NCBI GenBank assembly: GCA_041661685.1 | Contig: JBAZTY010000001.1 | Span: 128,691-192,690 of the forward strand | Direction of reading: 5' to 3' | DNA: 64,000 nt | From: Patescibacteria group bacterium | Lineage (GTDB): Bacteria; Patescibacteriota; Patescibacteriia; Patescibacteriales; UBA12465 | In this document: positions 1 to 64,000 of the stretch, one piece after another | Layout: each line of letters starts with the position of its first letter | Position numbering within the stretch: the first letter of the stretch is position 1 | Position numbers and translations under genes: made by a program | Notes under the pieces: model-generated | What the model saw: only the letters and a program-made list of their open reading frames with translations | Database searches by the model: none | What the model was told of the DNA's origin: nothing

Positions 1-1404
1 GCTCGTTCCGAAGCCGTCGCCGAAATGGTTTATGAATTATTTTTAGATTTGGGAGCGACTGACGAACAATTAGATTTTCCGGTAATTTACGCTGCCGCGA
101 AACAGGGTTTTGCTAAGCGTAATCTGACTGATGAATCTGATAATTTATTCCCGCTTTTAGATTTAGTCTTAGAACATGTTTCTCCAGCCTCTAGCCCGGA
201 GTTAGAAACCAAACAATTATTGGCTCAGCCTTTTAATTTAGCTTATGATAATTTTTTAGGACGCTTGGCTATTTGCCGCGTCTATGAAGGAAAAATAAAA
301 GTGGGTCAGACTGTTTTCGTTGAAAATCTTAACGGCCAGACTCGCCAGGGCAAGACCACGAAATTATTTACTTTCAAGGGCATCGGCCGCCAGGAAGTGA
401 GCGAAGCCGTTGCCGGTGATATCGTTATGGTAGCCGGTTTGCCTGATATTTATATCGGTGAAACTATCGCTGAATCCGCCGATCAATCTCCGCTTCCGGC
501 CATTAAGATCGATGAACCGACTATCTCTTTGAATTTTTTAGTTAATAATTCGCCCTTTGCCGGTAAAGAAGGAAAATACGTCACTAACCGCCAGATCAAG
601 GAACGCCTGGAAAAAGAATTAGAAGTCAACGTCGGCTTGAAGATTGATTTTTCTGACACGAATTCTTATGTAGTCTATGGCCGCGGCGAATTACATATCG
701 CGATCTTATTAGAAAATTTACGCCGTGAAAATTATGAGCTTCAGGTCTCTCAGCCTCAGGTTATTATCAGAGAAGAAAATGGCGTGAAGATGGAACCTTA
801 TGAAGAAGTGACGATCGATATTCCGGAAGCGCAGACTGGCGTCGTTATGGAAAAGATTTCCAAGCGCAAAGGCTTGATGACGGATATGAAAAATCATAAC
901 GGCCAGGCGCGCTTGATTTTCAACATGCCGACTCGCGGCCTGCTCGGTTATCGGAATGAATTTGTCGTTGATACTCGCGGCGAAGGTATCTTATGCACGC
1001 ATTTTTCCGGTTTTCAGTCTTATGCCGGAGAAATCGAAAGAACTACTTTAGGTTCTATGGTGTCCATGATTACCGGCAAGTCTTTAGCTTTTTCTTTATG
1101 GAATTTACAAGATAGGGGTGCTTTATATATCGCCCCGAATACCGAAGTCTATGAAGGCATGGTCGTCGGCAATGTTACCAAAGGCAATGACATGACCGTT
1201 AATCCGATCAAGGGCAAGCAGCTAACCAATGTCCGCTCTTCTGGCAATGATGAAGCGATTATTCTTACCCCGCCTTTAGAATTAACTTTAGAGCGCGCCT
1301 TGAGCATCATGAATAGAGATGAATATTTGGAGATTACTCCTAAAAGCGTCCGTTTACGCAAGATGTTCTTAACTGAGAACGATCGCGTTAAAGCTAAACG
1401 TTAA
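1..1404 (+). CDS. typA: Translational GTPase TypA/BipA, C-terminal part (5' end lies outside the window)
   Basis: Frame 1 is open from base 1 (ARSEAVAE precedes the listed Met at 25). Translation shows BipA-type motifs EPTISLNFLVNNSPFAGKEGKYVT and GELHIAILLENLRRE, plus the C-terminal TPKSVRLRK tail. Confidence 0.9.
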   Translation, partial: ARSEAVAEMVYELFLDLGATDEQLDFPVIYAAAKQGFAKRNLTDESDNLFPLLDLVLEHVSPASSPELETKQLLAQPFNLAYDNFLGRLAICRVYEGKIKVGQTVFVENLNGQTRQGKTTKLFTFKGIGRQEVSEAVAGDIVMVAGLPDIYIGETIAESADQSPLPAIKIDEPTISLNFLVNNSPFAGKEGKYVTNRQIKERLEKELEVNVGLKIDFSDTNSYVVYGRGELHIAILLENLRRENYELQVSQPQVIIREENGVKMEPYEEVTIDIPEAQTGVVMEKISKRKGLMTDMKNHNGQARLIFNMPTRGLLGYRNEFVVDTRGEGILCTHFSGFQSYAGEIERTTLGSMVSMITGKSLAFSLWNLQDRGALYIAPNTEVYEGMVVGNVTKGNDMTVNPIKGKQLTNVRSSGNDEAIILTPPLELTLERALSIMNRDEYLEITPKSVRLRKMFLTENDRVKAKR

Positions 1405-1414
1405 GCTTCTTCAG

Positions 1415-2341
1415 ATGACTGCGTCAAAGCCTAACGCTAAGATATTAGCTCTCAAAATAGCAATCTTCTTAATCGTCGCCGCCGGACTTTTCTGGCTGGC
1501 GGATTTTTACGCGCGCGCCAATAATATCGATAGCGTTAATCCCGCCGTTTCGAAGGTTTCTGAAGCGGTTTCTTCTGGTATTGCTAAGCCGATCATTGAG
1601 ATGGCAACATCTTCTAGTCCCATAGCGTCTTCTAGCCTGATAGCCTCATCGACTCTCAAGCGCGCCGCTTATGTCCATGCGCCTATCCTGATGTATCATT
1701 ATATTTCCGCAGCGCCGGCCACGACGACTCTGCCTGGGCTTTATCTTGATCCGGCGATATTTGAAGGCCAACTCCAGGAAATACTCAAGGGTGGCTATCA
1801 GACTGTCTTCATGTCCGAATTATCTAGAAATATTCTTAGTGGCACGGCCGAAAAAGAGAAGGCTATCGCTTTGACTTTTGATGACGGCTATGAAGATTTT
1901 TATACTAATACTTTTCCTTTGCTTAAGAAATATAATCTTAAGAGCACTTTTTACGTTATCGTGAATGCGCTCGACAAGCCGGGTTATGTCACTAGAGTCC
2001 AGCTCCAGGAAATGGCGGCAAGCGGCTTCGTCGAAATCGGCTCCCATACTTTTAATCATCCTGATCTGCGCTTAAAAAAAGAGGCGGACGCTATCTTCGA
2101 AATAAAGGGCAGTAAGGCCGAGCTGGAAAAGATAATCGGCCGCTCGGTCCTGACTTTCGCTTATCCTTACGGCTACTATAATTATCAGATCCTAGAAATA
2201 ACGAAGACCGCTGGTTATCTCAGCGCCGTTTCTGTTATTCCCGGATCATATCATAAGCCGGATAACGCTTGGCTCATTACTCGTTTGCGCCCGGGCAGCT
2301 GGAGCGGGGAAGAATTCGCGGGCTGGCTGAAGAGAAATTAA
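1415..2341 (+). CDS. Polysaccharide deacetylase (NodB-homology domain), membrane anchored
   Basis: N-terminal TM helix, then NodB motifs ALTFDDGYEDFY and EIGSHTFNHPDL. Confidence 0.8.
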   Translation: MTASKPNAKILALKIAIFLIVAAGLFWLADFYARANNIDSVNPAVSKVSEAVSSGIAKPIIEMATSSSPIASSSLIASSTLKRAAYVHAPILMYHYISAAPATTTLPGLYLDPAIFEGQLQEILKGGYQTVFMSELSRNILSGTAEKEKAIALTFDDGYEDFYTNTFPLLKKYNLKSTFYVIVNALDKPGYVTRVQLQEMAASGFVEIGSHTFNHPDLRLKKEADAIFEIKGSKAELEKIIGRSVLTFAYPYGYYNYQILEITKTAGYLSAVSVIPGSYHKPDNAWLITRLRPGSWSGEEFAGWLKRN

Positions 2342-2346
2342 TTTTT

Positions 2347-2378
2347 TTAAAAAGCCTCTTTAAGAGGCTTTTTGTTTT
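2347..2378 (+). terminator. Intrinsic terminator after the deacetylase gene
   Basis: aaagcctctt/aagaggcttt stem followed by a T-run. Confidence 0.7.
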
Positions 2379-2533
2379 TAGCTAATTACATTTCTACATG
2401 TTTAATTGTGTCGAGAGGATACTTATTTTCTTTCAGCCAGTCCAAAATTATTATATAGGCACGGTTAGATATAAATTCTTCCTGTTTCATTAGAATTAGT
2501 AAAAATCAAGAATAGTTGATTAATGGTCGAAGA

Positions 2534-2562
2534 TTGCGAAATCGTGATTTTTGTGCTATAAT
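2534..2562 (+). promoter_or_regulatory. Sigma-70-type promoter with extended -10 (TTGCGA-17 nt-TGcTATAAT)
   Basis: ttgcga at 2534-2539 and tgctataat at 2554-2562, about 55 nt upstream of the LemA start. Confidence 0.5.
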
Positions 2563-2618
2563 ATTTTCAGCTTTAAAAGCGTTGTTTAACGCTTTTTATT
2601 AACTAATCAACAACAAAT

Positions 2619-3188
2619 ATGAAAAAAACCGTGTGGATTGCCATTATCGCCGTTGTCGTGATAATCGGCGCTTGGTTCTGGAGTTCTTATAATAGCTTAG
2701 TGACCGCCAATGAAGGCGTTGATAATCAATGGGCGCAAGTTCAGACGCAGTATCAGAGACGTTTTGATCTTATTCCTAATCTCGTCGGTTCCGTCAAAGG
2801 CGCGATGGCTCAGGAGCAGTCCGTCTTTGATGCCTTAGCTGAAGCGCGCACTAAGTATAGCGGCGCGACTAGCGTCAATGATAAGGCTGCGGCCGCTACC
2901 CAGGTAGAGGGCGCTTTAGGCCGCTTATTAGTCGTCATGGAAAATTACCCTCAGCTTAAGTCTATTGATACTGTCCAAACTTTGATGGCGCAATTAGAAG
3001 GTACGGAAAATCGTATCAGCGTCGAACGCAGCCGCTTCAATGATGAAGTTAAGGCTTTTAACGTGATGATCAAGCGTTTCCCGACCAATATGATTGCTGG
3101 CATGTTCGGTTTCGCGGAGAAGACTTATTTTGAAGTTTCCGCCGCCGCCGCGGCCGCTCCGACAGTCGATTTACAGGTAACCAAATAA
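2619..3188 (+). CDS. LemA family membrane protein
   Basis: N-terminal TM helix plus LemA signatures (NSLVTANEGVDNQWAQVQTQYQRRFDLIPNLV, RISVERSRFNDEVKAFN). Paired with a downstream TPM-domain gene, as is typical. Confidence 0.85.
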   Translation: MKKTVWIAIIAVVVIIGAWFWSSYNSLVTANEGVDNQWAQVQTQYQRRFDLIPNLVGSVKGAMAQEQSVFDALAEARTKYSGATSVNDKAAAATQVEGALGRLLVVMENYPQLKSIDTVQTLMAQLEGTENRISVERSRFNDEVKAFNVMIKRFPTNMIAGMFGFAEKTYFEVSAAAAAAPTVDLQVTK

Positions 3189-3227
3189 GAAGCTTAACAT
3201 CCCTTAACCAGCCTTAATTAATCGCTT

Positions 3228-4145
3228 ATGTGGCGTCGCGCGCTGACAATCTTTAGTCTAGCTTTATTCTTAGCGGCCGGTTTTTCGGCCCGGGCTTATT
3301 ATAACCCGGGCAAGCCGGTCTCTTTTGTTAATGATTACGCCGGCGTTTTAAAAACCGAAGAGGTTACGGCCTTGAATAATAAGTTGAGCCAGTTCAATGC
3401 CACGACTTCTAATGAGATCGCGGTCGTCGTCATCAAGAGCTTACAAGGAGACACGATTGAAAATTTTGCCGTTAAGCTATTTGCGGACTGGGGAATAGGG
3501 AAGGAGAAGAAAGACAATGGCGTCTTGTTGCTCATCGCGATCGATGACCGGCAGATGCGCATCGAGACTGGGTATGGCTTAGAGGGCGCTTTGCCGGATG
3601 CGACTACTTTCCAGATTATTAGTAAGACCTTAAAGCCGGCTTTCCAAAATAATGATTATTATGGCGGAATAGATCAGGCCGCTGATGATATCATAGCGGC
3701 GACCAAAGGGGAATATAGCGCCGCTGCGGCCGCTCCTAGTTCCATCCCTGGATTCGCAAAGAATCTGAGCTTTGACACAATTTTCTTTATCATCATTGCC
3801 ATCTTTTATCTGCTTTCGGCTTTATGGCGTTTCTTGGCTAAGAGCAAGAGCTGGTGGCAGGGAGGAGCGCTCGGCGGGGCGATCGGACTGATTATCGCCT
3901 TGATTTTTTTCAGAACTTTATTAGTCTTGATCATATTGCCGGCCGTTATCGGCGTCTTCGGCTTATTATTTGATTTTCTCGTTTCTCGCGTCTTGCCCCA
4001 GCCGAGTCCGATTAAGCAAGGCCGGAATAATCTCTGGTTCTTCGGTGGCGGAGGCGGTAATGGCTTCGGCGGATCGTCTGGCGGAGGTTTCGGCGGTTTC
4101 GGCGGCGGCATGTCGGGCGGCGGCGGATCGTCCGGGAGTTGGTAA
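3228..4145 (+). CDS. TPM-domain (YgcG-like) membrane protein with a Gly-rich C-terminal tail
   Basis: Signal/TM segment, TPM motifs (VNDYAGVL, NEIAVVVIKSL, VLLLIAIDDRQMRIETGYGLEG), TM helices, then GGGGGNGFGGSSGGGFGGFGGG. Confidence 0.8.
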   Translation: MWRRALTIFSLALFLAAGFSARAYYNPGKPVSFVNDYAGVLKTEEVTALNNKLSQFNATTSNEIAVVVIKSLQGDTIENFAVKLFADWGIGKEKKDNGVLLLIAIDDRQMRIETGYGLEGALPDATTFQIISKTLKPAFQNNDYYGGIDQAADDIIAATKGEYSAAAAAPSSIPGFAKNLSFDTIFFIIIAIFYLLSALWRFLAKSKSWWQGGALGGAIGLIIALIFFRTLLVLIILPAVIGVFGLLFDFLVSRVLPQPSPIKQGRNNLWFFGGGGGNGFGGSSGGGFGGFGGGMSGGGGSSGSW

Positions 4146-4183
4146 AATAATCTTAAGATAATCTATAGAAGGTAAAAATAAAA

Positions 4184-4212
4184 AACCGGAGCATTCGCTT
4201 CGGTTTTTTTTT
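4184..4212. terminator. Bidirectional intrinsic terminator between convergent genes
   Basis: aaccggagc-attc-gcttcggtt hairpin flanked by an A-run and a T-run. Confidence 0.65.
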
Positions 4213-4218
4213 ATAAAT

Positions 4219-4599
4219 TTATCTCTTTTCTTTCTTCTGGCAAGGGTCAGGCCTAGCCATGAAGTGCAGATATTGGCCGAGATTTATTCCGCTACCATTT
4301 CCGGTAGGGGTTTCAGTATCTAATACCCGGCCGATGTTCATTTCTATCTCATTGGTCAATTTATAGAAATCATCATCTGTCGCGCAAAAACGGAATTCTT
4401 CTTTATCTTCCGTCAGATGAGCTGAGAGCAAGGTGGCAAGATTTTCATCGCCGTCCTTAAAAGCTTCACTGATGATCCTCATATGATATAATATCATATA
4501 GCAATCATTTTCATTTTTTTGAGAATCGCCCAAGAGCTTATGCGCTCTTTCCAGGAATTTTCTGAGTTCCTTTTCCGCTGATATCTGGTTCGTGCTCAT
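4219..4599 (-). CDS. Hypothetical protein (126 aa)
   Basis: Clean ORF between the terminator and the divergent rlmH gene. No recognisable motif. Confidence 0.5.
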   Translation of the reverse strand: MSTNQISAEKELRKFLERAHKLLGDSQKNENDCYMILYHMRIISEAFKDGDENLATLLSAHLTEDKEEFRFCATDDDFYKLTNEIEMNIGRVLDTETPTGNGSGINLGQYLHFMARPDPCQKKEKR

Positions 4600-4655
4600 T
4601 TGTTAAAGAATTGGTTTGTTCATATATTACTATTTTTCATATTTTTGTCAAATTT

Positions 4656-5126
4656 ATGTTAGATATCACTCTCATCGCTGTTGGAAAAATAAAAGAATCT
4701 TTTTGGCGTGACGCTTTTGAAGAATATGCTAAGCGCCTTAAGCCTTATGTTCGGTTAAAGATTATAGAGCTACCCCCGGAGCCTTTTTCTAAAAGCACGA
4801 AAGAAAAAGTTAAAGAGATAGAAGGAAAGAGGATCATGGGTTATCTGGAAAAGCAGAGCCATGAATCGGGCGCATCTTTAGTCTATCTTTTGGCCGAACG
4901 CGGCCGAACCTTTGATTCTCCGACTCTGGCTGGCTGGCTGGAAAAGAATTCACCCCTAGTTTTAATCATCGGTGGCGCTTTAGGTTTTTCTGAGGAATTG
5001 TATGGGCGCTATCCTCAGATCTCTTTGTCGCTTCTGACTTTCCCGCATGAGCTAGCGCGCGTCGTCCTAATGGAACAGCTTTATCGCGCGGCCGCTATCT
5101 TAAACGGGAAAGAATACCATTATTAA
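4656..5126 (+). CDS. rlmH: 23S rRNA (pseudouridine1915-N3)-methyltransferase RlmH (SPOUT)
   Basis: MLDITLIAVGKIKE start and the GGALGFSEEL / LTFPHELARVVLMEQLYRA C-terminus are typical of RlmH. The ATG at 4656 is preferred over the TTG at 4611 given in the ORF track. Confidence 0.85.
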   Translation: MLDITLIAVGKIKESFWRDAFEEYAKRLKPYVRLKIIELPPEPFSKSTKEKVKEIEGKRIMGYLEKQSHESGASLVYLLAERGRTFDSPTLAGWLEKNSPLVLIIGGALGFSEELYGRYPQISLSLLTFPHELARVVLMEQLYRAAAILNGKEYHY

Positions 5127-5134
5127 TTAGAAAT

Positions 5135-5848
5135 ATGTCCGATTTGCCAAAATTGATCAAGGAAATCAAGAGTCATGAAAATAAACTCCAAGCCTCTATT
5201 TTGCAGCGTTTTTTTAAGACCGGTCCGAGCCAGTATGGCGAGGGAGACCTGTTTCTAGGCTTAAAAGTGCCTCTTCAGCGGCTTTTAGCCCGTAAATATG
5301 CCTATCTGTCCTTAAAAGACGTCGAGACGCTCCTGGCGAGTAAAATCCATGAGTTTCGGCTGGTCGGCTTGTTAATTTTAGTGGATAAATACGAAAAGGC
5401 GGGGAACAGAGGCGATAAGAAGAAAATTGTCGATTTTTATCTGGACCAGGTCAATCGCGTTAATAATTGGGATCTTGTCGATTTGTCGGTCTATAAGATT
5501 TTGGGAGATTTTCTTTTGGCGGAAAAAAATGCTTTGCAAGTATTAAAGCGCTTAGCCGGATCCAGGAATCTCTGGGAACGGCGCATGGCTATGGTGGCGA
5601 CTTATGCTTTTATCAAGAAAGGGCAGGCCGAGAAGACTATCCTGATAGCTGAGAGGTTGATAAAAGATGAGCATGATCTGATGCATAAAGCGGTCGGCTG
5701 GATGCTTAGAGAAATGGGCAAGCGGATAGATAAGAAGATTTTAACCGATTTTCTGGACAAACATTATCGTCGTCTGCCTCGGACGGCGCTGCGCTACGCC
5801 ATCGAGCGTCTTAGTCCGCGGGAAAGGGATCGCTATCTCGCTAAATAA
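5135..5848 (+). CDS. DNA alkylation repair protein (AlkD/AlkC-like HEAT-repeat glycosylase family)
   Basis: FFKTGPSQYGEGDLFLGLKVP, WDLVD and MHKAVGWMLRE motifs characteristic of the family. Confidence 0.75.
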   Translation: MSDLPKLIKEIKSHENKLQASILQRFFKTGPSQYGEGDLFLGLKVPLQRLLARKYAYLSLKDVETLLASKIHEFRLVGLLILVDKYEKAGNRGDKKKIVDFYLDQVNRVNNWDLVDLSVYKILGDFLLAEKNALQVLKRLAGSRNLWERRMAMVATYAFIKKGQAEKTILIAERLIKDEHDLMHKAVGWMLREMGKRIDKKILTDFLDKHYRRLPRTALRYAIERLSPRERDRYLAK

Positions 5849-5879
5849 GCTCCGATTTTATTGTAGTTTTTTAGAGACG

Positions 5880-5888
5880 TGTTATAAT
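5880..5888 (+). promoter_or_regulatory. Extended -10 promoter element TGtTATAAT
   Basis: tgttataat lies 5 nt upstream of the long inverted repeat and 135 nt upstream of the 6024 start. Confidence 0.45.
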
Positions 5889-5892
5889 AAAA

Positions 5893-5999
5893 TAAGATTT
5901 TTTAGTACTTTATCGCTTAGATGATTTCTGTGGCAAAATTATTTATTAATAATTTTGCGCTACGAAATCATATGCGCTCAAAAGTACTAAAAAATCTTA
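5893..5999 (+). repeat. 107-nt near-perfect extended hairpin / inverted repeat in the leader of the SIMPL-domain gene
   Basis: Outer 19-bp perfect arms taagattttttagtacttt / aaagtactaaaaaatctta. Inner arms atgatttc/gaaatcat and gcaaaattatt/aataattttgc around a 4-nt loop. Confidence 0.8.
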
Positions 6000-6023
6000 G
6001 TAATAAATTTATTAAAAAATTAT

Positions 6024-6821
6024 ATGAAAGACGACAAAAAATGTTGCGAAGAAAAGGGCTGCGCTTGCAGCTGCTATAGCCATAAGCGCCGCGGCGCTGT
6101 GAAGATTATTGGCATAATCTTATTGGCCGCAATCGTCATCGTCGCCATTCTGCGTGATCGTATCGTTAATCAGCAATTTAAATCCGTAACTATCACTGGC
6201 CAAGGAAAAGTCACTTATACTCCAGATCTCGCGATATTAAATCTCGGCGTTCAAATCGATAAGGTCGCTAAGCCGGAAGACGCTCTAAACCAGCTGAATA
6301 CTAAGGTTTCTAATATTATTACGGCTGTGACTGCTGTTGGTGTCTCGCCAGCAGATATCCAGACTCAGAATTATTCCTTGTATCCGCAGTATGATTATAA
6401 GGATAATGTTTCGACTGTTTCCGGGTATAACGCCAATGAACAATTAGTAATCAAAGTCAGCGGCTATGATAAGGACCAGAACAGATTGAGCCAGGTCATC
6501 GCGGCCGCCTCTAAGGCCGGAGCTAATCAGGTTAATAGCTTATCCTTTGATGCTTCGAACATGAATGATTTGAAGCAGGAGGCTCGTGTCAAAGCGATAG
6601 CCGATGCTAAAGCGAAGAGCACGGCCTTGGCTGATAGCGCCGGCGTTCGTTTGCAAGATATCACGGGCTGGTATGAGAACATGGTCAACCCGATGCCGAT
6701 GTATAGCACGGCTGACTACGGCAAGGGCGACCTAGGAGCGGGTGGGGCGGTGGCGCCGCAGACCCCGGCCGGAGATCGCGAAGTAATCATTGAGATCGGA
6801 GTGACTTATAATATCAAATAA
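6024..6821 (+). CDS. SIMPL/DUF541-domain protein with a Cys-rich N-terminal tail and a TM anchor
   Basis: CCEEKGCACSC, then a TM helix, then DUF541-like VTITGQGKVTYTPDLAILNLGVQ and GDREVIIEIGVTYNI. Confidence 0.7.
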   Translation: MKDDKKCCEEKGCACSCYSHKRRGAVKIIGIILLAAIVIVAILRDRIVNQQFKSVTITGQGKVTYTPDLAILNLGVQIDKVAKPEDALNQLNTKVSNIITAVTAVGVSPADIQTQNYSLYPQYDYKDNVSTVSGYNANEQLVIKVSGYDKDQNRLSQVIAAASKAGANQVNSLSFDASNMNDLKQEARVKAIADAKAKSTALADSAGVRLQDITGWYENMVNPMPMYSTADYGKGDLGAGGAVAPQTPAGDREVIIEIGVTYNIK

Positions 6822-6840
6822 CATCAAATACTAAACCATT

Positions 6841-9309
6841 ATGAATGGCAATGGCAATTCGGATTCTAACCGTAGTCCCTTGGTTGGCAAGACGGTTCTG
6901 ATAGTCAATACTTCCGGAGCGAATGATCCTCTGCATTCCAAGAAGCTTTTTATCAAGAAAGTGAAGAATCTGGGAGTGAAGATTATCATTCTCAGCAAGG
7001 AAGCCAATAGCTTCCAGCCCTATGTCGATTATTCGATTTCGGCTGATACTTCTAATTATGCGGAATCCTTGGGCGCGCTGGATAAATTTTTAAGCAATAA
7101 TCCGGGTGTTAAGATGGATGGAGTCTTGACGTTCTTAGAAGATGACGTCTTGCTGACTGCTAAGATTGCCGATAAATATCATCTCATCAATATTCCTTAT
7201 AGAGTCGTGGCTCAGGTTAGGAATAAATATGCTTTTCGAGAATTTTGTGCGGCTAATAATCTGCCGACCTTGAAATTCAAGGCTTTGAAGAATAATAAGG
7301 ATTTGGAAGAAGCCATGAAGCTTTTGAATTTTCCAATGGTGGTGAAGCCGGCCTATGGCGCGGCTAGCGCTTTTGTCGTGAAAGTGAATAATGAAGAAGA
7401 ACTGCGCGAGAGCTATGATTATATCAAGAAGACTATCTCGTCGAAAATAGAATCGGCTTTGGCCGATGGCTTAGAGGTCTTTGTAGAAGAATATATCGAC
7501 GGCGATGAGGTTGATCTCGATATCCTCATCCAGAATGGCAAGATAAAATTCTGCGCCCTGTCTGATAATGGTAAGACTAAGGAGCCTTTTTTTATTGAAA
7601 CGACTCGTGTGACGCCATCTAGTCTGCCGCCGAAGCATCAGGCCGAGCTGATTGCTATGGCTGATGAAACCTTGGAAAAATTAGGAGTCTTGAATGGCTG
7701 TATTCATTTTGAAGCGAAGGCGACGGCCACCGGTCCTATTCCGTTAGAGATAAATTTGCGCTTGGGCGGCGATGAAGTTTATCCGAGTGTTAAGGCCGCT
7801 TGGCATATCGACTTAATCGAGAATACGGTCAAGATTGCTTGCGGCGTCTATATCCCTAAATTCGATTTTCCAGCCGGGCCTTATGAATATTTAGTAGCAG
7901 AAACTTTTTCTTCGGAGCATTCCGGCATCATCGTCAATCTTGATATCGATGAAGATCTTAAGCGCCGCCCTTTCGTCAAGGAATTCCAATTCGAGAAGAA
8001 GATCGGTGATTCTGTGCTCTGTCCGCCGGATGGCTATGAATATCTGGGCTGGGTGCTAGTTTCCGGCCATAATCCGCTCGACGCTCAGGACAACCTGCGC
8101 GAAGCCGAAAAAGCTATCTATTATGAAGTCGCGAAGTTCCATCCGGCTTCTTCTATCGGCAAGACAACGCGCCGCTCGCCGTTCTCGGCTTCGGCTATTA
8201 ATGTTGATATCTTAAAGCGCCGCTCCAAGATTGAAAAAATCCGTAAGATGGCGATTTCTAATCAGCGTAATCTTCATGTCGGTATTGCCTGTAATCTTTA
8301 TGAGGAAGGCGGCGCTGATCAGGAAACGGTTGTGGAAAAAGACCTGACGGTTATCGGCGTGGATATTGAAAAAACTTTAAAAGAGAGGGGCTATAAGATC
8401 AGCTTCTTCGATTTTAATGATTTGCCGAAAGCTTTTAATGATTTGAAGAATAGCGATGTTGATCTGGTTTTTAACGTTTGCGAGCGCATCAATAACTCCA
8501 GCCTTCTGGAGCCGCACGTCGCTTCTATTCTTGATACCTTGCAGATTCCGTATACGGGCTCTAATCCTTTTACGCTCGGTTTATGCATCGATAAGATCCG
8601 CGTTAAGAAACTGCTCAGCTATCATAAGATACCGACCCCGGAATGGGATTATGTCTATTCTATGGACGACGATATCCGCGACGATCTTAAATATCCGCTC
8701 ATCGTCAAGCCGGCTAATACTGATAATTCTATCGGCATCACCAATGATTCCGTCGTCAGGAATAAAGAAGAATTAAATCGCCAGCTGGAGAAAGTTTTGA
8801 AACAGATCGGCCGGCCGGCTTTGATTGAAGAGTATATTGATGGCGATGAATATGATGTGCCGATTATTGGCTCGGAAGAGGACGATTTGCGCATTCTGCC
8901 TTTGGCGCGGTCAATGTTCGATAACCTGCCGTCGAATCTTTGGCATATCTATCCGTTTGAAGCGAAGTATACCGATGGCGGGGAATATAATAAGATCGTG
9001 GTCCAGCGTCCGCCTAAGAATATCGGCAAGAAGCTGGAACAACTCTTAGGAGAGATTGCCCTTGATACCTATAATATTCTGGATTGCCATGATTATGGCC
9101 GCATTGAGATCCGCGTCGATAAGAATAATAATCCTTATGTGCTTGAACTTAATCCTAATCCGTCTTTAGACGCGGAAGGGACCTTTGCCGCTTCAGCTGA
9201 AGTTATCGGCATGGATTACGGCGATTTCTTAGAAGAAATAATCCGCCTCGCTATCAAGCGCTATAAGGACAATCCGCCTTATTACCATCTCCAGCCGAAC
9301 GTGATGTAA
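6841..9309 (+). CDS. Fused double ATP-grasp ligase (N-terminal amino-acid-ligase-like module plus C-terminal Ddl/RimK-like module)
   Basis: Module 1: FPMVVKPAYGAASAFVVKV, VFVEEYIDGDEVDLDILI, LEINLRLGG. Module 2: YPLIVKPANTDNSIGIT, ALIEEYIDGDEYDVPIIG, YVLELNPNPSL. Confidence 0.75.
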   Translation: MNGNGNSDSNRSPLVGKTVLIVNTSGANDPLHSKKLFIKKVKNLGVKIIILSKEANSFQPYVDYSISADTSNYAESLGALDKFLSNNPGVKMDGVLTFLEDDVLLTAKIADKYHLINIPYRVVAQVRNKYAFREFCAANNLPTLKFKALKNNKDLEEAMKLLNFPMVVKPAYGAASAFVVKVNNEEELRESYDYIKKTISSKIESALADGLEVFVEEYIDGDEVDLDILIQNGKIKFCALSDNGKTKEPFFIETTRVTPSSLPPKHQAELIAMADETLEKLGVLNGCIHFEAKATATGPIPLEINLRLGGDEVYPSVKAAWHIDLIENTVKIACGVYIPKFDFPAGPYEYLVAETFSSEHSGIIVNLDIDEDLKRRPFVKEFQFEKKIGDSVLCPPDGYEYLGWVLVSGHNPLDAQDNLREAEKAIYYEVAKFHPASSIGKTTRRSPFSASAINVDILKRRSKIEKIRKMAISNQRNLHVGIACNLYEEGGADQETVVEKDLTVIGVDIEKTLKERGYKISFFDFNDLPKAFNDLKNSDVDLVFNVCERINNSSLLEPHVASILDTLQIPYTGSNPFTLGLCIDKIRVKKLLSYHKIPTPEWDYVYSMDDDIRDDLKYPLIVKPANTDNSIGITNDSVVRNKEELNRQLEKVLKQIGRPALIEEYIDGDEYDVPIIGSEEDDLRILPLARSMFDNLPSNLWHIYPFEAKYTDGGEYNKIVVQRPPKNIGKKLEQLLGEIALDTYNILDCHDYGRIEIRVDKNNNPYVLELNPNPSLDAEGTFAASAEVIGMDYGDFLEEIIRLAIKRYKDNPPYYHLQPNVM

Positions 9310-9321
9310 TCGTTACCTTTT

Positions 9322-10224
9322 ATGATTGAAATAAAAATGGTTAACGATCTGGAAACGGCCGCCGACCTTTGGGATAAGCTGTCTCCAAGCGCGAATATCT
9401 ATGATCTCTGGGATTTCCGCTATTGCTTCTATAAACACGATCCGCAACCTCTTCAATTTTATGTCGAGTTAGATGACGGCCGTCCGGTCGCGCTTTTGCC
9501 TTTGCAATATAATCAAGAATTAGCCTGTCTGGAATTTTTCGCGGAGAATTTTACCGAGAATAACCGGCCCTTTTTCGCGCCTGGCTATGAATATCTTTCT
9601 CCTCAGTTATTTAATCAAGATTTTAAGCAGACCGTGAAGCTTTACGATCTCGACGGGATAGATGATTTTACGCGCGCTTTGCCGCTCGAAGATTATATTT
9701 ATTTCATTGATCTCGCCGGCCTGAATAGCTTTGATGATTATCTCCTGAAAGCTTTTTCTGATCGCAAGAAACGAGCTAAGTTCCGCCGGATTGCGACGCT
9801 CTTAGAAGAAGAGCATCAAGTCGAGACCATTATCAATGATTTTTCTGATTTGAAGTTGATCATGGATCTGAGCGTCAAGAATTTTAGCGACGAGTCATAT
9901 CTGAATACTGATAAGGAAAGACAGCCGTTCTTCGATTTGATTAAGTTGCCCCTGGATTGGCATTCAGTAACTATCATGGTTGACGGCGTGAAACTCGCCG
10001 GCTCGCTGTCCGTCTTGTATAAAGGAACCTATTTCTATATGATTGCCGGTGCCGATATGAGCGAGATCCCTGATGTTTTTAAATATCTGACTAAAGCTAA
10101 TTTAGAACTGGCTATCGCCCAGAAAGCTAAGATCTTTAATTGTTCTTTAGGAGATTGTCATTGGAAAAGCCATTGGCATATGGAGAAGCTGCCGCAATAT
10201 AAATTTATCAAGTTAAGCGAATAA
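9322..10224 (+). CDS. GNAT-fold protein of the FemAB-related (Acetyltransf_6/CelD-like) family
   Basis: C-terminal pattern VKLAGSLSVLYKGTYFYMIAG...IFNCSLGDCHWKSHW resembles the FD-G-G-YK-W signature of that family. Starts 12 nt after the ATP-grasp stop. Confidence 0.55.
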   Translation: MIEIKMVNDLETAADLWDKLSPSANIYDLWDFRYCFYKHDPQPLQFYVELDDGRPVALLPLQYNQELACLEFFAENFTENNRPFFAPGYEYLSPQLFNQDFKQTVKLYDLDGIDDFTRALPLEDYIYFIDLAGLNSFDDYLLKAFSDRKKRAKFRRIATLLEEEHQVETIINDFSDLKLIMDLSVKNFSDESYLNTDKERQPFFDLIKLPLDWHSVTIMVDGVKLAGSLSVLYKGTYFYMIAGADMSEIPDVFKYLTKANLELAIAQKAKIFNCSLGDCHWKSHWHMEKLPQYKFIKLSE

Positions 10225-10238
10225 AACTTTTAAATAAT

Positions 10239-10811
10239 ATGGTTAAGCGAGTAAAAACTATCCCGAGATTAATGTATGATATCCGACCTTCCCGGGTATT
10301 TCCGGGCGAAGTTGGAACTTTCGCGGTTCGTAATATCAAGAAAGGAGCCGTTATAGACGACGTTGATTCGCCGGAAGAAGTCGTCTTTATCCAGCAGCGC
10401 GATTTCAAGAAGCTTGATCCGATTACGCGCCGGCGGATAACGCGGTTCTGCGTTATGGATGAGGACGGAGAATATTGCGTACCAGCCGATCTCAATAATA
10501 TGGGCACTTCCTGGTATTTTAATCATAGCTGCGACTCTAATGTCTCCTATGATAAGCGGGGAAGCTTTATTGCGGCTAAAAATATTAAGAAAGATGAGGA
10601 GCTATTCCTGGATTATGGGCGCATGTATATTGATCCGAAATTGAAAATGAAATGCGCTTGCGGCGCGAAGAATTGCCGCGGCTTTATTACCGGGAACGAT
10701 TGGCTCAACCCGGAATTTCGGAAGAAGAATTTAGAGCTAATGTGGCCGGATATGAGGCGGTTGCCCGGGAAGAAAGGGCAGGCAGTTAAGCCCAAGAAGA
10801 GCATCAAATAA
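10239..10811 (+). CDS. SET-domain methyltransferase (190 aa) with a post-SET Cys motif
   Basis: GTFAVRNIKKGAVI, WYFNHSCDSN, ELFLDYG, CACGAKNCRG. Confidence 0.8.
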   Translation: MVKRVKTIPRLMYDIRPSRVFPGEVGTFAVRNIKKGAVIDDVDSPEEVVFIQQRDFKKLDPITRRRITRFCVMDEDGEYCVPADLNNMGTSWYFNHSCDSNVSYDKRGSFIAAKNIKKDEELFLDYGRMYIDPKLKMKCACGAKNCRGFITGNDWLNPEFRKKNLELMWPDMRRLPGKKGQAVKPKKSIK

Positions 10812-10838
10812 ATTAAATAGCTAAAAATAAAATCATCT

Positions 10839-11585
10839 ATGTTTTTAATCCCTGCTGATTATTATCAGATTAAGAAGACTAAGAAAAAAGGCCGCGGCGT
10901 CTTTGCGCGCCGCGAGATTCCGGCCGGAACTATTATCGGCGACTACGTCGGCTTATTGATCAAGGACGAGAAAGCGGAACTCCTGGAAAAGAAATACGGT
11001 AATGCCTGCTACTCTATGGATTATAATGATAACGGCTTGTCCATATTTCCGGTCGACGTCAAAGCTCCCGGCGTTCATCTGATTAATCATTCCTGCTCTT
11101 CTAATTGCGACGCTTATTTTTATTTCGGCCATACTTTGTATTTCGCTCTCCGTCGCATCTTGCCGGGAGAAGAATTGACGATTGATTACGGCTTCGATAC
11201 GGACAACAGCAATAAGAAAGAATTCTTGCATCCTTGCTTCTGTGGCAGTCCGTTCTGCCGCGGCACGATGTATACGAGCGACGCGAAATTAAGACGCTAC
11301 GGCGCCTTCTATCGTGCTGAAACTAAGGGGCAGAAATTTAAGACGTTCGCGGCTGGAAAAATATTATTGCCGCTAGAAAAATATCCGCCAGAGATACAAG
11401 ATAATGTCGTCTTTAATTTATTCGCAGACAGGGAAGCGGCGCCGCTTAATCAAGAAGATGAGAAGATGCCTAGCATTTCCGAATTGAGAAAACGCTTGCG
11501 AGAGAGCGGGCGCATCCTGAATTTTAAGAAGATTGGCTTGAAAGTTTCCGCTATCGTCGAGGGCCTGATCGTCTCCGGAAAATAG
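10839..11585 (+). CDS. SET-domain methyltransferase (248 aa) with a post-SET Cys motif and a C-terminal extension
   Basis: KGRGVFARREIPAGTIIGDY, LINHSCSSNC, EELTIDYGF, CFCGSPFCRG. Confidence 0.8.
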   Translation: MFLIPADYYQIKKTKKKGRGVFARREIPAGTIIGDYVGLLIKDEKAELLEKKYGNACYSMDYNDNGLSIFPVDVKAPGVHLINHSCSSNCDAYFYFGHTLYFALRRILPGEELTIDYGFDTDNSNKKEFLHPCFCGSPFCRGTMYTSDAKLRRYGAFYRAETKGQKFKTFAAGKILLPLEKYPPEIQDNVVFNLFADREAAPLNQEDEKMPSISELRKRLRESGRILNFKKIGLKVSAIVEGLIVSGK

Positions 11586-11599
11586 AAAAGCCTTGTATA

Positions 11600-11629
11600 T
11601 TGGCATCTTTTTATAGGTTGTGCTACAAT
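11600..11629 (+). promoter_or_regulatory. Promoter of the HU gene (TTGGCA, 18-nt spacer, TGcTACAAT)
   Basis: ttggca at 11600-11605 and tgctacaat at 11621-11629. Confidence 0.45.
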
Positions 11630-11710
11630 ATACTTATAAACATTGAGTTTTCAACAGGTGTTGTTTGGAAACCCTTGTGAATATTAATTAATTTTAATAA
11701 TATTTTGGAA

Positions 11711-11745
11711 ATTATCATTAAGCGCTTTTCGGCGCTTATGATAAT
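11711..11745 (+). promoter_or_regulatory. 14-bp stem-loop in the HU 5' leader, ending 15 nt before the start codon
   Basis: attatcattaagcgc / gcgcttatgataat with one bulged T and a 6-nt loop. Confidence 0.6.
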
Positions 11746-11760
11746 CCCCATGCTAAAACT

Positions 11761-12042
11761 ATGTCAAAAATGACAAAGTCTCAGATGATCGCTTCCTTAT
11801 CCGAAGTGGCCGGATTGAGCAAGAAGGAGACCGCCGCTTTCATGGATAATTTAGCGGAATTTGTTTACAAGGAAGTTAAGAAGAATGGTGAATGCATCGT
11901 TCCTGGCTTCGGCAAGTTAGTTAAGGCCAAGAGAAAGGCTAGAGAGGGCCGCAATCCTGCCACCGGCGAGACCATTAAGATCCCGGCTAAGACCGTAGTT
12001 AAGTTTCGCTTAGCTAAGGTCGTCAAGGACACTGTTCTATAA
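11761..12042 (+). CDS. hup: HU family DNA-binding protein
   Basis: 93 aa with GFGKLVKAKRKAREGRNPATGETIKIPAKTVVKFR, the HU/IHF beta-arm signature. Confidence 0.9.
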   Translation: MSKMTKSQMIASLSEVAGLSKKETAAFMDNLAEFVYKEVKKNGECIVPGFGKLVKAKRKAREGRNPATGETIKIPAKTVVKFRLAKVVKDTVL

Positions 12043-12063
12043 TCAAAGTCAAGTTTCTCAAAT

Positions 12064-12099
12064 AAAAAAACATCCCGTCGGAATCCGGGATGTTTTTTT
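12064..12099. terminator. Bidirectional intrinsic terminator between HU and the convergent small HTH gene
   Basis: A-run, catcccg ... cgggatg stem, T-run. Confidence 0.75.
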
Positions 12100-12361
12100 A
12101 TTTCCAGCTCTCGACGTATTGGCCGAGACCGAAATCTTTTAATTTATTATTCAGTTTCGTGTTCTTGTGGAGGAGGGAGAGCAGGGAGCCGAATTCTATC
12201 TGATAGCGATTTTTGACTATTCGGAAAAGCAGATTGGGATCAGTCTTGATAGCGCGGCGGATAGTCTTGCCTTGGACGCCGCCTAAAGAAGCGGCTTCAG
12301 AAACTGAAACCCAGATAGGAGAATTAACTTTTTTAGTTTGAAAAATTATTTCTTCGGCCAT
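12098..12361 (-). CDS. Small putative helix-turn-helix DNA-binding protein (87 aa)
   Basis: WVSVSEAASLGGVQGKTIRRAIK resembles an excisionase/MerR-type HTH. Function not established. Confidence 0.45.
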   Translation of the reverse strand: MAEEIIFQTKKVNSPIWVSVSEAASLGGVQGKTIRRAIKTDPNLLFRIVKNRYQIEFGSLLSLLHKNTKLNNKLKDFGLGQYVESWK

Positions 12362-12377
12362 TTTTTTGCTTTATTAT

Positions 12378-12406
12378 TTAAGTCCAGAATAGATTAGACT
12401 TAAGTC
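12378..12406. promoter_or_regulatory. Candidate operator: perfect 10-bp palindrome GACTTAAGTC plus an upstream TTAAGTC half-site
   Basis: ttaagtc at 12378-12384 and gacttaagtc at 12397-12406, just upstream (minus sense) of the small HTH gene. Confidence 0.3.
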
Positions 12407-12674
12407 ATATTATCTTAATTCAGGCCTAGTTAAAAGTCAAGAGTGATTCCGCGCGTATTAGTAGAGTGCCTAGTCGGATTTGGCTGCCTGATTTGACTGG
12501 GATAATCCCAAAATAAGTCCGAGATAAGCTAGGTTTTATTCTTGCTTTTAGGCTCTTATTATGCTAGGATAAAGCCATAATAGAATAATCAATTTAGCGG
12601 CGGGTTCGTATTAGTTCCCGTTATTTTTTGTTAAAATCATTTAACGCTTTTTTAGCATTTATAAAAATCTTAAA

Positions 12675-13259
12675 ATGTCCATAAACCTGGTTAGAAAATT
12701 CAAAGATAAGCAGACTCTCAGCAAGCTGAAAAGCCGCGACAAAGAGGCCTTCATTAGAGTTTATGATGATAACGTCAAGGATATCCATCGCTTCGTTTAT
12801 TTTAAGATCGGCAGCCGTGAAGAAGCTGATGATTTAACCTCAATGATATTCTTAAAGGCCTGGAACCATATCCAGAATAAGACTTTGGAAAACGCGAAAA
12901 CTTTGAGAGCTTTGCTGTATAAAATCGCCCGCAACGCGATTGTCGATTATTATCGTGAGACCGGCAATAAGGTGACGGCCTCTCTCGATGATGAAGAGAA
13001 CCGGATAGAGATTATTGATGAAGCCGAGAATCCGCAAGAACGCTTAGATAGGGCGGCTGATTTAGAGCTGATCAAGGCTAAGCTGCCGTTCTTGAAAGAG
13101 GAGTATCGGGAAATAATTATCATGAAGTTTATTAACGATTTAAGTTTAGAAGAAATAGCTGAAATTAGCGAAAAAAGTAAGGGAAACATTCGAGTTTTAC
13201 TGCATCGGGCCCTAAACGCGCTTCGAGAGCTTGTAGAACAGGACGCTAAGAAGAATTAA
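12675..13259 (+). CDS. RNA polymerase sigma factor, sigma-70 family (ECF-like, regions 2 and 4)
   Basis: DLTSMIFLKAWNHI and ALLYKIARNAIVDYYR (region 2). LSLEEIAEISEKSKGNIRVLLHRALNALRE (region 4 HTH). Confidence 0.8.
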   Translation: MSINLVRKFKDKQTLSKLKSRDKEAFIRVYDDNVKDIHRFVYFKIGSREEADDLTSMIFLKAWNHIQNKTLENAKTLRALLYKIARNAIVDYYRETGNKVTASLDDEENRIEIIDEAENPQERLDRAADLELIKAKLPFLKEEYREIIIMKFINDLSLEEIAEISEKSKGNIRVLLHRALNALRELVEQDAKKN

Positions 13260-13325
13260 AACTGTAACGTTTTGGCCAATTTTCCGTATATTATAGTGTA
13301 CGACTAATTAGAAAATATCACTCTT

Positions 13326-14174
13326 ATGACTAACTCAGAATTGATCGCCAAACTGAATAACCTAAAGAGCATCGACCCCGATCAAAAATGGCTGGAAAGC
13401 AATCGGGAGCTTTTGTTATCCCAGGTTTCTAATTCTGGCGCGGAAACTTTGTCGACCTGGAGAGTTATCTTTATTAATGTCTCTAGCGTCATGAAATCAG
13501 CGGCTCAGCCAGTCTACGCTTTAGGAGCTTTTGTCCTCCTCCTGCTTACCGGCAGTTTATTCAGCGGCCAGCTTTTAGCCAGCACTAAGCCGAACGATTC
13601 TTTGTATATCGCGAGAATACTTTCTGAAAAAGTAAAACTGAATACGACTTTTGATTCAACGGCGCGTAATCGGATGGAAATGAAATTCGCCTCTAGCCAT
13701 GCTCAGGATATTACGGCGGTTTTAGCTGATCCGGCTTTTAATAATGAAGAGAACAAGGATCAGGTCGCGAAATTGAATAATAGCTTTAGTGAAGAAGTTA
13801 ATACCGTTAAAGAGAGTATTAGCCGTTTGAACGCGGCTATCGTTCCGGCCGCTAAGACCGGAGACGAGGTCGTTATCGCTGATAGCTCTAAGGACGCGCA
13901 GGGAATCCAGGTAGCGGATGGATCAGCTTTGAATGCCGCCGTCGCCACTATCGCCGCTAGTGCTCAGCCGGCCATTTCGGCGACCGCGACTTTAGTAGTT
14001 CCGGCCGGAATGAACCTGAAAGCGACTTCGGCGGAAATCGCCGCCAGTTCCACAGAAATCGCGGAACCGACCGCAGCGGACAAGATGATCGACGAAGCGA
14101 TTCAGCTATTCAGTTCCAAAGATTACGAGAAAGCGTCGGATAAATTAAAAGAAGTGAGTGAGACTATAAAATAA
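13326..14174 (+). CDS. Membrane-anchored protein downstream of the sigma factor (possible anti-sigma / DUF5667-like)
   Basis: Single TM helix (AAQPVYALGAFVLLLLTGSLF) after a ~50-aa cytoplasmic N-terminus, then an Ala/Ser-rich exterior. Role inferred from position only. Confidence 0.4.
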   Translation: MTNSELIAKLNNLKSIDPDQKWLESNRELLLSQVSNSGAETLSTWRVIFINVSSVMKSAAQPVYALGAFVLLLLTGSLFSGQLLASTKPNDSLYIARILSEKVKLNTTFDSTARNRMEMKFASSHAQDITAVLADPAFNNEENKDQVAKLNNSFSEEVNTVKESISRLNAAIVPAAKTGDEVVIADSSKDAQGIQVADGSALNAAVATIAASAQPAISATATLVVPAGMNLKATSAEIAASSTEIAEPTAADKMIDEAIQLFSSKDYEKASDKLKEVSETIK

Positions 14175-14664
14175 GCAAAGCGCTAAAGCGCGCGTTTGTT
14201 AGTTTATCTCCTTATTGGTTCCTCCAAGTTTAGAAGATTCGTCATCGACTCTGGACAATACCGGGTGAGATAAATTAACAAATTCGCGTTTACGGCTGTT
14301 TGCCGCGGATAGCGGATTGGCAGAACCCCGTCAAGGGTCGAGCTATATCGCAAGATGTAGTGGTTTTGTCCCTTATAAACCTTATTATCGATTCGAAGCC
14401 CAAACGATTCAGAGCTCGAAATGAGCGGTAAATCGGTTAAGCTTTTCTCCAGCCTTTGTGCAACACGCGCTAGGTTGGCAGAACTTATACGTAAGATCAG
14501 TCAGCCTTCGCCTTAAGCCTCAAGGGGTTGGTGGAGCGGGATTCCGACTGATTTACGACCCAGACTAGAGTTTAGATCTATCAGGGCGGAGAATCGAACC
14601 ACATCATTATGATCTGTTCCGACTACTATTGTCCGGACGATCAAAATGATATTAATCATTTCTT
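14175..14664 (+). other. 490-nt non-coding leader / candidate structured RNA upstream of the large surface-protein gene
   Basis: No ORF of meaningful size. GNRA-capped hairpin ctatatc-GCAA-gatgtag, UNCG-capped hairpin ctta-TACG-taag, duplicated decamer ttggcagaac, and GC above that of neighbouring intergenic DNA. Confidence 0.4.
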
Positions 14665-17600
14665 ATGAAAAAATTACGCAAATTCTTAACTGTCAGCGTA
14701 ATGGTATTAACCGTAGTGTTCACCAGTGGTGCTTTAAGCATCAATTCTGCCAAGGCTGCCGCTTCAACCGGCGACTTGATCAAAATGGCTGGCAACGCTT
14801 CTGTTTATTACCTCGGTGCTGACGGCAAGAGATATGTTTTCCCTAACTCCACTACCTATTTCTCTTGGTATTCAGATTTCAGCGGAGTAGTCACTATTCC
14901 GGCGGCTGAATTACAGAGCTATCCTTTGGGTGGCAATGTAACCATGAGACCAGGCACTAAGTTAGTGAAAATCACGACCGATCCTAAAGTTTACGCCGTT
15001 GAACCTAATGGCGTCTTAAGAGGGATCCAGACTGAAGCCCAGGCGGCTGCCTTATACGGCACCGACTGGAACAAGAGAGTCGTCGATGTTCCTGACGCTT
15101 TCTTCACCAACTACACCACCGGCGCTGCTTTAGCGACCGGCGCTACCCCGGCTGGTTCCTTAGTAAAGAACGCTGGCTCTGCTAGCATCTATTACTACGA
15201 TGGTTCTAGCTATAGATCCATCACCAACGAAGCCGCTATGATGGCTAACAGATTCCAGATGGCCAATGTTTTGACTATCAGCAATACTATTACTGCTGGC
15301 GGCAATTCTATTTCCTCTGCTGAATTCGTTAACGTCGCTCAGGGTGGCAATCTCGGCGGCACCGTTATTACCGGTTCCGGCTTAATGGTCAGCTTATCTG
15401 CTTCCACCCCGGCCGCGGCTTCCGTTCCTCAGAACGGCGCTCGCGTTCCGATGGCTAAGGTCAATTTGACTGCGGCTAACGATGGCGCAGTAACTGTCAA
15501 TTCTATCACTGTCAAGAGAATCGGCCTATCAACCTATAGCCAGATTGATAAGGTCTGGGCGGAAAAGGACGGCGTTATCGTCGCTTCTAAGAAGTCCATG
15601 AATTCCAATGACGAATCTATCCTGACTTTCTCCCCAGCTTTAACTGTTAACGCTGGCCAGACTGTTTCTTTAGATTTCATTGTTTCTTTGACCTCCGCTT
15701 CCGGCAACATCGGCTTGGGCATCGCTTCCGCTTCCGCGATTAGCGCTACCTCCGCTTCTGTCACCGGTTCTTTCCCGATCAACAGCAATTTGATGTCTCC
15801 GACATCTTACAGCGTTGTTAATCTAGGTCTTACCAGCACAACCACTACCGCCACTACCGTCAAGGTTGGTGACGAGAAAGTTGAGTTAGGTAAATTCACC
15901 GTAGATTTCAACACTTTAGTCGGCGGAACTTCTGCTTCTGCCGCTAAGGATGTTACCTTGAAGTCCATCATGATAAAGAACAATGGTACTGAAGATTTAT
16001 CTTCTGCGACTATGGATCTTTACTTGGAGAACGCTGGTAACAAAGTTTCCGTTAACACTGTTGTTAGCGACCGCTATGTTACTTTCTACTTCCCGAGCAC
16101 TGGCTTCGATGTCTTAAAGGACGATGCTTCCAAGATTTTCTATATCAAGGGAAATATCATTTCTAAGGACATTGCTGGCACTGGCAGCTTGGTATTCGTC
16201 TTGAATAAGAGCACTGATTTAGTCGGTTATGAAAAAGCCACCGGTTTCGGTGTCAATGTTTATAACGAGATTACTGTCGGCGCTACTGCCGCTGATGCTT
16301 TCGCTATTTCCACTGTAGATATCGATGCAGGTAAGCTTTCTGTTTCTAAGAAATCTACCTCTCCTTCCGATACTACTATCGTCAAGGGCACCGATAACTT
16401 AATGTTATTGGCTAACGTCCATGCTGACGAAGCGATTGTCGCCGATGGCTTGAAGATTAAGTACACTACCGGCACTGCTGCTTCTACTACTGATCAGTTT
16501 GAGTTAGTTAGAGTTTATTTGAATGGTGTTCTATTAGACTCTTTCTATCCGTCTGTTAGCACTAGCTCCGACCTTTATGCGACTATTGACAGCACCTTGA
16601 ATTTAGTCAAGGGCGACAATGAAGTTAAGGTTACGGCTAAAGCAAAGACTAATGCTACTAATGGTGCCGCCATCAAGTTCGTCTTAGACACTACTATGTT
16701 TGATGGTCAGAACGCTGAATATGTTGTCTCTGGCAACACCGTCTCTACTACCGATTTAGGTAATATGGGCTCTGCTACCGGCGCTTTATTCACCGTTGCT
16801 ACCGCGGTTCTTACTACTGTTAAGAGTGACGGTTATTCTGATAACAAGGTTATTGTCCAGGGCAGCACTGATGTTTCTTTGGGTAAGTTTACCTTAAAGG
16901 CTACTAATGATGACATCAAGGTTACTTCTATTACCTTGGGTGCCAACATTGGCAGTACCTCAGCGACTAACATCAATGATATGAAGTTGTTTGTTGACGG
17001 TTCCCAGGTCGGCAGCACTGTCGATTTCGGTTCCACCGGCTCCACCTTCTCTTCATTAAACTTCACCATCGCCAAGGATTCTACCAAGGCTATCGAATTG
17101 AAGGGTTCCTTTGATTCTTCCGCTACCGGTACTTTCCAGACTTTGATGACTGTTAATGCTCAGGACGCTGCTCGTGGTACCGCGATTACTTCTGGCAACT
17201 TAGCGACTTCTACTTTGTTCGCTACTGCTAGCTCCGGTTCTTTGAACGTCGAATTGGGTGGCAACACCCCTGCTTCCGCTATCTTAGCCTCTAAGGCTAC
17301 CGAGCAGGAAGTTGCTCAGTTCAAGTTCACCGCCGTCAATGACAGCGCTGATTTGACTGAAATCAATGTTATCAATGACTCAGATGCAAGTACTCCTAAC
17401 ACGGCTACTTCAAGTGCTGATGCTAGAATCGCTTCCATCAAGTTATATGATGGCGCTACTTTGATCGATAGCTTCGTACCGGTTTCCGGTGCTGGCAAGT
17501 TCACTATCTCTTCTGGCGAAGTAAAGATCGATGCTAATTTGAGCAAGACTTTATCCGTCAAGGTTGTTTTGAACAACATCGATAATGATGTCAATGCTAC

Positions 17601-18201
17601 TAACAAAGACATCAAGTTAAGCTTTACATCTGTTAAGGCTAAGTCTTCTTCCGGCGCTGAATATACTTCCGCCTCTACCAACGTAGATGCGAATTCATTC
17701 CGTGTCAGAAAGACTGTCCCGACTGTCGCTTTAGCTGCCTTACCGGCAACTTTATTGACCGCTGGTGATGCAGTTATTTCTAAGTTCACCGTTACTGCTG
17801 ATAGCAACGGCGATGTAACTTTGAAGAAGATTGTTCTTACTGTCGCTACCTCTACTGCCACTGTTACTCCTATGGCAGCTGGTACGGCCGTTAGAGTCAA
17901 TGGTTCCATGAAGGCTCTCGCTTCATCTACTTTAGTAGGAACCTTGATGACTCTCGACTTCGCAGATTCTGCGGTTGAAGTCATTTCTGCTGGTACTACC
18001 AAGACTTTCGAAGTCTATGGTAATATCTCCGGAACAATCGATACGGGTTCTTCCGTTTCAACCAAGATTTCTGAGCCTACTAGCTATACTGCAGCTAGCA
18101 GCTTTGAATGGTCTGACGGCGCCTCTGTATCCACTCCTACTTACTCTAATGGTTATAAGGTTCCTGGTGTAACCACCATGACCCAGACCATGTCTAAATA
18201 A
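14665..18201 (+). CDS. Large secreted cell-surface protein (1178 aa), candidate S-layer/surface-array protein built from repeated beta-sandwich-like modules
   Basis: Signal peptide MKKLRKFLTVSVMVLTVVFTSGALSINSAKA. Duplicated N-terminal module (GDLIKMAGNASVYYLGADGKRY / GSLVKNAGSASIYYYDGSSYR). Recurring LGKFT..A..D.V....I modules. T/S/A/V-rich, no Cys. Confidence 0.6.
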   Translation: MKKLRKFLTVSVMVLTVVFTSGALSINSAKAAASTGDLIKMAGNASVYYLGADGKRYVFPNSTTYFSWYSDFSGVVTIPAAELQSYPLGGNVTMRPGTKLVKITTDPKVYAVEPNGVLRGIQTEAQAAALYGTDWNKRVVDVPDAFFTNYTTGAALATGATPAGSLVKNAGSASIYYYDGSSYRSITNEAAMMANRFQMANVLTISNTITAGGNSISSAEFVNVAQGGNLGGTVITGSGLMVSLSASTPAAASVPQNGARVPMAKVNLTAANDGAVTVNSITVKRIGLSTYSQIDKVWAEKDGVIVASKKSMNSNDESILTFSPALTVNAGQTVSLDFIVSLTSASGNIGLGIASASAISATSASVTGSFPINSNLMSPTSYSVVNLGLTSTTTTATTVKVGDEKVELGKFTVDFNTLVGGTSASAAKDVTLKSIMIKNNGTEDLSSATMDLYLENAGNKVSVNTVVSDRYVTFYFPSTGFDVLKDDASKIFYIKGNIISKDIAGTGSLVFVLNKSTDLVGYEKATGFGVNVYNEITVGATAADAFAISTVDIDAGKLSVSKKSTSPSDTTIVKGTDNLMLLANVHADEAIVADGLKIKYTTGTAASTTDQFELVRVYLNGVLLDSFYPSVSTSSDLYATIDSTLNLVKGDNEVKVTAKAKTNATNGAAIKFVLDTTMFDGQNAEYVVSGNTVSTTDLGNMGSATGALFTVATAVLTTVKSDGYSDNKVIVQGSTDVSLGKFTLKATNDDIKVTSITLGANIGSTSATNINDMKLFVDGSQVGSTVDFGSTGSTFSSLNFTIAKDSTKAIELKGSFDSSATGTFQTLMTVNAQDAARGTAITSGNLATSTLFATASSGSLNVELGGNTPASAILASKATEQEVAQFKFTAVNDSADLTEINVINDSDASTPNTATSSADARIASIKLYDGATLIDSFVPVSGAGKFTISSGEVKIDANLSKTLSVKVVLNNIDNDVNATNKDIKLSFTSVKAKSSSGAEYTSASTNVDANSFRVRKTVPTVALAALPATLLTAGDAVISKFTVTADSNGDVTLKKIVLTVATSTATVTPMAAGTAVRVNGSMKALASSTLVGTLMTLDFADSAVEVISAGTTKTFEVYGNISGTIDTGSSVSTKISEPTSYTAASSFEWSDGASVSTPTYSNGYKVPGVTTMTQTMSK

Positions 18202-18233
18202 TTTAATTATTTAGAAATAGGTAAGTGAGTAAT

Positions 18234-18261
18234 AAAAGAGCCCCCGCAAGGGGGCTCTTTT
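18234..18261 (+). terminator. Strong intrinsic terminator after the surface-protein gene
   Basis: aaaagagccccc-GCAA-gggggctctttt. Confidence 0.9.
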
Positions 18262-18398
18262 AGTTGGGGAAAAGGGAATGGGTTTTTTGTATGGGCCTTC
18301 GGTGTCATTGAGCCGCTTTATTTAATATTTAATTTTCCTTTAACCCTATTTTGTTAGTATGGAACGATAGATAATTTAGCTATTGACTAATATCATAT

Positions 18399-18773
18399 AT
18401 GATATATAATGAAGAGTATAAAGTTAAGTTTTATCGCGATAGTAGGACAGGGAAGAGTCCCGTATACAAGTATATTTGGAGTTTGGATAAAAAATATCGT
18501 TCAAAGATTTATAAGTACATTAATTATCTTAGAGATAACGACGGATATTTAGATGAACCATATAGTCGCCATATCATTGATAAAATAAGAGAGCTAAGAG
18601 TTGATTTTGCTAACAATCATTATCGAATTTTTTATTTTATCTTCGTAGAAAAGAAAATTATTTTTTTACATGCTTATTTAAAAAAGACTGAGAAAGCGCC
18701 GAATAAAGAAATAGATACAGCTTTACGTAATTATTGTGATGTTATAAATAATCCTAGATTATATGAAAAATAA
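18399..18773 (+). CDS. Type II toxin, RelE/ParE superfamily (Gp49/HigB-like)
   Basis: KVKFYRDSRTGKSPVYKYI, IRELRVDFANNHYRIFYFIFVEKKIIFLHAYLKKTEKAP. Overlaps the downstream HTH gene by 11 nt. Confidence 0.75.
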   Translation: MIYNEEYKVKFYRDSRTGKSPVYKYIWSLDKKYRSKIYKYINYLRDNDGYLDEPYSRHIIDKIRELRVDFANNHYRIFYFIFVEKKIIFLHAYLKKTEKAPNKEIDTALRNYCDVINNPRLYEK

Positions 18774-19065
18774 AAAAAACATTCCCAAGGCAATCGATTT
18801 TGATGATGTATTGGCCAAAGAACTGAAAGATCCTGAGTTTAAGAAGCTTTTTGATGAATATGGCCGTCAGCTTGATATAGCTTATAATATTATTCAACTG
18901 CGTAAAGCCAAAAAAATGAGCCAGCTTGAATTGGCTCGAAAAATAGGCACGACTCAGAGTAATATTGCCAGGATTGAAGGCGGTCGCCAGAATTTTACTA
19001 TCAATCTTCTTCAGAAAGTAGCCGAAGCTTTGGATTCTAATCTAAAAGTAAGTTTTACCAATTAA
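18763..19065 (+). CDS. XRE-family helix-turn-helix antitoxin (HigA-like)
   Basis: LRKAKKMSQLELARKIGTTQSNIARIEGGRQNFTINLLQKVAEAL. Confidence 0.8.
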   Translation: MKNKKNIPKAIDFDDVLAKELKDPEFKKLFDEYGRQLDIAYNIIQLRKAKKMSQLELARKIGTTQSNIARIEGGRQNFTINLLQKVAEALDSNLKVSFTN

Positions 19066-19074
19066 AGGCGAATA

Positions 19075-19083
19075 TGCTATAAT
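19075..19083 (+). promoter_or_regulatory. Extended -10 promoter element TGcTATAAT
   Basis: tgctataat lies 33 nt upstream of the 19116 start. Confidence 0.45.
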
Positions 19084-19115
19084 ATAGGCAATGATAAATT
19101 AATTTTTTAAATTTT

Positions 19116-21266
19116 ATGTTCAGAGCGAATGTGACAAGATTATTATTCCTGATAGCCTTCTTATTCTTTCCGTGGCCGAGCCTGGCGGCCGGGACCGCCG
19201 TTTCCAGCAGCATCACTAATCCGGTCTGGACGACCGAGAATAGCCCCTATATAGTGAGCGGCACTATTGAAGTGACCAAAGGCGCGGTCCTGAAAATCGA
19301 AGCCGGAACCGAGATACGCTTTAATCCGGGCGCGAAGATTCTCGTCAGCGGAGAACTCCAGGTCTTAGGAACTACTGATAGTCCGGTGACTATGACTTTG
19401 GGATCATCCACTTCCAGCGCCAGCCTTTGGGACGGAATCGAATTTACGGCGGATGCGGTCGACGCGACGGTCAAGGACGGTCAATATGTTTCCGGCAGTA
19501 TTATCCGGAACGCAATCATCAAGTTCGGCCAAGGCATAAAATGCGATGACGCCAGCCCCTTCATCAGCGATAACCAGATAATGAATAACGCGACCGGCTT
19601 GGCGATTACCGGCGATAACGGTTATAACAGCGGGATAGTGGCTGTTTCCTCGACTGCTAATCCTAATGCCAGCATCGTCATTCCGATGTATGTCAAGAAT
19701 AATGTCTTTACCGATAATACAACTGCTATCTCTATCAACCGCAATAACGGCCAAAACTATATCGTCACTCCGGCCGGGTTATCCTATGTCGGCCAGCCGA
19801 TAATCACGGCGGTCATTGAGGGCAATTCTTTGAACAGCAATAGTGTCGGCCTTAATATCATGAACGGCGACAATAATGTGATTCTGAGCAATACTATCAA
19901 ATACAATTCGGTCGCCGGCGTCTTAGTGGCCGCGGCTAGCCATGCCAGCGTCTTCGAAAAGAATAATATCAGCAACAATGAGATCGGCCTTGATATCGCC
20001 GCGGCCGATACGATCCTCCTTCGGAACGCCATTAAGAATAATTTTAACTACGGCTTGCATCTTTCCGGCCGGCCGCATCTCTTCAGCCTGAATAATATCT
20101 ATAATAATAAGAATTATAATTTAGAGAATAACGTTTATAATCTCACGGCCGCCAATAATTATTGGGGAAGCATTGATGAGGCGGCTATCGAATCATCTTT
20201 TCTGAAGACGGTCGCGACCTCGACCGTCGCTTCGACCGCCAGCTCGACTGTCGATACCACGGTTTATCCGGTCATCTTTAAGCCTTTCTTGACGGCTGAG
20301 AGCAATATCTCTTTGACGGTAGCGCCGATTATTGACGCTTTCAGCACCACGACCGTCGCTGCTTCTATCGAATTATCGGGCATAAAGCCGATCGGCTCGA
20401 TCGTTTTCGTGAACGGCCAATCTGTCTTTACTGATCGCAATGCTTCCGTCTGGTCTTATCTGGTTAATCTGGAGCTCGGCGATAATAGCTTCTCCATTTT
20501 TTATCAGGATATTTCCGGCCAGCAGAGCGATCGGCTATCGGTCTATATCCGCCGCAATAACGGCTTGGCCGCGCCGACGATAACTTCTTCTTTAGGCACG
20601 ACTACGGCCGCTAGCTTAGCTATCAGCGGATCTAAATCGGCCGGAGCGAGCGTCTTGATAAACGGCCAGGAGGTCGTGCCGGCCGATAATTCGGAAACTT
20701 GGTCCTATACTATGAATTTATCTTTAGGATCAAATAGCTTGGAATTGATGGCCATGGACTCTAGCGGTCAATATAGCGCCGCTGTCAGCGCCAGCATCGT
20801 CCGGACTAAGGATACGGTCGCCGAGGTGATCGCGGCCGAAAAGAAGCTTGCTGGAAAGGTTGACGCCAAGTTAGCGGCCAGGCTGGCCGGACGCTTGCTC
20901 CTGCAGACTGAAACTAAGGGTTATATCTGGTATGTGAATCCGAAAGATAATAAGCGTTATTTCATCAGTCAGGACAGCGCTTTGAGTATTTTCCGGTCAT
21001 TAGCCTTGGGCATAACCGAAGCTAATCTTAATCTCATTCCGACTAAGGAGAGCGGCCAAAAGGGAAATGCCGCTTTGCGCAGCCGTTTGAAAGGGCGCCT
21101 GTTATTGCGCGCGGAAAAGGCCGGGCGGATAAGCTATATCGATCTCGATGGTTATCGCCATGATATTGAGTCGTCTAACCTGATGGATATTTTCCGTTCT
21201 CTGAGTTTGGGAATAACTAATACCAACTTAAGGAAGATAAGTATCGGCGAAGTTTCTGTAAAATAG
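19116..21266 (+). CDS. Secreted right-handed parallel beta-helix repeat protein with Ig-like modules and a duplicated C-terminal ~50-aa module
   Basis: Signal peptide. Repeated N-x-I/F-x-x-N turns (NNVFTDNTTAISI, GNSLNSNSVGLNI, KNNISNNEIGLDI). C-terminal pair GRLLLQTETKGYIWYVNPKDNKRYFI / GRLLLRAEKAGRISYIDLDGYRHDI. Confidence 0.65.
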   Translation: MFRANVTRLLFLIAFLFFPWPSLAAGTAVSSSITNPVWTTENSPYIVSGTIEVTKGAVLKIEAGTEIRFNPGAKILVSGELQVLGTTDSPVTMTLGSSTSSASLWDGIEFTADAVDATVKDGQYVSGSIIRNAIIKFGQGIKCDDASPFISDNQIMNNATGLAITGDNGYNSGIVAVSSTANPNASIVIPMYVKNNVFTDNTTAISINRNNGQNYIVTPAGLSYVGQPIITAVIEGNSLNSNSVGLNIMNGDNNVILSNTIKYNSVAGVLVAAASHASVFEKNNISNNEIGLDIAAADTILLRNAIKNNFNYGLHLSGRPHLFSLNNIYNNKNYNLENNVYNLTAANNYWGSIDEAAIESSFLKTVATSTVASTASSTVDTTVYPVIFKPFLTAESNISLTVAPIIDAFSTTTVAASIELSGIKPIGSIVFVNGQSVFTDRNASVWSYLVNLELGDNSFSIFYQDISGQQSDRLSVYIRRNNGLAAPTITSSLGTTTAASLAISGSKSAGASVLINGQEVVPADNSETWSYTMNLSLGSNSLELMAMDSSGQYSAAVSASIVRTKDTVAEVIAAEKKLAGKVDAKLAARLAGRLLLQTETKGYIWYVNPKDNKRYFISQDSALSIFRSLALGITEANLNLIPTKESGQKGNAALRSRLKGRLLLRAEKAGRISYIDLDGYRHDIESSNLMDIFRSLSLGITNTNLRKISIGEVSVK

Positions 21267-21286
21267 ATCATAATAAGTTAGAATCA

Positions 21287-21316
21287 TAAAAAGCCGAGCG
21301 CTAGCTCGGCTTTTTT
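21287..21316 (+). terminator. Intrinsic terminator
   Basis: aaaaagccgagc-gcta-gctcggctttttt. Confidence 0.85.
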
Positions 21317-21511
21317 GGTTGAAAAAAATATTGAAAAATCAAGCAAGCCTGATCAGCTTCAGTGGTCCAGAGAATAATAAAAAAATATTTAAGATTAGAG
21401 AAATATTAAGGTTTCTAGATTTTATAAAAATTTTATTTTCTATTTTTAGAAGGAGCTTTTTATCTATTAATATTTGGCTGATATTAGCTATTTGTGCCGC
21501 TATTGCGTCAA

Positions 21512-21520
21512 TGTTATAAT
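21512..21520 (+). promoter_or_regulatory. Extended -10 promoter element TGtTATAAT
   Basis: tgttataat upstream of the KLD-repeat ORF. Its position argues that the ORF-track start at 21494 is too early. Confidence 0.4.
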
Positions 21521-21574
21521 ATTTTTTGCCTCGAAAAGTTAGGAGGTTTAAAAATAATTGCCAGAGTCAGGAGA

Positions 21575-21931
21575 ATGCCAGCGAACGGGCTTTCTTGGGA
21601 CGGGCCAAAAAATATGGCGTTAATGTTGGCGGAAATGACATTTCATGAGTTTGATATTTATTTTGATAAGAAGCTTGATAGCAAGCTTGATGAGAAATTA
21701 GATCAGAAGTTTGACGAGAAGCTGAAAGGCTTTTCCACGAAAGATGACCTTGACGAGGGGCTGAAAGGAGTAGAGGAAAGATTAAATACTAAGTTAGATA
21801 AGATTGAAAAGAAGCTTGAGTTTAAGATCGACCAGATCGACTATAAGCTAGACACCTCTTTTGATACTCTTAATGATAAGATAGATGCGAATATCTTCAT
21901 GCGCTCTAAGAAATTAGAATTCAGAGCTTGA
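21575..21931 (+). CDS. Small coiled-coil protein with KLD-x-K heptad-like repeats (start uncertain)
   Basis: DKKLDSKLDEKLDQKFDEKLKG...LNTKLDKIEKKLEFKIDQIDYKLDTSFDTLNDKID. The ATG at 21575 lies downstream of the predicted promoter; 21614 is an alternative. Confidence 0.4.
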   Translation: MPANGLSWDGPKNMALMLAEMTFHEFDIYFDKKLDSKLDEKLDQKFDEKLKGFSTKDDLDEGLKGVEERLNTKLDKIEKKLEFKIDQIDYKLDTSFDTLNDKIDANIFMRSKKLEFRA

Positions 21932-21980
21932 CGAAATCATATTTTTTATTATTTAGCCGTCGACATTCTATCGGCGGCTA

Positions 21981-21989
21981 TGTTATAAT
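21981..21989 (+). promoter_or_regulatory. Extended -10 promoter element TGtTATAAT
   Basis: tgttataat lies 30 nt upstream of the 22019 start. Confidence 0.45.
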
Positions 21990-22018
21990 AAAAGCGTTTT
22001 TATTAATATAAAATAAAT

Positions 22019-24310
22019 ATGCCCGCGAAAACCTATTTAAGAATCCTGCAAGGCGGATTGATTGCCTCGCTCCTGATCGTTTTTTTCGTTTTTAAGGATC
22101 TGCTGTTTCCTTATATCACTTCGAAGCAGCTATCGTTCAACGTCCTGATGGAGTTCTTGCTAGCTATCTGGCTGGTCTTCGTGATGCGCTTTCCCGAATA
22201 TCGTCCGAAGAAGAATCTGATTATTTATGGGCTAATGGCTTATTTTGTGGCTATTGTCGCTTCTTGCGTCATCAGCGTCGACCCTATTCTTAGTTTCTGG
22301 GGTGATTCTGAGCGCATGCTCGGCTTCTTCCATATCCTTCACTTTTTCATCTTTTATTTGATTTTGGTGACTGTTTTTAAGACCTGGAAGGAATGGCAAG
22401 CTTTACTCTTCTCCTCGATAGTCATCGCGCCGATAGTCGCGCTGATCGGTTTATTCGGTGAGACTTCTTATAGTACTATTGGTAACACCGCTTATGTCAG
22501 CGGCTACTTGATATTTAATATCTTCTTCTGCGTCATCCTTTTTCTCCGCAGCGAATATAAGGGCTGGCGCTGGCTTTACGCCCTTCCGGTCATAATTATG
22601 TTACTGGAGTTCTGGAATTGTCATACCTCGGGAGCGATTATCGGTCTCGCTATCAGTATCTTATTAACCGTATTCCTGTTAGGCCTATTCCATCAGAATA
22701 AGGCCCTGCGCCGTTCTTCGCTCATCGTTTTTGTTCTAGCGGTCGCCGGCGTTATCATTATTTTCTCTCAGAGCGACAAAGCCTGGTTTCAGAACAGTTT
22801 TTTAAGAAATCTAACTTCTCAGAAAGTGACTTTTCAAACCCGCTTGATTTCCTGGAAGGGGGCGGCTGCTGATTTTAAAAATCATCGTCTTTTTGGTACT
22901 GGTTTTGGCAATTATGCGATCATTTTTGATAAGCATTTCGATTCTAAATTCCTGAGCTATACGCGGACGGAAACCTATTTTGACAGAGCGCATAATAATA
23001 TTATCGATATTACCTCCACGACCGGTTTATTCGGTCTGATCACGTATCTGAGCATCTTTGTCGCGGCTTTGTATTACTTATGGAAAAAGTTCCAAGCGAA
23101 CGGGAAGCGTATCGGCCTAGATGATGAACCTGGTCGTCAGAATTTGGAAATAATCGTCATTGTCGCCCTCTTGGCCGCTTATTTCATTCAGAATCTGGCC
23201 GTCTTTGATTCTTTCGTCACCTATATCGGCTTAATGATGATTCTCGGCTTTATTTATTGGCTTTATTTCGGCGAAGAATCGTCTTTAGCGGAGGGCGGGA
23301 CTTCTAGGAAATATTTGACCATGAATCGCGATTGGGAATGGGTCGCTCTTATCATTTTGATTATTGGCGCCTATATTTTCACTAGTCAATATAATCTGAA
23401 GCCTTGGCGCATGTTCAAGGGCGTTATTAATGGCTATAGCTATGTCGCTCAAGGAGAGTTGTCTGGAGGCGTCGCTCAGTATCGCCAGACTCTGACAGGA
23501 ACCCCTTTGGATAGGGATGGCCGCGGGACGCTGATTAACTTAGTTACTATGAATCCCGATCTCTTAAAGGCAGTATCGGCCACCGAAGCGCAAGATATCC
23601 TGGATTATACGATTTCTCTGGCTCAGAAGAATGTCGACGAGAGCCCTCTTGATAGCCTGACTCAGATGCAAATGGCTCAAGTATTAGATACAGCCGCTCG
23701 ATATTATATAAAAGACCTGGTTAAATTTAATTATTATTCCGCCTTGGCGCTGCAGGCGATGGAGAAATCGATTGAGGCCAGCCCGAAACGCGCTACTGTC
23801 TATCTTACTAAAGCGCAGATGCTCTTAGCGCGCGGTGAACAGAAAGAGGCTATCGAAACAGTTAATTACGCTATCAGCCTGAACCCGGAATATCCGGAAG
23901 GATATTGCCGTTTGGCCCAGTTCTATCTTTTCTTAAAGGACCAGCCCAATAGCGGCGTCACGGAAAAGGACATGGCCGAGCCGATGACTAAATGCGCGGA
24001 ACTCGACGGTCTCAAGGATATTAATTCCGGCCAGTTATTGGTCGAGGCGATAAATTATTTTGCCGGCGAACCGGATTACCCTAACGCCCTGAAGGCGGCG
24101 GAGAGGTTGGCGACCTTATATGATACGGACGCGCAGATTTGGTTTAATTTGGCGAAGCTCTATACGATCTCCGGAGATACCGCTAAGGCGGGAGCGGCCG
24201 CGGCCAAAGCTATTAGCTTAGATCCGGCGCTTGATGCGGGCTGGAATTCTTTCTTGGATTTACTGAGCAAGCAAGCTCTCAAAGCTTCTTCTAGCAGCCT
24301 AAATAAATAA
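22019..24310 (+). CDS. O-antigen ligase/polymerase-like (Wzy_C) polytopic membrane protein fused to C-terminal TPR repeats
   Basis: More than 10 TM helices, with HNNIIDITSTTGLFGL in the characteristic loop. C-terminal TPR-like AIETVNYAISLNPEYPEGYCRLAQFY and WFNLAKLYTISGDTAKAGAAAAKAISLDP. Confidence 0.7.
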   Translation: MPAKTYLRILQGGLIASLLIVFFVFKDLLFPYITSKQLSFNVLMEFLLAIWLVFVMRFPEYRPKKNLIIYGLMAYFVAIVASCVISVDPILSFWGDSERMLGFFHILHFFIFYLILVTVFKTWKEWQALLFSSIVIAPIVALIGLFGETSYSTIGNTAYVSGYLIFNIFFCVILFLRSEYKGWRWLYALPVIIMLLEFWNCHTSGAIIGLAISILLTVFLLGLFHQNKALRRSSLIVFVLAVAGVIIIFSQSDKAWFQNSFLRNLTSQKVTFQTRLISWKGAAADFKNHRLFGTGFGNYAIIFDKHFDSKFLSYTRTETYFDRAHNNIIDITSTTGLFGLITYLSIFVAALYYLWKKFQANGKRIGLDDEPGRQNLEIIVIVALLAAYFIQNLAVFDSFVTYIGLMMILGFIYWLYFGEESSLAEGGTSRKYLTMNRDWEWVALIILIIGAYIFTSQYNLKPWRMFKGVINGYSYVAQGELSGGVAQYRQTLTGTPLDRDGRGTLINLVTMNPDLLKAVSATEAQDILDYTISLAQKNVDESPLDSLTQMQMAQVLDTAARYYIKDLVKFNYYSALALQAMEKSIEASPKRATVYLTKAQMLLARGEQKEAIETVNYAISLNPEYPEGYCRLAQFYLFLKDQPNSGVTEKDMAEPMTKCAELDGLKDINSGQLLVEAINYFAGEPDYPNALKAAERLATLYDTDAQIWFNLAKLYTISGDTAKAGAAAAKAISLDPALDAGWNSFLDLLSKQALKASSSSLNK

Positions 24311-24358
24311 AGGAGAAAAGAGCGCAATTGAAAATAAAAAGTTAAAATATTTTTTTAC

Positions 24359-24386
24359 AAAAATCAGACCCTAGGGTCTGATTTTT
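24359..24386 (+). terminator. Intrinsic terminator
   Basis: aaaaatcagacc-ctag-ggtctgattttt. Confidence 0.85.
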
Positions 24387-24479
24387 GGTTTGGCAAAAAA
24401 TCCTGGATTAATGTGGTTTTTTAGTTTTTTAGGATAGAGAATGTTTCAGATAAAATTTAAGAGTCCATCATGGTCATTT

Positions 24480-24488
24480 TGTTATAGT
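24480..24488 (+). promoter_or_regulatory. Extended -10-like element TGtTATAGT
   Basis: tgttatagt lies 33 nt upstream of the 24521 start. Confidence 0.35.
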
Positions 24489-24520
24489 AGAGGGGCTAAA
24501 TAATTAATGCCAACAAAAAT

Positions 24521-25387
24521 ATGAAAAAACTTTTTCAACGCTTGCGAAACTGTAAGCTCTGGCAATCTTTTTCTCTCAGAAAAAGGTGGCTTCTAGTTAT
24601 CACTATCGTATTATCGCTAGTTTTGCTTTATCTCACCTTGTCGATGCTGATAGTCGATCGGACGGAATTGAGCCTGGAAAAGTTGCATCGGTCATACCGC
24701 GATGAACCTATTTGCCATGAGACTTGCGCCGCAGCCAGGGAAACGGCCGTGTCGGTAATAGTTCAAAGATTAAAAGAGTATCCTGGCTCTAATAATACTC
24801 AGCGGTTGAAAGCTTATTTATTGGACGGAAATAATGAGGATAATGAGATTGATTTTCAGATTGGCTTGATAGATATTATTAGGGAGGCGTTCGGATCGGA
24901 TAATCCCCCCGGTTATGTCAGGGATTATATGGCTGAAGGAGAAGAGCCCTCGGTCCGCGCCGCCATTCTTTCTTCATTTAGCGCCTGGGCGTTAAGCGAC
25001 GCCGCTAATCCTTTCGATTATTATTATGAAATTTTGGCAAGCGGCGAAGATATTATCGTTAAGCTGGCGGCGGTTAGAGCGCTGAGTTCGACGGCCGACC
25101 AGGAAAGTTTATTTGCTAGCGAACAATTGAGATATATCAAGAAGATAATATTCGATTCTGAAAATGATAAGCGCTTGCGGCAAGCTCTAATTTTATTGCT
25201 CGGTGATTATTATCCGGTTTTTCCTAATGAAACTAAGGATATTCTTTCCGTCTTTTATAAGACAGATATCAGCGGCGATTCTATTAGTCGCGCCTTCGCC
25301 GCCGATATTCTTAATCGGCTCGCTGGAGAAGAATTAGCCGTGCCGGAGGTAAGCGCGGCGGAGTGGGATGAGTATTATAGCAACTAA
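24521..25387 (+). CDS. Membrane-anchored hypothetical protein, helical-repeat (HEAT-like) appearance
   Basis: N-terminal TM helix (WLLVITIVLSLVLLYLTLSMLIV). Repeated helical segments (VRAAILSSF, LAAVRALSS, RQALILLLGD). Ends 12 nt before the next gene. Confidence 0.45.
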   Translation: MKKLFQRLRNCKLWQSFSLRKRWLLVITIVLSLVLLYLTLSMLIVDRTELSLEKLHRSYRDEPICHETCAAARETAVSVIVQRLKEYPGSNNTQRLKAYLLDGNNEDNEIDFQIGLIDIIREAFGSDNPPGYVRDYMAEGEEPSVRAAILSSFSAWALSDAANPFDYYYEILASGEDIIVKLAAVRALSSTADQESLFASEQLRYIKKIIFDSENDKRLRQALILLLGDYYPVFPNETKDILSVFYKTDISGDSISRAFAADILNRLAGEELAVPEVSAAEWDEYYSN

Positions 25388-25399
25388 TTTAGAATATAT

Positions 25400-28300
25400 A
25401 TGAAATTTATAAAATTTTTGTTTAGTCTAGTTTTAATGATTTGTTTATTTTCTATTCCCGGATTATGTTGGGCGATGCCGCCGGGGACCTTACTGTATCG
25501 AACTTCCGGCGACGGCAAGATGTTCGGCTATAGCCAAGACCCCCTGATCTATTCGGAAAAGGGAATAATCAAAAATATCTATTCCGGCCATGCCGCTATT
25601 TATATCGGTAAAGAGAACGGGCAGGATTATATTGTCGAAGCGATGGCCGGAGGCATAGTCAAGAATCCGGCGAAATATTTTGTTAATCGAGCTGACGGCG
25701 AAACTTTCTTGGGCGCCCGTATGCCGAAATCAGTCAGCGCTTTACAACAAGCGCGCGTCGTCGCCCTGGCTAAGAGTTTAGTGGGGAAGAAGTTGAACTA
25801 CGATTTTGATTTTCACAAACAGAAAGGTCCTGGAGATAAAGAGTGGACTTGCGTCGGCTTGACTGAGAAACTATATGAAAGTGCCAATATTTTTAACCCG
25901 AATAATCTCGGAGCCTTAGAATATGATCCGGCTTACTATGCTGTTGATATTACGCCAGATGGCTTTGATAATGAGAGTATAGCTAATTCTTCCGGCGATT
26001 GTTTTTCTAAGGATAAGGAGTTCTCTAAGATTGCGCGGCGAACCGATATAGTGATACCGGCGCCGGAACTAATCGGCTATGACGTCGGACTTGAGCATGA
26101 AGGCGACCGTTATATTTTTTTGCCTTATACGCAATTTCTCCAGTCTAGCCTGGAGACTGTCGCTGCGGACATAGAAATTTCTTCATCCTTTTCGCGCGAG
26201 GAGATTAATGGGCCATTAAACGTCTATTCTCTGGCAGCCCGCTGGAGCCTGATTAACAATCCCGTCTCTTCTTTGAAGATTGTCGGGAAGGCAATAAAAG
26301 AAACGGTCGTCAAAGCGGCTGCTAAAACTAAAGAGATAGCGCAAAGCTTAGGCGGAAAGATTTTCGGTTCTAGCGCCGGAACATCTATAACTCTAGTTGA
26401 CGATGGTTTGCGGAAGGCGACGGCGACTGTGAGCAAGACTAAAAAAGCCGTAGCGGTAAATAAAAAAACGACGACTACGTCTAAGGCCAAGACGACTACC
26501 AATAAGAGCCTAGGCGTCAATGTTAAAACCAGTCAGACTGCCGCCGTCGAACTCAAAGCCGGAAAATTAGCCAGCGTCAAGGTTAGCACCGGAAAAACTA
26601 CAGAAGTCAAAGTCAGCGCGACTAAAACTAACACGACTAAGATCAGCGCGTCTAAAACTGATAAAGCGAGTACCCTGGCTGTCAGTTCAGGGGAATCTGT
26701 CCAGCAGGCTTATTATAGCCCGGCCGTATCAACAGTGAGTTCGGTGACGATTCACAGCTCGGGTGGTTCCAGCTCTGGTTCTAGTTCTAGCGGCTCCGGT
26801 AGTTCTTCTTCCGGCGGTTCTTCGGCGAATACGACCGCCGTCGATTATCCGAAGTTAGCGAGCATTAATAAGATATATAGTACCGGCGCTAATGATTGGG
26901 TAGAGATAATTAACACGACTGATCATGATTTTGATCTGGCTGCGGCCGGCTATCGCCTGGAAAAAACGAAGACCGCTGAAGACCCAAGCCTATTAATGCG
27001 CATCGGTGATACCGATGATGGCACTTATCCGGGCGGGACGATAATCAAGGCTCATGATACTTACATGATTGTAAATAGCGGCGCTAATGATTATTATAAG
27101 CAGAAAGCTGATGCCTTGGTCTATCGAGAGGGATTTAGTTGGCCTGGTCCCGGCTATACTATCTATTTGGGCACGGGAGCAATCAGCTCCAGCACTGATC
27201 CGGATATCGTGGACGCCATCGGTTTTGGAGAAGACGCGACCTATTTCCTCGGTAGCGGCCCGGCGCCGGAAATCAAAGATAATTATATCTTAAAGCGCGC
27301 CAGCTCATCGGATGATAACGCGATAGATTTTGGTTTGGTCCTAAGCGATGACCCGTCTATTGTCTTTAATCCTGAGAATGATGATAATCAGGCGGCGACT
27401 TCGACAACCGCCACTTCGACAACCGCCACTTCGACAACCGCCACTTCGACTATAGCCACGTCGACCGCGGTAGTGTCGACTTCGACGCCAGCTGTTGATT
27501 TGAGCCGATTGCTGCTGATAAGAAAAATATATAGCACCGGCGATAATGACTGGATAGAATTATTCAATCCGACTGATACTGATATTAATCTAGCATCGAC
27601 CGGCTATCGTTTAGAAAAAGCCGCGACTACTCAAGATCCGAGCCTATTGATGCGCATCGGCGATGAAGGCGACGGTCTTTATCCCGGAGGAACGACAATA
27701 AAAGCGCACGACAGTTATCTGATAGTGCGCGATGACGCTAATAGTTATTATCTGAATCAGGCCGATGCGATTGCGACGCGAACCGAATTTAGCTGGGGAG
27801 GGAATGGCTATAGTCTCTATATGGGAATGGATGCTATCAGTTCCAGTACTGATCCGGACATCGCCGACTTAGTCGGTTTTGGTTCGGGCGCTTCTTATTA
27901 CGATGGCATCGCGCCGGCGCCCGAGATTATCGATGCTTATATCTTAAATCGAATCGCTAACACTCATCATAATTCGACGGATTTTAATCTGATTGCTTCC
28001 GATGATCCCGATGCCGCCAGCCCTGATTCGGAAATGGATGATGGCTTATTCGTGCCGCCAGTTCCGACTGTTTCCGGTGGGCTGACTGATATCTGGCATT
28101 TTAACGAATGTTATGGACCGGGAGATTGGGCAGTCGGAAAATGGGACTGCGCGCGCCAGCTCGGCTATTATCACGGACCGTTGAATATTGCCCTTAATCC
28201 AGCGGTAAATATGAATAATGGATTCTCGTTGAGCTTTTATTATAAAAAGTCACAGGATACGCCGAGTATCGAGACAGTGCTTTCAAATTCTTCCGGAGAA

Positions 28301-29269
28301 AGATTCTCTATTAGGACAGATGCCGGCATGTTAGAGATAGAAGGTCTGCCAAATTCTGAATTCCGATATTATCAAGGCATCCCCGGCGATTATGAATGGC
28401 ATAAATTAACTTTAGTGATAAATCGCGAGGAGGATTATTGGGAAATCTATATCGATGGCAATAGGGTCATACAGGAATCTTTCTTCCTGACTTTGCCGAT
28501 AATGACTAATTTAGATATCAAGAGTGAAAGCGTCTCGGTTTTATTTGATGAATTGGCCTTATGGCATCGGCCGCTCGCGGCTTCAGAAATAAAAGCCGAT
28601 TATGAAGCCAATGCGCCCTATAGTCCGATGCCGGAACGCGAAGCGCAAACGGCTCCCGAATTGCTTAATTTCTGGAGTTTCGGAGAAGGCACCGGCCAAA
28701 CGTCTTTGGATAGTATCGGCGGAGTTACTCTTAATCTAACTGCTGATGCCTGGGTCGGACGAAGCCATAATAATTATGCCATTAAGGTCGATCCCGGACG
28801 CCTACATTCTGCAACCTTAACTGATTTTCCAGCCACAAAAGATTTATCCATGGCTTTCTGGTGGCGGGATGCGCCTGATGATCATAACGGTGAAACCGGC
28901 CTATATCTTACCGGCGGCGTGAATAATGATAAGAAATTATTGGCGATCTTGCCTGATAATTTTCGGCTTGATTATTGGTTTAATAACAATTACGGAATTT
29001 TAGCCGAAGGATTGAACACGGCGATACCGGGCGGGAGCGATTGGCATTATCTGACCTATGTCTATGACTCTTATCGTTATAAATTAAGCTTCTATGTCGA
29101 TGGGATCGAGAAAGCCAGTTCTTCCTTAATCTGGATACATGAAAGCGACAAAATCAAGGGAATTGAGATAACGACTAGCGGGGCAGAAACGGAAATCGAT
29201 GATCTAAGCCTCTGGCGGGGCGCTTTGAGCCCAAGTCAAGTAAAAGAAATTTATACTAATAATAAATAA
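25400..29269 (+). CDS. Giant secreted multidomain protein: permuted papain-like (YiiX/C92-like) amidase domain, S/T/K-rich linkers, 2 lamin-tail-like (LTD) domains and 2 LamG/concanavalin-like domains
   Basis: Signal peptide. GHAAIYIGKENG...EAMAGGI...EWTCVGLTEKLYE (Cys/His amidase-like). Duplicated KIYSTG.NDW(V/I)E..N.TD...L...GYRLEK blocks (LTD-like). FDELALWHRPLAASEI and IDDLSLWRGALSPSQV (LamG-like ends). Confidence 0.6.
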   Translation: MKFIKFLFSLVLMICLFSIPGLCWAMPPGTLLYRTSGDGKMFGYSQDPLIYSEKGIIKNIYSGHAAIYIGKENGQDYIVEAMAGGIVKNPAKYFVNRADGETFLGARMPKSVSALQQARVVALAKSLVGKKLNYDFDFHKQKGPGDKEWTCVGLTEKLYESANIFNPNNLGALEYDPAYYAVDITPDGFDNESIANSSGDCFSKDKEFSKIARRTDIVIPAPELIGYDVGLEHEGDRYIFLPYTQFLQSSLETVAADIEISSSFSREEINGPLNVYSLAARWSLINNPVSSLKIVGKAIKETVVKAAAKTKEIAQSLGGKIFGSSAGTSITLVDDGLRKATATVSKTKKAVAVNKKTTTTSKAKTTTNKSLGVNVKTSQTAAVELKAGKLASVKVSTGKTTEVKVSATKTNTTKISASKTDKASTLAVSSGESVQQAYYSPAVSTVSSVTIHSSGGSSSGSSSSGSGSSSSGGSSANTTAVDYPKLASINKIYSTGANDWVEIINTTDHDFDLAAAGYRLEKTKTAEDPSLLMRIGDTDDGTYPGGTIIKAHDTYMIVNSGANDYYKQKADALVYREGFSWPGPGYTIYLGTGAISSSTDPDIVDAIGFGEDATYFLGSGPAPEIKDNYILKRASSSDDNAIDFGLVLSDDPSIVFNPENDDNQAATSTTATSTTATSTTATSTIATSTAVVSTSTPAVDLSRLLLIRKIYSTGDNDWIELFNPTDTDINLASTGYRLEKAATTQDPSLLMRIGDEGDGLYPGGTTIKAHDSYLIVRDDANSYYLNQADAIATRTEFSWGGNGYSLYMGMDAISSSTDPDIADLVGFGSGASYYDGIAPAPEIIDAYILNRIANTHHNSTDFNLIASDDPDAASPDSEMDDGLFVPPVPTVSGGLTDIWHFNECYGPGDWAVGKWDCARQLGYYHGPLNIALNPAVNMNNGFSLSFYYKKSQDTPSIETVLSNSSGERFSIRTDAGMLEIEGLPNSEFRYYQGIPGDYEWHKLTLVINREEDYWEIYIDGNRVIQESFFLTLPIMTNLDIKSESVSVLFDELALWHRPLAASEIKADYEANAPYSPMPEREAQTAPELLNFWSFGEGTGQTSLDSIGGVTLNLTADAWVGRSHNNYAIKVDPGRLHSATLTDFPATKDLSMAFWWRDAPDDHNGETGLYLTGGVNNDKKLLAILPDNFRLDYWFNNNYGILAEGLNTAIPGGSDWHYLTYVYDSYRYKLSFYVDGIEKASSSLIWIHESDKIKGIEITTSGAETEIDDLSLWRGALSPSQVKEIYTNNK
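27398..27457 (+). repeat. In-frame 15-bp tandem repeat (acttcgacaaccgcc: 3 perfect copies then degenerate ones) encoding an (ATSTT)n linker
   Basis: Perfect units at 27398-27412, 27413-27427 and 27428-27442, followed by diverged copies. Confidence 0.9.
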
Positions 29270-29300
29270 AAAAGGCCACCTTAGGGTGGCCTTTCTCTTG
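29270..29300 (+). terminator. Intrinsic terminator after the 1289-aa gene
   Basis: aaaaaggccacc-ttag-ggtggccttt followed by a T-rich tract. Confidence 0.8.
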
Positions 29301-29338
29301 CTTTTTTTCGGCTTTTCTTGTATTATGAAAACGTTATT

Positions 29339-29710
29339 AGAGTAAGCGGGCGATTGCTCTATTTTTAATAGAGAGGAAAGTCCGGACTTCGCAATTTGTT
29401 TATTCATAAGCAAATATGATAGTGGGTAACGCCCACCGGTCCGCCGTCAGGCGGATTAGGGAAAGTGCCACAGAGACTATACTAATTCTGGAATTTATTT
29501 GACAGAATCAAAGGTGAAAAGAGGCTGGATGTCCTTCGGGGCTACCGGTTTCGGCCTCCGGCGACGGAGATGCCGTGGTAAACCCTATCAGAAGCAAGAG
29601 CAAACTAGCCCGTTCGCGGGTTAGAAAAAGTAGCTCGCTTGAGCTCGCCAGCAATGGCGAGCCTAGATAAATGATCGCTAGAACAGAATCCGGCTTACGG
29701 CTGCTCTAAT
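29339..29710 (+). ncRNA. rnpB: RNase P RNA, bacterial type A
   Basis: Universal blocks GAGGAAAGTCCGGAC, GGGTAACGCCCACC, AGTGCCACAGAGA, GGTAAACCC, CTTGAGC...GCCTAGATAAATGATCGC and ACAGAATCCGGCTTAC. 5' agag pairs with 3' ctct (P1). Ends are good to about +/-5 nt. Confidence 0.9.
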
Positions 29711-29736
29711 AACCTTAGTCAACAAAAACTTCACAT

Positions 29737-31152
29737 ATGAAAAAAATCGAGTCATTCTTTTCCGTCCTCTTTATTCCGGTGGATTTTGTCATGGTTTTGC
29801 TCGCCGGCGTTTCCGCCTATTTTTTGAGATTTTCCGATTGGTCGTCTAGCATTCGGCCGGCTATCTTTAGTTTGCCTTTTCCGCAATATTTTCGTTCGGT
29901 CGCGCTTATTGCGGTCTTATGGACTATTATTTTCGTTATCGCCGGTCTATATCAGATTAGAGGCGCTCGCCAATTAGCTCAAGAGCTGCGGAAGATATTC
30001 TTCGCCTGTTCGACCGGCTTGGCGCTTATCGCCGTCATGATCTTTTTCCAGCGCGAATTATTCGATTCGCGTTTTATCGTTTTAGCCGGCTGGCTTTTTG
30101 CTGTTATTTATATCAGCTTGGCTCACATTATTATCCGTTTTATCCAGCGCCGTCTATATATTATCGGTGTCGGCGTCCACAAGATTATTCTCGTCGGCAA
30201 TTCTAAGACGACTGATAATCTTATGGCGGAATTTTCCAGCAATAAGAAAGCTGGCTTCGAAGTCGTTAAGCGCGTCCGGGATTTTTCTCTAGAGACTGTT
30301 CAGGAATTAGCTGAATTCGTTAAAGATAGGGAAGTCGATGAGATTATCCAGAGCGATCCGAATCTGAGCAAGGTAGAGACTTTGCGCCTTTATGATTTCG
30401 CTAATGACAATCATCTGACTTTTAAATATGTCGCAGATTTATTGGAGGTGAAGGTCCTTAGGACCGAAGTCGCGGAAATAATCGGTATTCCGGTCGTCGA
30501 AGTGAAGCGCACGACTTTAGAAGGCTGGGGCCGCATCCTAAAACGCGGTTTCGATATCGTCGTTTCTGCTATATTGATAATTATTCTATCTCCGATAATT
30601 CTGATTACCATGCTAGCGATCAAGCTTGATTCTCGCGGGCCGATTTTCTTTTCGCGCCGCGATGACGGCCAGCCCGTGACTCGCGTCGGCGAAGGCGGCG
30701 CGCCGTTCAAGTATTTCAAATTCCGTTCCATGATCCCTAATTCCGACAGCATGCGCTATAACGAATTGGCCGATAGGAATATCCGCACCGACGGTCCGAT
30801 GGTCAAGATTAAGGATGATCCGCGCATCACCCGCGTCGGAAAAATCATCCGCCGCTGGTCCATAGACGAGCTGCCGGAATTATTTTTGGTTTTTGCCGGC
30901 CGTATGAGCCTCGTCGGTCCCCGCCCGCACCTGCCGGAAGAAGTCGCTAAATATGAGAACTATCATCGCAAGACTTTAACCATCAAGCCGGGCATTACCG
31001 GCTTAGCGCAAGTATCCGGTCGCAGCGATTTATTGTTCGAAGAAGAAGCAAAGCTCGATATCTATTATATCGAGAATTGGACTATGCTTCTGGATATTTC
31101 TATTCTATTAAAGACCCCTTTCGCCGTGCTCAAGCACCGTGAAGCGGAATAA
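29737..31152 (+). CDS. Polyprenyl-phosphate sugar phosphotransferase (WbaP/WcaJ/EpsB-type initiating transferase)
   Basis: N-terminal TM helices plus the C-terminal bacterial sugar transferase domain (KRGFDIVVSAILIIILSPI, FKFRSM, DELPELFLVFAGRMSLVGPRP, PGITGLAQVSGR). Confidence 0.85.
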   Translation: MKKIESFFSVLFIPVDFVMVLLAGVSAYFLRFSDWSSSIRPAIFSLPFPQYFRSVALIAVLWTIIFVIAGLYQIRGARQLAQELRKIFFACSTGLALIAVMIFFQRELFDSRFIVLAGWLFAVIYISLAHIIIRFIQRRLYIIGVGVHKIILVGNSKTTDNLMAEFSSNKKAGFEVVKRVRDFSLETVQELAEFVKDREVDEIIQSDPNLSKVETLRLYDFANDNHLTFKYVADLLEVKVLRTEVAEIIGIPVVEVKRTTLEGWGRILKRGFDIVVSAILIIILSPIILITMLAIKLDSRGPIFFSRRDDGQPVTRVGEGGAPFKYFKFRSMIPNSDSMRYNELADRNIRTDGPMVKIKDDPRITRVGKIIRRWSIDELPELFLVFAGRMSLVGPRPHLPEEVAKYENYHRKTLTIKPGITGLAQVSGRSDLLFEEEAKLDIYYIENWTMLLDISILLKTPFAVLKHREAE

Positions 31153-31156
31153 ACCC

Positions 31157-32275
31157 ATGAAAACCGCTTTAATCCATGATCATCTCGCCCAGGACGGCGG
31201 CGCCGAAAAAGTCTTGCAAGTTTTAGCCGATATGTTCCAGGACGCGCCGATATATACGCTTCTCTATGAAAAGAAGAATATCGACCGCTATGCCGGCCGC
31301 AAGGTTGCGGCCTCCATCATCCAGAAACTGCCCGGCGGCGTCAAGCATTATCAATGGTATCTGACCTTCATGCCGATTGCCGTGGAGTTTTTTGATTTAG
31401 GGGAATACGACTTGGTTATTTCCGATACCAGCTCTTTTGCTAAAGGCGTCATCACTAAGCCGGATTGCCTGCATATCTGCTACTGCCATACTCCGACCCG
31501 CTATCTCTGGAGCGATACTCATGAATATCTGAATGAGCTCAAATATAATAAATGGTTCAAGAAGATCATTTCTCTCGTTATCAGCCGCATCCGCCTCTGG
31601 GATCGCGCCGCCGCCGATCGGGTTGATTTTTTCATCGCTAATTCCGTTACTGTCCAAAAGCGCATCAGGAAATATTATCGCCGCGAATCCGTCGTTATTT
31701 ATCCGCCGGTAGAAACGGAGATATTTTCGATTATTAATCCGGTTGAATATGCGCAGAGCGAAAAATATTTCTTAGCCGGTTGCCGCTTGGCGCCATATAA
31801 GCGCATCGATATCGTTATCGAGGCTTTTAAGCTTTTAGGCGGAGATTATAAGTTGAAAATCTTCGGCGATGGCGTGGATATGAAGCGCTTGAAGAATATC
31901 GCTGGAGATAATCATAATATCGAATTTTTGGGCCGAGTGACCGAAGAAGAGAAGGCTCGCCTTTATCAAGGCGCTGAGGCTTTCATTAATCCGCAAGAAG
32001 AAGATTTTGGCATCACAGCCGTTGAATCGATGGCGAGCGGCCGGCCGGTAATCGCTTATCGCAAAGGCGGCGCGACCGAAACGATCATTGCAGGGAAGAC
32101 CGGTACATTTTTTGATATCCAGACTGCGGAAGAGCTAGAAAAGGTAATTAGGAATTTTAAATCAGGAACTTACGATTCAAAAGAGATACGCGCTCATGCT
32201 GAACAATTTTCTGTGGATAATTTTAAGCGCCAGATGAACGAGTTCATCGCGGCTCGTAAAAATGGAAAGCAATAG
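31157..32275 (+). CDS. Glycosyltransferase family 4
   Basis: MKTALIHDHLAQDGGAEKV start, and the E-x7-E region EEDFGITAVESMASGRPVIA. The ATG at 31157 is preferred over the GTG at 31139. Confidence 0.8.
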   Translation: MKTALIHDHLAQDGGAEKVLQVLADMFQDAPIYTLLYEKKNIDRYAGRKVAASIIQKLPGGVKHYQWYLTFMPIAVEFFDLGEYDLVISDTSSFAKGVITKPDCLHICYCHTPTRYLWSDTHEYLNELKYNKWFKKIISLVISRIRLWDRAAADRVDFFIANSVTVQKRIRKYYRRESVVIYPPVETEIFSIINPVEYAQSEKYFLAGCRLAPYKRIDIVIEAFKLLGGDYKLKIFGDGVDMKRLKNIAGDNHNIEFLGRVTEEEKARLYQGAEAFINPQEEDFGITAVESMASGRPVIAYRKGGATETIIAGKTGTFFDIQTAEELEKVIRNFKSGTYDSKEIRAHAEQFSVDNFKRQMNEFIAARKNGKQ

Positions 32276-32308
32276 GAAGATTTTTAATATAAAAAAAGTT
32301 TTTTGTAT

Positions 32309-32343
32309 AAAAAAAGGGGATAAGTTTCTCAATACTTATCCCC
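32309..32343 (-). terminator. Strong minus-strand-only intrinsic terminator with no minus-strand CDS to serve
   Basis: The minus strand reads GGGGATAAGT-attgagaa-ACTTATCCCC followed by TTTTTTT. On the plus strand the U-run is absent. Confidence 0.8.
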
Positions 32344-32654
32344 GACATGACGAAGGTTACGACACTGAAATCAGAATGATTTATCTCTAATTCTATGAGC
32401 TTTGGGCAATCGCATTGAGCTGCAGTATGTTTACCTTGCGTGCGACCGGCGGGCTATAAAATGATAGAGAATTAAGTTTTTATTACCAATGTCAGACCGC
32501 GTACCATGCCGAGACTAATTGATTAATGATTGTGCACCCGGGTGCAGAAATAATAAATTTTTCGCTAGTTATTACCCGAACAGAGGTTTCCTCTTATTGG
32601 TAGCTAACTCGAAATCATGGTTTGGTTTTGATGCCAAGCAGTTCAATCAGTCTT
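32344..32654 (-). ncRNA. Candidate unclassified non-coding transcript, bounded by a minus-strand promoter and terminator (about 345 nt including the terminator at 32309-32343)
   Basis: No ORF above about 12 codons on the minus strand. Internal hairpins include the tgcacccgggtgca palindrome and agagg-aaa-cctct. I recognised no family. Confidence 0.35.
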
Positions 32655-32660
32655 AACGAC

Positions 32661-32689
32661 ATCCTAGTCCTTGCCTTAATCATTGTCAA
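32661..32689 (-). promoter_or_regulatory. Minus-strand sigma-70-type promoter TTGACA-17 nt-TAGGAT
   Basis: The reverse complement of 32684-32689 is TTGACA and that of 32661-32666 is TAGGAT. The spacer is exactly 17 nt. Confidence 0.5.
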
Positions 32690-32724
32690 GAGTCTCAAAA
32701 AGTCTAAAATATCAGTAAAGTCTT

Positions 32725-33891
32725 ATGAAAATCGGGATAGATATCAGAGTTTTAATGGATAAGCATTATAGCGGCATATCAGAATATACCGCTAATTTAT
32801 TATCGGCTATATTGGCGCAGGATCAGACCAATGAATATAAGTTTTTTTATAATTCTTATCATGATTTAAACGGTCGCCTGGATAAATGGAATAACCATAA
32901 TTCTCAGGTCATCGGCCTCCACTATCCGAACAAGATTTTTAATTATTGCCTGCAGAAAATTTTCGGTTATCCGCGATTGGATAAGATTTTAGGCGGCGTC
33001 GATGTCTTCTGGTTGCCGCATTTTAATTTTACAAGTTTGAGCAGTTCGGAATCAGGACTAAAGAAAGTAATTACGGTCCACGATCTATCCTTCCTGCGCT
33101 ATCCGCAATTCTTCAGCGGCCGCAAGAATTTTTGGCATAAAGCTCTCGGCGTTAAGAAAATACTGAAGGAAGCGGATATGGTCATCGCGGTTTCGGAAAA
33201 TACGAAGAATGATATTATCGAGCTGGCGGGCATTGATGCTGCGAAAATCAGAGTGATTTATTCCGGCAACAACGTTATTAAGAAAGCCTGGCCGGAAGAT
33301 AAGATAAAAACTTGCCTAGATAAGCTAGACATCAGCGGCCCGTTCATCCTTTACGTCGGCAATATCGAACCGCGTAAGAATATCAGCGGCCTGATTAAGG
33401 CATATGATAAGCTACGGAATGAATTACGAAACAAAAGCGAGAATGTTGATCTAGTCTTAGCCGGTGCTCCGGGCTGGAAAGATTCTCAGATTCATAAAGA
33501 CTGGCAAGCCTCTACTTATAAGAACCAGATCAAGTTCCTCGGCTATATAAGCCAAGAAGAAAAAGAAATATTATATTCTCGAGCCGCTGTTTTTGTTTAT
33601 CCATCCTTCTATGAAGGTTTCGGCTTTCCGCCTTTAGAAGCGATGACTTATGGCGCGCCCGTCGTCTGTTCGAATGTTTCTAGTCTGTCGGAAATAGTCG
33701 CTGACGCGGCCATAATGATTAATCCAGAAAAACCTGAAGAGATAGCGAAAGCTATGAAGCTAATTTTGACCGACAAAGAGTTGCGCGCGCATTTAGTATC
33801 CTTAGGTTATGAACGCGCAAAAATATTTTCTTGGGATAAAGCCGCTAAAGAATATTTAGAATTATTTAAAGAATTGCATGAAAATAGATAA
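32725..33891 (+). CDS. Glycosyltransferase family 4
   Basis: YVGNIEPRKN, FVYPSFYEGFGFPPLEAMTYGAPVVCSN. Confidence 0.85.
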   Translation: MKIGIDIRVLMDKHYSGISEYTANLLSAILAQDQTNEYKFFYNSYHDLNGRLDKWNNHNSQVIGLHYPNKIFNYCLQKIFGYPRLDKILGGVDVFWLPHFNFTSLSSSESGLKKVITVHDLSFLRYPQFFSGRKNFWHKALGVKKILKEADMVIAVSENTKNDIIELAGIDAAKIRVIYSGNNVIKKAWPEDKIKTCLDKLDISGPFILYVGNIEPRKNISGLIKAYDKLRNELRNKSENVDLVLAGAPGWKDSQIHKDWQASTYKNQIKFLGYISQEEKEILYSRAAVFVYPSFYEGFGFPPLEAMTYGAPVVCSNVSSLSEIVADAAIMINPEKPEEIAKAMKLILTDKELRAHLVSLGYERAKIFSWDKAAKEYLELFKELHENR

Positions 33892-34966
33892 GAAAAAAAA
33901 GATATTAGTCGCTATGTCCGGCGGAGTTGATTCTAGTGTGGCGGCTCAGCTTCTGAAGAACCAGGGATATGAGGTCGCTGGCGTCTTTTTGCATTTTTGG
34001 AAAGATGAGACGATGGGGCCGGGAGCCGAGAACCGCTGCTGCTCATTAGAATCCCTTTTAGACGCTAAGGCGGTCGCGAATAAAATCGGTATTCCGCTGT
34101 ATACTTTTAATTTTTCCGAGCCTTTTAAAAAGGCGGTTGTGGATAATTTTTTAAGCGAATATAATGCCGGCCGGACGCCGAATCCTTGCGTCGTCTGCAA
34201 TAAGCGAATCAAACTCGGTTTATTATTGAAGCACGCTCGGGCCCTCGGCTTCGATTATGTCGCCTCGGGACATTATTTGAATATCAAGAAAGTCGGTCGC
34301 GCATATCAGCTTTTCAAGGCCAAAGATAAAAACAAGGATCAATCTTATTTCTTATATACGTTCACGCCCGACGAACTGGCGCATCTAATGTTTCCGCTAG
34401 GAAATTATACTAAGCCGCAAGTCCGGAAATTAGCGGCTAAATTCAAGCTGGCCGTCGCGGCTAAGCCGGAAAGCCAAGATATCTGCTTCTTGTCAGGCAG
34501 CCATAATAATTTTTTGAAGAAATATCTGAAGTTAATTCCGGGAGATATCAGGATATTGGGCACGAATGAGAAAATCGGCGAGCATCAGGGTTTGCCGCTA
34601 TATACTATTGGTCAGCGCCGCGGACTTGTTGGCGGCACTGGGCCATATTACGCGGCTAAATTTGATTATAAGAAGAATATTCTTTATGTTGTAAAAAACT
34701 GGAATGAGAATATTTTATATGAGAAGGGATTGATAGCTAAGAAAGTCAATTGGCTTTCCGGCCGCACGCCGAAGAGAGCTTTCAAAGGCAGCGCGGTTAT
34801 CCGTTACGGTCATCCGGCCGTGCCTTGTATGGTCTCGCCTAAGAATAAGACAGATTATTTGGTGACTTTCGTTAAGCCGCAGCGCGCCGTGACCCCGGGA
34901 CAGAGCGTGGTTTTTTATGATAAGAGGCGCGTTTTAGGCGGGGGAATCATCTCTGCTTTGAAGTAA
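33878..34966 (+). CDS. mnmA: tRNA 2-thiouridine(34) synthase MnmA
   Basis: ILVAMSGGVDSSVAA PP-loop, NPCVVCNKRIK, DQSYFLY, PESQDICF. Confidence 0.9.
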   Translation: MKIDKKKKILVAMSGGVDSSVAAQLLKNQGYEVAGVFLHFWKDETMGPGAENRCCSLESLLDAKAVANKIGIPLYTFNFSEPFKKAVVDNFLSEYNAGRTPNPCVVCNKRIKLGLLLKHARALGFDYVASGHYLNIKKVGRAYQLFKAKDKNKDQSYFLYTFTPDELAHLMFPLGNYTKPQVRKLAAKFKLAVAAKPESQDICFLSGSHNNFLKKYLKLIPGDIRILGTNEKIGEHQGLPLYTIGQRRGLVGGTGPYYAAKFDYKKNILYVVKNWNENILYEKGLIAKKVNWLSGRTPKRAFKGSAVIRYGHPAVPCMVSPKNKTDYLVTFVKPQRAVTPGQSVVFYDKRRVLGGGIISALK

Positions 34967-34986
34967 TCTAGATTATTTATTTTTTG

Positions 34987-34995
34987 TGCTATAAT
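34987..34995 (+). promoter_or_regulatory. Extended -10 promoter element TGcTATAAT
   Basis: tgctataat lies 34 nt upstream of the 35029 start. Confidence 0.45.
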
Positions 34996-35028
34996 GATGG
35001 GCGTAATAAAAATTAATTTTTTATCATT

Positions 35029-35382
35029 ATGGCTCAAGCTCTCCCCGATGTCTTCAAGCGCATCCAAGACAAGAAGAAAGAACAGCGCGAATTAAAAACC
35101 ATGTATCGCGACGCCCTCTCGGTTAATGGCGATTACCAGCAGACCTTAGAAGAATTGAATGTTTTGAAATTAAAGAAGAAGAAGATTGAAGCAGCGGTCG
35201 CTTCTGACTTCAAGGAAGAGTTTGATAAATTAGAAGGACTAAAGTTAAATATTGCCGGAGATAACCAGCTGCTTAGTGATTTAGCTATCGGTCAGTTGAC
35301 GAGCGGGGAACCGATCAAGATCGTTGATGAGAATAAGGTAGAATACGAGCCGGTATTTACGGTCAGATTTAAGAAGATATAA
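35029..35382 (+). CDS. Hypothetical coiled-coil protein (117 aa)
   Basis: ORF with its own promoter-like element and terminator. No recognisable motif. Confidence 0.5.
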   Translation: MAQALPDVFKRIQDKKKEQRELKTMYRDALSVNGDYQQTLEELNVLKLKKKKIEAAVASDFKEEFDKLEGLKLNIAGDNQLLSDLAIGQLTSGEPIKIVDENKVEYEPVFTVRFKKI

Positions 35383-35416
35383 AAATAACCTATTTGTCGC
35401 TCAGAATTTTTTCTGT

Positions 35417-35446
35417 GAAAAATCAACCCTGACAGGTTGATTTTTT
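35417..35446 (+). terminator. Intrinsic terminator
   Basis: aaaaatcaacc-ctgaca-ggttgatttttt. Confidence 0.85.
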
Positions 35447-35523
35447 GTTACGAAAAAATATTCGCTCTCAAATAGGTTATTTTTCTACAAAAAAGACGCC
35501 ATTAAGACATCTTTTTGTAAATG

Positions 35524-35607
35524 TGCCCAGGGCGGGAATCGAACCCGCATGGCCTCACGGCCGCACGATTTTGAGTCGTGTTCGTCTACCAGTTCCGACA
35601 CCTGGGC
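35524..35607 (-). tRNA. tRNA-Leu (anticodon CAA), long variable arm
   Basis: The minus strand reads GCCCAGGTGTCGGAACTGGTAGACGAACACGACTCAAAATCGTGCGGCCGTGAGGCCATGCGGGTTCGATTCCCGCCCTGGGCA. It folds as a cloverleaf with anticodon loop CT-CAA-AA. Confidence 0.9.
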
Positions 35608-35693
35608 TAAATTAACTGGCTTATTACGATTTTCAGTATAATAAATAAAATATTAATTGTCAAAAGAGATTCTTTATTATATAATACCCTCAT

Positions 35694-36458
<765 letters not shown>

Positions 36459-36461
36459 TAT

Positions 36462-37346
36462 ATGCCTCAAGGTTTAGGCCGAGGACTCGGCTCTCTAATT
36501 CCGAAGAAAACCGTTACTTACGGACAAAATCCTTTCAAGGCGGAAATCTCGGAAGAGGAGACTGTCGTTCTTAATGATGGAGATAGAATTCTGAGGATCA
36601 GTCCTGATAGGATAGTCATTAATCCGCAACAGCCGCGCACGCATTTTTCTGAGAGCGCTCTGAATGATTTAGCGGAATCGATCAAGCAGCACGGTATTAT
36701 CCAGCCCCTCGTCGTCACGAAGAAAGGCGATAATTATGAACTCATTGCCGGCGAACGCCGCTGGCGCAGCGCCAAGATGATCGGACTCAAGGAAGTGCCC
36801 GTGATAGTGCGCGAAGAGAAGGAACAGAAAAAACTAGAGATAGCTTTGATAGAAAATCTCCAGCGCGAGAATCTTAATCCACTAGAAACCGCCCGCGCCT
36901 ATAAGCGCCTGATTGATGAATTCAATATTACCCAGGAAGAGGCGGCCAAGAAAGTCGGCAAGGCGCGTTCTAGTGTCGCTAACGCCTTGAGACTCTTAAC
37001 TTTACCTTTAGCCGTTCAAGAAGCTTTGGCAAGCGGCAAGATCACTGAGGCGCATGCTAAGTATCTTATGGGTTTAGAAAATGAAGCCAAGCAGCTGACT
37101 ATGTTGAAAAAGATAATCCGCCAGAATCTGACGGTCGCGGAAACCGATAAGGAGATCAAGCGCTTGACTAGCCCTAAAGAAGCGCAGCAAAAAGATTATT
37201 TCGACCGGGCGCAAGAGAATGAATTAGGCGAATTCCTCGGGACTAAAGTAGAATTGAAGCGTCAGGGCAGAGGCGGAAAAATCATGATTGATTTCTATAG
37301 CGAGGAAGAATTGATAAATATCCTGAAGAAGATAAATAAGCAATAG
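36462..37346 (+). CDS. parB: Chromosome partitioning protein ParB/Spo0J
   Basis: [51 protein letters not shown]. Confidence 0.9.
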
Positions 37347-37374
37347 AAAGATGATTTTAATATGATTTTAATCA

Positions 37375-37405
37375 TAAAAAAGAGCTGGCAAGTCCAGCTC
37401 TTTTT
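37375..37405 (+). terminator. Intrinsic terminator after parB
   Basis: aaaaaagagctgg-caagt-ccagctcttttt. Confidence 0.85.
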
Positions 37406-37488
37406 GTCAAGTTGTCAGTCTGGGTTTCTTATACTAAAATGAGGGTAGAAAATAATAACGAGAATCTTAATTTTTCTTAAAATATTTC

Positions 37489-40400
37489 ATGTCTTTTGTC
37501 CACCTCCACAACCATAGCCATTACTCCTTGCTCGACGGCCTGACTAAGCTCGACGAGATGGTTAATTTTGCCAAAGAACAGGGGTCTCCGGCGGTCGCGA
37601 TCACTGATCATGGAACCATGTATGGCGTCATTGAGTTTTACCAGAAGGCCAAGAAGGCTGGAATCAAGCCGATTCTGGGCGTTGAGACCTATTTAGCGCC
37701 TCATTCTCGCTTTGATAAGAATACGCGCGAGGATGGCCGCGGCTACCACCTGCTCTTATTGGCTAAGAATCTGACCGGCTATAAAAATCTGATTAAACTC
37801 GTTTCCCATGCCCATATCGAAGGTTTCTATTATAAGCCGAGAATCGACTGGGAAATATTAGAAAAGCATCATGAAGGGCTGATCGCTTCGACAGCCTGCT
37901 TAGCCGGTGAGATTCCGCGCTTGATTGCCGCCGATAAGCTGGAAGAAGCGAAAAAGAGGATATTAGAATATAATAACTTGTTCGGCCAGGGTAATTTTTA
38001 TTTGGAAATAATGGATCATCCGGAACTAGGAGAAGATCTGAGTAAAGTCAATAAAGCTTTAATAAAATTTTCTCGAGAGCTAAATATTCCTTTAGTTGCG
38101 ACGAACGACGTCCATTATTTTAAGAAAGAAGACGCGGAAGCTCAGGATATATTATTGTGCTTGCAGAATAAGAAAAAGAAGAGTGATACCGATCGCATGA
38201 CTATGATTGGCCATGGCGATTATTCGATGCGCCCGAACGCAGAAATGATTGCCGCTTTCAAAGACACTCCGGACGCAATTGAGAATACTTTGAAGATTGC
38301 GGAGATGTGTAATGTCGAGATTGAGCTCGGTAATATCCAGCTGCCGCATTTTGAAGTGCCTCAAGGTTATGACGGTTCATCTTATCTGAAAGAATGGTGC
38401 GAACAGGGAATTATCAAGCGTTTCCCGGAAGCGAACGGGGAAGAGATGAAAAAGATTAAGGAGCGTTTGGATTATGAATTATCAGTGATTGCGAAGATGG
38501 GCTGGCCGTCTTACTTCTTAATTGTCGCTGATTTTATAAATTGGGCCAAGGATAATAAGATCGTTGTCGGTCCGGGCCGCGGCAGCGCCGCTGGCTCTTT
38601 GGTTTGCTATCTGACTGGGATCACTAATCTGGATCCGCTTAAGTATGACTTGCTCTTTGAACGTTTCTTGAATCCGGATCGTATTTCCATGCCTGATATC
38701 GATATGGACTTCGCCGATATCCGACGCGGCGAAGTGCTTAAATATGTAGAAGAAAAATACGGCCAAGACCATGTCGCTCAGATCATCACTTTCGGAACCA
38801 TGGCCGCGCGGGCGGCCGTGCGCGATGTCGGCCGCGTGCTGGATGAGCCTTATGAATATTGCGACAAGATTTCCAAGAGCATTCCGATGATGATGAAGTT
38901 GGGTGAAGCGCTCAAGACCGTCCCGGAATTAAAAGAGATGTATAATACGGAACCGGCCGCTAAGAAAATTCTCGACTACGCGAAGCGCTTGGAAGGCGTC
39001 GCGCGCCATTCCTCGACTCATGCTTGCGGCGTACTCATCACCAAGGATCCGCTGACTGATAACGTACCGATACAATACGCTTCCTCGGCTGATAAGAGCG
39101 TCATCTCGCAGTATTCTCTCCATCCGGTCGAAGACCTGGGTTTATTGAAAATGGATTTCCTAGGTTTAAAAAACTTGACCATCATTGAATCGGCTTTGAA
39201 AATCATCAAGAATACTCGCGGGCTAGAATTGGATATTGATAAGATTCCGTTAGATGACGCCAAGGCCTATAAATTATTTCAAGACGGAGAAACGACGGGC
39301 GTGTTCCAATTCGAATCTTCCGGCATGAAGCGCTATCTGCGCGAATTAAAACCGACAGTCTTTGAAGATATCATTGCTATGGTCGCCCTGTATCGCCCGG
39401 GACCGATGGAATGGATTCCGGATTATATCGCCGGCAAGCATAAGACCAAGAAAGTTATTTACTTGCATCCGAAATTAGCGCCTATTCTTGAGAAAACTTA
39501 TGGCGTCGCGATTTATCAGGAGCAAGTCATGCAGATTGCGAGAGATTTAGCCGGCTTTACTATGGGTCAGGCCGATGTCTTGCGCAAGGCTATGGGTAAG
39601 AAAATCGCCTCCTTATTAGCCGAGCAGAAAGAGAAGTTTATTGAAGGCTGCGTCAAGAATGGCGTCTATAAGGAATTAGGCGAAAAAGTTTTTTCTTTCA
39701 TCGAACCTTTTGCCGGTTATGGCTTTAATCGCAGCCATGCCGCCTGCTATGCCCTCATCGGCTATCAGACCGCTTATCTTAAGGCGCATTGGCCGGTGGA
39801 ATTCATGGCGGCGCTGTTAACTTCTGATTACGGCGATACCGACCGCGTCGCTATCGAAATCGAGGAATGCCGCAACATGGGCATTAAGATTATGGCGCCG
39901 GATATCAATGAGTCATTTGGAACTTTTACCGTCGTCACCTCAGGCACTAAGGAAAATCGCGCCGTGACTGCTGATGATAAAAGTATTAATACCATCCGTT
40001 TCGGTTTGAAAGCGATTAAGAATGTCGGCGAACATATTGTTGAAGAATTGATTAGAGAGAGAAAAGAGAATGGGCCGTATCAAGATGTTTTTGATATTTT
40101 AGAGAGAGTGACTGACAAGGATTTAAATAAGAAATCCCTGGAAAGTCTAATCAAGAGCGGCGCTCTGGATAATTTTGGTGAACGCGGACAGTTGCTGGCG
40201 AATATTGAAAGGATGCTGAGTTTTAATAAAGAATTAGCGAAGAACAAGGATAACAAGCAGACTAGCCTATTCGCGGAAATGCCGACTTCCAATTTAACTC
40301 ATATTACTCTTCATCCGGCGGCTCCGGCTGAACAGAATGAAAAACTGATCTGGGAAAAAGAACTCTTAGGCTTATATGTCAGCGAACATCCTTTCAATGC

Positions 40401-41085
40401 TTTCCGACCGTATTTAGTCAATTATATCATTCCCTTGGTCTCTCTCGGCGGCCATAAGAGCGACGACCGGGTAATTGTGGCCGGCATCATTTCTACCATT
40501 AAAAAGATCATCACTCGCAAAGGCGAGTCCATGCTCTTCGTAAAATTAGAAGACGCGACTAATTCGGTAGAGCTCTTAATATTTCCTCGCCTCTTGAAAG
40601 AGACGGCTTCTTTATGGGTCAGCGGGCAGGCAATCATCACCGACAGCAAAGTATCTGAGAAAGACCAAGAAGCTAAGGTGCTGGTTAATCGAGCCATGCC
40701 GCTTGACCCGCTCGCGCCGCAAGCCTCTATCGATGCCTTCAAGAAATTAATGATGGATAACCCGCCGAAGCCGAGTTATCGCGGAAAAGATGGAGGAGCT
40801 TCATTTCCGAAGAAATCAGCTGTTTCGTCGGCTGCTAAATCGTCGGCTAGCCAAGCCCCGGTTAAGCCCTTGCGCCTGATTTTCCTGCAAGAGCTGAAGG
40901 CCACCAATCTCGAGGATTTGCGCCGCCTCTTCGCCTCTTATCCGGGAGGAGATGAAGTTTATTTTCGGGTTACTGAAGCGGATAAGCCGAAGATAATCAA
41001 AACCGCTTTTAAAGTCGATAATAATAGCCAGCTTAACAACGAATTAAAAGAGCGTTTTCAAGAAATGCTCAAGATAGCTGAATAA
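37489..41085 (+). CDS. dnaE: DNA polymerase III alpha subunit
   Basis: 1198 aa. PHP domain start FVHLHNHSHYSLLDG, plus GRGSAAGSLVCY, PDIDMDF, HACGVLI, GLLKMDFLGL. Confidence 0.95.
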   Translation: MSFVHLHNHSHYSLLDGLTKLDEMVNFAKEQGSPAVAITDHGTMYGVIEFYQKAKKAGIKPILGVETYLAPHSRFDKNTREDGRGYHLLLLAKNLTGYKNLIKLVSHAHIEGFYYKPRIDWEILEKHHEGLIASTACLAGEIPRLIAADKLEEAKKRILEYNNLFGQGNFYLEIMDHPELGEDLSKVNKALIKFSRELNIPLVATNDVHYFKKEDAEAQDILLCLQNKKKKSDTDRMTMIGHGDYSMRPNAEMIAAFKDTPDAIENTLKIAEMCNVEIELGNIQLPHFEVPQGYDGSSYLKEWCEQGIIKRFPEANGEEMKKIKERLDYELSVIAKMGWPSYFLIVADFINWAKDNKIVVGPGRGSAAGSLVCYLTGITNLDPLKYDLLFERFLNPDRISMPDIDMDFADIRRGEVLKYVEEKYGQDHVAQIITFGTMAARAAVRDVGRVLDEPYEYCDKISKSIPMMMKLGEALKTVPELKEMYNTEPAAKKILDYAKRLEGVARHSSTHACGVLITKDPLTDNVPIQYASSADKSVISQYSLHPVEDLGLLKMDFLGLKNLTIIESALKIIKNTRGLELDIDKIPLDDAKAYKLFQDGETTGVFQFESSGMKRYLRELKPTVFEDIIAMVALYRPGPMEWIPDYIAGKHKTKKVIYLHPKLAPILEKTYGVAIYQEQVMQIARDLAGFTMGQADVLRKAMGKKIASLLAEQKEKFIEGCVKNGVYKELGEKVFSFIEPFAGYGFNRSHAACYALIGYQTAYLKAHWPVEFMAALLTSDYGDTDRVAIEIEECRNMGIKIMAPDINESFGTFTVVTSGTKENRAVTADDKSINTIRFGLKAIKNVGEHIVEELIRERKENGPYQDVFDILERVTDKDLNKKSLESLIKSGALDNFGERGQLLANIERMLSFNKELAKNKDNKQTSLFAEMPTSNLTHITLHPAAPAEQNEKLIWEKELLGLYVSEHPFNAFRPYLVNYIIPLVSLGGHKSDDRVIVAGIISTIKKIITRKGESMLFVKLEDATNSVELLIFPRLLKETASLWVSGQAIITDSKVSEKDQEAKVLVNRAMPLDPLAPQASIDAFKKLMMDNPPKPSYRGKDGGASFPKKSAVSSAAKSSASQAPVKPLRLIFLQELKATNLEDLRRLFASYPGGDEVYFRVTEADKPKIIKTAFKVDNNSQLNNELKERFQEMLKIAE

Positions 41086-41089
41086 TCAT

Positions 41090-41500
41090 ATGAAAATCGT
41101 TATCTGCGGCAGCATGATCTTCTCTAAGGAGATGATGGAAATAAAGTCAGGGCTGGAAAAGCTCGGGCATATCGTCATTCTCCCGCGCAACGCCGAACGT
41201 TATGCTAAGTCCCAGCTCGCACTTGAGACTAAAGCCGAAACGGTTAAAAATAAGATTAAGTATGACCTGATTAGAGCTTACTATCAGGAGATTGAAGCGT
41301 CTGACGGCGTACTCATTCTTAATTATGACAAGGGTGGCATTGATAATTATGTCGGCGGCAACTCCTTTTTAGAAGCTGGTTTTGCTCATATCTTGAATAA
41401 GAAGGTTTATTTCTTGTATGATATTCCGAAAATGCTCTATAGCGACGAGCTTAAAGCGCTGCAGCCGATAATCATCGACGGCGACTTGACGAAGATTTGA
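41090..41500 (+). CDS. Small Rossmann-like protein, possibly of the nucleoside 2-deoxyribosyltransferase-like superfamily
   Basis: MKIVICGSM start and GGNSFLEAGFAHILNKKVYFL resemble the NDT/DNPH1-type pattern. Weak, motif-level only. Starts 4 nt after the dnaE stop. Confidence 0.35.
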   Translation: MKIVICGSMIFSKEMMEIKSGLEKLGHIVILPRNAERYAKSQLALETKAETVKNKIKYDLIRAYYQEIEASDGVLILNYDKGGIDNYVGGNSFLEAGFAHILNKKVYFLYDIPKMLYSDELKALQPIIIDGDLTKI

Positions 41501-41529
41501 AAGATATAATTGTCGGCATTCTGATTTTC

Positions 41530-41538
41530 TGTTATAAT
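41530..41538 (+). promoter_or_regulatory. Extended -10 promoter element TGtTATAAT
   Basis: tgttataat lies 28 nt upstream of the 41566 start. Confidence 0.45.
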
Positions 41539-41565
41539 AGAGTTAATCAAAATTAAATTTGTTTT

Positions 41566-43062
41566 TTGTTTATGCCTAGAACTAAATCTTCCGTTTCCGC
41601 TGCCGCAGCCAAGAAGCCGCACGCTGAAAAGAAAACGGTCGCTAAAACTATTCATCCCAAGAAAAGGACTAAATCTATTTTGGTTGATGTTATTGAGGAT
41701 GAACCGATGATGGCGGCGAAATGGCCGGAGTATCAGGAGGAAAAGATTGAGATGCCGGAAAAAGAATCAAGACGCGAAAATTCTAAAAGCGAGGATGACG
41801 GAAGAGAGGAGATAGATAATCAGAAGAAATATTTTTCAGGCTTAGCCGAAAAACTTAAGGACTCTGATGACTCTAAAGAATATCCGATCAAGAAGGGCGG
41901 ATCCGGGAGAAAGAGAAGCGTCGGTTTGTATCGCCGTTTAGTAATAAAATTTATAATCCTAGTAGCTGTTTTAGCTGCGGTAGTTTTTTATTTTTCTTTT
42001 TCTAAATTGACGATCTCGCTTAATCTCAAGGGCGAGAATATTAGCGACACCTTGCTGTTGAAGATTGCGGATGCGAGCTTAGCCAAAGCGGCCTCCAGCT
42101 CGGCTTTTGCCATGCTTAACGATCCGCGCGAAGAGGTCGGCGGCGTTATCAAGGAGGTAAACGCTGACGTCACTAAGACTTATCCGGCAACGGGCGAAAC
42201 TTATCTAGGCGAAGCGATTATCGGACAGGTCCGGCTGATAAATAATTCTCCTAAGAATCAAGCGCTAGTCGCGACGACTCGATTACTGAGCGCGGATAAT
42301 AAATTATTTAGGATTAAAAATGCGGTCAATATTCCGGCCGGCGGGGAAGCTGCCGCCGAAATTTATGCTGATAAGCCGTCATCTGATTTGGCGATAGAGC
42401 CGACAACTTTTACTATTCCCGGGCTCTGGCTCGGCTTGCAGGATAAGATTTTTGCTAAGAGCGACGCCGCTTTCACTTTTTCCAAGCAAGTCAAGAAATA
42501 TATCACTGCTAGCGATCTTGAGGCGGCTTCTAAGGATATCAATGAAGCTTTAACGGCCGCGGCTAAGAAACAAGCCGAAGCAAATGGGGCGGGCGGCGAT
42601 TGGCTTTATCTGGCGAGCGGCCCGGCTGTGGTCAATATCGATGCTAAGGTCGGAGACAAGAAGGATGAATTCACGGCTAAAGCGAGCGGCAAGATTATCG
42701 CGGTTTCTTTCTCGAAAGAACAAGCGGCGAAATTAGCGGCGGCTAAATTCAACCTAATTATTCCTGATGATAAAGAGTTGAGCGATTTTAAGCCGGAAAA
42801 TATCGCCTATACTTTTGATAATTATGATCCGACGTCAGGAACGGCGACTATCAAGACCTCTTTTAACGGTACGATGATACTGAAGAGCGATTCCGAAGTT
42901 ATTGATCCGTCTCAATTAGTTAACCTTACTGCCGATCAGATCGGGACCTATCTGAGAAGCCAGAACGAGGTTAAGGATTATGAATTGAAGTTCTCCCCGT
43001 CTTTCATTAAGAAAGCTCCGAGTTTGGTCGACAGGATTAAGGTGGAAGTGAAGACGGAATAA
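41566..43062 (+). CDS. Hypothetical membrane-anchored protein (498 aa) with a charged disordered N-terminus
   Basis: K/E-rich N-terminal ~120 aa, one TM helix (FIILVAVLAAVVFYFSF), then a large exterior domain. No recognised motif. Confidence 0.5.
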   Translation: MFMPRTKSSVSAAAAKKPHAEKKTVAKTIHPKKRTKSILVDVIEDEPMMAAKWPEYQEEKIEMPEKESRRENSKSEDDGREEIDNQKKYFSGLAEKLKDSDDSKEYPIKKGGSGRKRSVGLYRRLVIKFIILVAVLAAVVFYFSFSKLTISLNLKGENISDTLLLKIADASLAKAASSSAFAMLNDPREEVGGVIKEVNADVTKTYPATGETYLGEAIIGQVRLINNSPKNQALVATTRLLSADNKLFRIKNAVNIPAGGEAAAEIYADKPSSDLAIEPTTFTIPGLWLGLQDKIFAKSDAAFTFSKQVKKYITASDLEAASKDINEALTAAAKKQAEANGAGGDWLYLASGPAVVNIDAKVGDKKDEFTAKASGKIIAVSFSKEQAAKLAAAKFNLIIPDDKELSDFKPENIAYTFDNYDPTSGTATIKTSFNGTMILKSDSEVIDPSQLVNLTADQIGTYLRSQNEVKDYELKFSPSFIKKAPSLVDRIKVEVKTE

Positions 43063-43083
43063 ATTAAACCCAAAAATTAAAAA

Positions 43084-43119
43084 TAAAAAAAGCGCCGATC
43101 ATTTCGGCGCTTTTTTTAT
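43084..43119. terminator. Bidirectional intrinsic terminator between convergent genes
   Basis: aaaaaaagcgccga-tcat-ttcggcgcttttttt. Confidence 0.85.
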
Positions 43120-43140
43120 TTGTAGTAATTAAGTGGCGAA

Positions 43141-44091
43141 TTAAAATAATCCCAGTAATCGTGATGAATGTTTTATTCTTAGATTGAGTTTAGTATTATA
43201 AATAGCCAGAGCTTCTTTAGCATTTTTACCATGGAAAATAATCGCGCCGAGAGCGGCATTAAGTCTAGTCGCTTCTTCTAACGGTCGCTGGTGCAGATTG
43301 CGGCCGATGGCCATGCCGGCCGCCTTAGAAATATTAATCTGCCCTTCTAGATGCTCCAAAATCTCTTTGACCGGGCGTTTATCACCGCCGACGCAGATGA
43401 CTTTAGTCCGTCCGGCCGCTTCCACAGCTTCCTGAAATTTGAGAGCTGTCGCCTTCTTATCTTTTAGATTATAAGGATATTTTATTTTCACGAAATCGGC
43501 ATCAAGTGCGGCCGCGACTCCGGCGCCGCCGGCGATAATATGGATATCTTCTTCCTTAATATCTTGGCCGCGCGGATAAACCCAGAGCACAGCTAATAAG
43601 CCGGCTTGGTGCGCTTCAAAGATCGCTTTGGCAGCAGCTCTGAGCATCTTGGCTTCGTAAATGCCGCCGAGATAAAGGGTATAGCCGATAGCGACGATAT
43701 TTAGGTCGCTTTGTTTTTTGAACTTAACAACATCTTCGACCTTCCACCAGACTTTGCTAGAATTCTTTTCACCTTCACCTATGTTCGTCTTGCCGTTAAG
43801 TTTGATGATATAGGGCAGGGAGCGATAGTCTTGGCCGTACCGGGAAATTAGGCCGGGATGAGCCGCTAGAACTCCGCCCTGAGAAGCAGCCGCTATTCTA
43901 AAGAGATGCTCCGGATTCTTATCTTCCGGAGATATGCCCGGGCCGTAGAAATCGTTATTCAGGTGTTCAACTTTCTGGTCGCCGGCAATAAGTAAGAGAT
44001 TGCCGCTGCCATTTGTCAGGCGGCGGAAATTTTTCAAATATGCGCTTTTTTTGCCGCCGGGAACGCTTAAAGGTATCTTGATAGATTTCAT
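43141..44091 (-). CDS. Class I fructose-bisphosphate aldolase, DhnA/FbaB (archaeal-type) family
   Basis: IAGDQKVEH, YIIKLNGKTN, LLAVLWVYPRG, DADFVKIKYP (Schiff-base Lys region) and GMAIGRNLHQRP parallel E. coli FbaB blocks. Confidence 0.7.
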   Translation of the reverse strand: MKSIKIPLSVPGGKKSAYLKNFRRLTNGSGNLLLIAGDQKVEHLNNDFYGPGISPEDKNPEHLFRIAAASQGGVLAAHPGLISRYGQDYRSLPYIIKLNGKTNIGEGEKNSSKVWWKVEDVVKFKKQSDLNIVAIGYTLYLGGIYEAKMLRAAAKAIFEAHQAGLLAVLWVYPRGQDIKEEDIHIIAGGAGVAAALDADFVKIKYPYNLKDKKATALKFQEAVEAAGRTKVICVGGDKRPVKEILEHLEGQINISKAAGMAIGRNLHQRPLEEATRLNAALGAIIFHGKNAKEALAIYNTKLNLRIKHSSRLLGLF

Positions 44092-44179
44092 AGCTAAAAT
44101 ATTTAAAAATTTATGATATTATGGTATGATTAAGGCGCTAAAGCGCTGACATTAAGCGTAAAACTATTATATCACAAAT

Positions 44180-45091
44180 ATGTCAAAAGAAGAAAATTTA
44201 AACGGCCAGAATAAGGACATTGATTTGAAAAGTTATAACGACGAGAGAGGCGTCAGCTTGAAACGCATGAATTTCGGTCTCTGGATTGCGGAGCATCGCC
44301 GCCGAATAATCAAGATAGTTATCATCGCCTTGATTCTGCTGTCAGCCTTCTTTTTCATTTATTCCTCTTATAGTTATATCGTTTATTTTATCGCTGGCGA
44401 TCCTAATTCCCAATTAATAAATAATAATCTTTCCTTCGCGTCGCGCCCGACGACGAGCGATCTGGAAACTTCGCCCTTACAGTTTTTTGATCTGGATGGC
44501 CACTCTGATCTGGCGATTCAAGTGTCTAACCCGAATGATAAATTCATGGCTAATTTCAGTTATTGTTTCAAGCAGGCTGATAAGGATATCGCCTGCGGCA
44601 AATCTTTTATTCTGCCGAGTGAGAAGAAGAGTATCTTGGCCCTGGCGCGAGATTTCAGCGGCAGCCGCAGCGAAATGTCGTTTGTTGTTTCTGACGTATT
44701 CTGGCGCCGCATTGATGCGCATCAGATTCCTAGCTGGGCTGATTTTTTTAGTCAGCATTTGGATTTTGCCATTTCGGACATGAATTTCGCCTCGGCGGCA
44801 CAGAGCGGCCTGTCAGACAAAGTCAATTTAAGCACCTTTAATTTTTCCATCAAGAACCAGACCGCTTATGGCTATTATGAGGCGCCTCTAAATATCTTCT
44901 TGTACAGCGGCTCGGAGCTCGTCGCGGTCAATCGCTACATTCTTCAGAATTTTTTGCCGGGCGAAACGCGTTCGGTAAATATCAGCTGGCCGGGGCGTTT
45001 CAATTCCGTTAATCGGACAGAAGTCATTCCGGATATCAACATCATGGATGATAGCGTCTATCTTAAGTACCAAGGCACAACCGCTAACTAG
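44180..45091 (+). CDS. Hypothetical membrane-anchored protein (303 aa)
   Basis: One TM helix (IIKIVIIALILLSAFFFIYSSYSYIVYFI). No recognised motif. Ends 2 nt before the SEDS gene. Confidence 0.5.
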   Translation: MSKEENLNGQNKDIDLKSYNDERGVSLKRMNFGLWIAEHRRRIIKIVIIALILLSAFFFIYSSYSYIVYFIAGDPNSQLINNNLSFASRPTTSDLETSPLQFFDLDGHSDLAIQVSNPNDKFMANFSYCFKQADKDIACGKSFILPSEKKSILALARDFSGSRSEMSFVVSDVFWRRIDAHQIPSWADFFSQHLDFAISDMNFASAAQSGLSDKVNLSTFNFSIKNQTAYGYYEAPLNIFLYSGSELVAVNRYILQNFLPGETRSVNISWPGRFNSVNRTEVIPDINIMDDSVYLKYQGTTAN

Positions 45092-45093
45092 TT

Positions 45094-46200
45094 ATGTTCA
45101 GCCGCTTTAAGCTTTATTTCAAGAATTTTGATTGGATAATCTTCGCCGTAGTTTTACTGCTGGTAGCTTTCGGCTTGGTGGAGATCTATAGCGTCGCTTT
45201 AGGGCAGGGCAGCTTGGATCTGCTTAATTTCAAAAAGCAGCTCCTATTCGCCGGTATCGGCTTTTTTTTCTTGTTTCTATTCACCTTCATTGATTCTTAT
45301 TTTCTGAAGAGCTTGAATAAGTATATCTATATCTTTTCCGTGCTTTTGCTCATCGGTGTCTTGATCTTCGGTCAGACTATCAGGGACACTAAGGGCTGGT
45401 TCAACCTTTTCGGTTTCGGCTTACAGCCAGTAGAATTCATTAAGATAGTTCTAATCTTGTCGCTAGCCAGTTATTTTTCCGGATTAGCGACCAGGGTTAA
45501 GACCGCTCGTCATTTTTTCGGTTCCGCCTTATTAGCCTTCGTCTTCATCGGTCTAGTCTTGTTGCAGCCGGATTTCGGTTCCGCTATGATTTTAGGAGCT
45601 ATCTGGCTATTCATGCTGCTGACAGCCGGGTTCAACAAGAAATATTTTATCATGATCGCCTCGGGCGGGCTAATCTTGTTCGTTATCGCTTGGTTCTTTC
45701 TGTTTAAAGACTATCAGAAAGAGAGAATAATCAATCTGGCTGGCGGAAGCAGTAATGCCCAGGAGTCGGGCTATAATATCGCTCAGTCAATTATCGCTAT
45801 CGGATCCGGCGGCCTAACCGGCAAAGGCGTCGGCTTTGGTTCGCAATCTCAGCTTAAATTTTTGCCGGAAGCTCATACTGATTTCATTTTTGCTGTAATA
45901 TCAGAGGAATTAGGCTTTTTAGGAGTAACCCTGGTCTTGGGATTCTACGCTATCTTTTTCGCTCGTTGTTTTAGGATTCTGAAGAAAATAAACAATGATT
46001 TCGGAATTTATTTCCTTTTGGGCGCTACCGGCTTGATTTTTATTCAAATGTTTATTAATATTGGTATGAACCTAGGGCTGGTGCCGGTCGTCGGCTTGCC
46101 CCTGCCTTTTATCAGTTATGGCGGCAGTTCGCTTATTTCTTTGCTATTGTTAGTAGGAATAATCGAGAATATCATTATCAAGTCAAAAATCAGTTATTAA
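45094..46200 (+). CDS. SEDS-family peptidoglycan glycosyltransferase (FtsW/RodA/SpoVE)
   Basis: LQPDFGSAMI, AHTDFIFAVISEELGFLG, LPFISYGGSSL. Confidence 0.9.
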   Translation: MFSRFKLYFKNFDWIIFAVVLLLVAFGLVEIYSVALGQGSLDLLNFKKQLLFAGIGFFFLFLFTFIDSYFLKSLNKYIYIFSVLLLIGVLIFGQTIRDTKGWFNLFGFGLQPVEFIKIVLILSLASYFSGLATRVKTARHFFGSALLAFVFIGLVLLQPDFGSAMILGAIWLFMLLTAGFNKKYFIMIASGGLILFVIAWFFLFKDYQKERIINLAGGSSNAQESGYNIAQSIIAIGSGGLTGKGVGFGSQSQLKFLPEAHTDFIFAVISEELGFLGVTLVLGFYAIFFARCFRILKKINNDFGIYFLLGATGLIFIQMFINIGMNLGLVPVVGLPLPFISYGGSSLISLLLLVGIIENIIIKSKISY

Positions 46201-46238
46201 TTAAAAATTAAGATAAAGATAATAAAAATTAAAATGAT

Positions 46239-46895
46239 ATGGAAATCAAACTATCAGCACAATTAAGAGACAAAAATGAGAAATTAGGAGCGGATTTGAT
46301 TCCGGCTGTAATCTATGGCAAGGGCGTAGAGAATAAGAGCCTGAAGGTTAAGAAGGTCGAGTTGGAAAAGGCTTTTGCCGCCGCCGGCGAATCTAACCTG
46401 ATCAGCCTCGATTTTGGTTCCGGCGCGGTCAAGGTCTTGGTTAAAGAGACTCAGCGCGACGTCTTGAAGAACACCTTCACCCATGTTGATTTTTATCAGG
46501 TTAATATGAAAGAGAAGATTACGGCGGAAATCCCATTTCATTTTATCGGCGAAGCGAAAGCTATCAAGGAATTGGGCGGAGTTCTGATTAAGGATATGGC
46601 TCATTTAGAAGTAGAATGTCTGCCTGGAGATTTAGCCGATCATATCGATGTCGATATCTCTGTCTTGAAGACTTTTGATGACGCTATTAGAATTAATGAT
46701 CTGACTTTACCTAAGGGTATCAGCGCTGTCAGTCACACTAATGAGATGATTGCCGCTGTCAGAGAGCCGAAGGTTGAAGCTGAACCGACTCCGGTCGTCG
46801 CTGAAGCTGCTCCGGCTGCTGGCGCTCCGGTTGCTGGTGCTCTGGCTGCTGGCGCTAAGAAAGAAGAAGGAAAAAAACCAGAAGCTAAGAAATAA
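46239..46895 (+). CDS. rplY: 50S ribosomal protein L25/Ctc with an Ala/Pro/Lys-rich tail
   Basis: IPAVIYGKG, THVDFYQVNMKEKITAEIPFHFIGEA, LEVECLPGDL. Confidence 0.85.
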   Translation: MEIKLSAQLRDKNEKLGADLIPAVIYGKGVENKSLKVKKVELEKAFAAAGESNLISLDFGSGAVKVLVKETQRDVLKNTFTHVDFYQVNMKEKITAEIPFHFIGEAKAIKELGGVLIKDMAHLEVECLPGDLADHIDVDISVLKTFDDAIRINDLTLPKGISAVSHTNEMIAAVREPKVEAEPTPVVAEAAPAAGAPVAGALAAGAKKEEGKKPEAKK

Positions 46896-46916
46896 GAATA
46901 GACTAAATTCGGATAT

Positions 46917-46949
46917 AAAAACAGGCACCATTATGGCGCCTGTTTTTTT
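46917..46949. terminator. Bidirectional intrinsic terminator (rplY / prmC convergent)
   Basis: aaaaacaggcacca-tta-tggcgcctgttttttt. Confidence 0.8.
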
Positions 46950-46986
46950 ATGAAAGAGTATAAATATGAAGATAATCCACGTTCGT

Positions 46987-47841
46987 CTAAAAAGCTAAAA
47001 ATCTCTTCTTTCCTGATAAGTCGTTGATTATCTTCGAGACGGCTTGAGGAAAATATTTTTCCGTTAGCGCTTTTATCTTCTTGGCTTGCGAATCATCGAT
47101 CTCGCAGATGATCCTGATATTGCCGATGTCCGCCAAGACGGATAGTTGCTTGAATAATTCGCGGTAATATCTTAAGCCGTCGGGTCCGCCATTGAGAGCC
47201 AAGAGAGGCTCGCGGCTGATACTTGGGGATCCTTTTATCTGAGCCTTAGTCAGATAGGGAAGATTAGCGGCGATTATCAGTTCGTAGTGGCTCAGATCGC
47301 GTTTATTGAGTTTGAGCGGACTTAGCAGATTGCCTTGATGGAATTTTATCTTATTGGTCAGCTTATGCTTTGAGGCATTTTCCTCGGCTATTTTCAAGGC
47401 TTTTCCGGAAATATCTACGGCTAAGAATTCAGCGCGGCGGTAAGCCCTTGGCGCTAATCTTTTTAGCTCTTTAGCGACGGAAATTATGATAGCTCCGGAA
47501 CCGGTGCCGATATCAATAATGATTGGTTTTAAGGGGGCGGATCCGGCTATCCTGACTATATCTTCGACGATTTTTTCGGTTTCCGGGCGCGGAGTCAGGA
47601 CGGCCGCGGAAACTTTGAAATCAAAGCCATAAAATTCTTTCGTACCAGTCAGATAAGCAATCGGCCAATTTTTTAAGCGTTTAGATTCTAAAGTTCGGAA
47701 TTTTTTGTATGTCTTTAAATTGATTTCCAGCTCCGGGTGAGTCAACAAAAATTCCCGGCTCTTATTTAATAAAAAAGCCAGGAGCATTTCAATTTCTAAG
47801 TGTGGCAGGGAAGAGGTTTTATAAACATCTTTTATCTCCAT
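46987..47841 (-). CDS. prmC: Release-factor glutamine N5-methyltransferase PrmC/HemK
   Basis: VLTPRPETE, IIDIGTGSGAI, IIAANLPYL (NPPY-type motif). Immediately downstream of prfA. Confidence 0.85.
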   Translation of the reverse strand: MEIKDVYKTSSLPHLEIEMLLAFLLNKSREFLLTHPELEINLKTYKKFRTLESKRLKNWPIAYLTGTKEFYGFDFKVSAAVLTPRPETEKIVEDIVRIAGSAPLKPIIIDIGTGSGAIIISVAKELKRLAPRAYRRAEFLAVDISGKALKIAEENASKHKLTNKIKFHQGNLLSPLKLNKRDLSHYELIIAANLPYLTKAQIKGSPSISREPLLALNGGPDGLRYYRELFKQLSVLADIGNIRIICEIDDSQAKKIKALTEKYFPQAVSKIINDLSGKKRFLAF

Positions 47842-47842
47842 A

Positions 47843-48889
47843 TCATTTAAGTTCTGACTTAGCCGCTTTTTTTAATTCCTTGATAATCTCTTCGATGTCG
47901 CCATCGATGATGCGCGGGATGCTATGCCAAGACATATTAATGCGGTGATCAGTGACGCGGTCTTGGGGGAAATTATATGTTCGGATTTTATCGCTCCGAT
48001 CGCCGGCGCCGATCTGAGTCTGGCGGGCGCTGGATTCGGCCGCGCGTTTTTCGTCTTCCTGTTTCGCCAATAGTCTGGAACGCAAGACCTGTAGAGCTTT
48101 TTCTTTATTTTGATGCTGTGATTTTTGGTCTTGACAGGAAACAGTGATACCGGTCGGGATATGGACGATACGGATAGCGGAATAAGTCGTGTTGACGCAT
48201 TGTCCGCCCGGACCGCTGGAACAGAAGGTATCTATTCTGATATCGTTAGGTTTTATTTCAACATCGATTTCTTCCGCTTCCGGCAGAACAACGACGGTCG
48301 CGGTTGAAGTATGAACGCGGCCTTGCTTCTCGGTTTCCGGAACGCGCTGGACGCGATGGGTTCCAGCTTCGAATTTTAACAAGCCATAAGCGCCTTCGCC
48401 TTTGATTTCGAAGATCACTTCTTTAAAGCCGCCGATGCCGATAAGGCTGGATTCGATTAAGCTTAGTTTTAGGCCGCGGCGTTCGCAGAAGCGGGAATAC
48501 ATGCGGAAAAGGTCGCCAGCGAATAAAGCCGCTTCGTCGCCGCCAGTGCCGGCCCTAATTTCGATGATGGCGTTTTTCTTATCATTCGGGCTGGCCGGAT
48601 GGATCTCTTCTTCTAGATCTTCTTTAAGTTTTTCTTCCCGTTCTTTCAGGCCGGCCATTTCTTCAAGCGCCATGGCTTTGAAGTCGGCGTCTTTTTCGTT
48701 TTCGATAATCTCAATGTTCTGTCGGATCTGTTCGGAAACTTTTTCCAATTCTAAAATCAGCGCTACGGCCTTTTTCAAGCCGGCGTGTTCTTGAGAGATT
48801 TTCACCATCTCTTTGGGGTCGCCCATAATGGCGGGATCCATCATTTTGTCTTCAAGCGCTTTAAAGCGCGCCTTGATATCTTCGTACAT
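47843..48889 (-). CDS. prfA: Peptide chain release factor 1
   Basis: PAT-region and GGQ motif ([24 protein letters not shown]). The Met at 48889 ([13 protein letters not shown]) is preferred over the upstream ORF-track start at 48928. Confidence 0.9.
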
Positions 48890-48994
48890 ATGCTTATGAT
48901 TCTGATAATATTGGATAACAAAAAACAATCGGTCTTATATAATCATTCTAGCATGGATAGCCAAAATGATTAAAGCCGATTGCTTTTATAGAGG

Positions 48995-49330
48995 TTATTT
49001 CTTGTTTAATTTGACTTGAGTGATCCTCTTGAAATCTTTCGTCTTGACGACGACTTCTTTTTTAGATTTAGCTTCGGCGCGAGCGGCGCGTTTAACTTTC
49101 TTGCCTTTCTTGTCCTTGCCAGCCGCTTCTTTAGCGCTAGCCTTGGCGACGAATTTCTCGACCCGGCGGGCGGTATCGACTAATTTCTGTTTGCCGGTGT
49201 AGAAAGGATGGCAAGCGGAACAAAGCTCAACCTTAATTTCCGGTTCGGTAGAGCCGGTTAAGAAGGTGTTGCCGCAGACGCAAGAAACTTTGGCGTCTGG
49301 GTAGTACTTAGGATGGATATTATTTTTCAT
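48995..49330 (-). CDS. rpmE: 50S ribosomal protein L31 (Zn-ribbon form) with a ~40-aa Lys-rich C-terminal extension
   Basis: [14 protein letters not shown]...[13 protein letters not shown], then [30 protein letters not shown]. Confidence 0.85.
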
Positions 49331-49466
49331 ACAAATAAAAAAATTTTATTTAAAATCAATAAAATTTGAACTATTATTATATTTATTTTTATGTAATATT
49401 ATGTTATCATAACTTCTAGATTTAATCAAGACCCGAGGTGAATCCATGAAGATTCTCGCATAATTT

Positions 49467-50945
49467 ATGACTAAAGTAGAAAATATCGCTAAAAATACCT
49501 CATATTTGACGCTGGCGCTGATTTTGCAGAAAATAATATCCTTCACTTACTTTACGCTTTTAGCTCGTTATGTTGGTCCGGCTAGCTTAGGAAAGTACTA
49601 TCTGGCCATCTCTTTTACGACGATTTTCGCCATTTTTATTGATTTAGGCTTTACTAATGTCTTGACTCGGGAAATAGCCAAAGATCAGGCTAAGGCTGAG
49701 CGTTGGCTCGGCAATATTGTGGCTTTAAAGATACCGCTGGCCGGTTTAGCTCTGGCCGCGGTTTTTATATTAATAAACGTGCTGGGCTACGATTCGCTCA
49801 CTAAGACCTTGGTTTATATCTCGGCTATTTCCATGGTTCTCGATTCTTTTACGACGACTTTCTTCGGCGCGGTCCGGGGTTTTCATAATCTGAAATATGA
49901 AAGCATCTCTTCGGTCGTCTTTCAACTCATCGTGCTTATCGTCGGTTACGCCTCTTTACTCTTGGGCGGCGGTTTGATTCCAGCGATGGCCGCGCTCGCT
50001 TTGGCTAGCATCTATAATTTCAGTTATGCCCTCATCATCGTCAGGAAGCGCTTGAAATTAGTTATTCATGCTTTGTATGAAAAGCCGCTTATCAAAGAGA
50101 TCCTAATGATCAGCTGGCCCTTCGCGGCTTATGCCATCCTGCAGAGATTATATACTTATCTAGATTCGGTTCTTTTGTCAGTCTTAGCTGGCGACGTGCA
50201 AGTCGGATTATATCAGGTCGCTTTTAAAATAATCTTCGCGCTCCAGTTCTTGCCATCAGCTTTTACGGCCTCGCTTTATCCGGCGATGAGCGCTTATTGG
50301 CATGGCAATCGCGATCAGCTTTTAGTCTCTTTCGAACGGGCGATGAATTATCTAATTATCATATCTCTGCCGATTATTGTCGGCGCTATCGTTCTGGCTA
50401 ACAAGATCATCTTGCTTTTCAAGACCGGATACGACGGCGCGATTCTGCCGCTGCAGATAGCCATCGTTTCGCTGCTCTTCATCTTTTTAAATTTCCCGAT
50501 CGGCTCGCTCTTGAACGCTTGCGACGCACAGCGGAAGAATACGCGTAATATGGCGATAGTCGCAGTCGTGAGTATCTTGATTAATCTAGCGCTTATTCCT
50601 TATTGGCAAGCGGCTGGTGCGAGCATTACGGTTCTAGTCACCAATTTCTTGATGTTTATTCTCGGCGTTCTGTCAGTCAAGAAGATAATCGCTTATCGCT
50701 TGCGCAATAATCTGAAAACTTTCTTGAAGGTCATGGCCGCTTCTATTATCATGGGTTTGATAATTATGATCGGGAAGGCTTACCTTAATATTTTTATAAT
50801 CACGATTTTAGGCGGCGGCATTTATTTCGGCTGCCTATACTTATTCGGCGGTTTTAGCCGGGCGGATATCGAGAGCGTCGTAAAATCTTTTAAGCGTAGT
50901 AAGGATGCGGCTCAGGATGCGCCTGTCATCGAAACGAATATCTAA
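49467..50945 (+). CDS. Oligosaccharide/polysaccharide flippase (MOP/Wzx family)
   Basis: About 14 TM helices, with an N-terminus (NTSYLTLALILQKIISFTYFTLLARYVGP) typical of Wzx-like flippases. Confidence 0.8.
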   Translation: MTKVENIAKNTSYLTLALILQKIISFTYFTLLARYVGPASLGKYYLAISFTTIFAIFIDLGFTNVLTREIAKDQAKAERWLGNIVALKIPLAGLALAAVFILINVLGYDSLTKTLVYISAISMVLDSFTTTFFGAVRGFHNLKYESISSVVFQLIVLIVGYASLLLGGGLIPAMAALALASIYNFSYALIIVRKRLKLVIHALYEKPLIKEILMISWPFAAYAILQRLYTYLDSVLLSVLAGDVQVGLYQVAFKIIFALQFLPSAFTASLYPAMSAYWHGNRDQLLVSFERAMNYLIIISLPIIVGAIVLANKIILLFKTGYDGAILPLQIAIVSLLFIFLNFPIGSLLNACDAQRKNTRNMAIVAVVSILINLALIPYWQAAGASITVLVTNFLMFILGVLSVKKIIAYRLRNNLKTFLKVMAASIIMGLIIMIGKAYLNIFIITILGGGIYFGCLYLFGGFSRADIESVVKSFKRSKDAAQDAPVIETNI

Positions 50946-50947
50946 TT

Positions 50948-52051
50948 ATGAATATCCTGCTGACTACAATAGAATTTCCTCCATTCAAGGGCGGCGTGGC
51001 TAATTATTATGGCCATCTAGCCAGTTTTTGGCCGAAGGCGGATAATTTTTCGGTTCTAGATAATAATAACGGCGAGCTTATTTCCGGCGAATTCTTCTGG
51101 CCTTGGCGGCGCGCTTTTCAGGCGATCAAGGACAGGATAAAGAAAGACAAAATAGATTATATCCTCGTCGGCCAAGTGTTGCCGCTAGGTACTGTAATTT
51201 GGGATATGTCCTTATTTCGACCCTGTAAGTATGCGGTTTTTTTCCATGGCATGGATCTGAGCTATTCCTTGCGGCGGTTTCATAAGAGAATATTGACCGG
51301 GCTGATAATCAGAAGAGCCGACAAGGTTATTTGCGCTAACAGCTATGTGAAATCGCAGATTGATAGGTTTTATCCGTCCGGAAGCGCCAAGACGATTATT
51401 GCTAATCCGGGCATACCAAAAAATATTCCCGAGCCGCGGACAGAGTTAATGGATCATCTGAAGATAAATTACGGCCTGAGCCAAGGTAGCGGGCAGATAA
51501 ACCTATTTACTTTGGGGCGTCTCGTTAAGCGCAAGGGCATCGATAAAGTCATAGCCGCCTTGAACGGCCTGCCTGAAGAATTATTAGATAGATTAAGATA
51601 TTTTGTCGGCGGCGTCGGACCGGAAGAAGAATATCTGAAAGCGGCGGTTCCTGCAAAATTAAAAGATAAAGTAATTTTCTTGGGCAGTCTGAACGAAGAA
51701 GAAAAGTGGGCCTGGCTGAGTCTCTGCGACGTTTTTATTATGCCGGCTCGCGATATCAAGGGAGATTATGAAGGTTTCGGCATAGTTTATCTGGAAGCTA
51801 ATCTTTGCGGCAAACCGGTAATCGCCGGATCAGCCGGCGGAGTCAATGATGCGGTTAAGGATGGCTTAAATGGATTGATGGTTGACCCTGAAGACGAGAA
51901 TAGTATCGGTGACGCGATTATAAAGCTAGCGGCCGACCAGGATTTGCGCGAGAAATTAGGCAGACAGGGAAGAGAAAGAGCTCTTAATGAATTCGCTTGG
52001 CCGGCGCTCTCAGAGAAGCTGAGCCGGCGGATAAAAGAAAATATTTTATGA
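50948..52051 (+). CDS. Glycosyltransferase family 4
   Basis: LGRLVKRKGID, EGFGIVYLEANLCGKPVIAG. Confidence 0.8.
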   Translation: MNILLTTIEFPPFKGGVANYYGHLASFWPKADNFSVLDNNNGELISGEFFWPWRRAFQAIKDRIKKDKIDYILVGQVLPLGTVIWDMSLFRPCKYAVFFHGMDLSYSLRRFHKRILTGLIIRRADKVICANSYVKSQIDRFYPSGSAKTIIANPGIPKNIPEPRTELMDHLKINYGLSQGSGQINLFTLGRLVKRKGIDKVIAALNGLPEELLDRLRYFVGGVGPEEEYLKAAVPAKLKDKVIFLGSLNEEEKWAWLSLCDVFIMPARDIKGDYEGFGIVYLEANLCGKPVIAGSAGGVNDAVKDGLNGLMVDPEDENSIGDAIIKLAADQDLREKLGRQGRERALNEFAWPALSEKLSRRIKENIL

Positions 52052-52755
52052 TTTCCATTATTATTCCGGTCTATGACCAGGCGCAAAAATTAATCAAGAC
52101 TTTGGCGAGCTTAGCCAAACAGACTTACCGCGATTATGAAGTGATTATCGTTAACGACGGCAGCCATGATCAGGTCGACGCCGTCTTTGCTAATTATTTT
52201 AAGAAGCTGGAAACGGAAAATAAATATTTGTTCATCACTCAGGATAATCAAGGCGCGCCGGCGGCGAGGAATCGCGGCTGGCAAGAAGCGCACGGCGAAT
52301 ATCTTTTTTTCTGTGATGCTGATGCTATCCTGAAACCAGAAGCCTTAGAGCTCATGCTGAGAACTTTAGAGAACAATCCTCAGGCGAGCTATGCTTATCC
52401 GTCTTTCAATTGGGGCAGGAAGCTATTTAAGGTTGGAGACTTCAATCCTGATAAGCTAGAGGCTGCTCCTTGCATCCATACCATGGCTCTTATCAGACGC
52501 AGTGATTTCCCGACCGAGGGCTGGGATATAAATATCAAGAAGCTGCAGGATTGGGACCTCTGGCTGACGATGCTCGAGCAAGGCCATATCGGCGTCTGGA
52601 TTCCTCAAATATTGTTTACAATCGCTCCCGGAGGAACCATTAGTTCTTGGTTGCCATCTTTTGCCTATAAGCTCCTGCCTTTCTTGAGCCGAGTCAAGAA
52701 ATATAATAATGCGGTTAAGGCTGTCAAAGCCAAGCACGCTCTGGCTCAGAAATAA
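52048..52755 (+). CDS. Glycosyltransferase family 2
   Basis: MISIIIPVYDQ, EVIIVNDGSHD, FCDADA. The ATG at 52048 overlaps the preceding stop (ATGA) and is preferred over 51997. Confidence 0.85.
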   Translation: MISIIIPVYDQAQKLIKTLASLAKQTYRDYEVIIVNDGSHDQVDAVFANYFKKLETENKYLFITQDNQGAPAARNRGWQEAHGEYLFFCDADAILKPEALELMLRTLENNPQASYAYPSFNWGRKLFKVGDFNPDKLEAAPCIHTMALIRRSDFPTEGWDINIKKLQDWDLWLTMLEQGHIGVWIPQILFTIAPGGTISSWLPSFAYKLLPFLSRVKKYNNAVKAVKAKHALAQK

Positions 52756-52764
52756 AGTTTCATT

Positions 52765-53238
52765 ATGGCCTTATCAAAGACAAAATCTAGCAATATCAAA
52801 TTCTTAGGCGTCATCTTGGCTATTTCTGGCAGCTTGACGGCGATATTGGCAGCCGCCATAATTCATAATAATCAGCGTCAAAACTCGATTGTGATGATTA
52901 ATCAGCAGGAGATAAAAGTCGAGATAGCCTCTACTCCCGAAGAGCAATATCAGGGGCTGAGCGGTCGAAAGTCGATCTGCGCTGATTGCGGCCTGCTTTT
53001 TAATTTTTCTGATTTCGGCCCCAAGACGTTCGTCATGCGCAATATGAAATTTCCTCTGGATATAATTTTCATAAATGACGGAGTCATTAAGAATATCGCT
53101 GCTAATCTAGTGCCGGAAGGCAGCGCTCCTAAGAATTTTTATGAAAGCGACGGTCCGGCCGATCAAGTCCTTGAAGTCAATGGCGGCTATTGCGAAAAAT
53201 ATAATATTAAATCCGGAGACAGAATATGGATAAGATAA
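52765..53238 (+). CDS. DUF192-domain protein
   Basis: GLSGRKS, FVMRNMKFPLDIIFI, VLEVNGG pattern. Confidence 0.7.
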   Translation: MALSKTKSSNIKFLGVILAISGSLTAILAAAIIHNNQRQNSIVMINQQEIKVEIASTPEEQYQGLSGRKSICADCGLLFNFSDFGPKTFVMRNMKFPLDIIFINDGVIKNIAANLVPEGSAPKNFYESDGPADQVLEVNGGYCEKYNIKSGDRIWIR

Positions 53239-54719
53239 ATTTTAAAAAAGTCGCAATTATCATGGCGGGCTTCCTAGTTATCGAAGCCTTGTCTTTTTTA
53301 GTTTTTTCTCACTCGCTCCTTAATGGGGCGATCTTAGTAATATTGAGTTTGGCCGTCGCCGCTCTCAGCGCCTATCGCTTAGAATATGGCTTCTTAGCGC
53401 TCGTAAGCGAACTATTCATCGGTTCAATGGGGCATTTATTCTTCGTCAACCTGAGCGCCGGGCAATTGCCGCTGCGGATCGCGATCTGGAGCGCTTTCAT
53501 GATTGTCTTCATCATCAAGCTCGTGATTCAGCTGGCTAGACAAGGCCAAGAAAGTTCCTATCTGAAGAATCTGAAAGAATTTGGCGAGAAGAAAGTATTT
53601 CTTATATTAGGAATCTTTATAATTATTTCTCTGATTAACGGCTTTATCCGCGGGCACGCTCTTGGTCTTATTTTTTCAGATTTCAATGCTTGGCTTTTTT
53701 TCTTGCTGATAATCCCGGCTGTCGCTATTTATGGCGACGCCGGAGAAGAGAAGTTTTCACGCCTGAAGACGGTCTTCTTAGCCGGCGCTTTATGGATGAG
53801 CTTAAAGACTTTAATATTCTTATATATCTTTACTCATGATTCTTCCGCCGCTCCGGAAATATATAATTGGCTGAGAAGAACGTTGAACGGAGAGATGACC
53901 CCGACTAACGCCGGCTGGCCGCGTATCTTTATTCAGGGGCAGATATATTCGGGCAGCGCTTTCTTCCTGTGCTTCTGGGCGAGTCAAGCTAACTCCAAGA
54001 TCAAAGATATTTTCAAGCGCATAAATATCCTGCCGTTGCTAGCCGCCGGCTTATTCTTGAGCACCTTGATTATCAGCTTCTCGCGCAGCTTCTGGGCCGG
54101 ACTTATTATCGCCTTAGCTTTCAGCTTAGTGTTAGTCTGGCGCTTTTATTCATTTAAGAAGATGTTAGCCGCCAGCGTCTGGCTAATAAGCTCTTTCATT
54201 CTGAGCTTCGTGGTTATTTACGCCGTGGCCGCTTTTCCTTACATATATGAAACCGGAAATTTCGGAGCGAGCTTTCTGGATCGGGTTTCTAATAGCAATG
54301 AAGCCGCGGTCGCTTCGCGCTGGTCGCTTTTGCCGGCCTTGATGAAGGAAATTAGAAAAGAACCGATTCTAGGCCAAGGCTATGGCGCGACTGTCACTTA
54401 TAAGTCGAGCGATCCGCGAGTGCTTCAATCTAATCCTACTGGAATATACACGACTTATGCTTTCGAATGGGGCTATCTGGAATTATGGCTTAAGCTCGGT
54501 CTGCTGGGCTTAGCCGCCTATCTATGGCTCTTATATCAACTGATTAAAGATGGGGTAGCCAGAGGCCTCAAAACAAAGCAGATGTTGTTTTTCGGCTTAG
54601 CCGCGGGCTTGATTTTTTTGGCTGTCACTAATATCTTTACCCCCTATCTCAACCATCCGCTGGGCATAGGGATATTAGTTCTCAGCTCTTGTCTAATCCG
54701 GCCAAATAGGATATATTAA
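53226..54719 (+). CDS. O-antigen ligase/polymerase-like polytopic membrane protein
   Basis: About 12 TM helices, with LIISFSRSFWAGLIIAL and a periplasmic loop (ILGQGYGAT). Confidence 0.65.
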   Translation: MDKINFKKVAIIMAGFLVIEALSFLVFSHSLLNGAILVILSLAVAALSAYRLEYGFLALVSELFIGSMGHLFFVNLSAGQLPLRIAIWSAFMIVFIIKLVIQLARQGQESSYLKNLKEFGEKKVFLILGIFIIISLINGFIRGHALGLIFSDFNAWLFFLLIIPAVAIYGDAGEEKFSRLKTVFLAGALWMSLKTLIFLYIFTHDSSAAPEIYNWLRRTLNGEMTPTNAGWPRIFIQGQIYSGSAFFLCFWASQANSKIKDIFKRINILPLLAAGLFLSTLIISFSRSFWAGLIIALAFSLVLVWRFYSFKKMLAASVWLISSFILSFVVIYAVAAFPYIYETGNFGASFLDRVSNSNEAAVASRWSLLPALMKEIRKEPILGQGYGATVTYKSSDPRVLQSNPTGIYTTYAFEWGYLELWLKLGLLGLAAYLWLLYQLIKDGVARGLKTKQMLFFGLAAGLIFLAVTNIFTPYLNHPLGIGILVLSSCLIRPNRIY

Positions 54720-54753
54720 TTTTGAATTAAGCTTCAATATTTAAACTAAAACT

Positions 54754-55212
54754 ATGAATGAACAAATCATCTCTCAGGAAGGTTATGACAAATTAAAAGA
54801 TGAAATGAATTTCTTGGCGACAGTCAGACGCAAGGAGATTGCGGAAAGAATCGAGCGCGCCAAAGAGCTCGGCGATTTGAGTGAGAATGCCGAGTATAGC
54901 GAAGCGAAGGACGCACAAGCCTTGAACGAGGGGCGTGTTTTAGAACTAGCGAATACGCTTAAAAATGTCACCGTCGTCGATATTCCCGCTGCTAGCGGAG
55001 AAGTGAGTATGGGCTCTAAAGTGACAGTCAAATCTGATAACGGCGAAAAGCAATATACTATCGTCAGCTTCAATGAAGCTGATCCGCTTAATGGCAAGAT
55101 TTCTAATGAGTCGCCTTTAGGCGTCGCTTTTTTGCATCATCATAAGGGTGAGAACGTGGAGGTGGAGACTCCGAAGGGAATAGTGAAATATAAGATCGTC
55201 AAGATCGATTAA
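54754..55212 (+). CDS. greA: Transcription elongation factor GreA
   Basis: GYDKLKDEMNFL, DLSENAEYSEAKDAQA, NGKISNESPLGVAFLHHHKGE. Confidence 0.9.
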   Translation: MNEQIISQEGYDKLKDEMNFLATVRRKEIAERIERAKELGDLSENAEYSEAKDAQALNEGRVLELANTLKNVTVVDIPAASGEVSMGSKVTVKSDNGEKQYTIVSFNEADPLNGKISNESPLGVAFLHHHKGENVEVETPKGIVKYKIVKID

Positions 55213-55245
55213 TGAAAATAGCTAGCAATAATTAATCTGAATCAT

Positions 55246-56742
55246 ATGCCGGCAGTCAAAGAAGCCAAGCCAGAAGCTATCGTTCCAGCCAACGAGCGCC
55301 AGGAACGCCTGAAGAAGCTGGAAGAATTGAAGCAGGCGGGTATTAATCCTTATCCAGCTAAAGTTGAGCGTGATCATGAAATCGCCTCGGTATTGGCTAA
55401 TTTTGAGGCTCTGAGTGGCTCTCAAGAGGCTTTTGTCGTTGCTGGACGCTTGCGCGCTAAGCGCGAGCACGGCAATCTGGCTTTTGCTAACCTTGAAGAC
55501 GCATCGGGCAATATCCAGATCGCTTTTTCTAAGAAAGATATTGGCGTCGATTCCTATAAGAGCTTCTTAAAATTCATCGATATCGCTGATTTTATCCAGG
55601 TCAAAGGCTATGCTTTCTTGACCCATAAGGGCGAGAAAAGCGTCATGGTTCAGGAGTGGAAACTGCTGACCAAGGCTTTACGCCCGATTCCGGACGCTTG
55701 GTATGGCCTGAAGGATGAGGAAGAAAGATTACGCAAACGCTATTTAGATCTATTATTGAATCCGGAATTAAGAGATATCTTTTATAAGAAGGCGATGTTC
55801 TGGGAAACCGTGCGTCTTTTTATGAAGACTCATGGCTTTTTCGAAGTCGAGACCCCGACTATTGAGACGACGACCGGCGGCGCGGAAGCTAATCCTTTTA
55901 AGACGCATCATGATGATTTTGATCTTGATGTCTTCATGCGTATTTCTGTGGGTGAGCTCTGGCAGAAACGCTTGATGGCTGCCGGTTATGAAAAGGTCTA
56001 TGAGATCGGCCGCGTCTATCGTAATGAAGGCTCGAGCCCGGATCATCTCCAGGAATTTACGAACATGGAATTCTATTGGGCTTATGCCGATTACGAGATG
56101 GGCATGAAATTAGTTCAGGAATTATATCAGGAAATCGCGCTGCGCGTTTTCGGCAAGACTAAATTTACGACCAAAGGCTTTGAATATGACTTGGCCGGTG
56201 AATGGCCGAAGATAGACTATCGCGCCGAGGTCCTGAAGCAGACCGGGATAGACGTCCTAAAGGCGACAGAGAAAGAAATGGCTGCGGCTTTAGAGAAACT
56301 ACATGTTAAGTATGAAGGCAGTAATCGCGAGCGGTTGACTGATACTTTATGGAAATATTGCCGCAAGACTATTGCCGGTCCGGTTTTTTTGATCAATCAT
56401 CCGAAACTCGTCTCGCCTTTATCAAAAGCTAAGTCTGATAATCCAGAGTTGACTGAACGCTTCCAGATAATCATTGCCGGTAGCGAGGTCGGCAACGGCT
56501 TCTCAGAATTGAATGACCCGCTCGATCAGCAGAAACGTTTTGAAGACCAGCAGAAATTGATAGATAGGGGCGATAAGGAGGCGATGATGCCGGATTGGGA
56601 ATTCGTGGAAATGCTCGAGCATGGCATGCCGCCGACTTGCGGCTTTGGCTTTGGCGAGCGACTATTCGCGTTTCTAGTTGATAAACCGGTCAGGGAAGTG
56701 ACTTTATTCCCGTTAATGAAGCCTAAGAAGGAAGAAGAATAA
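55246..56742 (+). CDS. lysS: Lysine--tRNA ligase, class II
   Basis: INPYP, GRLRAKREHGNLAFANLEDASGNIQI, FFEVETP, YEIGRVYRNEG, EFTNMEFYWAY, GFGFGERL. Confidence 0.9.
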   Translation: MPAVKEAKPEAIVPANERQERLKKLEELKQAGINPYPAKVERDHEIASVLANFEALSGSQEAFVVAGRLRAKREHGNLAFANLEDASGNIQIAFSKKDIGVDSYKSFLKFIDIADFIQVKGYAFLTHKGEKSVMVQEWKLLTKALRPIPDAWYGLKDEEERLRKRYLDLLLNPELRDIFYKKAMFWETVRLFMKTHGFFEVETPTIETTTGGAEANPFKTHHDDFDLDVFMRISVGELWQKRLMAAGYEKVYEIGRVYRNEGSSPDHLQEFTNMEFYWAYADYEMGMKLVQELYQEIALRVFGKTKFTTKGFEYDLAGEWPKIDYRAEVLKQTGIDVLKATEKEMAAALEKLHVKYEGSNRERLTDTLWKYCRKTIAGPVFLINHPKLVSPLSKAKSDNPELTERFQIIIAGSEVGNGFSELNDPLDQQKRFEDQQKLIDRGDKEAMMPDWEFVEMLEHGMPPTCGFGFGERLFAFLVDKPVREVTLFPLMKPKKEEE

Positions 56743-56746
56743 AAAT

Positions 56747-57187
56747 ATGCGCCTTTGGAGCTTATCGCCGCAATATCTAGACCGCCAGGGTCTTTTGGCG
56801 GTTTGGCGAGAGGGTCTCTTGGCTAAGAAGGTCTTAGAGGGGAAGACAAGCGGGTATAAGAGTCATCCGCAGCTAACTAGATTTAAAGAGCAGGAGAAGC
56901 CGGTAGATCATATTAAGGCTTATTTACTGGGGATATATCAAGAAGCGGCTGATCGGGGCTATAAGTTTAATCGGGAAAAAGCCGGCCTCTTGAAAAATAA
57001 ATTAAAAGATATTAAAGTAAGCAGTGGCCAGATAGAGTACGAATTTGCGCATCTTCTGAAGAAGCTGGCTAAGCGCGATAGGAGCCGCTATAATGAACTG
57101 AAAAGCTTAGTTAAACCGGTTTCTCATCCTCTATTTAAGATAAGGAAGGGCGGAATAGAGCTTTGGGAAAAACAGCTAGGAAAATAA
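56747..57187 (+). CDS. Pyrimidine-dimer DNA glycosylase (T4 endonuclease V-like family)
   Basis: MRLWSLSPQYLDRQGLLAVWREGLLAKKVL...GYKSHPQLTRF matches the family N-terminus. Confidence 0.7.
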   Translation: MRLWSLSPQYLDRQGLLAVWREGLLAKKVLEGKTSGYKSHPQLTRFKEQEKPVDHIKAYLLGIYQEAADRGYKFNREKAGLLKNKLKDIKVSSGQIEYEFAHLLKKLAKRDRSRYNELKSLVKPVSHPLFKIRKGGIELWEKQLGK

Positions 57188-57196
57188 AATAATCAT

Positions 57197-57267
57197 TCGG
57201 GGATCGTCTAACGGTAGGACAACAGGTTCTGGTCCTGTTTATTGGGGTTCGAATCCCTATCCCCGAG
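57197..57267 (+). tRNA. tRNA-Gln (anticodon CUG)
   Basis: TCGGGGA-TC-GTCTAACGGTAGGAC-A-ACAGG-TTCTGGT-CCTGT-TTAT-TGGGG-TTCGAAT-CCCTA-TCCCCGA-G. U1-A72 as in bacterial tRNA-Gln. G37 is unusual. Confidence 0.85.
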
Positions 57268-58818
57268 CATCGATGAACTAACAGGTTGTAAAAGGCCTGT
57301 TTTTTCATAATCTTCGCCAAATTTTGCTAGTCCGAAACTACTATTTACTCGAGGCATCCATTCTGCTAAAAATCCGCCACCTAAAGTGTATTTTACCCTT
57401 ATTCTATCGCCCTTTAATTCAAAGTCCGAAAATAATTGTGATAAAACTAAACGCTTAGTTTCAACACTCTCTTCGGTGTTATCAATTAGATCCGGAGCTT
57501 CACTGGCCAAGCGATGAAGTTTGATGCCTTTTTCAAAGTCACTTATTTGATTAGTCGGGCTAAGTTGTTTAATTTTTTTCTCTAAATCTATCTTTTCACA
57601 GTTAAATTCATTATATTTTTTAGTATAAAAATCCTCAGTAATTTTGCCGTCCAGTTTGTCGTTATAGATTAGGTTTAATCTATTCTCAATCCGCTTTAAA
57701 CTCTCCTCTAAAGCCTGTTTTTGGCTTTCCAGAAGGTTATTATTGGTCGGCTCTACTTCTTTCATTGTGTTTTCTAACCAATCAATTAAGTGCGGTGTAG
57801 CGGCTTGCATCTTTTTCAAGTAAGCCATTAACTGATCAATAATATCTTGTTCTCTAACTCTGGTATTTTGCGAACAAGGGCGGTAATGATTACAGGTGCC
57901 ATAAATATGTCCCTTTCTTTCGCTCCAACTAATAATTCCGCCACATTCAGCGCAGCGAAGATTACCCTTAAAGATAAAGAGATGTTTTTTAAATTGAGCG
58001 GCCGATAATTTGCGCTTAATTCTAGTCTGCACTTTATCAAATAAGCTATTATCAACTATCGGTTCGTGATTACCAGGATAGATTTTTTTATTCCAGATAA
58101 TTTGTCCGGTATAAAAGGGATTAGTCAGCATACTGTGTAAAGTGTTTTTAGCGAGCATTTTTCCCGATGGTGTTTTTAGTCCTTGATCAAACATTACTTC
58201 GGCTAAAAATTTTAGAGAATAATTACCGCTAGCGTATAGCTCAAAAGCTTCTCTAATTAATGGCGCAATTTTTTCATCAATAATTTGTGTTTTATGTCCT
58301 TTGTCGCCAATTGTTTTATAACCTAAACACGGACGTTGCGGCATCCAACCGGATTCAAGTTTAGCTTTCTGTCCTTTCTTTACCTCCTCGCTTAAATTAT
58401 TAGTATAAAATCTGGCAATGGCTACTTTCATATCCCAGACTAAATTTTCATGAGCACGAGTATTACGGTTAACAACAAAATTTTCTTTAACAAAATGAAT
58501 TTCGTGGTTTTCGTTTTCATTAATCCAGTCGCTTATTATAGCTGCATCTCTAAGATTGCGAGTTAAGCGGTCTATTTTTTCAACCAGAAGAATATTAAAG
58601 CCGTTCTTTTTAACATAAACTAACATTTCAGAAAAAGTCTTCCTGATCAGCTTGCCGCTGGCGGATTCTGAAATCTTATAAATCTTGGCGATGCCAAATT
58701 CATTGCGAAGAGCATAATCTTTTAGCAGCTTTTCTTGAGCTTCTAGAGAATAGCCCCTATCCTCCTGTTCTTTAGAGGAAACTCGGCAATAAATTATACA
58801 TTGTTTAGCGTTTTTCAT
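57208..58818 (-). CDS. Large serine recombinase (integrase); the 3' end of the ORF runs antisense through tRNA-Gln
   Basis: CIIYCRVSSKEQEDRGYSLEAQ catalytic-Ser motif, VEKIDRLTRN, a recombinase domain, Zn-ribbon CAECGG...CNHY, and a coiled-coil. The Met at 58818 (MKNAKQC) is preferred over 58857. Confidence 0.85.
   Translation of the reverse strand: MKNAKQCIIYCRVSSKEQEDRGYSLEAQEKLLKDYALRNEFGIAKIYKISESASGKLIRKTFSEMLVYVKKNGFNILLVEKIDRLTRNLRDAAIISDWINENENHEIHFVKENFVVNRNTRAHENLVWDMKVAIARFYTNNLSEEVKKGQKAKLESGWMPQRPCLGYKTIGDKGHKTQIIDEKIAPLIREAFELYASGNYSLKFLAEVMFDQGLKTPSGKMLAKNTLHSMLTNPFYTGQIIWNKKIYPGNHEPIVDNSLFDKVQTRIKRKLSAAQFKKHLFIFKGNLRCAECGGIISWSERKGHIYGTCNHYRPCSQNTRVREQDIIDQLMAYLKKMQAATPHLIDWLENTMKEVEPTNNNLLESQKQALEESLKRIENRLNLIYNDKLDGKITEDFYTKKYNEFNCEKIDLEKKIKQLSPTNQISDFEKGIKLHRLASEAPDLIDNTEESVETKRLVLSQLFSDFELKGDRIRVKYTLGGGFLAEWMPRVNSSFGLAKFGEDYEKTGLLQPVSSSMLGDRDSNPNKQDQNLLSYR
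57281..57306 (+). terminator. Weak intrinsic terminator after tRNA-Gln
   Basis: acagg ... cctgt stem, extendable by G-U pairs, followed by tttttt. Confidence 0.45.
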
Positions 58819-58876
58819 ATTTTTGATAACTAAAAGGGAGCGGCTCCGTGCACACAAACCAATATCACTAAAAGCA

Positions 58877-58918
58877 ATACTTGTCTGTCAGAACCGCCCC
58901 CTTTTAGGGGACAAGTAT
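58877..58918. repeat. Interrupted inverted repeat upstream of the recombinase gene
   Basis: atacttgt ... acaagtat outer arms with an inner cccc-tttta-gggg. Confidence 0.4.
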
Positions 58919-58935
58919 AAAAAAAGCCTTTAGTA

Positions 58936-59118
58936 TTATGTTTGATTTGTGTGCTTCTTCATATTAGCAAAATGTCTAGATAATTTCAACTTTTTTAAAC
59001 CGGAAAAATAGGTGACTAATTGGTGGCCAAGTTCAAACGCCTCGGAATCCGTCAGATCTCGTCCGTAATCATCTTTGATGATTATCTTCAGTTGTTCCAG
59101 TCTGAACTTGCTAATCAT
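58936..59118 (-). CDS. Hypothetical small protein (60 aa)
   Basis: Co-oriented ORF within the island. No motif. Confidence 0.35.
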   Translation of the reverse strand: MISKFRLEQLKIIIKDDYGRDLTDSEAFELGHQLVTYFSGLKKLKLSRHFANMKKHTNQT

Positions 59119-59155
59119 AAATAATATTTATCGTAAAAAGTTTGTGCAGGACTTT

Positions 59156-59335
59156 TTACTCAATTTCTTTAAGGGCTCTTTCATAAGAGGCTAATTTTCT
59201 CTTAAGCATTTCGGTATCGCTTGAATGCTCAAAACTTTCTCCGGCCTCTAAAGCTTTTTTCATTCCGTTAATTTTTCCGACCAGCCAGGCGTGATAGCCG
59301 TAAGTGCCGAAATTAATTTTTTCTAAGTTTGCCAT
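59156..59335 (-). CDS. Hypothetical small protein (59 aa; not in the supplied ORF track)
   Basis: My translation of the minus strand is MANLEKINFGTYGYHAWLVGKINGMKKALEAGESFEHSSDTEMLKRKLASYERALKEIE. Its start lies 5 nt downstream of the Rep stop. Confidence 0.35.
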   Translation of the reverse strand: MANLEKINFGTYGYHAWLVGKINGMKKALEAGESFEHSSDTEMLKRKLASYERALKEIE

Positions 59336-59340
59336 ATTGT

Positions 59341-60180
59341 TTAATTGCTAGAGGGGAGTTGATAAATATTTACTGTCACCTCGCCTCGATATTTATTCTT
59401 AAATTCTTTCTCATAAACTTTTTCTAGAGGAGGGGAGTAATTAGCCATCACCTCTTCGCTCTCCAGACCTTTAAACTCTTGCGGTCGGTTTAAATTGCGA
59501 GAATAGAAGAATTTCTTTTTACCGAAATATTTTTTATTAAACGATTCTTTGCTTAAATACTTGGAGACATAGAGGCCGACATTATTGATTGATTTTATTT
59601 TATTGATTTTTACGAAACCGTGCCGCCAAATTTTCTCAATTTTTTTAGTCTCAACTTTTTGATTCAGGAGCAAATGATAGTGAATGGCTCCGCCGAATTC
59701 TTTTTTGATATTGGTGCGGAAATAGTAATCGCCTTGAAATTCGGGAACGGCCAGATATTTAATGCCTAGGAAATTATATTTCAGCCTTTGCATAAAAGTC
59801 ATAAACAGATAATTGCATTTTTCAAATTCGGTAATTTCTTTTTTATTGGTAAATTTATTTTCATCGAAGGTCAGAGTCAGGAAAGTAATAAAATCGGGAT
59901 TGCTATTTACTAGGCGCATAATGTTCATTCTCGTTCGCCTTAAGGCGCCGCTTCTCATTTCTGTTTGTTCTTCCTGGGGTTTATTCTTCCGCTTCTTTTT
60001 GCGAACCCGTTTCTTGCCGGTAGTTATTTCGTTTTGATAAATATATTCCTCAATGAATTGTCCGGAGATAATTATTTTGGTTTTATAAGACCCTTTAGCT
60101 CGTTTTTCTTTAGCTTTTTTAATGTATTCTAAATACTTTAATCGTCCACGTTCTAATCTATCTGTATCTTTGTTATCCAT
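59341..60180 (-). CDS. HUH-superfamily rolling-circle replication initiator (Rep)
   Basis: All three RCR motifs in order: FITFLTLTF (I), AIHYHLLLN (II, HUH) and GLYVSKYLSKE (III, catalytic Tyr). Highly basic N-terminus. Confidence 0.7.
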   Translation of the reverse strand: MDNKDTDRLERGRLKYLEYIKKAKEKRAKGSYKTKIIISGQFIEEYIYQNEITTGKKRVRKKKRKNKPQEEQTEMRSGALRRTRMNIMRLVNSNPDFITFLTLTFDENKFTNKKEITEFEKCNYLFMTFMQRLKYNFLGIKYLAVPEFQGDYYFRTNIKKEFGGAIHYHLLLNQKVETKKIEKIWRHGFVKINKIKSINNVGLYVSKYLSKESFNKKYFGKKKFFYSRNLNRPQEFKGLESEEVMANYSPPLEKVYEKEFKNKYRGEVTVNIYQLPSSN

Positions 60181-60247
60181 ATCACTTAAATCTTGTTGAG
60201 TGTGCTTATAGTCAAGTTAATAAGCAGATGTGAAGCGTTATATCTTG

Positions 60248-60316
60248 CCGCCTCTGTTTTTCTTTTTCGGCTCCCCCACGGGGTAGCCGCCGAAAAAGAA
60301 AAAAACAGAGAGACGG
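60248..60316. repeat. Long hairpin (about 28 bp) upstream of the Rep gene; candidate replication origin or terminator
   Basis: ctctgtttttctttttcggc ... gccgaaaaagaaaaa(aa)cagag arms enclosing cccc-cac-gggg. Confidence 0.7.
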
Positions 60317-60486
60317 ATAATTTTTGACGTTTAAGCATATGAGCAGAATTATGAATTAGTGAGGAGCTCGACCTTTTGGATTGTCTCCTAACCTATATGG
60401 ACGAAATTTCGCAGGCAATAAAAAAATCCCCTAACTTTAGATAAGTTAAGGGATTAAATTAGCAGGGAAATAGCGAGGAAATTTCT

Positions 60487-61560
60487 TTAGTAGTTGGGCA
60501 GATATTCTTTAGGCGGTAGTTTTTTACTGTCTGATTCGGAGATATGACGGTCTTGCCAGGATTCTCTGAATTCCGGTGGCGAGACAAGCTTAATTTTTAT
60601 TTGATATTCTTCATTTTTTTCATTGTAAACTATGGGGTCGTCTTTTAGTCCGAAGTGGGCTTTTAACCTTTTTGATAAGTCCTGTTTATTCTTCTTGAAT
60701 AAGTCTTTCTTAGCTTTACTTCCGGCATACATATTCATTTTAATACGGCCGTTTTGAGTCGAGAATAAGATAAGGGTATTCCAGCTTTTAATATAGGTCG
60801 CTTTTTGCGAGGAATCCTGACGAGTATCGGCAAAGCCCAGCTTATCATAACTGGAGTCGGATTCTTGGCCGTCTATTACCAAGGTCACATCGTAATTATT
60901 TTTAAACCTGATTTCAACGCTTTCCCAACTATCAGTTATTGGTTCTTTATATATTTTACTTTCAGTATCGGCGAATTCCCCAACCATAATAGAAGCTTCC
61001 AGCCAGCTCATAACGCTCTTATTAAAATCTAGCAGAAATCTCTTGTGGAGTTTCGGTTTTAGGACTATATCTAACTTAAATTTTTTTAATTCTTCCTCCA
61101 TCCCTTTTATTTCTTTGACCTGTCCGTCATAGTCATTCTCTATTAAAGCCTTTTTTAAAGGCGCTAAACTGCCAACCTTAAGAGATTTTTGATAAGCAGG
61201 CGCATAAAGACTAGCACCACCAATCATTTCTTTAAACAAACTGTAGTAAACCCAGTTATATGATTTAGTTTTACTGTTTTTTATTTTCCCTAAATTTTGT
61301 CCGAATAAGGCGCCGTCATGATCGTTATCTTTAACTTCTTTGCGGAGTAAAATCATAAATCCGCTAAATATCTTCTCCGATTCAATAATATCTAAATATT
61401 TTTTGATAATAGTAAAAAGCTCGGGCAGCTTGTCGGAAATAGACAAGGTTTCAGTGAGCTTTATGTTTTTTCGGGAAAAAATAACCTTGAAATAAGTCTT
61501 ACGAAATTCAGTAATAAGGCTTTCAAGGGTATTTTTTAATTGTTTGGCATCTTCAGTCAT
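60487..61560 (-). CDS. Hypothetical protein (357 aa), island cargo of unknown function
   Basis: Long AT-rich ORF co-oriented with Rep. No motif I can recognise. Confidence 0.55.
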   Translation of the reverse strand: MTEDAKQLKNTLESLITEFRKTYFKVIFSRKNIKLTETLSISDKLPELFTIIKKYLDIIESEKIFSGFMILLRKEVKDNDHDGALFGQNLGKIKNSKTKSYNWVYYSLFKEMIGGASLYAPAYQKSLKVGSLAPLKKALIENDYDGQVKEIKGMEEELKKFKLDIVLKPKLHKRFLLDFNKSVMSWLEASIMVGEFADTESKIYKEPITDSWESVEIRFKNNYDVTLVIDGQESDSSYDKLGFADTRQDSSQKATYIKSWNTLILFSTQNGRIKMNMYAGSKAKKDLFKKNKQDLSKRLKAHFGLKDDPIVYNEKNEEYQIKIKLVSPPEFRESWQDRHISESDSKKLPPKEYLPNY

Positions 61561-61789
61561 AGTGAGCTTATTTTATAACGTAAAGTTTTAATAGTCAAAA
61601 GCAGAGAAACGGGGTGGATTGTCTATCTGTGGCTTCTCATTTTAGCGTCAGCTTATCGCCTCTCAAGGTAGTGCCTGTGGCCTCCACTTTGACTGTCGCA
61701 AGCCATCAGACGCTGTCTCATTTCGTGCCGATAGATAATCTAAGGCGACGTTATCCGGCAATTTAATATCAGTCGCTACATTTAATTTT

Positions 61790-62083
61790 ATGACTATATC
61801 AGTCAAATCAAATTGGACAGGTTCAGAGAGCACCTCTGATCTTGTTAGAAAGCAGATTGCCGAGCGTTGGGGCGAAGATGAAGCTAAACGCTATAATCCG
61901 TTTGTTAATTGCTTCACCTTTAACGGTTGGCTTAAAAACGGCTATGTCGTTCGTAAGGACGAAAAGGCTATCCGGTCTTTCATTATCGTTGAGAAGAAAG
62001 ATAAGAAAACTGGAGCGGTGATAGAAAAGCGTCCTAAGACGATTTACCTTTTCTACGAGAAACAGGTTGAAGCGCAAGCTTAA
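61790..62083 (+). CDS. Small protein with weak resemblance to the ArdC N-terminal ssDNA-binding domain
   Basis: FTFNGWLKNGYVVRKDEKAI resembles the (L)TF.QA..LGG.VRKGEK motif. Low-confidence, motif-level only. Confidence 0.3.
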   Translation: MTISVKSNWTGSESTSDLVRKQIAERWGEDEAKRYNPFVNCFTFNGWLKNGYVVRKDEKAIRSFIIVEKKDKKTGAVIEKRPKTIYLFYEKQVEAQA

Positions 62084-62090
62084 CAAATTC

Positions 62091-62126
62091 AGGAGCTGAC
62101 TCTTAAAGGGTTGGCTCCTTTTTTTG
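62091..62126 (+). terminator. Intrinsic terminator after the ArdC-N-like ORF
   Basis: ggagc ... gctcc stem followed by ttttttt. Confidence 0.55.
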
Positions 62127-62193
62127 TATAGGCAATAGCCATTTGATTTTATTGTAGTTAAAAATAAAAGAGCTCAGTTTAGACTGAACTTTT

Positions 62194-62670
62194 TTATTGT
62201 AAAGTTTTTATTCTTTCTGTTTCGCTAAGTAGTAAAGCGGCCAGCTTAATATTAAAATTCATGATTAATGTAAGTTCCTTTTCACTATAGCCAACAAGGA
62301 TCTCCGGCATCTTTTTGATAAACAAATTGCGTGCCAGATTTAAATGACTCGGGTTGTCAACTATTAATCTAACGATAATTTTTCTTCTATCACTCTTATG
62401 GGCTTCACGTCTGATGAAATTAGCTTTTTCCAACCTATCAATTGCGGCAGTCATGGCACCAGTCGTGAGATTGGTTATTTTTGCCAATTCACCGGCACTA
62501 GCAAAACGTACCTCACTTAAATAATCCAAACATTTTATATCAGTAGGATGTATCCCAGTTGTTTCTGAAATTGACTGCACAAACAATATTGCCGCCCTAG
62601 TTTCTTTCTGAAAAGAGTTTATTAAATTATATATTGTTTTCTGATTAGCAATAGTCTTTTTAGATTCCAT
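62194..62670 (-). CDS. MarR-family transcriptional regulator
   Basis: Winged-helix pattern: AGELAKITNLTTGAMTAAIDRLEKANFIRREAHKSDRRKIIVRL. Confidence 0.8.
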   Translation of the reverse strand: MESKKTIANQKTIYNLINSFQKETRAAILFVQSISETTGIHPTDIKCLDYLSEVRFASAGELAKITNLTTGAMTAAIDRLEKANFIRREAHKSDRRKIIVRLIVDNPSHLNLARNLFIKKMPEILVGYSEKELTLIMNFNIKLAALLLSETERIKTLQ

Positions 62671-62836
62671 AGTTTTAAATAATAATTTGCATATATTACA
62701 AATTTACTTTATACTAAAGTTACTTAATAGTCAAGATATATAAATCTTTAAAGTGAATTTAATATACATTATTTTTATTGCACACAATCTTAAAAATAAT
62801 ATTTCTATAGTTTATTTCAAATAATAACATTAATTT

Positions 62837-64000
62837 ATGAATAAAAAGCATCTATTAATTACGCTTGGAGGGATTGTTGTAGTCGGCGGTATTATCACCA
62901 GCTTTTTTGTGCGCCAATCAAATTTATCACCAGCCAATTTAGTAAGTGTTCAAAAGGGAGATATAATTCAAGAGATTTCAGCTACAGGAAACGTTGAATC
63001 ACCATCAGATATTAATTTACGATTTAAAAATAGCGGAAAATTAACATCTCTAAAGGTAAAGATAGGGGACGTTGTTAGCGCTGGGCAGATTTTAGCGGAG
63101 CTGGATTCTAGTCAATTAGATGCCGATATAATGGATATGCAGTCCGGAATAAATTTACAAAAAGCTAAATTGAATCAATTGCGAGCTGGCAACTCACAGG
63201 AAAATATAATGTTATCAGAGACAAGTGTCGCTCATGCTAAATCTTCATATGACTCTGCTATTGAGAATTTAGATAAAGTTAAAAATGTAACTGCTATAAA
63301 TATTGCACAAGCGCAAAAAAACTATGACGATATTATAGGAGATACGCCATTTCATGTCACAAACTATGAGCAGGCAGTTAAAACGGCACAAAGTTTTTTG
63401 GAAAACACCATTAAAACTAGTGATCAAAATGTAAAAAATAAAAAAGCTTCTGCTTTAACTGTTGCTGAAGACAAGCTTGGGGTTGCTAGTATAGCTCTTG
63501 ATAATATCCAAAGGCTTTTAGATGATAGTGCTGCTGACAATCTTTTGAGCGTCCTTAATACAAATTACCTATATTTAACAAAAACTAATCTAGATCTAGC
63601 AAAAACTGAATTAACTTTAGCTAAAAATAAATTAATCATTGCTAAAACGAGTCAGGAAGATGATGATATTAACCTAGCTTTTGACTCATCAAATACTGCT
63701 TTAAATCTTAGCTATACCGCTATAACCTACTGTTACCAGGTTTTAGAAAATACTATTACTTCTAGTTCATTTCCTCAGAGCTCCCTTGACTCATATAAAA
63801 GTGCAATAAGTTCACAGCGAACCCTTCTCGGTTCTGCGGTCAGCGCAACACAAATTTCGCAACAAAATATTACCGATGCTTTATTAAGTAAGGAAACAAA
63901 TACAAATAGTGCACAAAAAGCATTAGAACAGTCTAAGGTAACTCTAGAAAACATGAAAATAAACTATTTAAATGCTTTAGAATTGAGCCATTCAAATGGT
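62837..64000 (+). CDS. HlyD/MacA-type periplasmic adaptor (membrane-fusion) protein, 3' end outside the window; not in the supplied ORF track
   Basis: The ATG at 62837 opens a frame that runs to base 64000. TM anchor, then VQKGDIIQEISATGNVESPSDINLRFKNSGKLTSLKVKIGDVVSAGQILAELD (lipoyl/beta-barrel start), then a long coiled-coil. Confidence 0.6.
   Translation, partial: MNKKHLLITLGGIVVVGGIITSFFVRQSNLSPANLVSVQKGDIIQEISATGNVESPSDINLRFKNSGKLTSLKVKIGDVVSAGQILAELDSSQLDADIMDMQSGINLQKAKLNQLRAGNSQENIMLSETSVAHAKSSYDSAIENLDKVKNVTAINIAQAQKNYDDIIGDTPFHVTNYEQAVKTAQSFLENTIKTSDQNVKNKKASALTVAEDKLGVASIALDNIQRLLDDSAADNLLSVLNTNYLYLTKTNLDLAKTELTLAKNKLIIAKTSQEDDDINLAFDSSNTALNLSYTAITYCYQVLENTITSSSFPQSSLDSYKSAISSQRTLLGSAVSATQISQQNITDALLSKETNTNSAQKALEQSKVTLENMKINYLNALELSHSNG

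Follow-up and report, generated by a model that had tools for sequence, protein, structure and literature searches.

What is encoded in the long gap that separates a DUF5667 gene from a large surface-protein gene in the window, meaning the whole stretch of 64,000 nucleotides of a Patescibacteria group bacterium analysed here? The coordinates of the features are collected in Table 1. The GC content of the gap was 0.46, compared with 0.23-0.40 in 12 other spacers of at least 150 nt, and the sole other spacer with a GC content of 0.46 was that of the RNase P RNA (29270-29736). The earlier note had described the gap as the longest one in the core part of the window and, unlike the other spacers, as not AT-rich. 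Both descriptions held; only the gap at 61561-62193 (633 nt) was longer, and it lies near the window end. The minimum free energy of the plus strand was -167.4 kcal/mol, whereas dinucleotide shuffles gave -131.5 ± 5.9 (z = -6.0). The z-score of the minus strand was -4.0, and those of three other long window gaps ranged from -2.4 to -3.4. The elements noticed previously were all recovered, namely the GCAA hairpin ctatatc-GCAA-gatgtag (14343-14360), the TACG hairpin ctta-TACG-taag (14484-14495), the ccagcc/ggttgg helix and two copies of TTGGCAGAAC (at 14317 and 14475). As set out below, the gap almost certainly harbours a genuine plus-strand structured RNA.

Table 1. Features of the window at and around the gap. 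Domain coordinates are those of the consensus structure (64 sequences) projected on the window.
Feature	Coordinates	Strand	Details
ECF-type sigma-70 factor gene	12675-13259	+	Pfam Sigma70_r2/r4; NCBIfam sigma70-ECF superfamily
DUF5667 protein gene	13326-14174	+	weak Pfam DUF5667 match; clear DUF5667 match recorded for the Uhrbacteria homologue
Non-coding gap	14175-14664 (490 nt)	-	between the DUF5667 gene and the ATG at 14665
D1, long hairpin	14186-14291	+	outer stem of ~24 bp, 14186-14210 / 14267-14291; structured apex 14223-14255
Variable insertion site between D1 and D2	14292-14313	+	alignment A2 columns 243-311; contig 5' ends
D2	14314-14372	+	lower stem UUGGCAGAACC with GGUUUUGUCC; apical hairpin 14342-14362
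P0, long-range helix	14387-14394 / 14591-14598	+	inverted repeat I2; helix 9
Core domain	14428-14556	+	closing 11-bp stem P1, 14428-14438 / 14546-14556
D4, start-proximal hairpin	14605-14648	+	outer stem 14605-14612 / 14641-14648
A/U-rich translation start region and ATG (14665)	14649-14667	+	without a Shine-Dalgarno sequence
Surface-protein gene	14665-18201	+	1,178-aa translation; signal peptide; rich in Ser/Thr/Ala/Val
Canonical intrinsic terminator	18238-18261	+	after the surface-protein gene; GAGCCCCC-GCAA-GGGGGCUC-UUUU

The gap was compared with known RNA families. When the whole window was scanned with Rfam 15 at gathering thresholds, the matches were two tRNAs and RNase P (29337-29713), and no others. 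A permissive Rfam scan of 14000-14800 (E ≤ 10) returned only three chance matches to eukaryotic families, with 15-21 bits against thresholds of 62-80. No Rfam 15 model of OLE, GOLLD, ROOL, raiA, HEARO, 6S, SRP, tmRNA or ribozymes matched the gap, and ARAGORN placed neither a tRNA nor a tmRNA in its region. The Rfam and ARAGORN searches thus agree with the earlier judgement that this sequence fits no known RNA family and is not a tmRNA, 6S, SRP or riboswitch RNA. Resemblances to tmRNA (standard and permuted), SRP and 6S were also sought by eye on both strands; those seen (GGAUUCCGAC, and CCACCA on the minus strand) were unconserved or lacked the required arms, and these candidates were rejected. 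The likeness to tmRNA is confined to short sequences: GGGAUUCCGAC is similar to GGAUUCGAC in the 5' domain of tmRNA, and ..CCCGCUCCACCA is read on the minus strand, but the gap RNA lacks a T-arm, an acceptor stem with G3:U70 and a conserved reading frame for a tag. The minus-strand CCACCA of the window is CCGCCA in relatives, so that the CCA-like end is not conserved. No description of this leader element was found in the literature. The element is real, conserved, structured and absent from Rfam 15.

No Pfam match was obtained with the six-frame stop-free segments of the gap, which covers the translated search across frames that had been proposed for detecting a decayed pseudogene. The longest stop-free stretch varied from 48 to 123 codons among members and switched strands, and the indels in the core alignment were 1-2 nt long, not multiples of three. 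A protein-coding gene or pseudogene was rejected on the missing Pfam matches, the unconserved frames and the frame-breaking indels. A distant blastn search of the element against phage and plasmid collections gave no match, and a pattern scan of viral contigs gave 0 matches. On these empty searches, a mobile or phage/plasmid origin was rejected.

Relatives were collected by searching with the DUF5667 protein, which gave ten loci in genome assemblies; the label was Candidatus Falkowbacteria or Patescibacteria for five of them and "uncultured Gammaproteobacteria" (evidently an error) for the other five. With nhmmer, the gap matched nine more distant species at E = 1e-35 to 1e-50, and the DUF5667 protein of these species is only 46-54% identical. 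A metagenome scan with a two-part core motif, a 22-nt exact pattern that inflates the apparent invariance at the pattern positions of the metagenome set, yielded 91 contigs. Six of these matches were discarded as chance occurrences within high-GC coding DNA, leaving approximately 85 true loci. The nucleotide identity of the core between the window and the nine other species was 82-91% (98% with the nearest relative, L004). With the same nine species, which do not include the near-identical L004, the corresponding values were 74-84% (HU gene), 67-75% (sigma gene) and 56-63% (DNA of the DUF5667 gene). Judged by these identities, the core is the most conserved DNA of the neighbourhood. The covariance model of the core (R1) found one copy in the 64-kb window, on the plus strand with 144.7 bits, and one copy at each related locus.

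The conserved sequence also covaries. RNAalifold predicted 106 pairs from 11 sequences, 27 of them with compensatory changes. The consensus structure was tested on alignment A2, which contains 64 unique full-length sequences. Standard pairs occupied 92.7% of the cells, compared with 35-48% when the partners were slid by 1-3 columns. The number of double-change cells was 511, against 174 ± 12 in shuffled alignments, and none of 500 shuffles reached any observed measure. Compensatory substitutions beyond both the shuffled and the slid controls, which are the generic mark of a conserved structured RNA, were therefore present. Aligning homologous upstream regions and testing their covariation had been suggested as a check on the earlier note, and the outcome was strong conservation, with changes on both sides of 56 of the 121 consensus pairs.

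The strand was read from the wobble pairs. G.U cells outnumbered A.C cells by 848 to 147 overall and were ahead in every helix, with 158 to 21 in D1. Because A.C would be the wobble of a minus-strand RNA, this excess indicates that the plus strand is the RNA, and it argues against a purely DNA-level palindrome. The earlier note had chosen the plus strand on account of the two tetraloops. The strand was right, but the argument fails in relatives: in the alignments, the GNRA and UNCG loops belong to the lineage of the window only, and the relatives have other loop sequences and lengths. The same counts bear on the reading of the gap as a DNA-level regulatory region (promoter, operators or palindromic sites), or as a decayed pseudogene or small ORF, instead of a structured RNA. 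The arms of D1 do form a conserved inverted repeat that could hold two half-sites. In addition, a gene caller predicted a minus-strand ORF of 48 aa (14513-14659) in near-identical strains, and a stop-free stretch of 98 codons exists on the minus strand. However, the G.U excess is expected of a plus-strand RNA and not of DNA palindromes, helices of variable sequence carry compensatory changes, and the open frames are unconserved, match nothing in Pfam and have indels that are not in threes. This reading is scarcely credible.

An RNA of approximately 470 nt is encoded on the plus strand by 14186-14664 of the window. D1 begins 12 nt past the DUF5667 stop and corresponds to inverted repeat I1. Its arms, GUUUGUUAGUUUAUCUC and GAGAUAAAUUAACAAAU, are highly conserved, and its helix 1 is paired in 95.3% of cells, with double changes at 8 pairs. 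In the window, the insertion site that follows is occupied by a small hairpin specific to the lineage; in relatives, the site is missing or far longer. Most of the transcript-like contigs described below start within this site. The internal loop of D2, GUCAAGGGUCGAG (GUCAAGG(G)UCGAG), is conserved. The apical hairpin of D2, which carries the GCAA loop in the window, is variable but covarying, and helices 7 and 8 have double changes at 12 of 14 pairs. P0 has double changes at 8 of 8 pairs; between its two strands lie the core, a hairpin and a linker, the last two of which are variable. The core contains the segments GCUUUUCUCCAGC, CAACACGCG, GGCAGAACUU, CCUUAAGCC and GAGCGGGAUUCCGACUGAUUUAC, and its hairpin at 14473-14506 bears the UACG loop in the window. 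Two GGYUGG and two CAGCC-like segments in the core interior give competing helices, and the variation there is only from G-C to G.U. A pseudoknot between the core loop CAACACGCG and the base of D1 was considered and rejected, as it showed no covariation. The inner hairpin of D4 is GUUCCGAC-UACUAUU-GUCCGGAC, with a conserved UACUAUU loop, and helices 17 and 18 have double changes at 12 of 18 pairs. The end of D4 is separated from the ATG by 16 A/U-rich nt (14649-14664).

To which neighbour does this RNA belong? The element was kept in 10 Falkowbacteria/Patescibacteria genomes and in approximately 85 metagenome contigs. The ECF sigma gene and the DUF5667 gene, whose product is a putative anti-sigma partner, lie upstream of it in all contigs that reach far enough in that direction. 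A homologue of the surface protein (approximately 1,170 aa) lies directly downstream at about 85 metagenome loci, wherever the contig extends. Two loci separate these neighbours. A methyltransferase gene in L012 and a HicAB-like pair in L056 are inserted between the DUF5667 gene and D1, and in both cases D1 directly follows the inserted genes and stays with the surface-protein gene. This indicates that the whole element belongs to the downstream gene and not to the sigma operon. A 3' UTR, terminator or processing region of the sigma-DUF5667 operon, lying outside the downstream transcript, is thus very improbable. It would agree with the short distance from the DUF5667 stop to D1 and with a terminator-like feature of the window and several relatives, in which GUUUGUUAGUUUAU comes after a short GC hairpin immediately 5' of D1. 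Against it stand the two insertions, the 370 nt of conserved structure past D1, and putative transcript contigs in which D2 to D4 are present and DUF5667 is missing.

A clear sigma-70-type promoter was seen before the sigma gene (CTTGCTTT-N17-TGnTAnnAT). Near D1, neither a counterpart of this promoter nor another convincing promoter was located. TGGACA/TAAATT in D1 was rejected as a promoter because the spacing is only 11-13 nt, and an ECF-like GGTTAC...CGTC motif was rejected because it is not conserved.

The protein encoded downstream had no Pfam or NCBIfam match, and an exact-protein look-up found nothing on record. Its homologues, searched with the N-terminal part, numbered 1,243; they were mostly from Patescibacteria, and some carried Ig-like (Big) domains. 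From its sequence, the product is plausibly a putative major surface (S-layer-like) protein. The context of the start codon, ..UUAnUAUUAnUU-AUGAAAAAA, is conserved, which indicates that 14665 is the real start and that D4 ends 16 nt upstream of it. An SD-like motif was present in only 2 of the 51 window genes.

The distribution of terminators was examined around the gene. The canonical intrinsic terminator that follows the surface-protein gene has a counterpart after the HU gene. By a strict definition, 19 of 30 relatives have a terminator after the surface gene, no more than 120 nt from its stop. Between the core and the ATG, a strict terminator was found in 0 of 62 leaders. The apex of D2 with its U-rich 3' flank GGUUUUGU passed the strict terminator test in 5 of the 62 members and the lenient test in many more.

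The leader and the surface ORF, and nothing else, make up nine contigs with lengths of 3.9-4.05 kb (L018, L020, L029, L036, L045, L062, L075, L091 and L101), which represent at least five species. Eight of these contigs start approximately 4-20 nt beyond the 3' foot of D1, and the ninth starts 10 nt ahead of D1. Their 3' ends lie 1-56 nt past the stop, several of them within the terminator stem, in its 5' half. The boundaries are shared by a tenth contig, L043. The JGI identifiers of the nine contigs are not sorted by length, which, under the JGI naming conventions, presumably points to transcript assemblies. Judging from these boundaries and the naming, the nine contigs appear to be transcript-like.

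The earlier note had left a choice between an independent ncRNA and a leader of the surface-protein mRNA; the evidence favours the leader. We believe with fair confidence that the element is the 5' leader of the surface-protein mRNA, because the linkage to this gene is invariable even when unrelated genes are inserted upstream, no canonical terminator lies between the core and the ATG, and the transcript-like contigs join the leader and the ORF. An independent stable ncRNA that functions in trans and is merely located upstream of the surface-protein gene is decidedly unlikely. Such an RNA would explain why GC content and conservation resemble those of the RNase P RNA gene of the window, why the core is conserved above any neighbouring gene, and why the architecture is elaborate and multi-domain. 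However, it would be expected neither to run without a terminator to within 16 nt of the ATG nor to be strictly linked to one gene at approximately 85 loci. Moreover, the transcript-like contigs are unbroken from D2 into the ORF, and the element occurs once per locus and nowhere else in the 64-kb window. Returning to the leader, the evidence of terminators, insertions, start context and contigs together indicates an abundant monocistronic mRNA with a leader of approximately 370-480 nt. The end just 3' of D1 may have arisen by processing, may mark where transcription starts, or may be an edge that a stable hairpin imposed on the assembly.

Within the leader reading, it must be asked what the RNA does. 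Attenuation is the main rival to the mechanism proposed below, and it is kept alive by the terminator-like D2 of a minority of members. The leader would then be ligand- or protein-responsive (riboswitch-like or an attenuator), with the core as the sensor and D2 or D4 as the expression platform for read-through or translation. The sequence conservation of the core is of riboswitch grade, and the adjoining ECF sigma/DUF5667 pair suggests regulated expression. On the other hand, no Rfam riboswitch or T-box matched 14000-14800 even at E ≤ 10. All domains can form together in the consensus fold, and no mutually exclusive alternative pairings were found. In addition, the U-tract of D2 is poor compared with the canonical terminators of this genome, and the transcript-like contigs read through D2. 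Taken together, a leader that acts in this way is rather unlikely.

We lean towards a stabilising leader with a factor-binding core. The leader and the ORF would be transcribed as one abundant monocistronic mRNA, with the primary start probably just 5' of D1 and a stable mRNA 5' end immediately past D1 on its 3' side. As in known S-layer leaders, this mRNA, which would be very highly expressed, would be shielded by its compact 5' structures from decay that depends on the 5' end. The invariant core would bind a conserved partner (a protein, RNA polymerase or ribosome, or a small molecule) and so tune surface-protein expression, and this control may be coupled to the neighbouring ECF sigma/DUF5667 envelope-signalling pair. 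That the core binds a conserved partner is probable, because simple stabilisers need no 130 nearly invariant nt. Several candidate partners can be named: a regulatory protein tied to the ECF sigma/DUF5667 pair; RNA polymerase, for processive antitermination through the 3.5-kb gene; the ribosome, in a genome with so few SD-like motifs; or a small molecule.

The closest precedent, by analogy, is the leader of S-layer mRNAs, in which 5' UTR stem-loops or structured 5' UTRs give a long half-life and high expression (PMC10221546). Like such leaders (for example that of Lactobacillus slpA), the RNA described here carries stable hairpins near its 5' end, immediately precedes the gene of a very abundant surface protein that is secreted, and is apparently transcribed together with that gene. 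Known S-layer leaders are short (tens to approximately 150 nt) and simple, and their sequences are poorly conserved. In contrast, the present leader is approximately 470 nt long and built of four to five domains that covary, its core is near-invariant over 130 nt, and its host is almost entirely without Shine-Dalgarno sites; by analogy, it may have a stabilising role. In kind, this is a structured surface-protein mRNA leader whose size, modularity and sequence constraint clearly exceed those of the known examples. Stabilisation by itself does not fully explain it, as approximately 130 consecutive conserved nt are far beyond the need of a decay-protecting hairpin.

Two other groups of RNAs resemble it in part. 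OLE, GOLLD, ROOL, raiA and HEARO are likewise large, GC-enriched relative to other spacers, rich in covarying helices, lineage-restricted and without known biochemical function, but unlike most of them the present RNA abuts a start codon with no intervening terminator and is tied to one gene. Riboswitches, T-boxes and antitermination leaders (EAR, put) share with it a cis-acting 5' position, a highly conserved folded domain and a long gene downstream; here, however, no curated class was matched and no ligand or switching helices were identified. More tentatively, the leader, and above all its core, might be a new functional RNA class specific to Falkowbacteria, with analogues in other Patescibacteria, that governs the main surface protein. 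It would act as a sensor (riboswitch or protein-responsive), as a processive antitermination or ribosome-recruiting element, or as an RNA partner of ECF sigma/DUF5667. This broader proposal is possible but doubtful.

Patescibacteria (the candidate phyla radiation, CPR) have genomes of approximately 1 Mb and very short spacers. The retention of approximately 0.5 kb of constrained non-coding DNA before one gene implies an important function. The element is among the few candidate large structured RNAs specific to the CPR, an uncultured radiation. It controls, or at least accompanies, the apparent dominant cell-surface protein, which is likely central to the episymbiotic lifestyle. It may also be an example of how a highly expressed gene is handled without Shine-Dalgarno sites, and it may tie ECF sigma signalling to surface-layer expression. 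With covariance model R1 and approximately 70 unique core sequences, an alignable RNA family is available for Rfam-style curation.

Homologues of the surface protein were also inspected outside this group. The more distant homologues L105, L106 and L108 are without the sigma-DUF5667 synteny. The synteny is present in the Uhrbacteria genome L107, where sigma is followed by DUF5667, a gap of 280 nt and a surface-protein homologue; the folding z-score of this gap was -5.7. The Falkowbacteria core was not found in the L107 gap. Its leader has CAAGGUCGA followed directly by a hairpin, as in D2, and at this single locus the D2-like motif, CAAGGTCGA plus a hairpin, is the only part held in common beyond Falkowbacteria. 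Long structured leaders may be a general feature of the surface gene in part of the Patescibacteria.

Unrelated genes have been inserted at the junction between the DUF5667 gene and hairpin D1 in two related loci: a methyltransferase gene in L012 and a toxin-antitoxin pair in L056. Because both insertions fall exactly at this point, the 5′ foot of D1 is a boundary of the unit and a tolerated insertion point. The same gene order as in the window (sigma factor, DUF5667, gap, surface-protein homologue) was found in the Uhrbacteria locus L107, from a different class of Patescibacteria. With a z-score of −5.7, the L107 gap is highly structured; it has CAAGGUCGA plus a hairpin in common with D2. The near-invariant Falkowbacteria core is missing from this 280-nt gap.

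Coordinates of the features discussed (window positions unless a locus is named)
Feature	Position	Strand	Remarks
Two neighbouring SET-domain (lysine methyltransferase-like) genes	10239-11585	+	adjoin HU gene
Shared promoter and conserved element	12540-12640		upstream of sigma gene at 12675; comparison of relatives
Gp49-like (HigB-type) toxin and HTH antitoxin	18399-19065	+	directly 3′ of surface-protein gene
RNase P RNA, bacterial class A	29337-29713	+	182 bits
Long spacer, 449 nt	32276-32724		moderate folding z-score
Long spacer, 483 nt	58858-59340		moderate folding z-score
Long spacer, 633 nt	61561-62193		moderate folding z-score
280-nt gap	L107 3721-4000		Candidatus Uhrbacteria, JADZEJ010000001.1
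SAM methyltransferase gene	L012 4839-5642		exactly between DUF5667 and D1
HicA/HicB-like toxin-antitoxin pair	L056, ~500 nt 5′ of D1		exactly between DUF5667 and D1

Among the other spacers of the window, only the one that holds the RNase P RNA matched the high GC content of the studied region. The GC content of the three long spacers was 0.36-0.40, and their folding z-scores were merely −2.4 to −3.4. The 483-nt spacer seems to contain a small unannotated ORF on the minus strand, beginning AUGGCAAACUUAGAAAAA.

The 5′ flank of the ECF sigma gene carries a clear promoter of the sigma-70 type (CTTGCTTT, about 17 nt, TGnTAnnAT), common to 48 relatives. Next comes a conserved element, GCGGG...UUCCCGUUAUUUUUUGUUAAAA, which looks like a leader hairpin or an attenuator with a U-run. 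Across all 51 start codons of the window, a Shine-Dalgarno-like motif was located within 25 nt upstream in only two genes, and A/U-rich sequence precedes the starts; translation initiation in this organism is therefore essentially independent of Shine-Dalgarno sequences.

As to the flanking genes, a Gp49 homologue is likewise positioned 3′ of the surface-protein gene in the related locus L073. An adjacent pair of SET-domain genes beside an HU gene is an uncommon arrangement in bacteria; at least one SET gene is conserved in about 12 relatives.

Several MAG records carrying the Patescibacteria-type locus (L004, L006, L010 and L012) are titled "uncultured Gammaproteobacteria bacterium" in GenBank, and these labels are evidently wrong taxonomy. 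The majority of the surface-protein homologues in the database are "partial" and located at contig ends, which suggests that this variable, repetitive gene often disrupts metagenome assembly.

Follow-up and report, generated by a model that had tools for sequence, protein, structure and literature searches.

A predicted minus-strand non-coding RNA gene with a covarying rod-and-bubble fold at a glycosyltransferase junction in Patescibacteria

Introduction

What occupies the gap between two plus-strand GT4 glycosyltransferase genes in a glycan locus of a patescibacterium? In the window, i.e. the whole 64,000-nucleotide stretch of DNA analysed here, this gap extends from the stop codon of the upstream GT4 gene at 32275 to the ATG of the downstream GT4 gene at 32725. 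A first-pass annotation, made from the sequence alone, had proposed that the gap holds an unannotated, independently transcribed minus-strand non-coding RNA (ncRNA) belonging to no known class, and that this gene would also insulate the two halves of the glycan locus from each other. Apart from the universal ones, few regulatory RNAs are known to us from Patescibacteria (candidate phyla radiation), and a literature search for 6S or non-coding RNA in this group returned nothing relevant. Here, we ask whether the gap encodes an RNA, from which strand, with which structure, and how such an RNA might act.

Results

The gap carries minus-strand transcription signals

The following features delimit the unit.

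32684 to 32689, minus strand: −35 hexamer TTGACA, invariant in 11/11 orthologous units
32661 to 32666, minus strand: −10 hexamer TAGGAT, 17 nt from the −35 hexamer
32309 to 32654, minus strand: predicted transcript of about 346 nt, from an AAGAC start to the terminator U-tract (start motif, folds and terminator)
32309 to 32343, minus strand: intrinsic terminator from a terminator scan, a 10-bp hairpin (32316-32343) followed by U7 (32309-32315)
32683 to 32710, plus strand: promoter-like TTGTCA-16-TAAAAT before the downstream GT4 gene, back to back with the RNA promoter (context only)

On re-reading the sequence, we recovered the minus-strand promoter that had been reported at 32689-32661: the reverse complement of 32661-32689 is TTGACA-ATGATTAAGGCAAGGAC-TAGGAT, which matches the consensus at 10/12 positions with a 17-nt spacer. 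In a 15-kb scan, 40 matches this good were found versus 26.5 expected, and the exact form TTGACA-N17-TANNAT occurred once in 64 kb versus 0.10 expected, with at least one occurrence in 10% of shuffles. Thus, the window's promoter match taken alone is marginal, and its weight rests on conservation in relatives. TTGACA-17 nt-TAnnAT is present in 11/11 orthologous units, with the −10 variants TAATAT, TAACAT, TAAGAT and TAGAAT and a 17-nt spacer throughout. Moreover, a CYAAGRC start motif lies 6-7 nt past the −10 hexamer in 7/11 units, and in the unit folds examined the first helix begins with its 5' AAGRC. The tRNA-Leu gene in the window, a known stable-RNA gene, has the same promoter layout (TTGACAAT-17-TATACT). 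The promoter-like site on the plus strand is kept in L059 and is absent from L003, L004, L063, L064 and L065.

On the minus strand, the terminator reads GGGGATAAGT-loop of 8-ACTTATCCCC-TTTTTTT and ranked third in the 15-kb scan. Read on the plus strand, the hairpin has A7 before it and GACATG after it, which makes the terminator one-directional; this agrees with the earlier description of a terminator at 32343-32309 that works on the minus strand only (10 pairs and U7, no plus-strand U-tract). No plus-strand terminator was predicted in the gap in the same 15-kb scan. Every orthologous unit is closed by a hairpin and a U-tract of at least six U, which in L060 reads U4-C-U6, and the stem sequence has been replaced in L060, L068, L071 and L072, the hairpins of L060, L068 and L072 being entirely different in sequence.

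The first-pass annotation had argued from the distance to the nearest minus-strand coding sequence on the right, about 10 kb, that the terminator cannot belong to a protein gene. That distance (to 43141-44091) and the conclusion both stand; what has to be corrected is that a minus-strand tRNA-Leu gene lies at 35523-35607, only 2.9 kb to the right of the gap. We considered and rejected the terminator as that of tRNA-Leu because the tRNA gene has its own terminators, as it has its own promoter. The GC content is 0.39-0.42 in the gap interior versus 0.32-0.36 at the gap edges, as expected from the GC-richer interior described before. The predicted transcript stays clear of both flanking coding sequences and of any ribosome-binding site. 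From these signals, we infer that the minus-strand unit is transcribed.

The transcript lacks a conserved reading frame and matches no known RNA family

The longest ATG-started minus-strand open reading frame (ORF) in the unit has 11 codons (MVRGLTLVIKT). The earlier figure of about 11 codons is therefore true for ATG starts; a TTG-started minus-strand ORF of 24 codons (32572-32646) is also present and is not conserved. The first-pass annotation had named a conserved small protein on either strand as evidence that would speak against its proposal. Across the units, no conserved ORF was found inside the transcript on either strand, and every frame is broken. In the gap of L063, the gene caller had placed a spurious plus-strand ORF of 63 aa.

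The Rfam scan that the first-pass annotation had called for gave no match in the gap with Rfam 15, whether at the gathering threshold or with the cut-off relaxed to E≤10, the latter search covering the gaps of the window, L059, L063, L064, L065 and L072. The models for 6S RNA, SRP RNA and RNase P RNA gave no match in the gap, and the RNase P RNA of this genome was found by Rfam at 29337-29713. The tmRNA-like length had been remarked on before without a tmRNA assignment; in line with this, ARAGORN found no tmRNA in the window, Rfam gave no tmRNA match, and there is no tRNA in the gap. As for riboswitches, there is no Rfam aptamer, no minus-strand gene downstream and no conserved antiterminator among the units read; one possible antiterminator pairing of 8 bp was rejected, being found in L059 only and not conserved. 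Finally, the transcript (32654-32309) lies wholly between the stop codon at 32275 and the ATG at 32725, which does not fit a cis-antisense RNA. The ncRNA family is new.

The unit is retained at one locus and changes in modules

Conservation in relatives, the absence of which the first-pass annotation would have held against its proposal, was found: 11 distinct relatives from a Falkowbacteria-like clade of Patescibacteria have a minus-strand unit at this GT4-GT4 junction. The locus of the window also occurs, in identical form, in the sequencing runs SRR18595301 and SRR6484324. At this locus in L005, L006, L007, L070 and the P0008 contig, the GT4 genes abut or are ≤17 nt apart, and the unit is absent. 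It is also missing here in more distant relatives and in at least two lineages inside the clade, and the GT4 tree indicates at least two complete losses from this junction within the clade. The assemblies VFKX01 and GCA_964449035 belong to relatives that lack it here.

Among relatives, unit length ranges from 173 to 458 nt, the minimal units being those of L064 and L065 (173 and 179 nt). Units contain one to three rod modules in tandem: L072 has three, several units have two, L064 and L065 have one, and the P0008 contig has none. Module A, described below, is absent from L004, L060, L068 and L071, and no module is universal. With models R1 and R2, no second copy was found in the 64-kb window and about 290 kb of related loci.

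We also considered where the unit might have come from. The corresponding gap of L014 contains a minus-strand gene that encodes a two-helix membrane protein of 71 aa and has its own promoter and terminator. A pseudogene of this protein was rejected as the source because tblastn shows no residual similarity. A 117-aa ORF between the GT4 genes of L010 has no relation to the 117-aa ORF of the window. A phage or mobile origin was rejected because motif scans of viral contigs gave weak chance matches: model matches reached ≤20.5 bits with a GC content of 0.5-0.7 versus about 0.4-0.5 in real copies, and the two module-B pattern matches that were read, L090 and L091, did not resemble the element.

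The RNA is predicted to fold into a rod with an open bubble

The predicted transcript is divided as follows.

32512 to 32654, minus strand: accessory 5' domain, variable and module B-like, with AGACUGAUUGA / UCAAUUAGUCU as its closing strands in the MFE fold
32533 to 32546, minus strand: GCACCCGGGUGC hairpin, which is the 14-nt palindrome tgcacccgggtgca, exact in L059 and L060
32345 to 32510, minus strand: module A, a rod of about 166 nt (model R2 match, covariation)
32471 to 32485, minus strand: A-rich 5' strand of the central bubble (GUAAUAAAAACUUAA), unpaired in the MFE fold
32370 to 32384, minus strand: 3' strand of the central bubble, containing CAUUCU (consensus CRUNMU..AG), unpaired in the MFE fold
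32383 to 32473, minus strand: most conserved core, the apical stem around AGCCCGCC-(GGUC hairpin GAUU)-GCCCAAAG (model R1)

The 5' domain is nearly identical in L059, is absent from L064 and L065, and has GGCAUCAAAAC and CCGGGUG..AAUC in common with the module B of L060, L071, L072 and L068. Covariation in this domain is weak, with too few informative sequences, and, judged from its sequence, the domain is fast-evolving. The 14-nt palindrome noticed in the first-pass annotation lies here, at 32533-32546; aligned with L071 and L072, it falls on the 3' strand CCGGGUGUC of their module B.

Module A starts with the closing stem GGCAUG/CAUGUC, followed by GGU/ACC with a C versus UA bulge; beyond these lie a stem, the open bubble, an apical stem, a conserved internal loop and a hairpin. 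Model R2 matches at 32342-32513 (38.3 bits, E 4e-7) and model R1 matches the core (58.6 bits, E 3.5e-15). Among relatives, module A is 144-172 nt long with 13-17 nt per bubble strand, giving a bubble of about 15x15 nt; in L064 and L003, both strands measure exactly 15 nt. Alignment A3 has CCCGCC and CC.AAAG as its invariant columns, which correspond to an invariant apical internal loop, CCCGCC / GCCYAAAG. Modelled in this way, the loop looks like a binding pocket.

Independent single-sequence folds of five module A copies gave the same rod, with the stems paired and an unpaired probability of 0.56-0.92 across copies in the bubble. For the 5' bubble strand, the mean unpaired probability is 0.77 in the window and 0.71-0.91 in the other copies; for the 3' bubble strand, it is 0.56 in the window and 0.68-0.92 in the other copies.

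Covariation supports this fold. RNAalifold found compensatory changes in 14/20 core pairs. In an alignment of only seven module A copies, which the covariance model itself had fitted to the structure, 83.5% of cells are paired versus about 41% (36-45%) in slid controls, and 29/44 pairs are changed on both sides versus 7-10 in slid controls and a mean of 11.6 in shuffles. The observed covariation values were matched in 0/500 shuffles. The homology and covariation check proposed in the first-pass annotation thus yields, from seven copies, a structure that covaries. This covariation shows purifying selection on structure.

Three measures bear on the strand. The folding z-score of the window is -4.29 on the minus versus -3.09 on the plus strand; minus-strand z-scores range from -3.0 to -4.8 and are better than plus-strand scores in 4/5 copies and in the window. 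The count of G-U versus A-C combinations, 27 versus 20, does not discriminate the strands. Raw folding energy is lower on the plus strand in 8/11 units, a comparison confounded by the G+U-rich plus strand. Since the wobble count and raw energy are not decisive, the assignment to the minus strand rests on the promoter, the terminator and the z-scores.

Discussion

In total, a promoter and a terminator in 11/11 units, a covarying structure, the absence of a conserved ORF and the absence of an Rfam match bear out the central claim of the first-pass annotation, i.e. an unannotated, independently transcribed minus-strand ncRNA outside the known classes. We conclude that this is very probably a real structured ncRNA gene. 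To the joint claim that it is a real ncRNA gene and that its product is a folded, protein-binding RNA that acts in trans, we assign a probability of roughly 0.45.

On this reading, the gene would sit backwards inside a plus-strand glycan-synthesis operon of a Falkowbacteria-like patescibacterium, and a sigma-70-type promoter would drive an RNA that ends at the one-directional intrinsic terminator and folds as rod modules. In each rod, two helical arms would flank an open bubble, the apical arm bearing the invariant C-rich loop. The folded RNA particle would bind protein in trans with one binding unit per rod, which would account for the one, two or three rods in relatives. The likeliest partner may be RNA polymerase, with the rod mimicking an open promoter as in 6S RNA, for holoenzyme, or Ms1, for core. 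As a specific binding partner, however, RNA polymerase is proposed by analogy, and we regard it as a doubtful candidate.

6S RNA binds the housekeeping sigma holoenzyme, which is released by a short product RNA templated on 6S RNA, and Ms1 binds the RNA polymerase core without sigma; we know of no tandem rods in 6S RNA. 6S RNA is a rod of 160-200 nt with an enlarged internal loop between helical arms, and its gene often forms a monocistronic unit, with a rho-independent terminator and a −10 box (PMC8414754). The fold has a large central bubble between its closing stem and its apical stem-loop (PMC8414754; PMC9130861), and a central bubble with two short arms is reported to suffice for the 6S cycle in vitro (PMC8876501). 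The element described here resembles 6S RNA (ssrS; RF00013 and related families) in several respects: it is a stand-alone gene with a predicted sigma-70-type promoter and a predicted intrinsic terminator, its paired 5' and 3' ends form a closing stem, module A has the fold of a rod with a large open bubble between two arms, and the sequence is poorly conserved while the structure is kept by compensation. Moreover, in some lactic acid bacteria mnmA is found near the 6S gene (PMC8414754), and here it lies 1.2 kb from the unit, which may be coincidence.

By contrast, the whole transcript of the window has 346 nt and is longer than 6S RNA through the extra 5' domain, Rfam 6S models give no match even at E≤10, and conservation is strongest in the apical internal loop and not around the bubble. 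Module A also has no hairpin on its 3' bubble strand. Its 5' bubble strand is A-rich, so that a product RNA would be U-rich and the hybrid weak. Finally, relatives carry one to three tandem rods, and, in the loci searched, the family is limited to one small clade, has repeatedly been lost and always occupies a single locus. For a housekeeping regulator, this loss pattern and the absence of a second copy in the 355 kb of related loci searched are odd.

Ms1, with about 300 nt, contains a bubble and extra hairpins (PMC9130861). The transcript here, with 346 nt, is likewise longer than 6S RNA and combines a bubble-containing rod with extra hairpin domains. However, phylum and synteny differ, and the likeness is one of length and described layout, with no homology seen; in addition, Ms1 has its extra hairpins at either end, whereas the repeated elements of the present RNA are whole rods. 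Between genera, Ms1 is undetectable by sequence similarity and was found via structure and synteny (PMC9130861). That module A is the Patescibacteria counterpart of 6S RNA and Ms1, i.e. an open-promoter mimic that sequesters RNA polymerase, is an analogy that we consider somewhat unlikely to hold; such a counterpart would have evolved independently or diverged past recognition, and would be unusual in having one to three rods per transcript and in being acquired, shortened and lost among close relatives.

Two further systems share single traits with the unit. As in the CsrB/RsmZ sponges, module copy number varies between close relatives, which by analogy suggests one ligand per module; unlike the short GGA hairpins of those sponges, each module here is a rod of about 150 nt that contains internal loops, and there is no CsrA-type motif. 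As in riboswitch-controlled antisense RNAs, a pocket-like conserved loop lies directly upstream of the terminator, and transcripts reading through it would be antisense to the upstream GT4 gene; unlike in those RNAs, there is neither a conserved antiterminator nor an Rfam aptamer, and the terminators are strong with full U-tracts.

The best surviving alternative, although an unlikely one, is a trans-acting base-pairing sRNA in which the unpaired C-rich ACCCGCC / GCCYAAAG would serve as seeds for G-rich mRNA sites and the rods as a scaffold. RsaE/RoxS-type sRNAs of Firmicutes use C-rich loops, and the only invariant nucleotides of this family are unpaired (probability 0.6-0.97) and C-rich; also, the gene lies inside a cell-envelope glycan locus, a possible target. 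However, the complement GGCGGGT occurs 3 times in the window versus 4.0 expected, with 0/3 in the glycan locus, and the C-rich strands face each other across an internal loop, more a structured pocket than a free seed. Moreover, L004, L060, L068 and L071 lack the motifs yet keep the gene, and, to our knowledge, Patescibacteria generally lack Hfq.

Alternatively, the unit could act in cis, convergent transcription or a sense-antisense duplex cut by RNase III uncoupling the halves of the glycan operon, which is close to the insulator function proposed in the first-pass annotation. Consistent with this, the unit lies backwards between genes that in relatives abut or are ≤17 nt apart, its promoter and terminator are its most constant parts, and sense and antisense transcripts should overlap since no plus-strand terminator is predicted in the gap. 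But only the spacer made by the gene itself would be complementary, no coding sequence or ribosome-binding site being overlapped, and interference alone would not select 29/44 compensated intramolecular pairs or an invariant loop. The insulator itself is unsupported: the U-tract is on the minus strand only, there is no predicted plus-strand terminator, and in L004 the downstream GT4 start codon lies 17 nt past the hexamer shared by the units. This spacing leaves no room for a plus-strand promoter, so that transcription of the downstream GT4 gene in L004 has to come from upstream and pass through the unit. We therefore consider action in cis quite unlikely.

Could the unit be the remnant of a decaying cassette, formerly a small gene or a mobile or phage RNA, that has no present function and loses modules stepwise? 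Module content does shrink over the GT4 tree from three rods to none, with at least two complete losses, unit length varies from 173 to 458 nt, and the L014 gap holds the 71-aa membrane-protein gene instead. Neutral decay, however, would hit promoter and terminator like the interior, and both are intact in 11/11 units; terminators have even been swapped for other hairpins predicted to work. Purifying selection on structure also speaks against a remnant, as do the lack of similarity to the L014 protein, of a substantial viral-contig match and of a second copy in the loci searched. These observations make a remnant decidedly unlikely.

If instead the plus strand were functional, the fold would be an intercistronic processing or stabilising element of the operon mRNA, and the minus-strand signals would be incidental. 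Watson-Crick covariation is strand-symmetric, and the raw energies and G-U versus A-C count noted above give this reading some room. Nevertheless, it is very unlikely: it leaves the conserved minus-strand −35 and −10 hexamers, the fixed 17-nt spacer and the minus-only U-tract unexplained in 11/11 units, the z-scores favour the minus strand, and the unpaired regions, U-rich on the plus strand, show on the minus strand the A-richness typical of structured RNAs. A small protein, for which one could cite the TTG-started minus-strand ORF (24 codons, 32572-32646), plus-strand ORFs of 45-46 codons and the ORF called in L063, is hardly credible, because no ORF keeps its position, length or sequence from one unit to the next, peptide matches between units fall only over promoter DNA or the RNA core and differ in frame and length, and the region of the window's ORFs is wholly missing in L064 and L065.

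A folded RNA that binds protein in trans therefore remains our preferred reading. Whatever its partner, the unit is a well-delimited new RNA family with a promoter, a start, a terminator, a covarying structure and a fast-changing modular build, and it represents a type of gene that annotation pipelines miss. If the module binds something other than RNA polymerase, it would define a new RNA-protein or RNA-ligand system. If the rod and bubble bind RNA polymerase, control of the 6S/Ms1 type would extend to a major uncultured branch of bacteria, and, with 6S/Ms1-like sequestration, these ultra-small bacteria, which depend on hosts, would possess a tunable global brake on transcription.

A minus-strand transcription unit between two GT4 genes

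The two plus-strand GT4 glycosyltransferase genes, which share a gene run with a sugar transferase, MnmA and a 117-aa ORF, are separated by a gap in which the first-pass annotation had described a promoter and a terminator working only on the minus strand. Both signals were read in the gap:

31139-32275, plus strand: upstream GT4 gene
32276-32724: gap of 449 nt
32343-32309, minus strand: terminator, a 10-bp hairpin followed by U7
32689-32661, minus strand: promoter TTGACA-17 nt-TAGGAT, read from the sequence
32725-33891, plus strand: downstream GT4 gene
35523-35607, minus strand: tRNA-Leu(CAA) gene, 2.9 kb right of the unit, with its own promoter and terminators

On the plus strand, the terminator hairpin is preceded by A7 and lacks a following T-run and, therefore, termination is predicted in the minus direction only; a plus-strand terminator was not predicted anywhere in the gap. 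The exact pattern TTGACA-N17-TANNAT occurs once in 64 kb versus 0.10 sites expected; looser promoter-like matches are common and, thus, the promoter and terminator signals are unconvincing by themselves. The predicted RNA (32654-32309) is clear of both CDSs and of the downstream start region. The gap interior, first described as GC-richer than typical spacers, is GC-richer than the gap edges. The longest ATG-started ORF in the unit has 11 codons, as first reported, but a TTG-started ORF of 24 codons is also present. The first-pass annotation, which placed the nearest minus-strand CDS to the right about 10 kb away, had not noted the tRNA-Leu gene; this gene ends in terminators of its own. The tRNA-Leu promoter has the same layout as that of the RNA unit.

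Back-to-back promoters at 35635-35685 drive the tRNA-Leu(CAA) gene and a plus-strand parA-like gene (35694-36458); they share the palindromic hexamer TTGTCAA, and the RNA unit and the GT4 gene downstream are laid out in the same way at 32683-32689. At 29337-29713 on the plus strand, 2.6 kb upstream of the unit, is a gene for a bacterial class A RNase P RNA (182 bits), preceded by a bidirectional terminator (29268-29297) and a possible promoter, TTGCTT-16-TATTAT. The glycan locus is adjoined by a gene (25400-29269, plus strand) for what is probably a large surface protein; its 1289 aa join lamin-tail domains and one concanavalin-like lectin domain to a C92 permuted papain-like amidase domain.

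The unit is conserved in one clade

Judged by the neighbouring proteins, the window belongs to Patescibacteria, with Candidatus Falkowbacteria as the nearest named relatives. Among orthologous GT4-GT4 junctions drawn from species-representative genomes, metagenome contigs and contigs encoding close GT4 homologues, a minus-strand unit was found in 11 distinct versions, i.e. the window (identical in loci L001 and L002), L003, L004, L059, L060 (with L061 and L062), L063, L064, L065, L068 (with L069), L071 and L072; a twelfth (L066/L067) is truncated. TTGACA, exactly 17 nt and TAnnAT are kept in 11/11 units, all of which end in a hairpin and a tract of at least six U (U4-C-U6 in L060). CYAAGRC follows TAnnAT after 6-7 nt in seven of the 11 and, in units with folds examined, the AAGRC with which the transcript is predicted to start forms the 5' strand of the first helix. 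The terminator hairpin is GGGATAAG/CTTATCCC in most units, with compensatory changes at its top, and differs in sequence in L060, L068 and L072. In L004, the GT4 start codon is 17 nt beyond the shared hexamer and, therefore, conservation of the hexamer in that locus cannot be due to a plus-strand promoter.

The GT4 genes are only 2-17 nt apart, without the unit, in three distant loci (L005, L006 and L007; GT4 identity at most 68%) and likewise in two closer relatives, L070 and the P0008 contig. In a neighbour-joining tree of GT4 proteins, all carriers of the unit group in a single clade, L072 branching near the base; the position of the absences, at (L005, L070) and at P0008 as sister of L065, implies ancestral insertion followed by at least two losses. 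Covariance models of the conserved core (R1) and of whole module A (R2) detected no second copy in the window or related loci, and motif scans of viral contigs gave chance matches only. Thus far, the family is confined to one Falkowbacteria-like clade.

The same junction has other occupants. In L014 (Buchananbacteria), the gap (3678-3991) contains a minus-strand gene (3696-3908) with its own TTGACA/TATAAT promoter and terminator; its 71-aa product (MFNWRSKLFGFLAIVGLIGYVV...) is predicted to have two membrane helices, and the gene has no detectable sequence similarity to the window gap. Small backward-facing genes seem to have landed at this junction repeatedly. In L015 (4360-4590), two direct copies of a ~37-nt sequence (TCCCAAATTACTAATTACCGATTACAAATTACC) in the GT4-GT4 gap flank ~150 nt containing G+C-rich hairpins, possibly a miniature mobile element. 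Finally, a public gene call in L063 (2313-2504, plus strand), a 63-aa ORF without a Pfam match on the strand opposite the RNA unit, is probably an annotation artefact of the unrecognised RNA gene.

The RNA is predicted to fold into rods

Units consist of one to three tandem rods and then the terminator. Module A is carried by the window, L003, L059, L063, L064, L065 and L072, and constitutes the entire unit in L064 and L065 (173 and 179 nt). From its base to its tip, it comprises:

closing stem around CAUG: GRCAUGAU / AUCAUGUC, ending directly before the terminator
3-bp helix GGU/ACC: with a small asymmetric loop, C opposite GYA
short stem: G-C-rich
internal loop (bubble): 13-17 nt per strand, 5' strand A-rich, 3' strand with CRUNMU
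apical stem: ~16-18 bp, U-rich versus A-rich
apical internal loop: CCCGCC on one side, CC-Y-AAAG on the other, the family's only invariant nucleotides
tip: short hairpin

Module B (L060, L068, L071 and L072) has a similar rod layout and shares GGUCGGACA-YYAAAAC at the 5' side and GUGUCGUAAY at the 3' side. The 5' domain of the window unit (32512-32654) is a derived module B. The 14-nt palindrome reported earlier is present (32533-32546) and is a local hairpin of this domain, exact in L059 and L060. A module C, AACC(C/G)GG-loop-CCGGAAGAUG-hairpin-CAUAAAUCUUGAUCAGAA, stands just before the terminator in L060, L066, L068 and L072 and is absent from the window.

Single-sequence folds of five module A copies independently gave the same rod (z-scores -3.0 to -4.8; whole window unit, -4.3), and partition functions left both bubble strands unpaired and the stems paired in all seven copies. 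The apical helices were also found by RNAalifold from a plain MAFFT alignment, with 14/20 pairs compensated. A whole-module covariance model built from three copies recovered the other four, scoring the window at 38 bits (E 4e-7) and L072 marginally (17 bits, E 0.025 in 38.5 kb searched). In the seven-copy alignment, which is small and fitted to the model, standard pairs make up 83.5% of cells, and both sides have changed in 29 of 44 pairs; none of 500 shuffles reached the observed covariation values, and with partners slid by 1-3 columns 36-45% of cells were paired and 7-10 pairs were doubly changed.

Possible functions of the RNA

Altogether, the signals and folds compared across relatives show the gap to hold a predicted independent, non-coding promoter-to-terminator unit in which the rod-and-bubble fold is conserved and one internal loop is invariant. 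The RNA would act in trans as a folded, protein-binding molecule with one rod per binding unit, which fits the variable rod number.

In Rfam 15, the gap had no hit at the gathering threshold and five copies had none at E<=10, which excludes recognisable 6S, tmRNA, SRP, RNase P, riboswitch and ribozyme families; nothing was found in the gap by ARAGORN. The closest known architecture is that of 6S RNA, a rod of 160-200 nt in which two helical arms flank an enlarged internal loop; it is frequently monocistronic, with a -10 box and a terminator of its own (PMC8414754). A bubble with two short arms suffices for the 6S cycle in vitro (PMC8876501). Ms1 RNA is longer, with a bubble and extra hairpins, and is missed by sequence searches between genera (PMC9130861). 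Because of this likeness, together with the Ms1 comparison, we rank first an open-promoter mimic that would bind RNA polymerase, at a probability of about 0.25-0.3. However, there is no model match, conservation is strongest in the apical loop, the template strand would be A-rich, rods occur in tandem, a universal module is lacking and the gene was lost repeatedly. The tRNA 2-thiouridylase gene mnmA (33878-34966, plus strand) lies 1.2 kb from the RNA gene. In some lactic acid bacteria, mnmA is also listed among the genes of the 4-kb 6S RNA neighbourhood (PMC8414754, Fig. 2 legend), which may be coincidence.

A base-pairing sRNA with C-rich seeds is a doubtful alternative to the polymerase mimic. 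Somewhat less probable is a cis-acting interference or antisense device, including the transcriptional insulator between the halves of the glycan locus proposed initially; the insulator fails against one-way termination, the lack of a predicted plus-strand terminator and L004, where absence of room for a plus-strand promoter requires read-through. A decaying cassette is unlikely, and a plus-strand intercistronic element distinctly more so: raw folding energies favour the G+U-rich plus strand and the G-U versus A-C count, at 27 versus 20, leaves the strand undecided, but the minus-strand assignment rests on promoter, terminator, z-scores and A-rich loops. An encoded small protein is hardly tenable, all three minus-strand frames being broken in the window, L003 and L004, and an all-versus-all comparison of ORFs of at least 12 codons in the 11 gaps yielding no peptide conserved in frame and length, and matches only over promoter DNA or the RNA core.

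In total, the proposal of an unannotated ncRNA of unknown class is borne out by signals conserved in all 11 units and a covarying fold, and we conclude from these comparisons that the gap holds a real gene for a structured ncRNA whose family is absent from Rfam. The RNA is novel as a family, and it would gain in interest with proof that RNA polymerase, or another defined partner, binds it.

Follow-up and report, generated by a model that had tools for sequence, protein, structure and literature searches.

What is the AT-rich DNA that lies beside a tRNA-Gln gene at the end of this stretch, and where does it stop? The stretch analyzed (the window) is 64,000 nt long and comes from a Falkowbacteria-type Patescibacterium, which agrees with the CPR-type host proposed in the initial annotation. 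The GC content is 44.4% over positions 1-57196 and 31.7-37.7% in every 1-kb bin of 57001-64000. The switch falls within ~250 nt of the tRNA-Gln 3′ end. These measurements confirm an AT-rich island from ~57.3 kb, whereas the 45-58% GC first given for the lysS flank was too high at its upper end (43.7-47.1% per kb was measured over 49-57 kb). The sequence past 64 kb is that of L002, a contig of a different assembly rather than of the window's record, with 100% identity to the window over 59908-64000; positions beyond 64000 are window equivalents. This extension, which had been proposed earlier, showed that the AT-rich zone continues to ~71.8 kb, beyond which the GC content is back to 42%.

The integration target is tRNA-Gln(CTG) (57197-57268, plus strand), located by ARAGORN and sequence comparison. 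The gene is intact and has the same sequence in the element-free relatives L004 and L045. The island had been described as adjoining this gene, and its left junction coincides with the tRNA 3′ end: blastn alignments to L004 (85% nucleotide identity) and L045 (82%) are syntenic up to 57268/9 and no further. In L005, the sequence right after tRNA-Gln corresponds to 71826-72046 at 86% identity. Compared with empty-site relatives, there is a single 14,562-bp insertion between two copies of GAGC, one at 57265-57268 and its att partner at 71827-71830. Both L045 and L005 could be aligned to a reconstruction of the empty site. The right boundary, correctly said not to be within the window, is located 7.8 kb past its end and is followed by a host terminator (71840-71861) and a structured element X (71868-72044). 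The AT-rich block is a real mobile element, and the window very probably holds the left 6.7 kb of one 14,562-bp integrative element directly 3′ of tRNA-Gln(CTG). The insertion consists of a conserved 4.9-kb core, 9.6 kb of cargo and a conserved 55-bp right end, with a GC content of 34.9% compared with 44.4%. We infer its excision, replication and transfer.

All the genes listed in the initial annotation were present (a serine recombinase, two small ORFs, an HUH Rep, a 357-aa orphan, an ArdC-N-like ORF, a MarR regulator and a membrane-fusion protein). Its reading of an integrated rolling-circle replicon with a serine integrase also held, as both recombinase and Rep motifs are intact. The large serine recombinase (57208-58818, minus strand) has 536 aa from the Met at 58818, and the ORF is open up to a TTG at 58857 (57208-58857). 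It matched Resolvase (2e-25), Recombinase (6e-19) and a PHROG integrase family (7.5e-85); Zn_ribbon_recom, at 5.5e-5, was just under the Pfam cut-off. The TP901-1 integrase catalytic domain matched it at 1e-8, and the catalytic motif is YCRVSS. The final 61 nt of the ORF run antisense across the tRNA gene and the ORF spans the left junction, so the att core is inside the 3′ end of the integrase gene. Every relative shows this overlap, members of the tRNA-Glu and tRNA-Ser families among them.

The host (B) arm of attL (57247-57268, plus strand) was defined by the synteny break and by att comparison, and it contains the tRNA T-loop, GTTCGAATC (57247-57255). The element (P′) arm (57269-57306, plus strand; ATCGATGAACTAACAGGTTGTAAAAGGCCTGTTTTTTC) is conserved beside GAGC in >25 loci. 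Its hairpin and T-run (57281-57305) take the place of the tRNA's own terminator, and its opposite strand codes for the integrase tail. At the other side, the 55-bp right end (71777-71830), found after the cupin gene in L002, is a mimic of the T-loop and acceptor strand of the tRNA in which the GTTCGRAA motif is shifted 5 bp outward. This end is conserved past differing cargo in L092, L099, L107, L109, L111, L116 and L138. GAGC is the sole sequence common to both junctions, and we infer a crossover at GA (57265-57266). Counted from GA as the centre, the GTTCGAA motif falls at half-site positions 11-19 on the tRNA side and at 16-24 on the element side, 5 bp further from the crossover. The attB model for serine integrases places the motif at 11-19, and the offset between the element arm and attB matches published serine integrases (PMC3783163). 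Judged from sequence, this 5-bp offset is the attP/attB signature of large serine integrases. The right half-sites (P′ and B′) have no recognisable symmetric motif.

In the proposed integration, the recombinase would recombine attP, in which the right-end mimic meets the 3′ end of the integrase gene, with attB, the tRNA 3′ end plus trailer. The crossover dinucleotide would lie two bases beyond the acceptor stem, so that the mature tRNA would be unaltered, and the element would bring a new terminator. Junctions between a mimic arm and an integrase end occur in L086, L088, L092 and L104; they could be tandem arrays rather than circles. Excision would probably proceed with a directionality factor, and orf59 or orf60 may be that factor. 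Both small ORFs are conserved and neither matched Pfam or PHROG. The first, orf60 (58936-59118, minus strand), is syntenic in ~35 loci at 60-97% aa identity; our guess is a regulator or directionality factor. The second, orf59 (59156-59335, minus strand), lies directly downstream of rep and is kept even alongside Rep relatives of ~70% identity.

The HUH rolling-circle replication initiator (Rep; 59341-60180, minus strand) matched PF23343 at 1.6e-14 and PHROG 3584/3419. Its identity to Reps of 1.5-7 kb plasmids from Bacillota and Fusobacteria is 30-38%. On the same strand it has motif I, FLTLTF (59866-59883), the HUH motif, HYHLLL (59665-59682), and the two-tyrosine motif, YVSKY (59557-59571). 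A small hairpin on the minus strand (60203-60226), identified by alignment and DNA fold, is a candidate double-strand origin. It has the stem GCTTAT/ATAAGC with AACTTGAC in the loop, is invariant across 19 loci and overlaps the likely rep promoter (TTGACT). The loop may resemble the phiX174/pC194 nick sequence CTTGATA. Also upstream of rep is a long conserved hairpin (60248-60316, minus strand) with a ~28-bp stem and compensatory changes between loci. Its DNA fold has -27.2 kcal/mol (z = -6.0), and 0 of 200 shuffles were equally stable. It is a candidate origin element, either a single-strand origin or a Rep-binding site. The excised circle would replicate by the rolling-circle route, with Rep nicking the small hairpin loop 40 nt upstream of its gene.

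The next ORF, orf357 (60487-61560, minus strand), is a family-specific orphan of 357 aa without a Pfam, PHROG or PDB match. Its homologues form 49 clusters, none named beyond "hypothetical protein", and where an organism is given, as for a few of them, it is a Patescibacteria MAG. The AF2 model (pLDDT 74) is mostly alpha-helical with a small C-terminal beta domain; Foldseek detected no similarity to solved structures, capsids included (best E 0.37). The ArdC-N-like protein (61790-62083, plus strand; 97 aa) matched PF08401 at only E=0.0027 in the window copy, but 40 of 40 aligned homologues matched this family (best 5.5e-7). The best three PDB matches of its model (AF2 pLDDT 91) are ArdC of R388, with probabilities of 0.98-0.99, E of 0.009-0.05 and TM of 0.37-0.48. 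It is a putative ssDNA-binding protein that would coat the single strand during rolling-circle replication. The conserved core ends (62092-62134, plus strand) with a terminator hairpin, T7 and then GTATAGGCA. Past 62134, cargo is unrelated between family loci.

Exchangeable cargo would occupy the slot that separates the core from the right end. Here it begins with a MarR-family regulator (62194-62670, minus strand; Pfam 1.2e-12) and an HlyD/YknX-type membrane-fusion protein (62837 onward, plus strand), which is cut by the window end at 64000 and has 627 aa in L002. Downstream in L002 are an FtsX permease, an ABC ATPase, a 186-aa ORF, a class II RNR, a PduO-type adenosyltransferase, cytochrome b5, DUF488 and the cupin. 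The cargo would comprise a MacAB-like exporter under MarR control, together with a class II ribonucleotide reductase and the enzyme for its cofactor. Other loci carry type I restriction-modification, Fic and other genes, and cargo size ranges over 0.9-9.6 kb. In the window gene content there was no match to a capsid, portal, terminase, tail or conjugation family, as the initial annotation had stated, and the element has no transfer machinery.

Rep relatives were found in 58 metagenome loci with the syntenic order int-orf60-orf59-rep-orf357-ardc97. The same core occurs at 80-97% aa identity in dozens of Patescibacteria contigs with differing cargo, and the integrase always adjoins tRNA-Gln(CTG) or tRNA-Gln(TTG). 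Mobility, claimed at the outset, is borne out by the host comparison. The block is not syntenic in all close relatives: the two closest (LysS 94-95% identical) lack it, so the insertion is recent. In contrast, hosts with LysS only 62-82% identical share the integrase/Rep core at 80-97% identity. L098 has 62% for LysS versus 91-97% for Int, 93% for Rep and 96% for the ArdC-like protein, and L012 has 82% for LysS and 88.5% for Int. L087 and L088 share 12.9 kb at 99.9% identity and part company exactly at GAGCA. L003 carries the same element and cargo at 97% identity, with another host flank right after the right end. IMG/VR contained no relative of the element. The family is large and widespread, follows a defined att-site logic and is apparently undescribed.

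The initial annotation had offered cargo and a second island as alternatives for the MarR/HlyD part. That it is cargo belonging to this one element is most likely, and a second island less so. In the rival arrangement, a self-sufficient 4.87-kb integrase/Rep element (57269-62134, ending in ...TTTTTTTGTATAGGCA) would have entered next to the tRNA, ahead of a 9.7-kb island that is older, lacks an integrase, runs from MarR to cupin and owns the tRNA-mimic end. We consider this arrangement unlikely. It would account for the razor-sharp break at 62134, where core conservation stops at one nucleotide in ~20 loci with unrelated sequence after it, and where the core finishes in GCA, as the tRNA junction does. 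Integrase-less islands with the same tRNA-mimic end do lie downstream of tRNA-Gln in L008, L009, L021, L035 and L042, and tandem arrays are known in L085 and L099. However, there is no tRNA-mimic arm or GTTCGAA motif at 62134, which would leave a serine integrase without a P arm there. The order core, cargo, mimic arm was found in every locus with a visible far side (n=8), and mimic-arm/integrase-end junctions recur, as expected if both ends form attP. Moreover, core and this cargo occur together in L002 and L003 (97-100% identity) in different host flanks, and the MarR cargo was found only on contigs also bearing the core.

A single element could also be once-mobile but now fixed and inactive in the lineage, retained for its exporter and RNR. 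For the window genome, neither an excised circle nor a read across the empty site was observed, and nothing pointed directly to excision. A housekeeping-type enzyme is among the cargo (class II RNR with its adenosyltransferase), and the whole block is common to L002 and L003. Fixation is nevertheless quite improbable, given intact core ORFs with their catalytic motifs, two intact att arms, the other flank in L003 and the recent insertion. An integrated single-stranded DNA virus or satellite, in which orf357 or a cargo gene builds or hijacks a particle, is very unlikely. The Rep belongs to PF23343 (ORF2/G2P of plectro- and inoviruses) and is ~31% identical to Microviridae-type Reps, orf357 has no assigned function, and phiRSM inoviruses likewise enter a tRNA 3′ end by means of a serine recombinase (PMC4471427). 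But no capsid, coat, morphogenesis ATPase or lysis family was matched in core or cargo, the mainly helical orf357 model has no solved-structure match, and the small ORFs are not hydrophobic coat-like proteins. The Rep is no less close to small plasmid Reps, IMG/VR holds no relative, and the range of cargo sizes is unlike a fixed capsid. Finally, an assembly chimera joining a 44% GC genome to a 35% GC genome via a shared repeat is hardly credible. The GC step is abrupt and other assemblies do break in the region (L001 at 57224, L002 at 59908 and L003 at 60111), but such breaks are expected with a multi-variant mobile element. The DNA after the right end lies directly after tRNA-Gln in L005 and L045, so both ends map to one chromosomal site; GC recovers past the right end, and the lysS-tRNA-Gln-integrase join recurs in independent assemblies of other species (L012, L085, L087 and L098).

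The single cargo-carrying element is tycheposon-like or pSAM2-like in kind and can be compared with several known systems. Tycheposons of Prochlorococcus are likewise cargo carriers, 10-20 kb long, that bring their own replication genes and a site-specific integrase; they sit at the proximal end of tRNA-associated islands, with tandem insertions, degraded remnants and partial tRNAs, and carry cargo for defence and niche adaptation (10.1101/2020.12.28.424599). In 910 of 937, tyrosine recombinases split and restore the tRNA (10.1101/2020.12.28.424599). Here, in a different host phylum, a large serine recombinase acts directly beyond the tRNA, the shared sequence being only 4 bases, and an HUH rolling-circle Rep replaces their primases, helicases or polymerases. 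The actinomycete ICEs pSAM2 and SLP1 are also plasmid-like, integrate at tRNA genes, excise and replicate by rolling circle with an HUH Rep. However, they have tyrosine integrases, long attP/attB identity and an FtsK-like Tra for transfer, none of which is found here.

In the well-known cases, phage large serine integrases insert into protein-coding genes or intergenic sites, whereas the targets here are tRNA 3′ ends (Gln; Glu, Leu and Ser in distant relatives) and the attP arm imitates the tRNA. The resolvase, recombinase and zinc-ribbon domains and the minimal attP/attB identity are shared with the integrases of A118/LI, TP901-1, phiC31 and Bxb1 (PMC3783163). Compared with these, the att core here is inside the integrase ORF and no symmetry can be recognised in the right half-sites. 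Small rolling-circle plasmids of Bacillota and Fusobacteria have Reps 28-38% identical over 60-87% of the length (Geobacillus NC_022994 Rep5, Brevibacillus NC_004938 and Fusobacterium NC_003091), but they are free, 1.5-7 kb in size and without an integrase or cargo slot. Like the element, serine-recombinase IMEs and SCCmec-type islands integrate at conserved-gene 3′ ends, have the recombinase gene at one of their own ends, carry exchangeable cargo and form tandem arrays. IMEs, however, possess a relaxase and an oriT and rely on helpers for conjugation; SCCmec targets rlmH and has no replication initiator of the HUH Rep type. The phiRSM filamentous phages of Ralstonia are likewise rolling-circle replicons that integrate by a serine recombinase, at the tRNA-Ser 3′ end, but the recombinase is of the small resolvase/invertase type and acts with a 13-bp identical core (PMC4471427). 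In contrast to the element described here, phiRSM has the coat and assembly genes of a complete inovirus.

The tRNA-Gln(CTG) gene at 57197-57268 of the window marks a sharp change in composition. GC content is 44.4% over the first 57.2 kb and 31.7-37.7% in every 1-kb bin from 57 to 64 kb, which bears out the AT-rich shift described in the initial annotation. The genes it had listed are all present, namely a large serine recombinase, two small ORFs, an HUH Rep, a 357-aa orphan, a weak ArdC-N-like ORF, a MarR regulator and a truncated membrane-fusion gene. Further GC dips (34-40%) are seen within the 44% GC host part at 12001-13000, 18001-19000, 21001-22000, 32001-33000 and 41001-42000, where they coincide with short ORFs or intergenic gaps.

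An exact-protein look-up with MarR returned two contigs, L002 and L003. L002, part of a 202-kb contig in a separate assembly, matches window 59908-64000 at 100% identity and runs on for 8.7 kb; L003 is 97% identical. All DNA past the window end is given in window-equivalent coordinates, calculated as 72671 minus the L002 position. This DNA encodes the rest of the membrane-fusion gene, an FtsX permease, an ABC ATPase, a 186-aa ORF, a class II ribonucleotide reductase, a PduO-type adenosyltransferase, a cytochrome b5-like protein, DUF488 and a cupin. GC content stays at ~35% as far as ~71.5 kb and thereafter returns to 42%. This is the composition switch that had been sought beyond 64 kb, and the AT-rich block is therefore ~14.5 kb long, not 6.7 kb.

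The lysS gene lies 0.5 kb left of the tRNA-Gln. In a species-representative genome set, its product matches Falkowbacteria-type Patescibacteria, the closest being L045 (95% amino acid identity), L004 (94%) and L005 (86%). Nucleotide synteny with L004 and L045 begins at 45 kb and stops precisely at 57268/9. In L005, the sequence directly 3′ of tRNA-Gln corresponds to window-equivalent 71826-72046 at 86% identity, and in L045 the same terminator is found immediately 3′ of the tRNA. When the window sequence ...CCCCGAGC (to 57268) was joined to the sequence after ...AAGCGAGC (from 71831), the resulting site aligned to both L045 and L005. The insert length calculated from this reconstructed empty site is 14,562 bp. 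Since the AT-rich block maps at either end to a single point of the chromosome, an assembly chimera was rejected. Comparison with relatives at tRNA-Gln had been proposed as a check, with a block syntenic in all close relatives counting against mobility; the opposite was found, as the two closest relatives of the host lack the element. The element is real, and its first reading was correct in substance.

Contig L001 ends at 57224, which was weighed as a sign of another junction. This end falls 44 nt short of the crossover, inside the conserved body of the tRNA, and is uninformative; it more likely reflects branching of the assembly graph between species that occur together. Among the closest MAG records, many (L004, L005, L007, L010 and others) bear the title "uncultured Gammaproteobacteria bacterium". 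By LysS and gene order they fit Falkowbacteria/Patescibacteria, and the titles are probably placeholder or wrong taxonomy labels.

A Rep scan of JGI metagenome contigs gave 58 loci, about 40 of which share the same syntenic core at 80-97% amino acid identity. The order is int, orf60, orf59, rep and orf357, with the ArdC-like gene on the opposite strand. Wherever the flank is visible, the 3′ end of the integrase gene adjoins a tRNA-Gln, either the CTG isoacceptor beside lysS or the TTG isoacceptor in another neighbourhood. Distant relatives are located at tRNA-Glu (Rep 42-49%, Int 27-30% identity) or at tRNA-Leu or tRNA-Ser (Rep ~72%), and in these too the integrase ORF extends into the tRNA. 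The locus L098 has a LysS of only 62% identity but an Int of 91-97%, a Rep of 93% and an ArdC-like protein of 96%; L012 has 82% for LysS and 88.5% for Int. Two further loci, L087 and L088, are 99.9% identical across 12.9 kb and split precisely at GAGCA. Conservation of the element proteins is far higher than that of the hosts, and the presence/absence pattern is that of a recently moving element. No Rep relatives were found in an IMG/VR scan, and a literature search of incomplete coverage gave no account of such elements in CPR bacteria.

The integrase, of 536 aa, has an N-terminal resolvase catalytic domain with a serine nucleophile (PF00239, 2.1e-25; motif YCRVSS), which also matches the catalytic domain of TP901-1 integrase (1.3e-8). 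This is followed by a recombinase domain (PF07508, 6e-19) and a zinc ribbon (PF13408, 5.5e-5) whose 23.9 bits fall marginally below the 25.3-bit cut-off. The PHROG 95 integrase aligns to residues 12-504. Judged from its sequence, the protein has the catalytic, recombinase and zinc-ribbon order of a large serine recombinase. Its ORF, on the minus strand, reads into the tRNA, so that the final 61 nt are antisense to the 3′ part of the tRNA. At window 57208-57268, and at the corresponding position in all relatives, integration alters the C-terminal ~20 residues of the integrase; ...MLGDRDSNPNKQDQNLLSYR is the tail of the integrated form and ...MLAWRDGFRTWMANNK that of the predicted circular form. 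Some mycobacteriophages have integration-dependent immunity, a possible parallel if the tail swap is regulatory. From their position only, orf59 and orf60 are candidates for the directionality factor.

The junctions at the two ends were compared, with a slash marking where the sequences part. attL reads ...CCCTATCCCCGAGC/ATCGATGAACTAAC and attR reads ...CCCTCCAAGCGAGC/TAATAAAATAAAAC, from which attP is predicted as ...CCCTCCAAGCGAGC/ATCGATGAACTAAC and attB as ...CCCTATCCCCGAGC/TAATAAAATAAAAC. GAGC and scattered bases are all that attL, attR and the empty sites have in common. The empty site of L045 reads CCCCGAGC/TAA, attR reads GCGAGC/TAA and attL reads CCCCGAGC/ATCG, so the exchange took place within or left of GAGC. 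The mature tRNA-Gln is unaltered by the insertion, and the element supplies a hairpin and T-run in place of the displaced terminator.

The right end of the element resembles the T-loop and acceptor strand of a tRNA. Its GTTCGRAA motif is 28 nt from GAGC, versus 23 nt in the tRNA. In a structural study of a Listeria phage serine integrase (PMC3783163), the 9-bp motif of the zinc-ribbon domain occupies attP half-site positions 16-24 and attB positions 11-19, a 5-bp shift. With the GA of CGAGC taken as the centre, GTTCGRAAG falls at 16-24 in the P arm and GTTCGAATC at 11-19 in the B arm, so the left half-sites match this register, with the same 5-bp outward shift in P versus B. The crossover is predicted to occur at this GA dinucleotide. 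A by-eye search of the P′ and B′ right half-sites revealed no symmetric counterpart motif.

Junctions between the mimic arm and the integrase end, in the form expected of attP, were found in L086, L088/L122, L092 and L104. At least that of L104 is chromosomal, and tandem arrays therefore account for some or all of them. IMG/VR gave no match to the attP junction pattern, but the pattern was too strict, since known junctions were likewise missed. In L088 (12934-20825), the DNA past the arm carries a type III restriction-modification pair, two unidentified ORFs and a LexA-like repressor, functions that are read from sequence. In the otherwise 99.9% identical L087, tRNA-Gln and lysS occupy the position of the mimic arm of L088.

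The Rep contains the HUH motifs in order (FLTLTF at aa 100, HYHLLL at aa 167 and YVSKY at aa 204), with matches in Pfam (PF23343) and PHROG. Its identity is 28-38% to the Reps of very small Bacillota and Fusobacteria plasmids and ~31% to microvirus-type Reps. Two hairpins precede rep in 19 loci, a long one with a 28-bp stem (z = -6) and a small invariant one with the loop AACTTGAC. The loop resembles CTTGATA, the nick sequence of phiX174 and pC194, and on this likeness we propose the small hairpin as a candidate replication origin. All 40 homologues of the 97-aa protein match PF08401, and the three best PDB matches of its model are ArdC of R388, so that at family level the protein is ArdC-N-like. 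The ArdC-N domain binds single-stranded DNA. The orf357 product has 49 homologue clusters, none with a name other than "hypothetical protein", and the few organism labels are Patescibacteria MAGs; its predicted model is largely helical, and no family or structural match was found. For the element as a whole we infer excision, rolling-circle replication, coating of single-stranded DNA and a route of transfer. No Pfam or PHROG family of a capsid or coat protein or of a Zot-type assembly ATPase was found in core or cargo, which is negative evidence only, and none of the element's 17 genes encodes a relaxase, type IV secretion, a coupling protein or an FtsK-like Tra, nor was an oriT seen among them.

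Conservation of the core halts at one base, 62134, past a terminator hairpin and TTTTTTTGTATAGRCA, and the DNA beyond varies by locus. It encodes type I restriction-modification in at least 7 loci, a Fic protein or a class V aminotransferase cluster in others, and MarR and the genes after it here. On the far side of the cargo, wherever it is visible, lies a conserved right end of ~55 bp, AAAWWTTATYTATTATTAGCCAYCC AAGTTCGRAAGCNGTCCCTCCAAGCGAGCA, followed by a host-type terminator. Copies are located at window-equivalent 71777-71830 and in the family loci L092, L099, L107, L109, L111, L116 and L138. Whole elements are ~7.6 to 14.6 kb. The break at 62134 is very sharp and ends in GCA, as would suit a 4.9-kb element with GTATAGGCA as its right end, lying beside an older island without integrase. 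We think such a pair of elements quite unlikely. Element and cargo are the same in L002 and L003, whose flanks diverge directly after the 55-bp end; the 14.6 kb is therefore taken as a single element with core, cargo slot and right end. A pattern search of the tRNA-Glu family found no tRNA-mimic right end.

Copies of the mimic right end also occur 1.7-4.5 kb 3′ of tRNA-Gln with no integrase or Rep between, in L008 (13746), L009 (~14016 and 15105), L021 (15966), L035 (14504 and 16134) and L042 (15263). These look like remnants or satellites stacked at a hotspot. In the family locus L085 (1-3822), a second, distantly related Rep/serine recombinase pair (rep-like 375-989, integrase-like 1319-2773) lies just past the core of the first element, with identities of 39% for Rep and 24% for the recombinase. 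The aminotransferase cargo gene, of full length in L098 and L109, is seemingly cut short by this pair, which represents another member of the family inserted in nested or tandem fashion.

Beyond the right end, 3′ of the tRNA terminator, lies a GC-rich structured module of ~170 nt, X, with a closing stem and three hairpins. Copies were located at window-equivalent 71868-72044 (L002 627-803, minus strand) and in L005 (12026-12196 and 12240-12404), L107 (149-321), L013 (2822-2996), L042 (15822-15997) and L125 (11438-11598 and 5704-5864). Among 5 copies, 22 of the 47 predicted pairs show compensatory changes; no Rfam family matched. The final 18 nt of X copy the 3′ end of the preceding tRNA, which is tRNA-Gln here and tRNA-Glu in L125, and the interior is nearly alike in both. 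In L125, a Rep/integrase element joins the 3′ end of X, not the tRNA. X may act as a spare landing pad, or it may be a mini-element that hitch-hikes. An 18-nt exact direct repeat, AATCCCTATCCCCGAGCA (57252-57269 and window-equivalent 72027-72044), has its second copy in the 3′ end of X. It was rejected as an att duplication because X follows tRNA-Gln also in the island-free L005, and because L002 and L003 already part directly behind the mimic arm, 200 nt short of the second copy. Among 80 species representatives with lysS loci (L004-L083), 57 have this tRNA-Gln; 20 of these contigs end within 300 nt after it and a further 18 within 9 kb. Throughout the clade this site is a hotspot and a general point of breakage in assemblies.

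One joint reading, quite possible but tentative, places these elements as a single branch within an undescribed class that spans the Patescibacteria phylum. Its members would encode a large serine integrase across their own att site, target tRNA 3′ ends (Gln, Glu, Leu, Ser) through a tRNA-mimicking attP arm shifted by 5 bp, and serve as a main vehicle that moves defence and metabolic genes, including ribonucleotide reductase, between distant ultra-small bacteria. Within this system X would serve as a dedicated spare landing pad or ride along as a mini-element, and the integrase/att pair would offer a ready means of site-specific integration in CPR bacteria.

CPR/Patescibacteria account for a large share of bacterial diversity; their genomes are tiny, and described mobile elements are few, as are genetic tools. 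This element family is common in a poorly explored phylum, and its att sites are unusually clear. Its anatomy is given to the base for ends, att arms, candidate origin, core genes and cargo slot, and the genes that its members carry extend from restriction-modification systems and an exporter to a ribonucleotide reductase. For recombinase biology, it offers a natural serine integrase that reads a tRNA 3′ end, with a tRNA-mimic attP arm in the structurally predicted register, and att sequences open to direct in vitro testing.

Single-stranded DNA proviruses (Microviridae, Inoviridae, Plectroviridae) are distinguished from the element by a capsid or coat protein, and ICE, IME and AICE by transfer genes. 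The phiRSM inoviruses (PMC4471427) come nearest as a precedent for a serine recombinase acting at the 3′ end of a tRNA; they differ in using a small resolvase-type enzyme and in being complete phages. Tycheposons (10.1101/2020.12.28.424599) share with the element a full-length tRNA alongside, cargo, replication genes, tandem copies and remnants. The pSAM2-type elements of actinomycetes likewise integrate in association with tRNAs, replicate themselves and carry cargo, and show tandem insertions and remnants. However, tycheposons have a tRNA-specific tyrosine recombinase clade, partial tRNA repeats at the flanks and a primase/helicase/polymerase module. Compared with both types, the element has a large serine recombinase and a 4-bp shared core instead of a tyrosine integrase and a duplicated tRNA fragment. 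It differs further from tycheposons by an HUH Rep in place of a primase or helicase, and from pSAM2-type elements by the lack of a Tra protein. The element functions like a tycheposon or a pSAM2-type element, yet is a member of neither.
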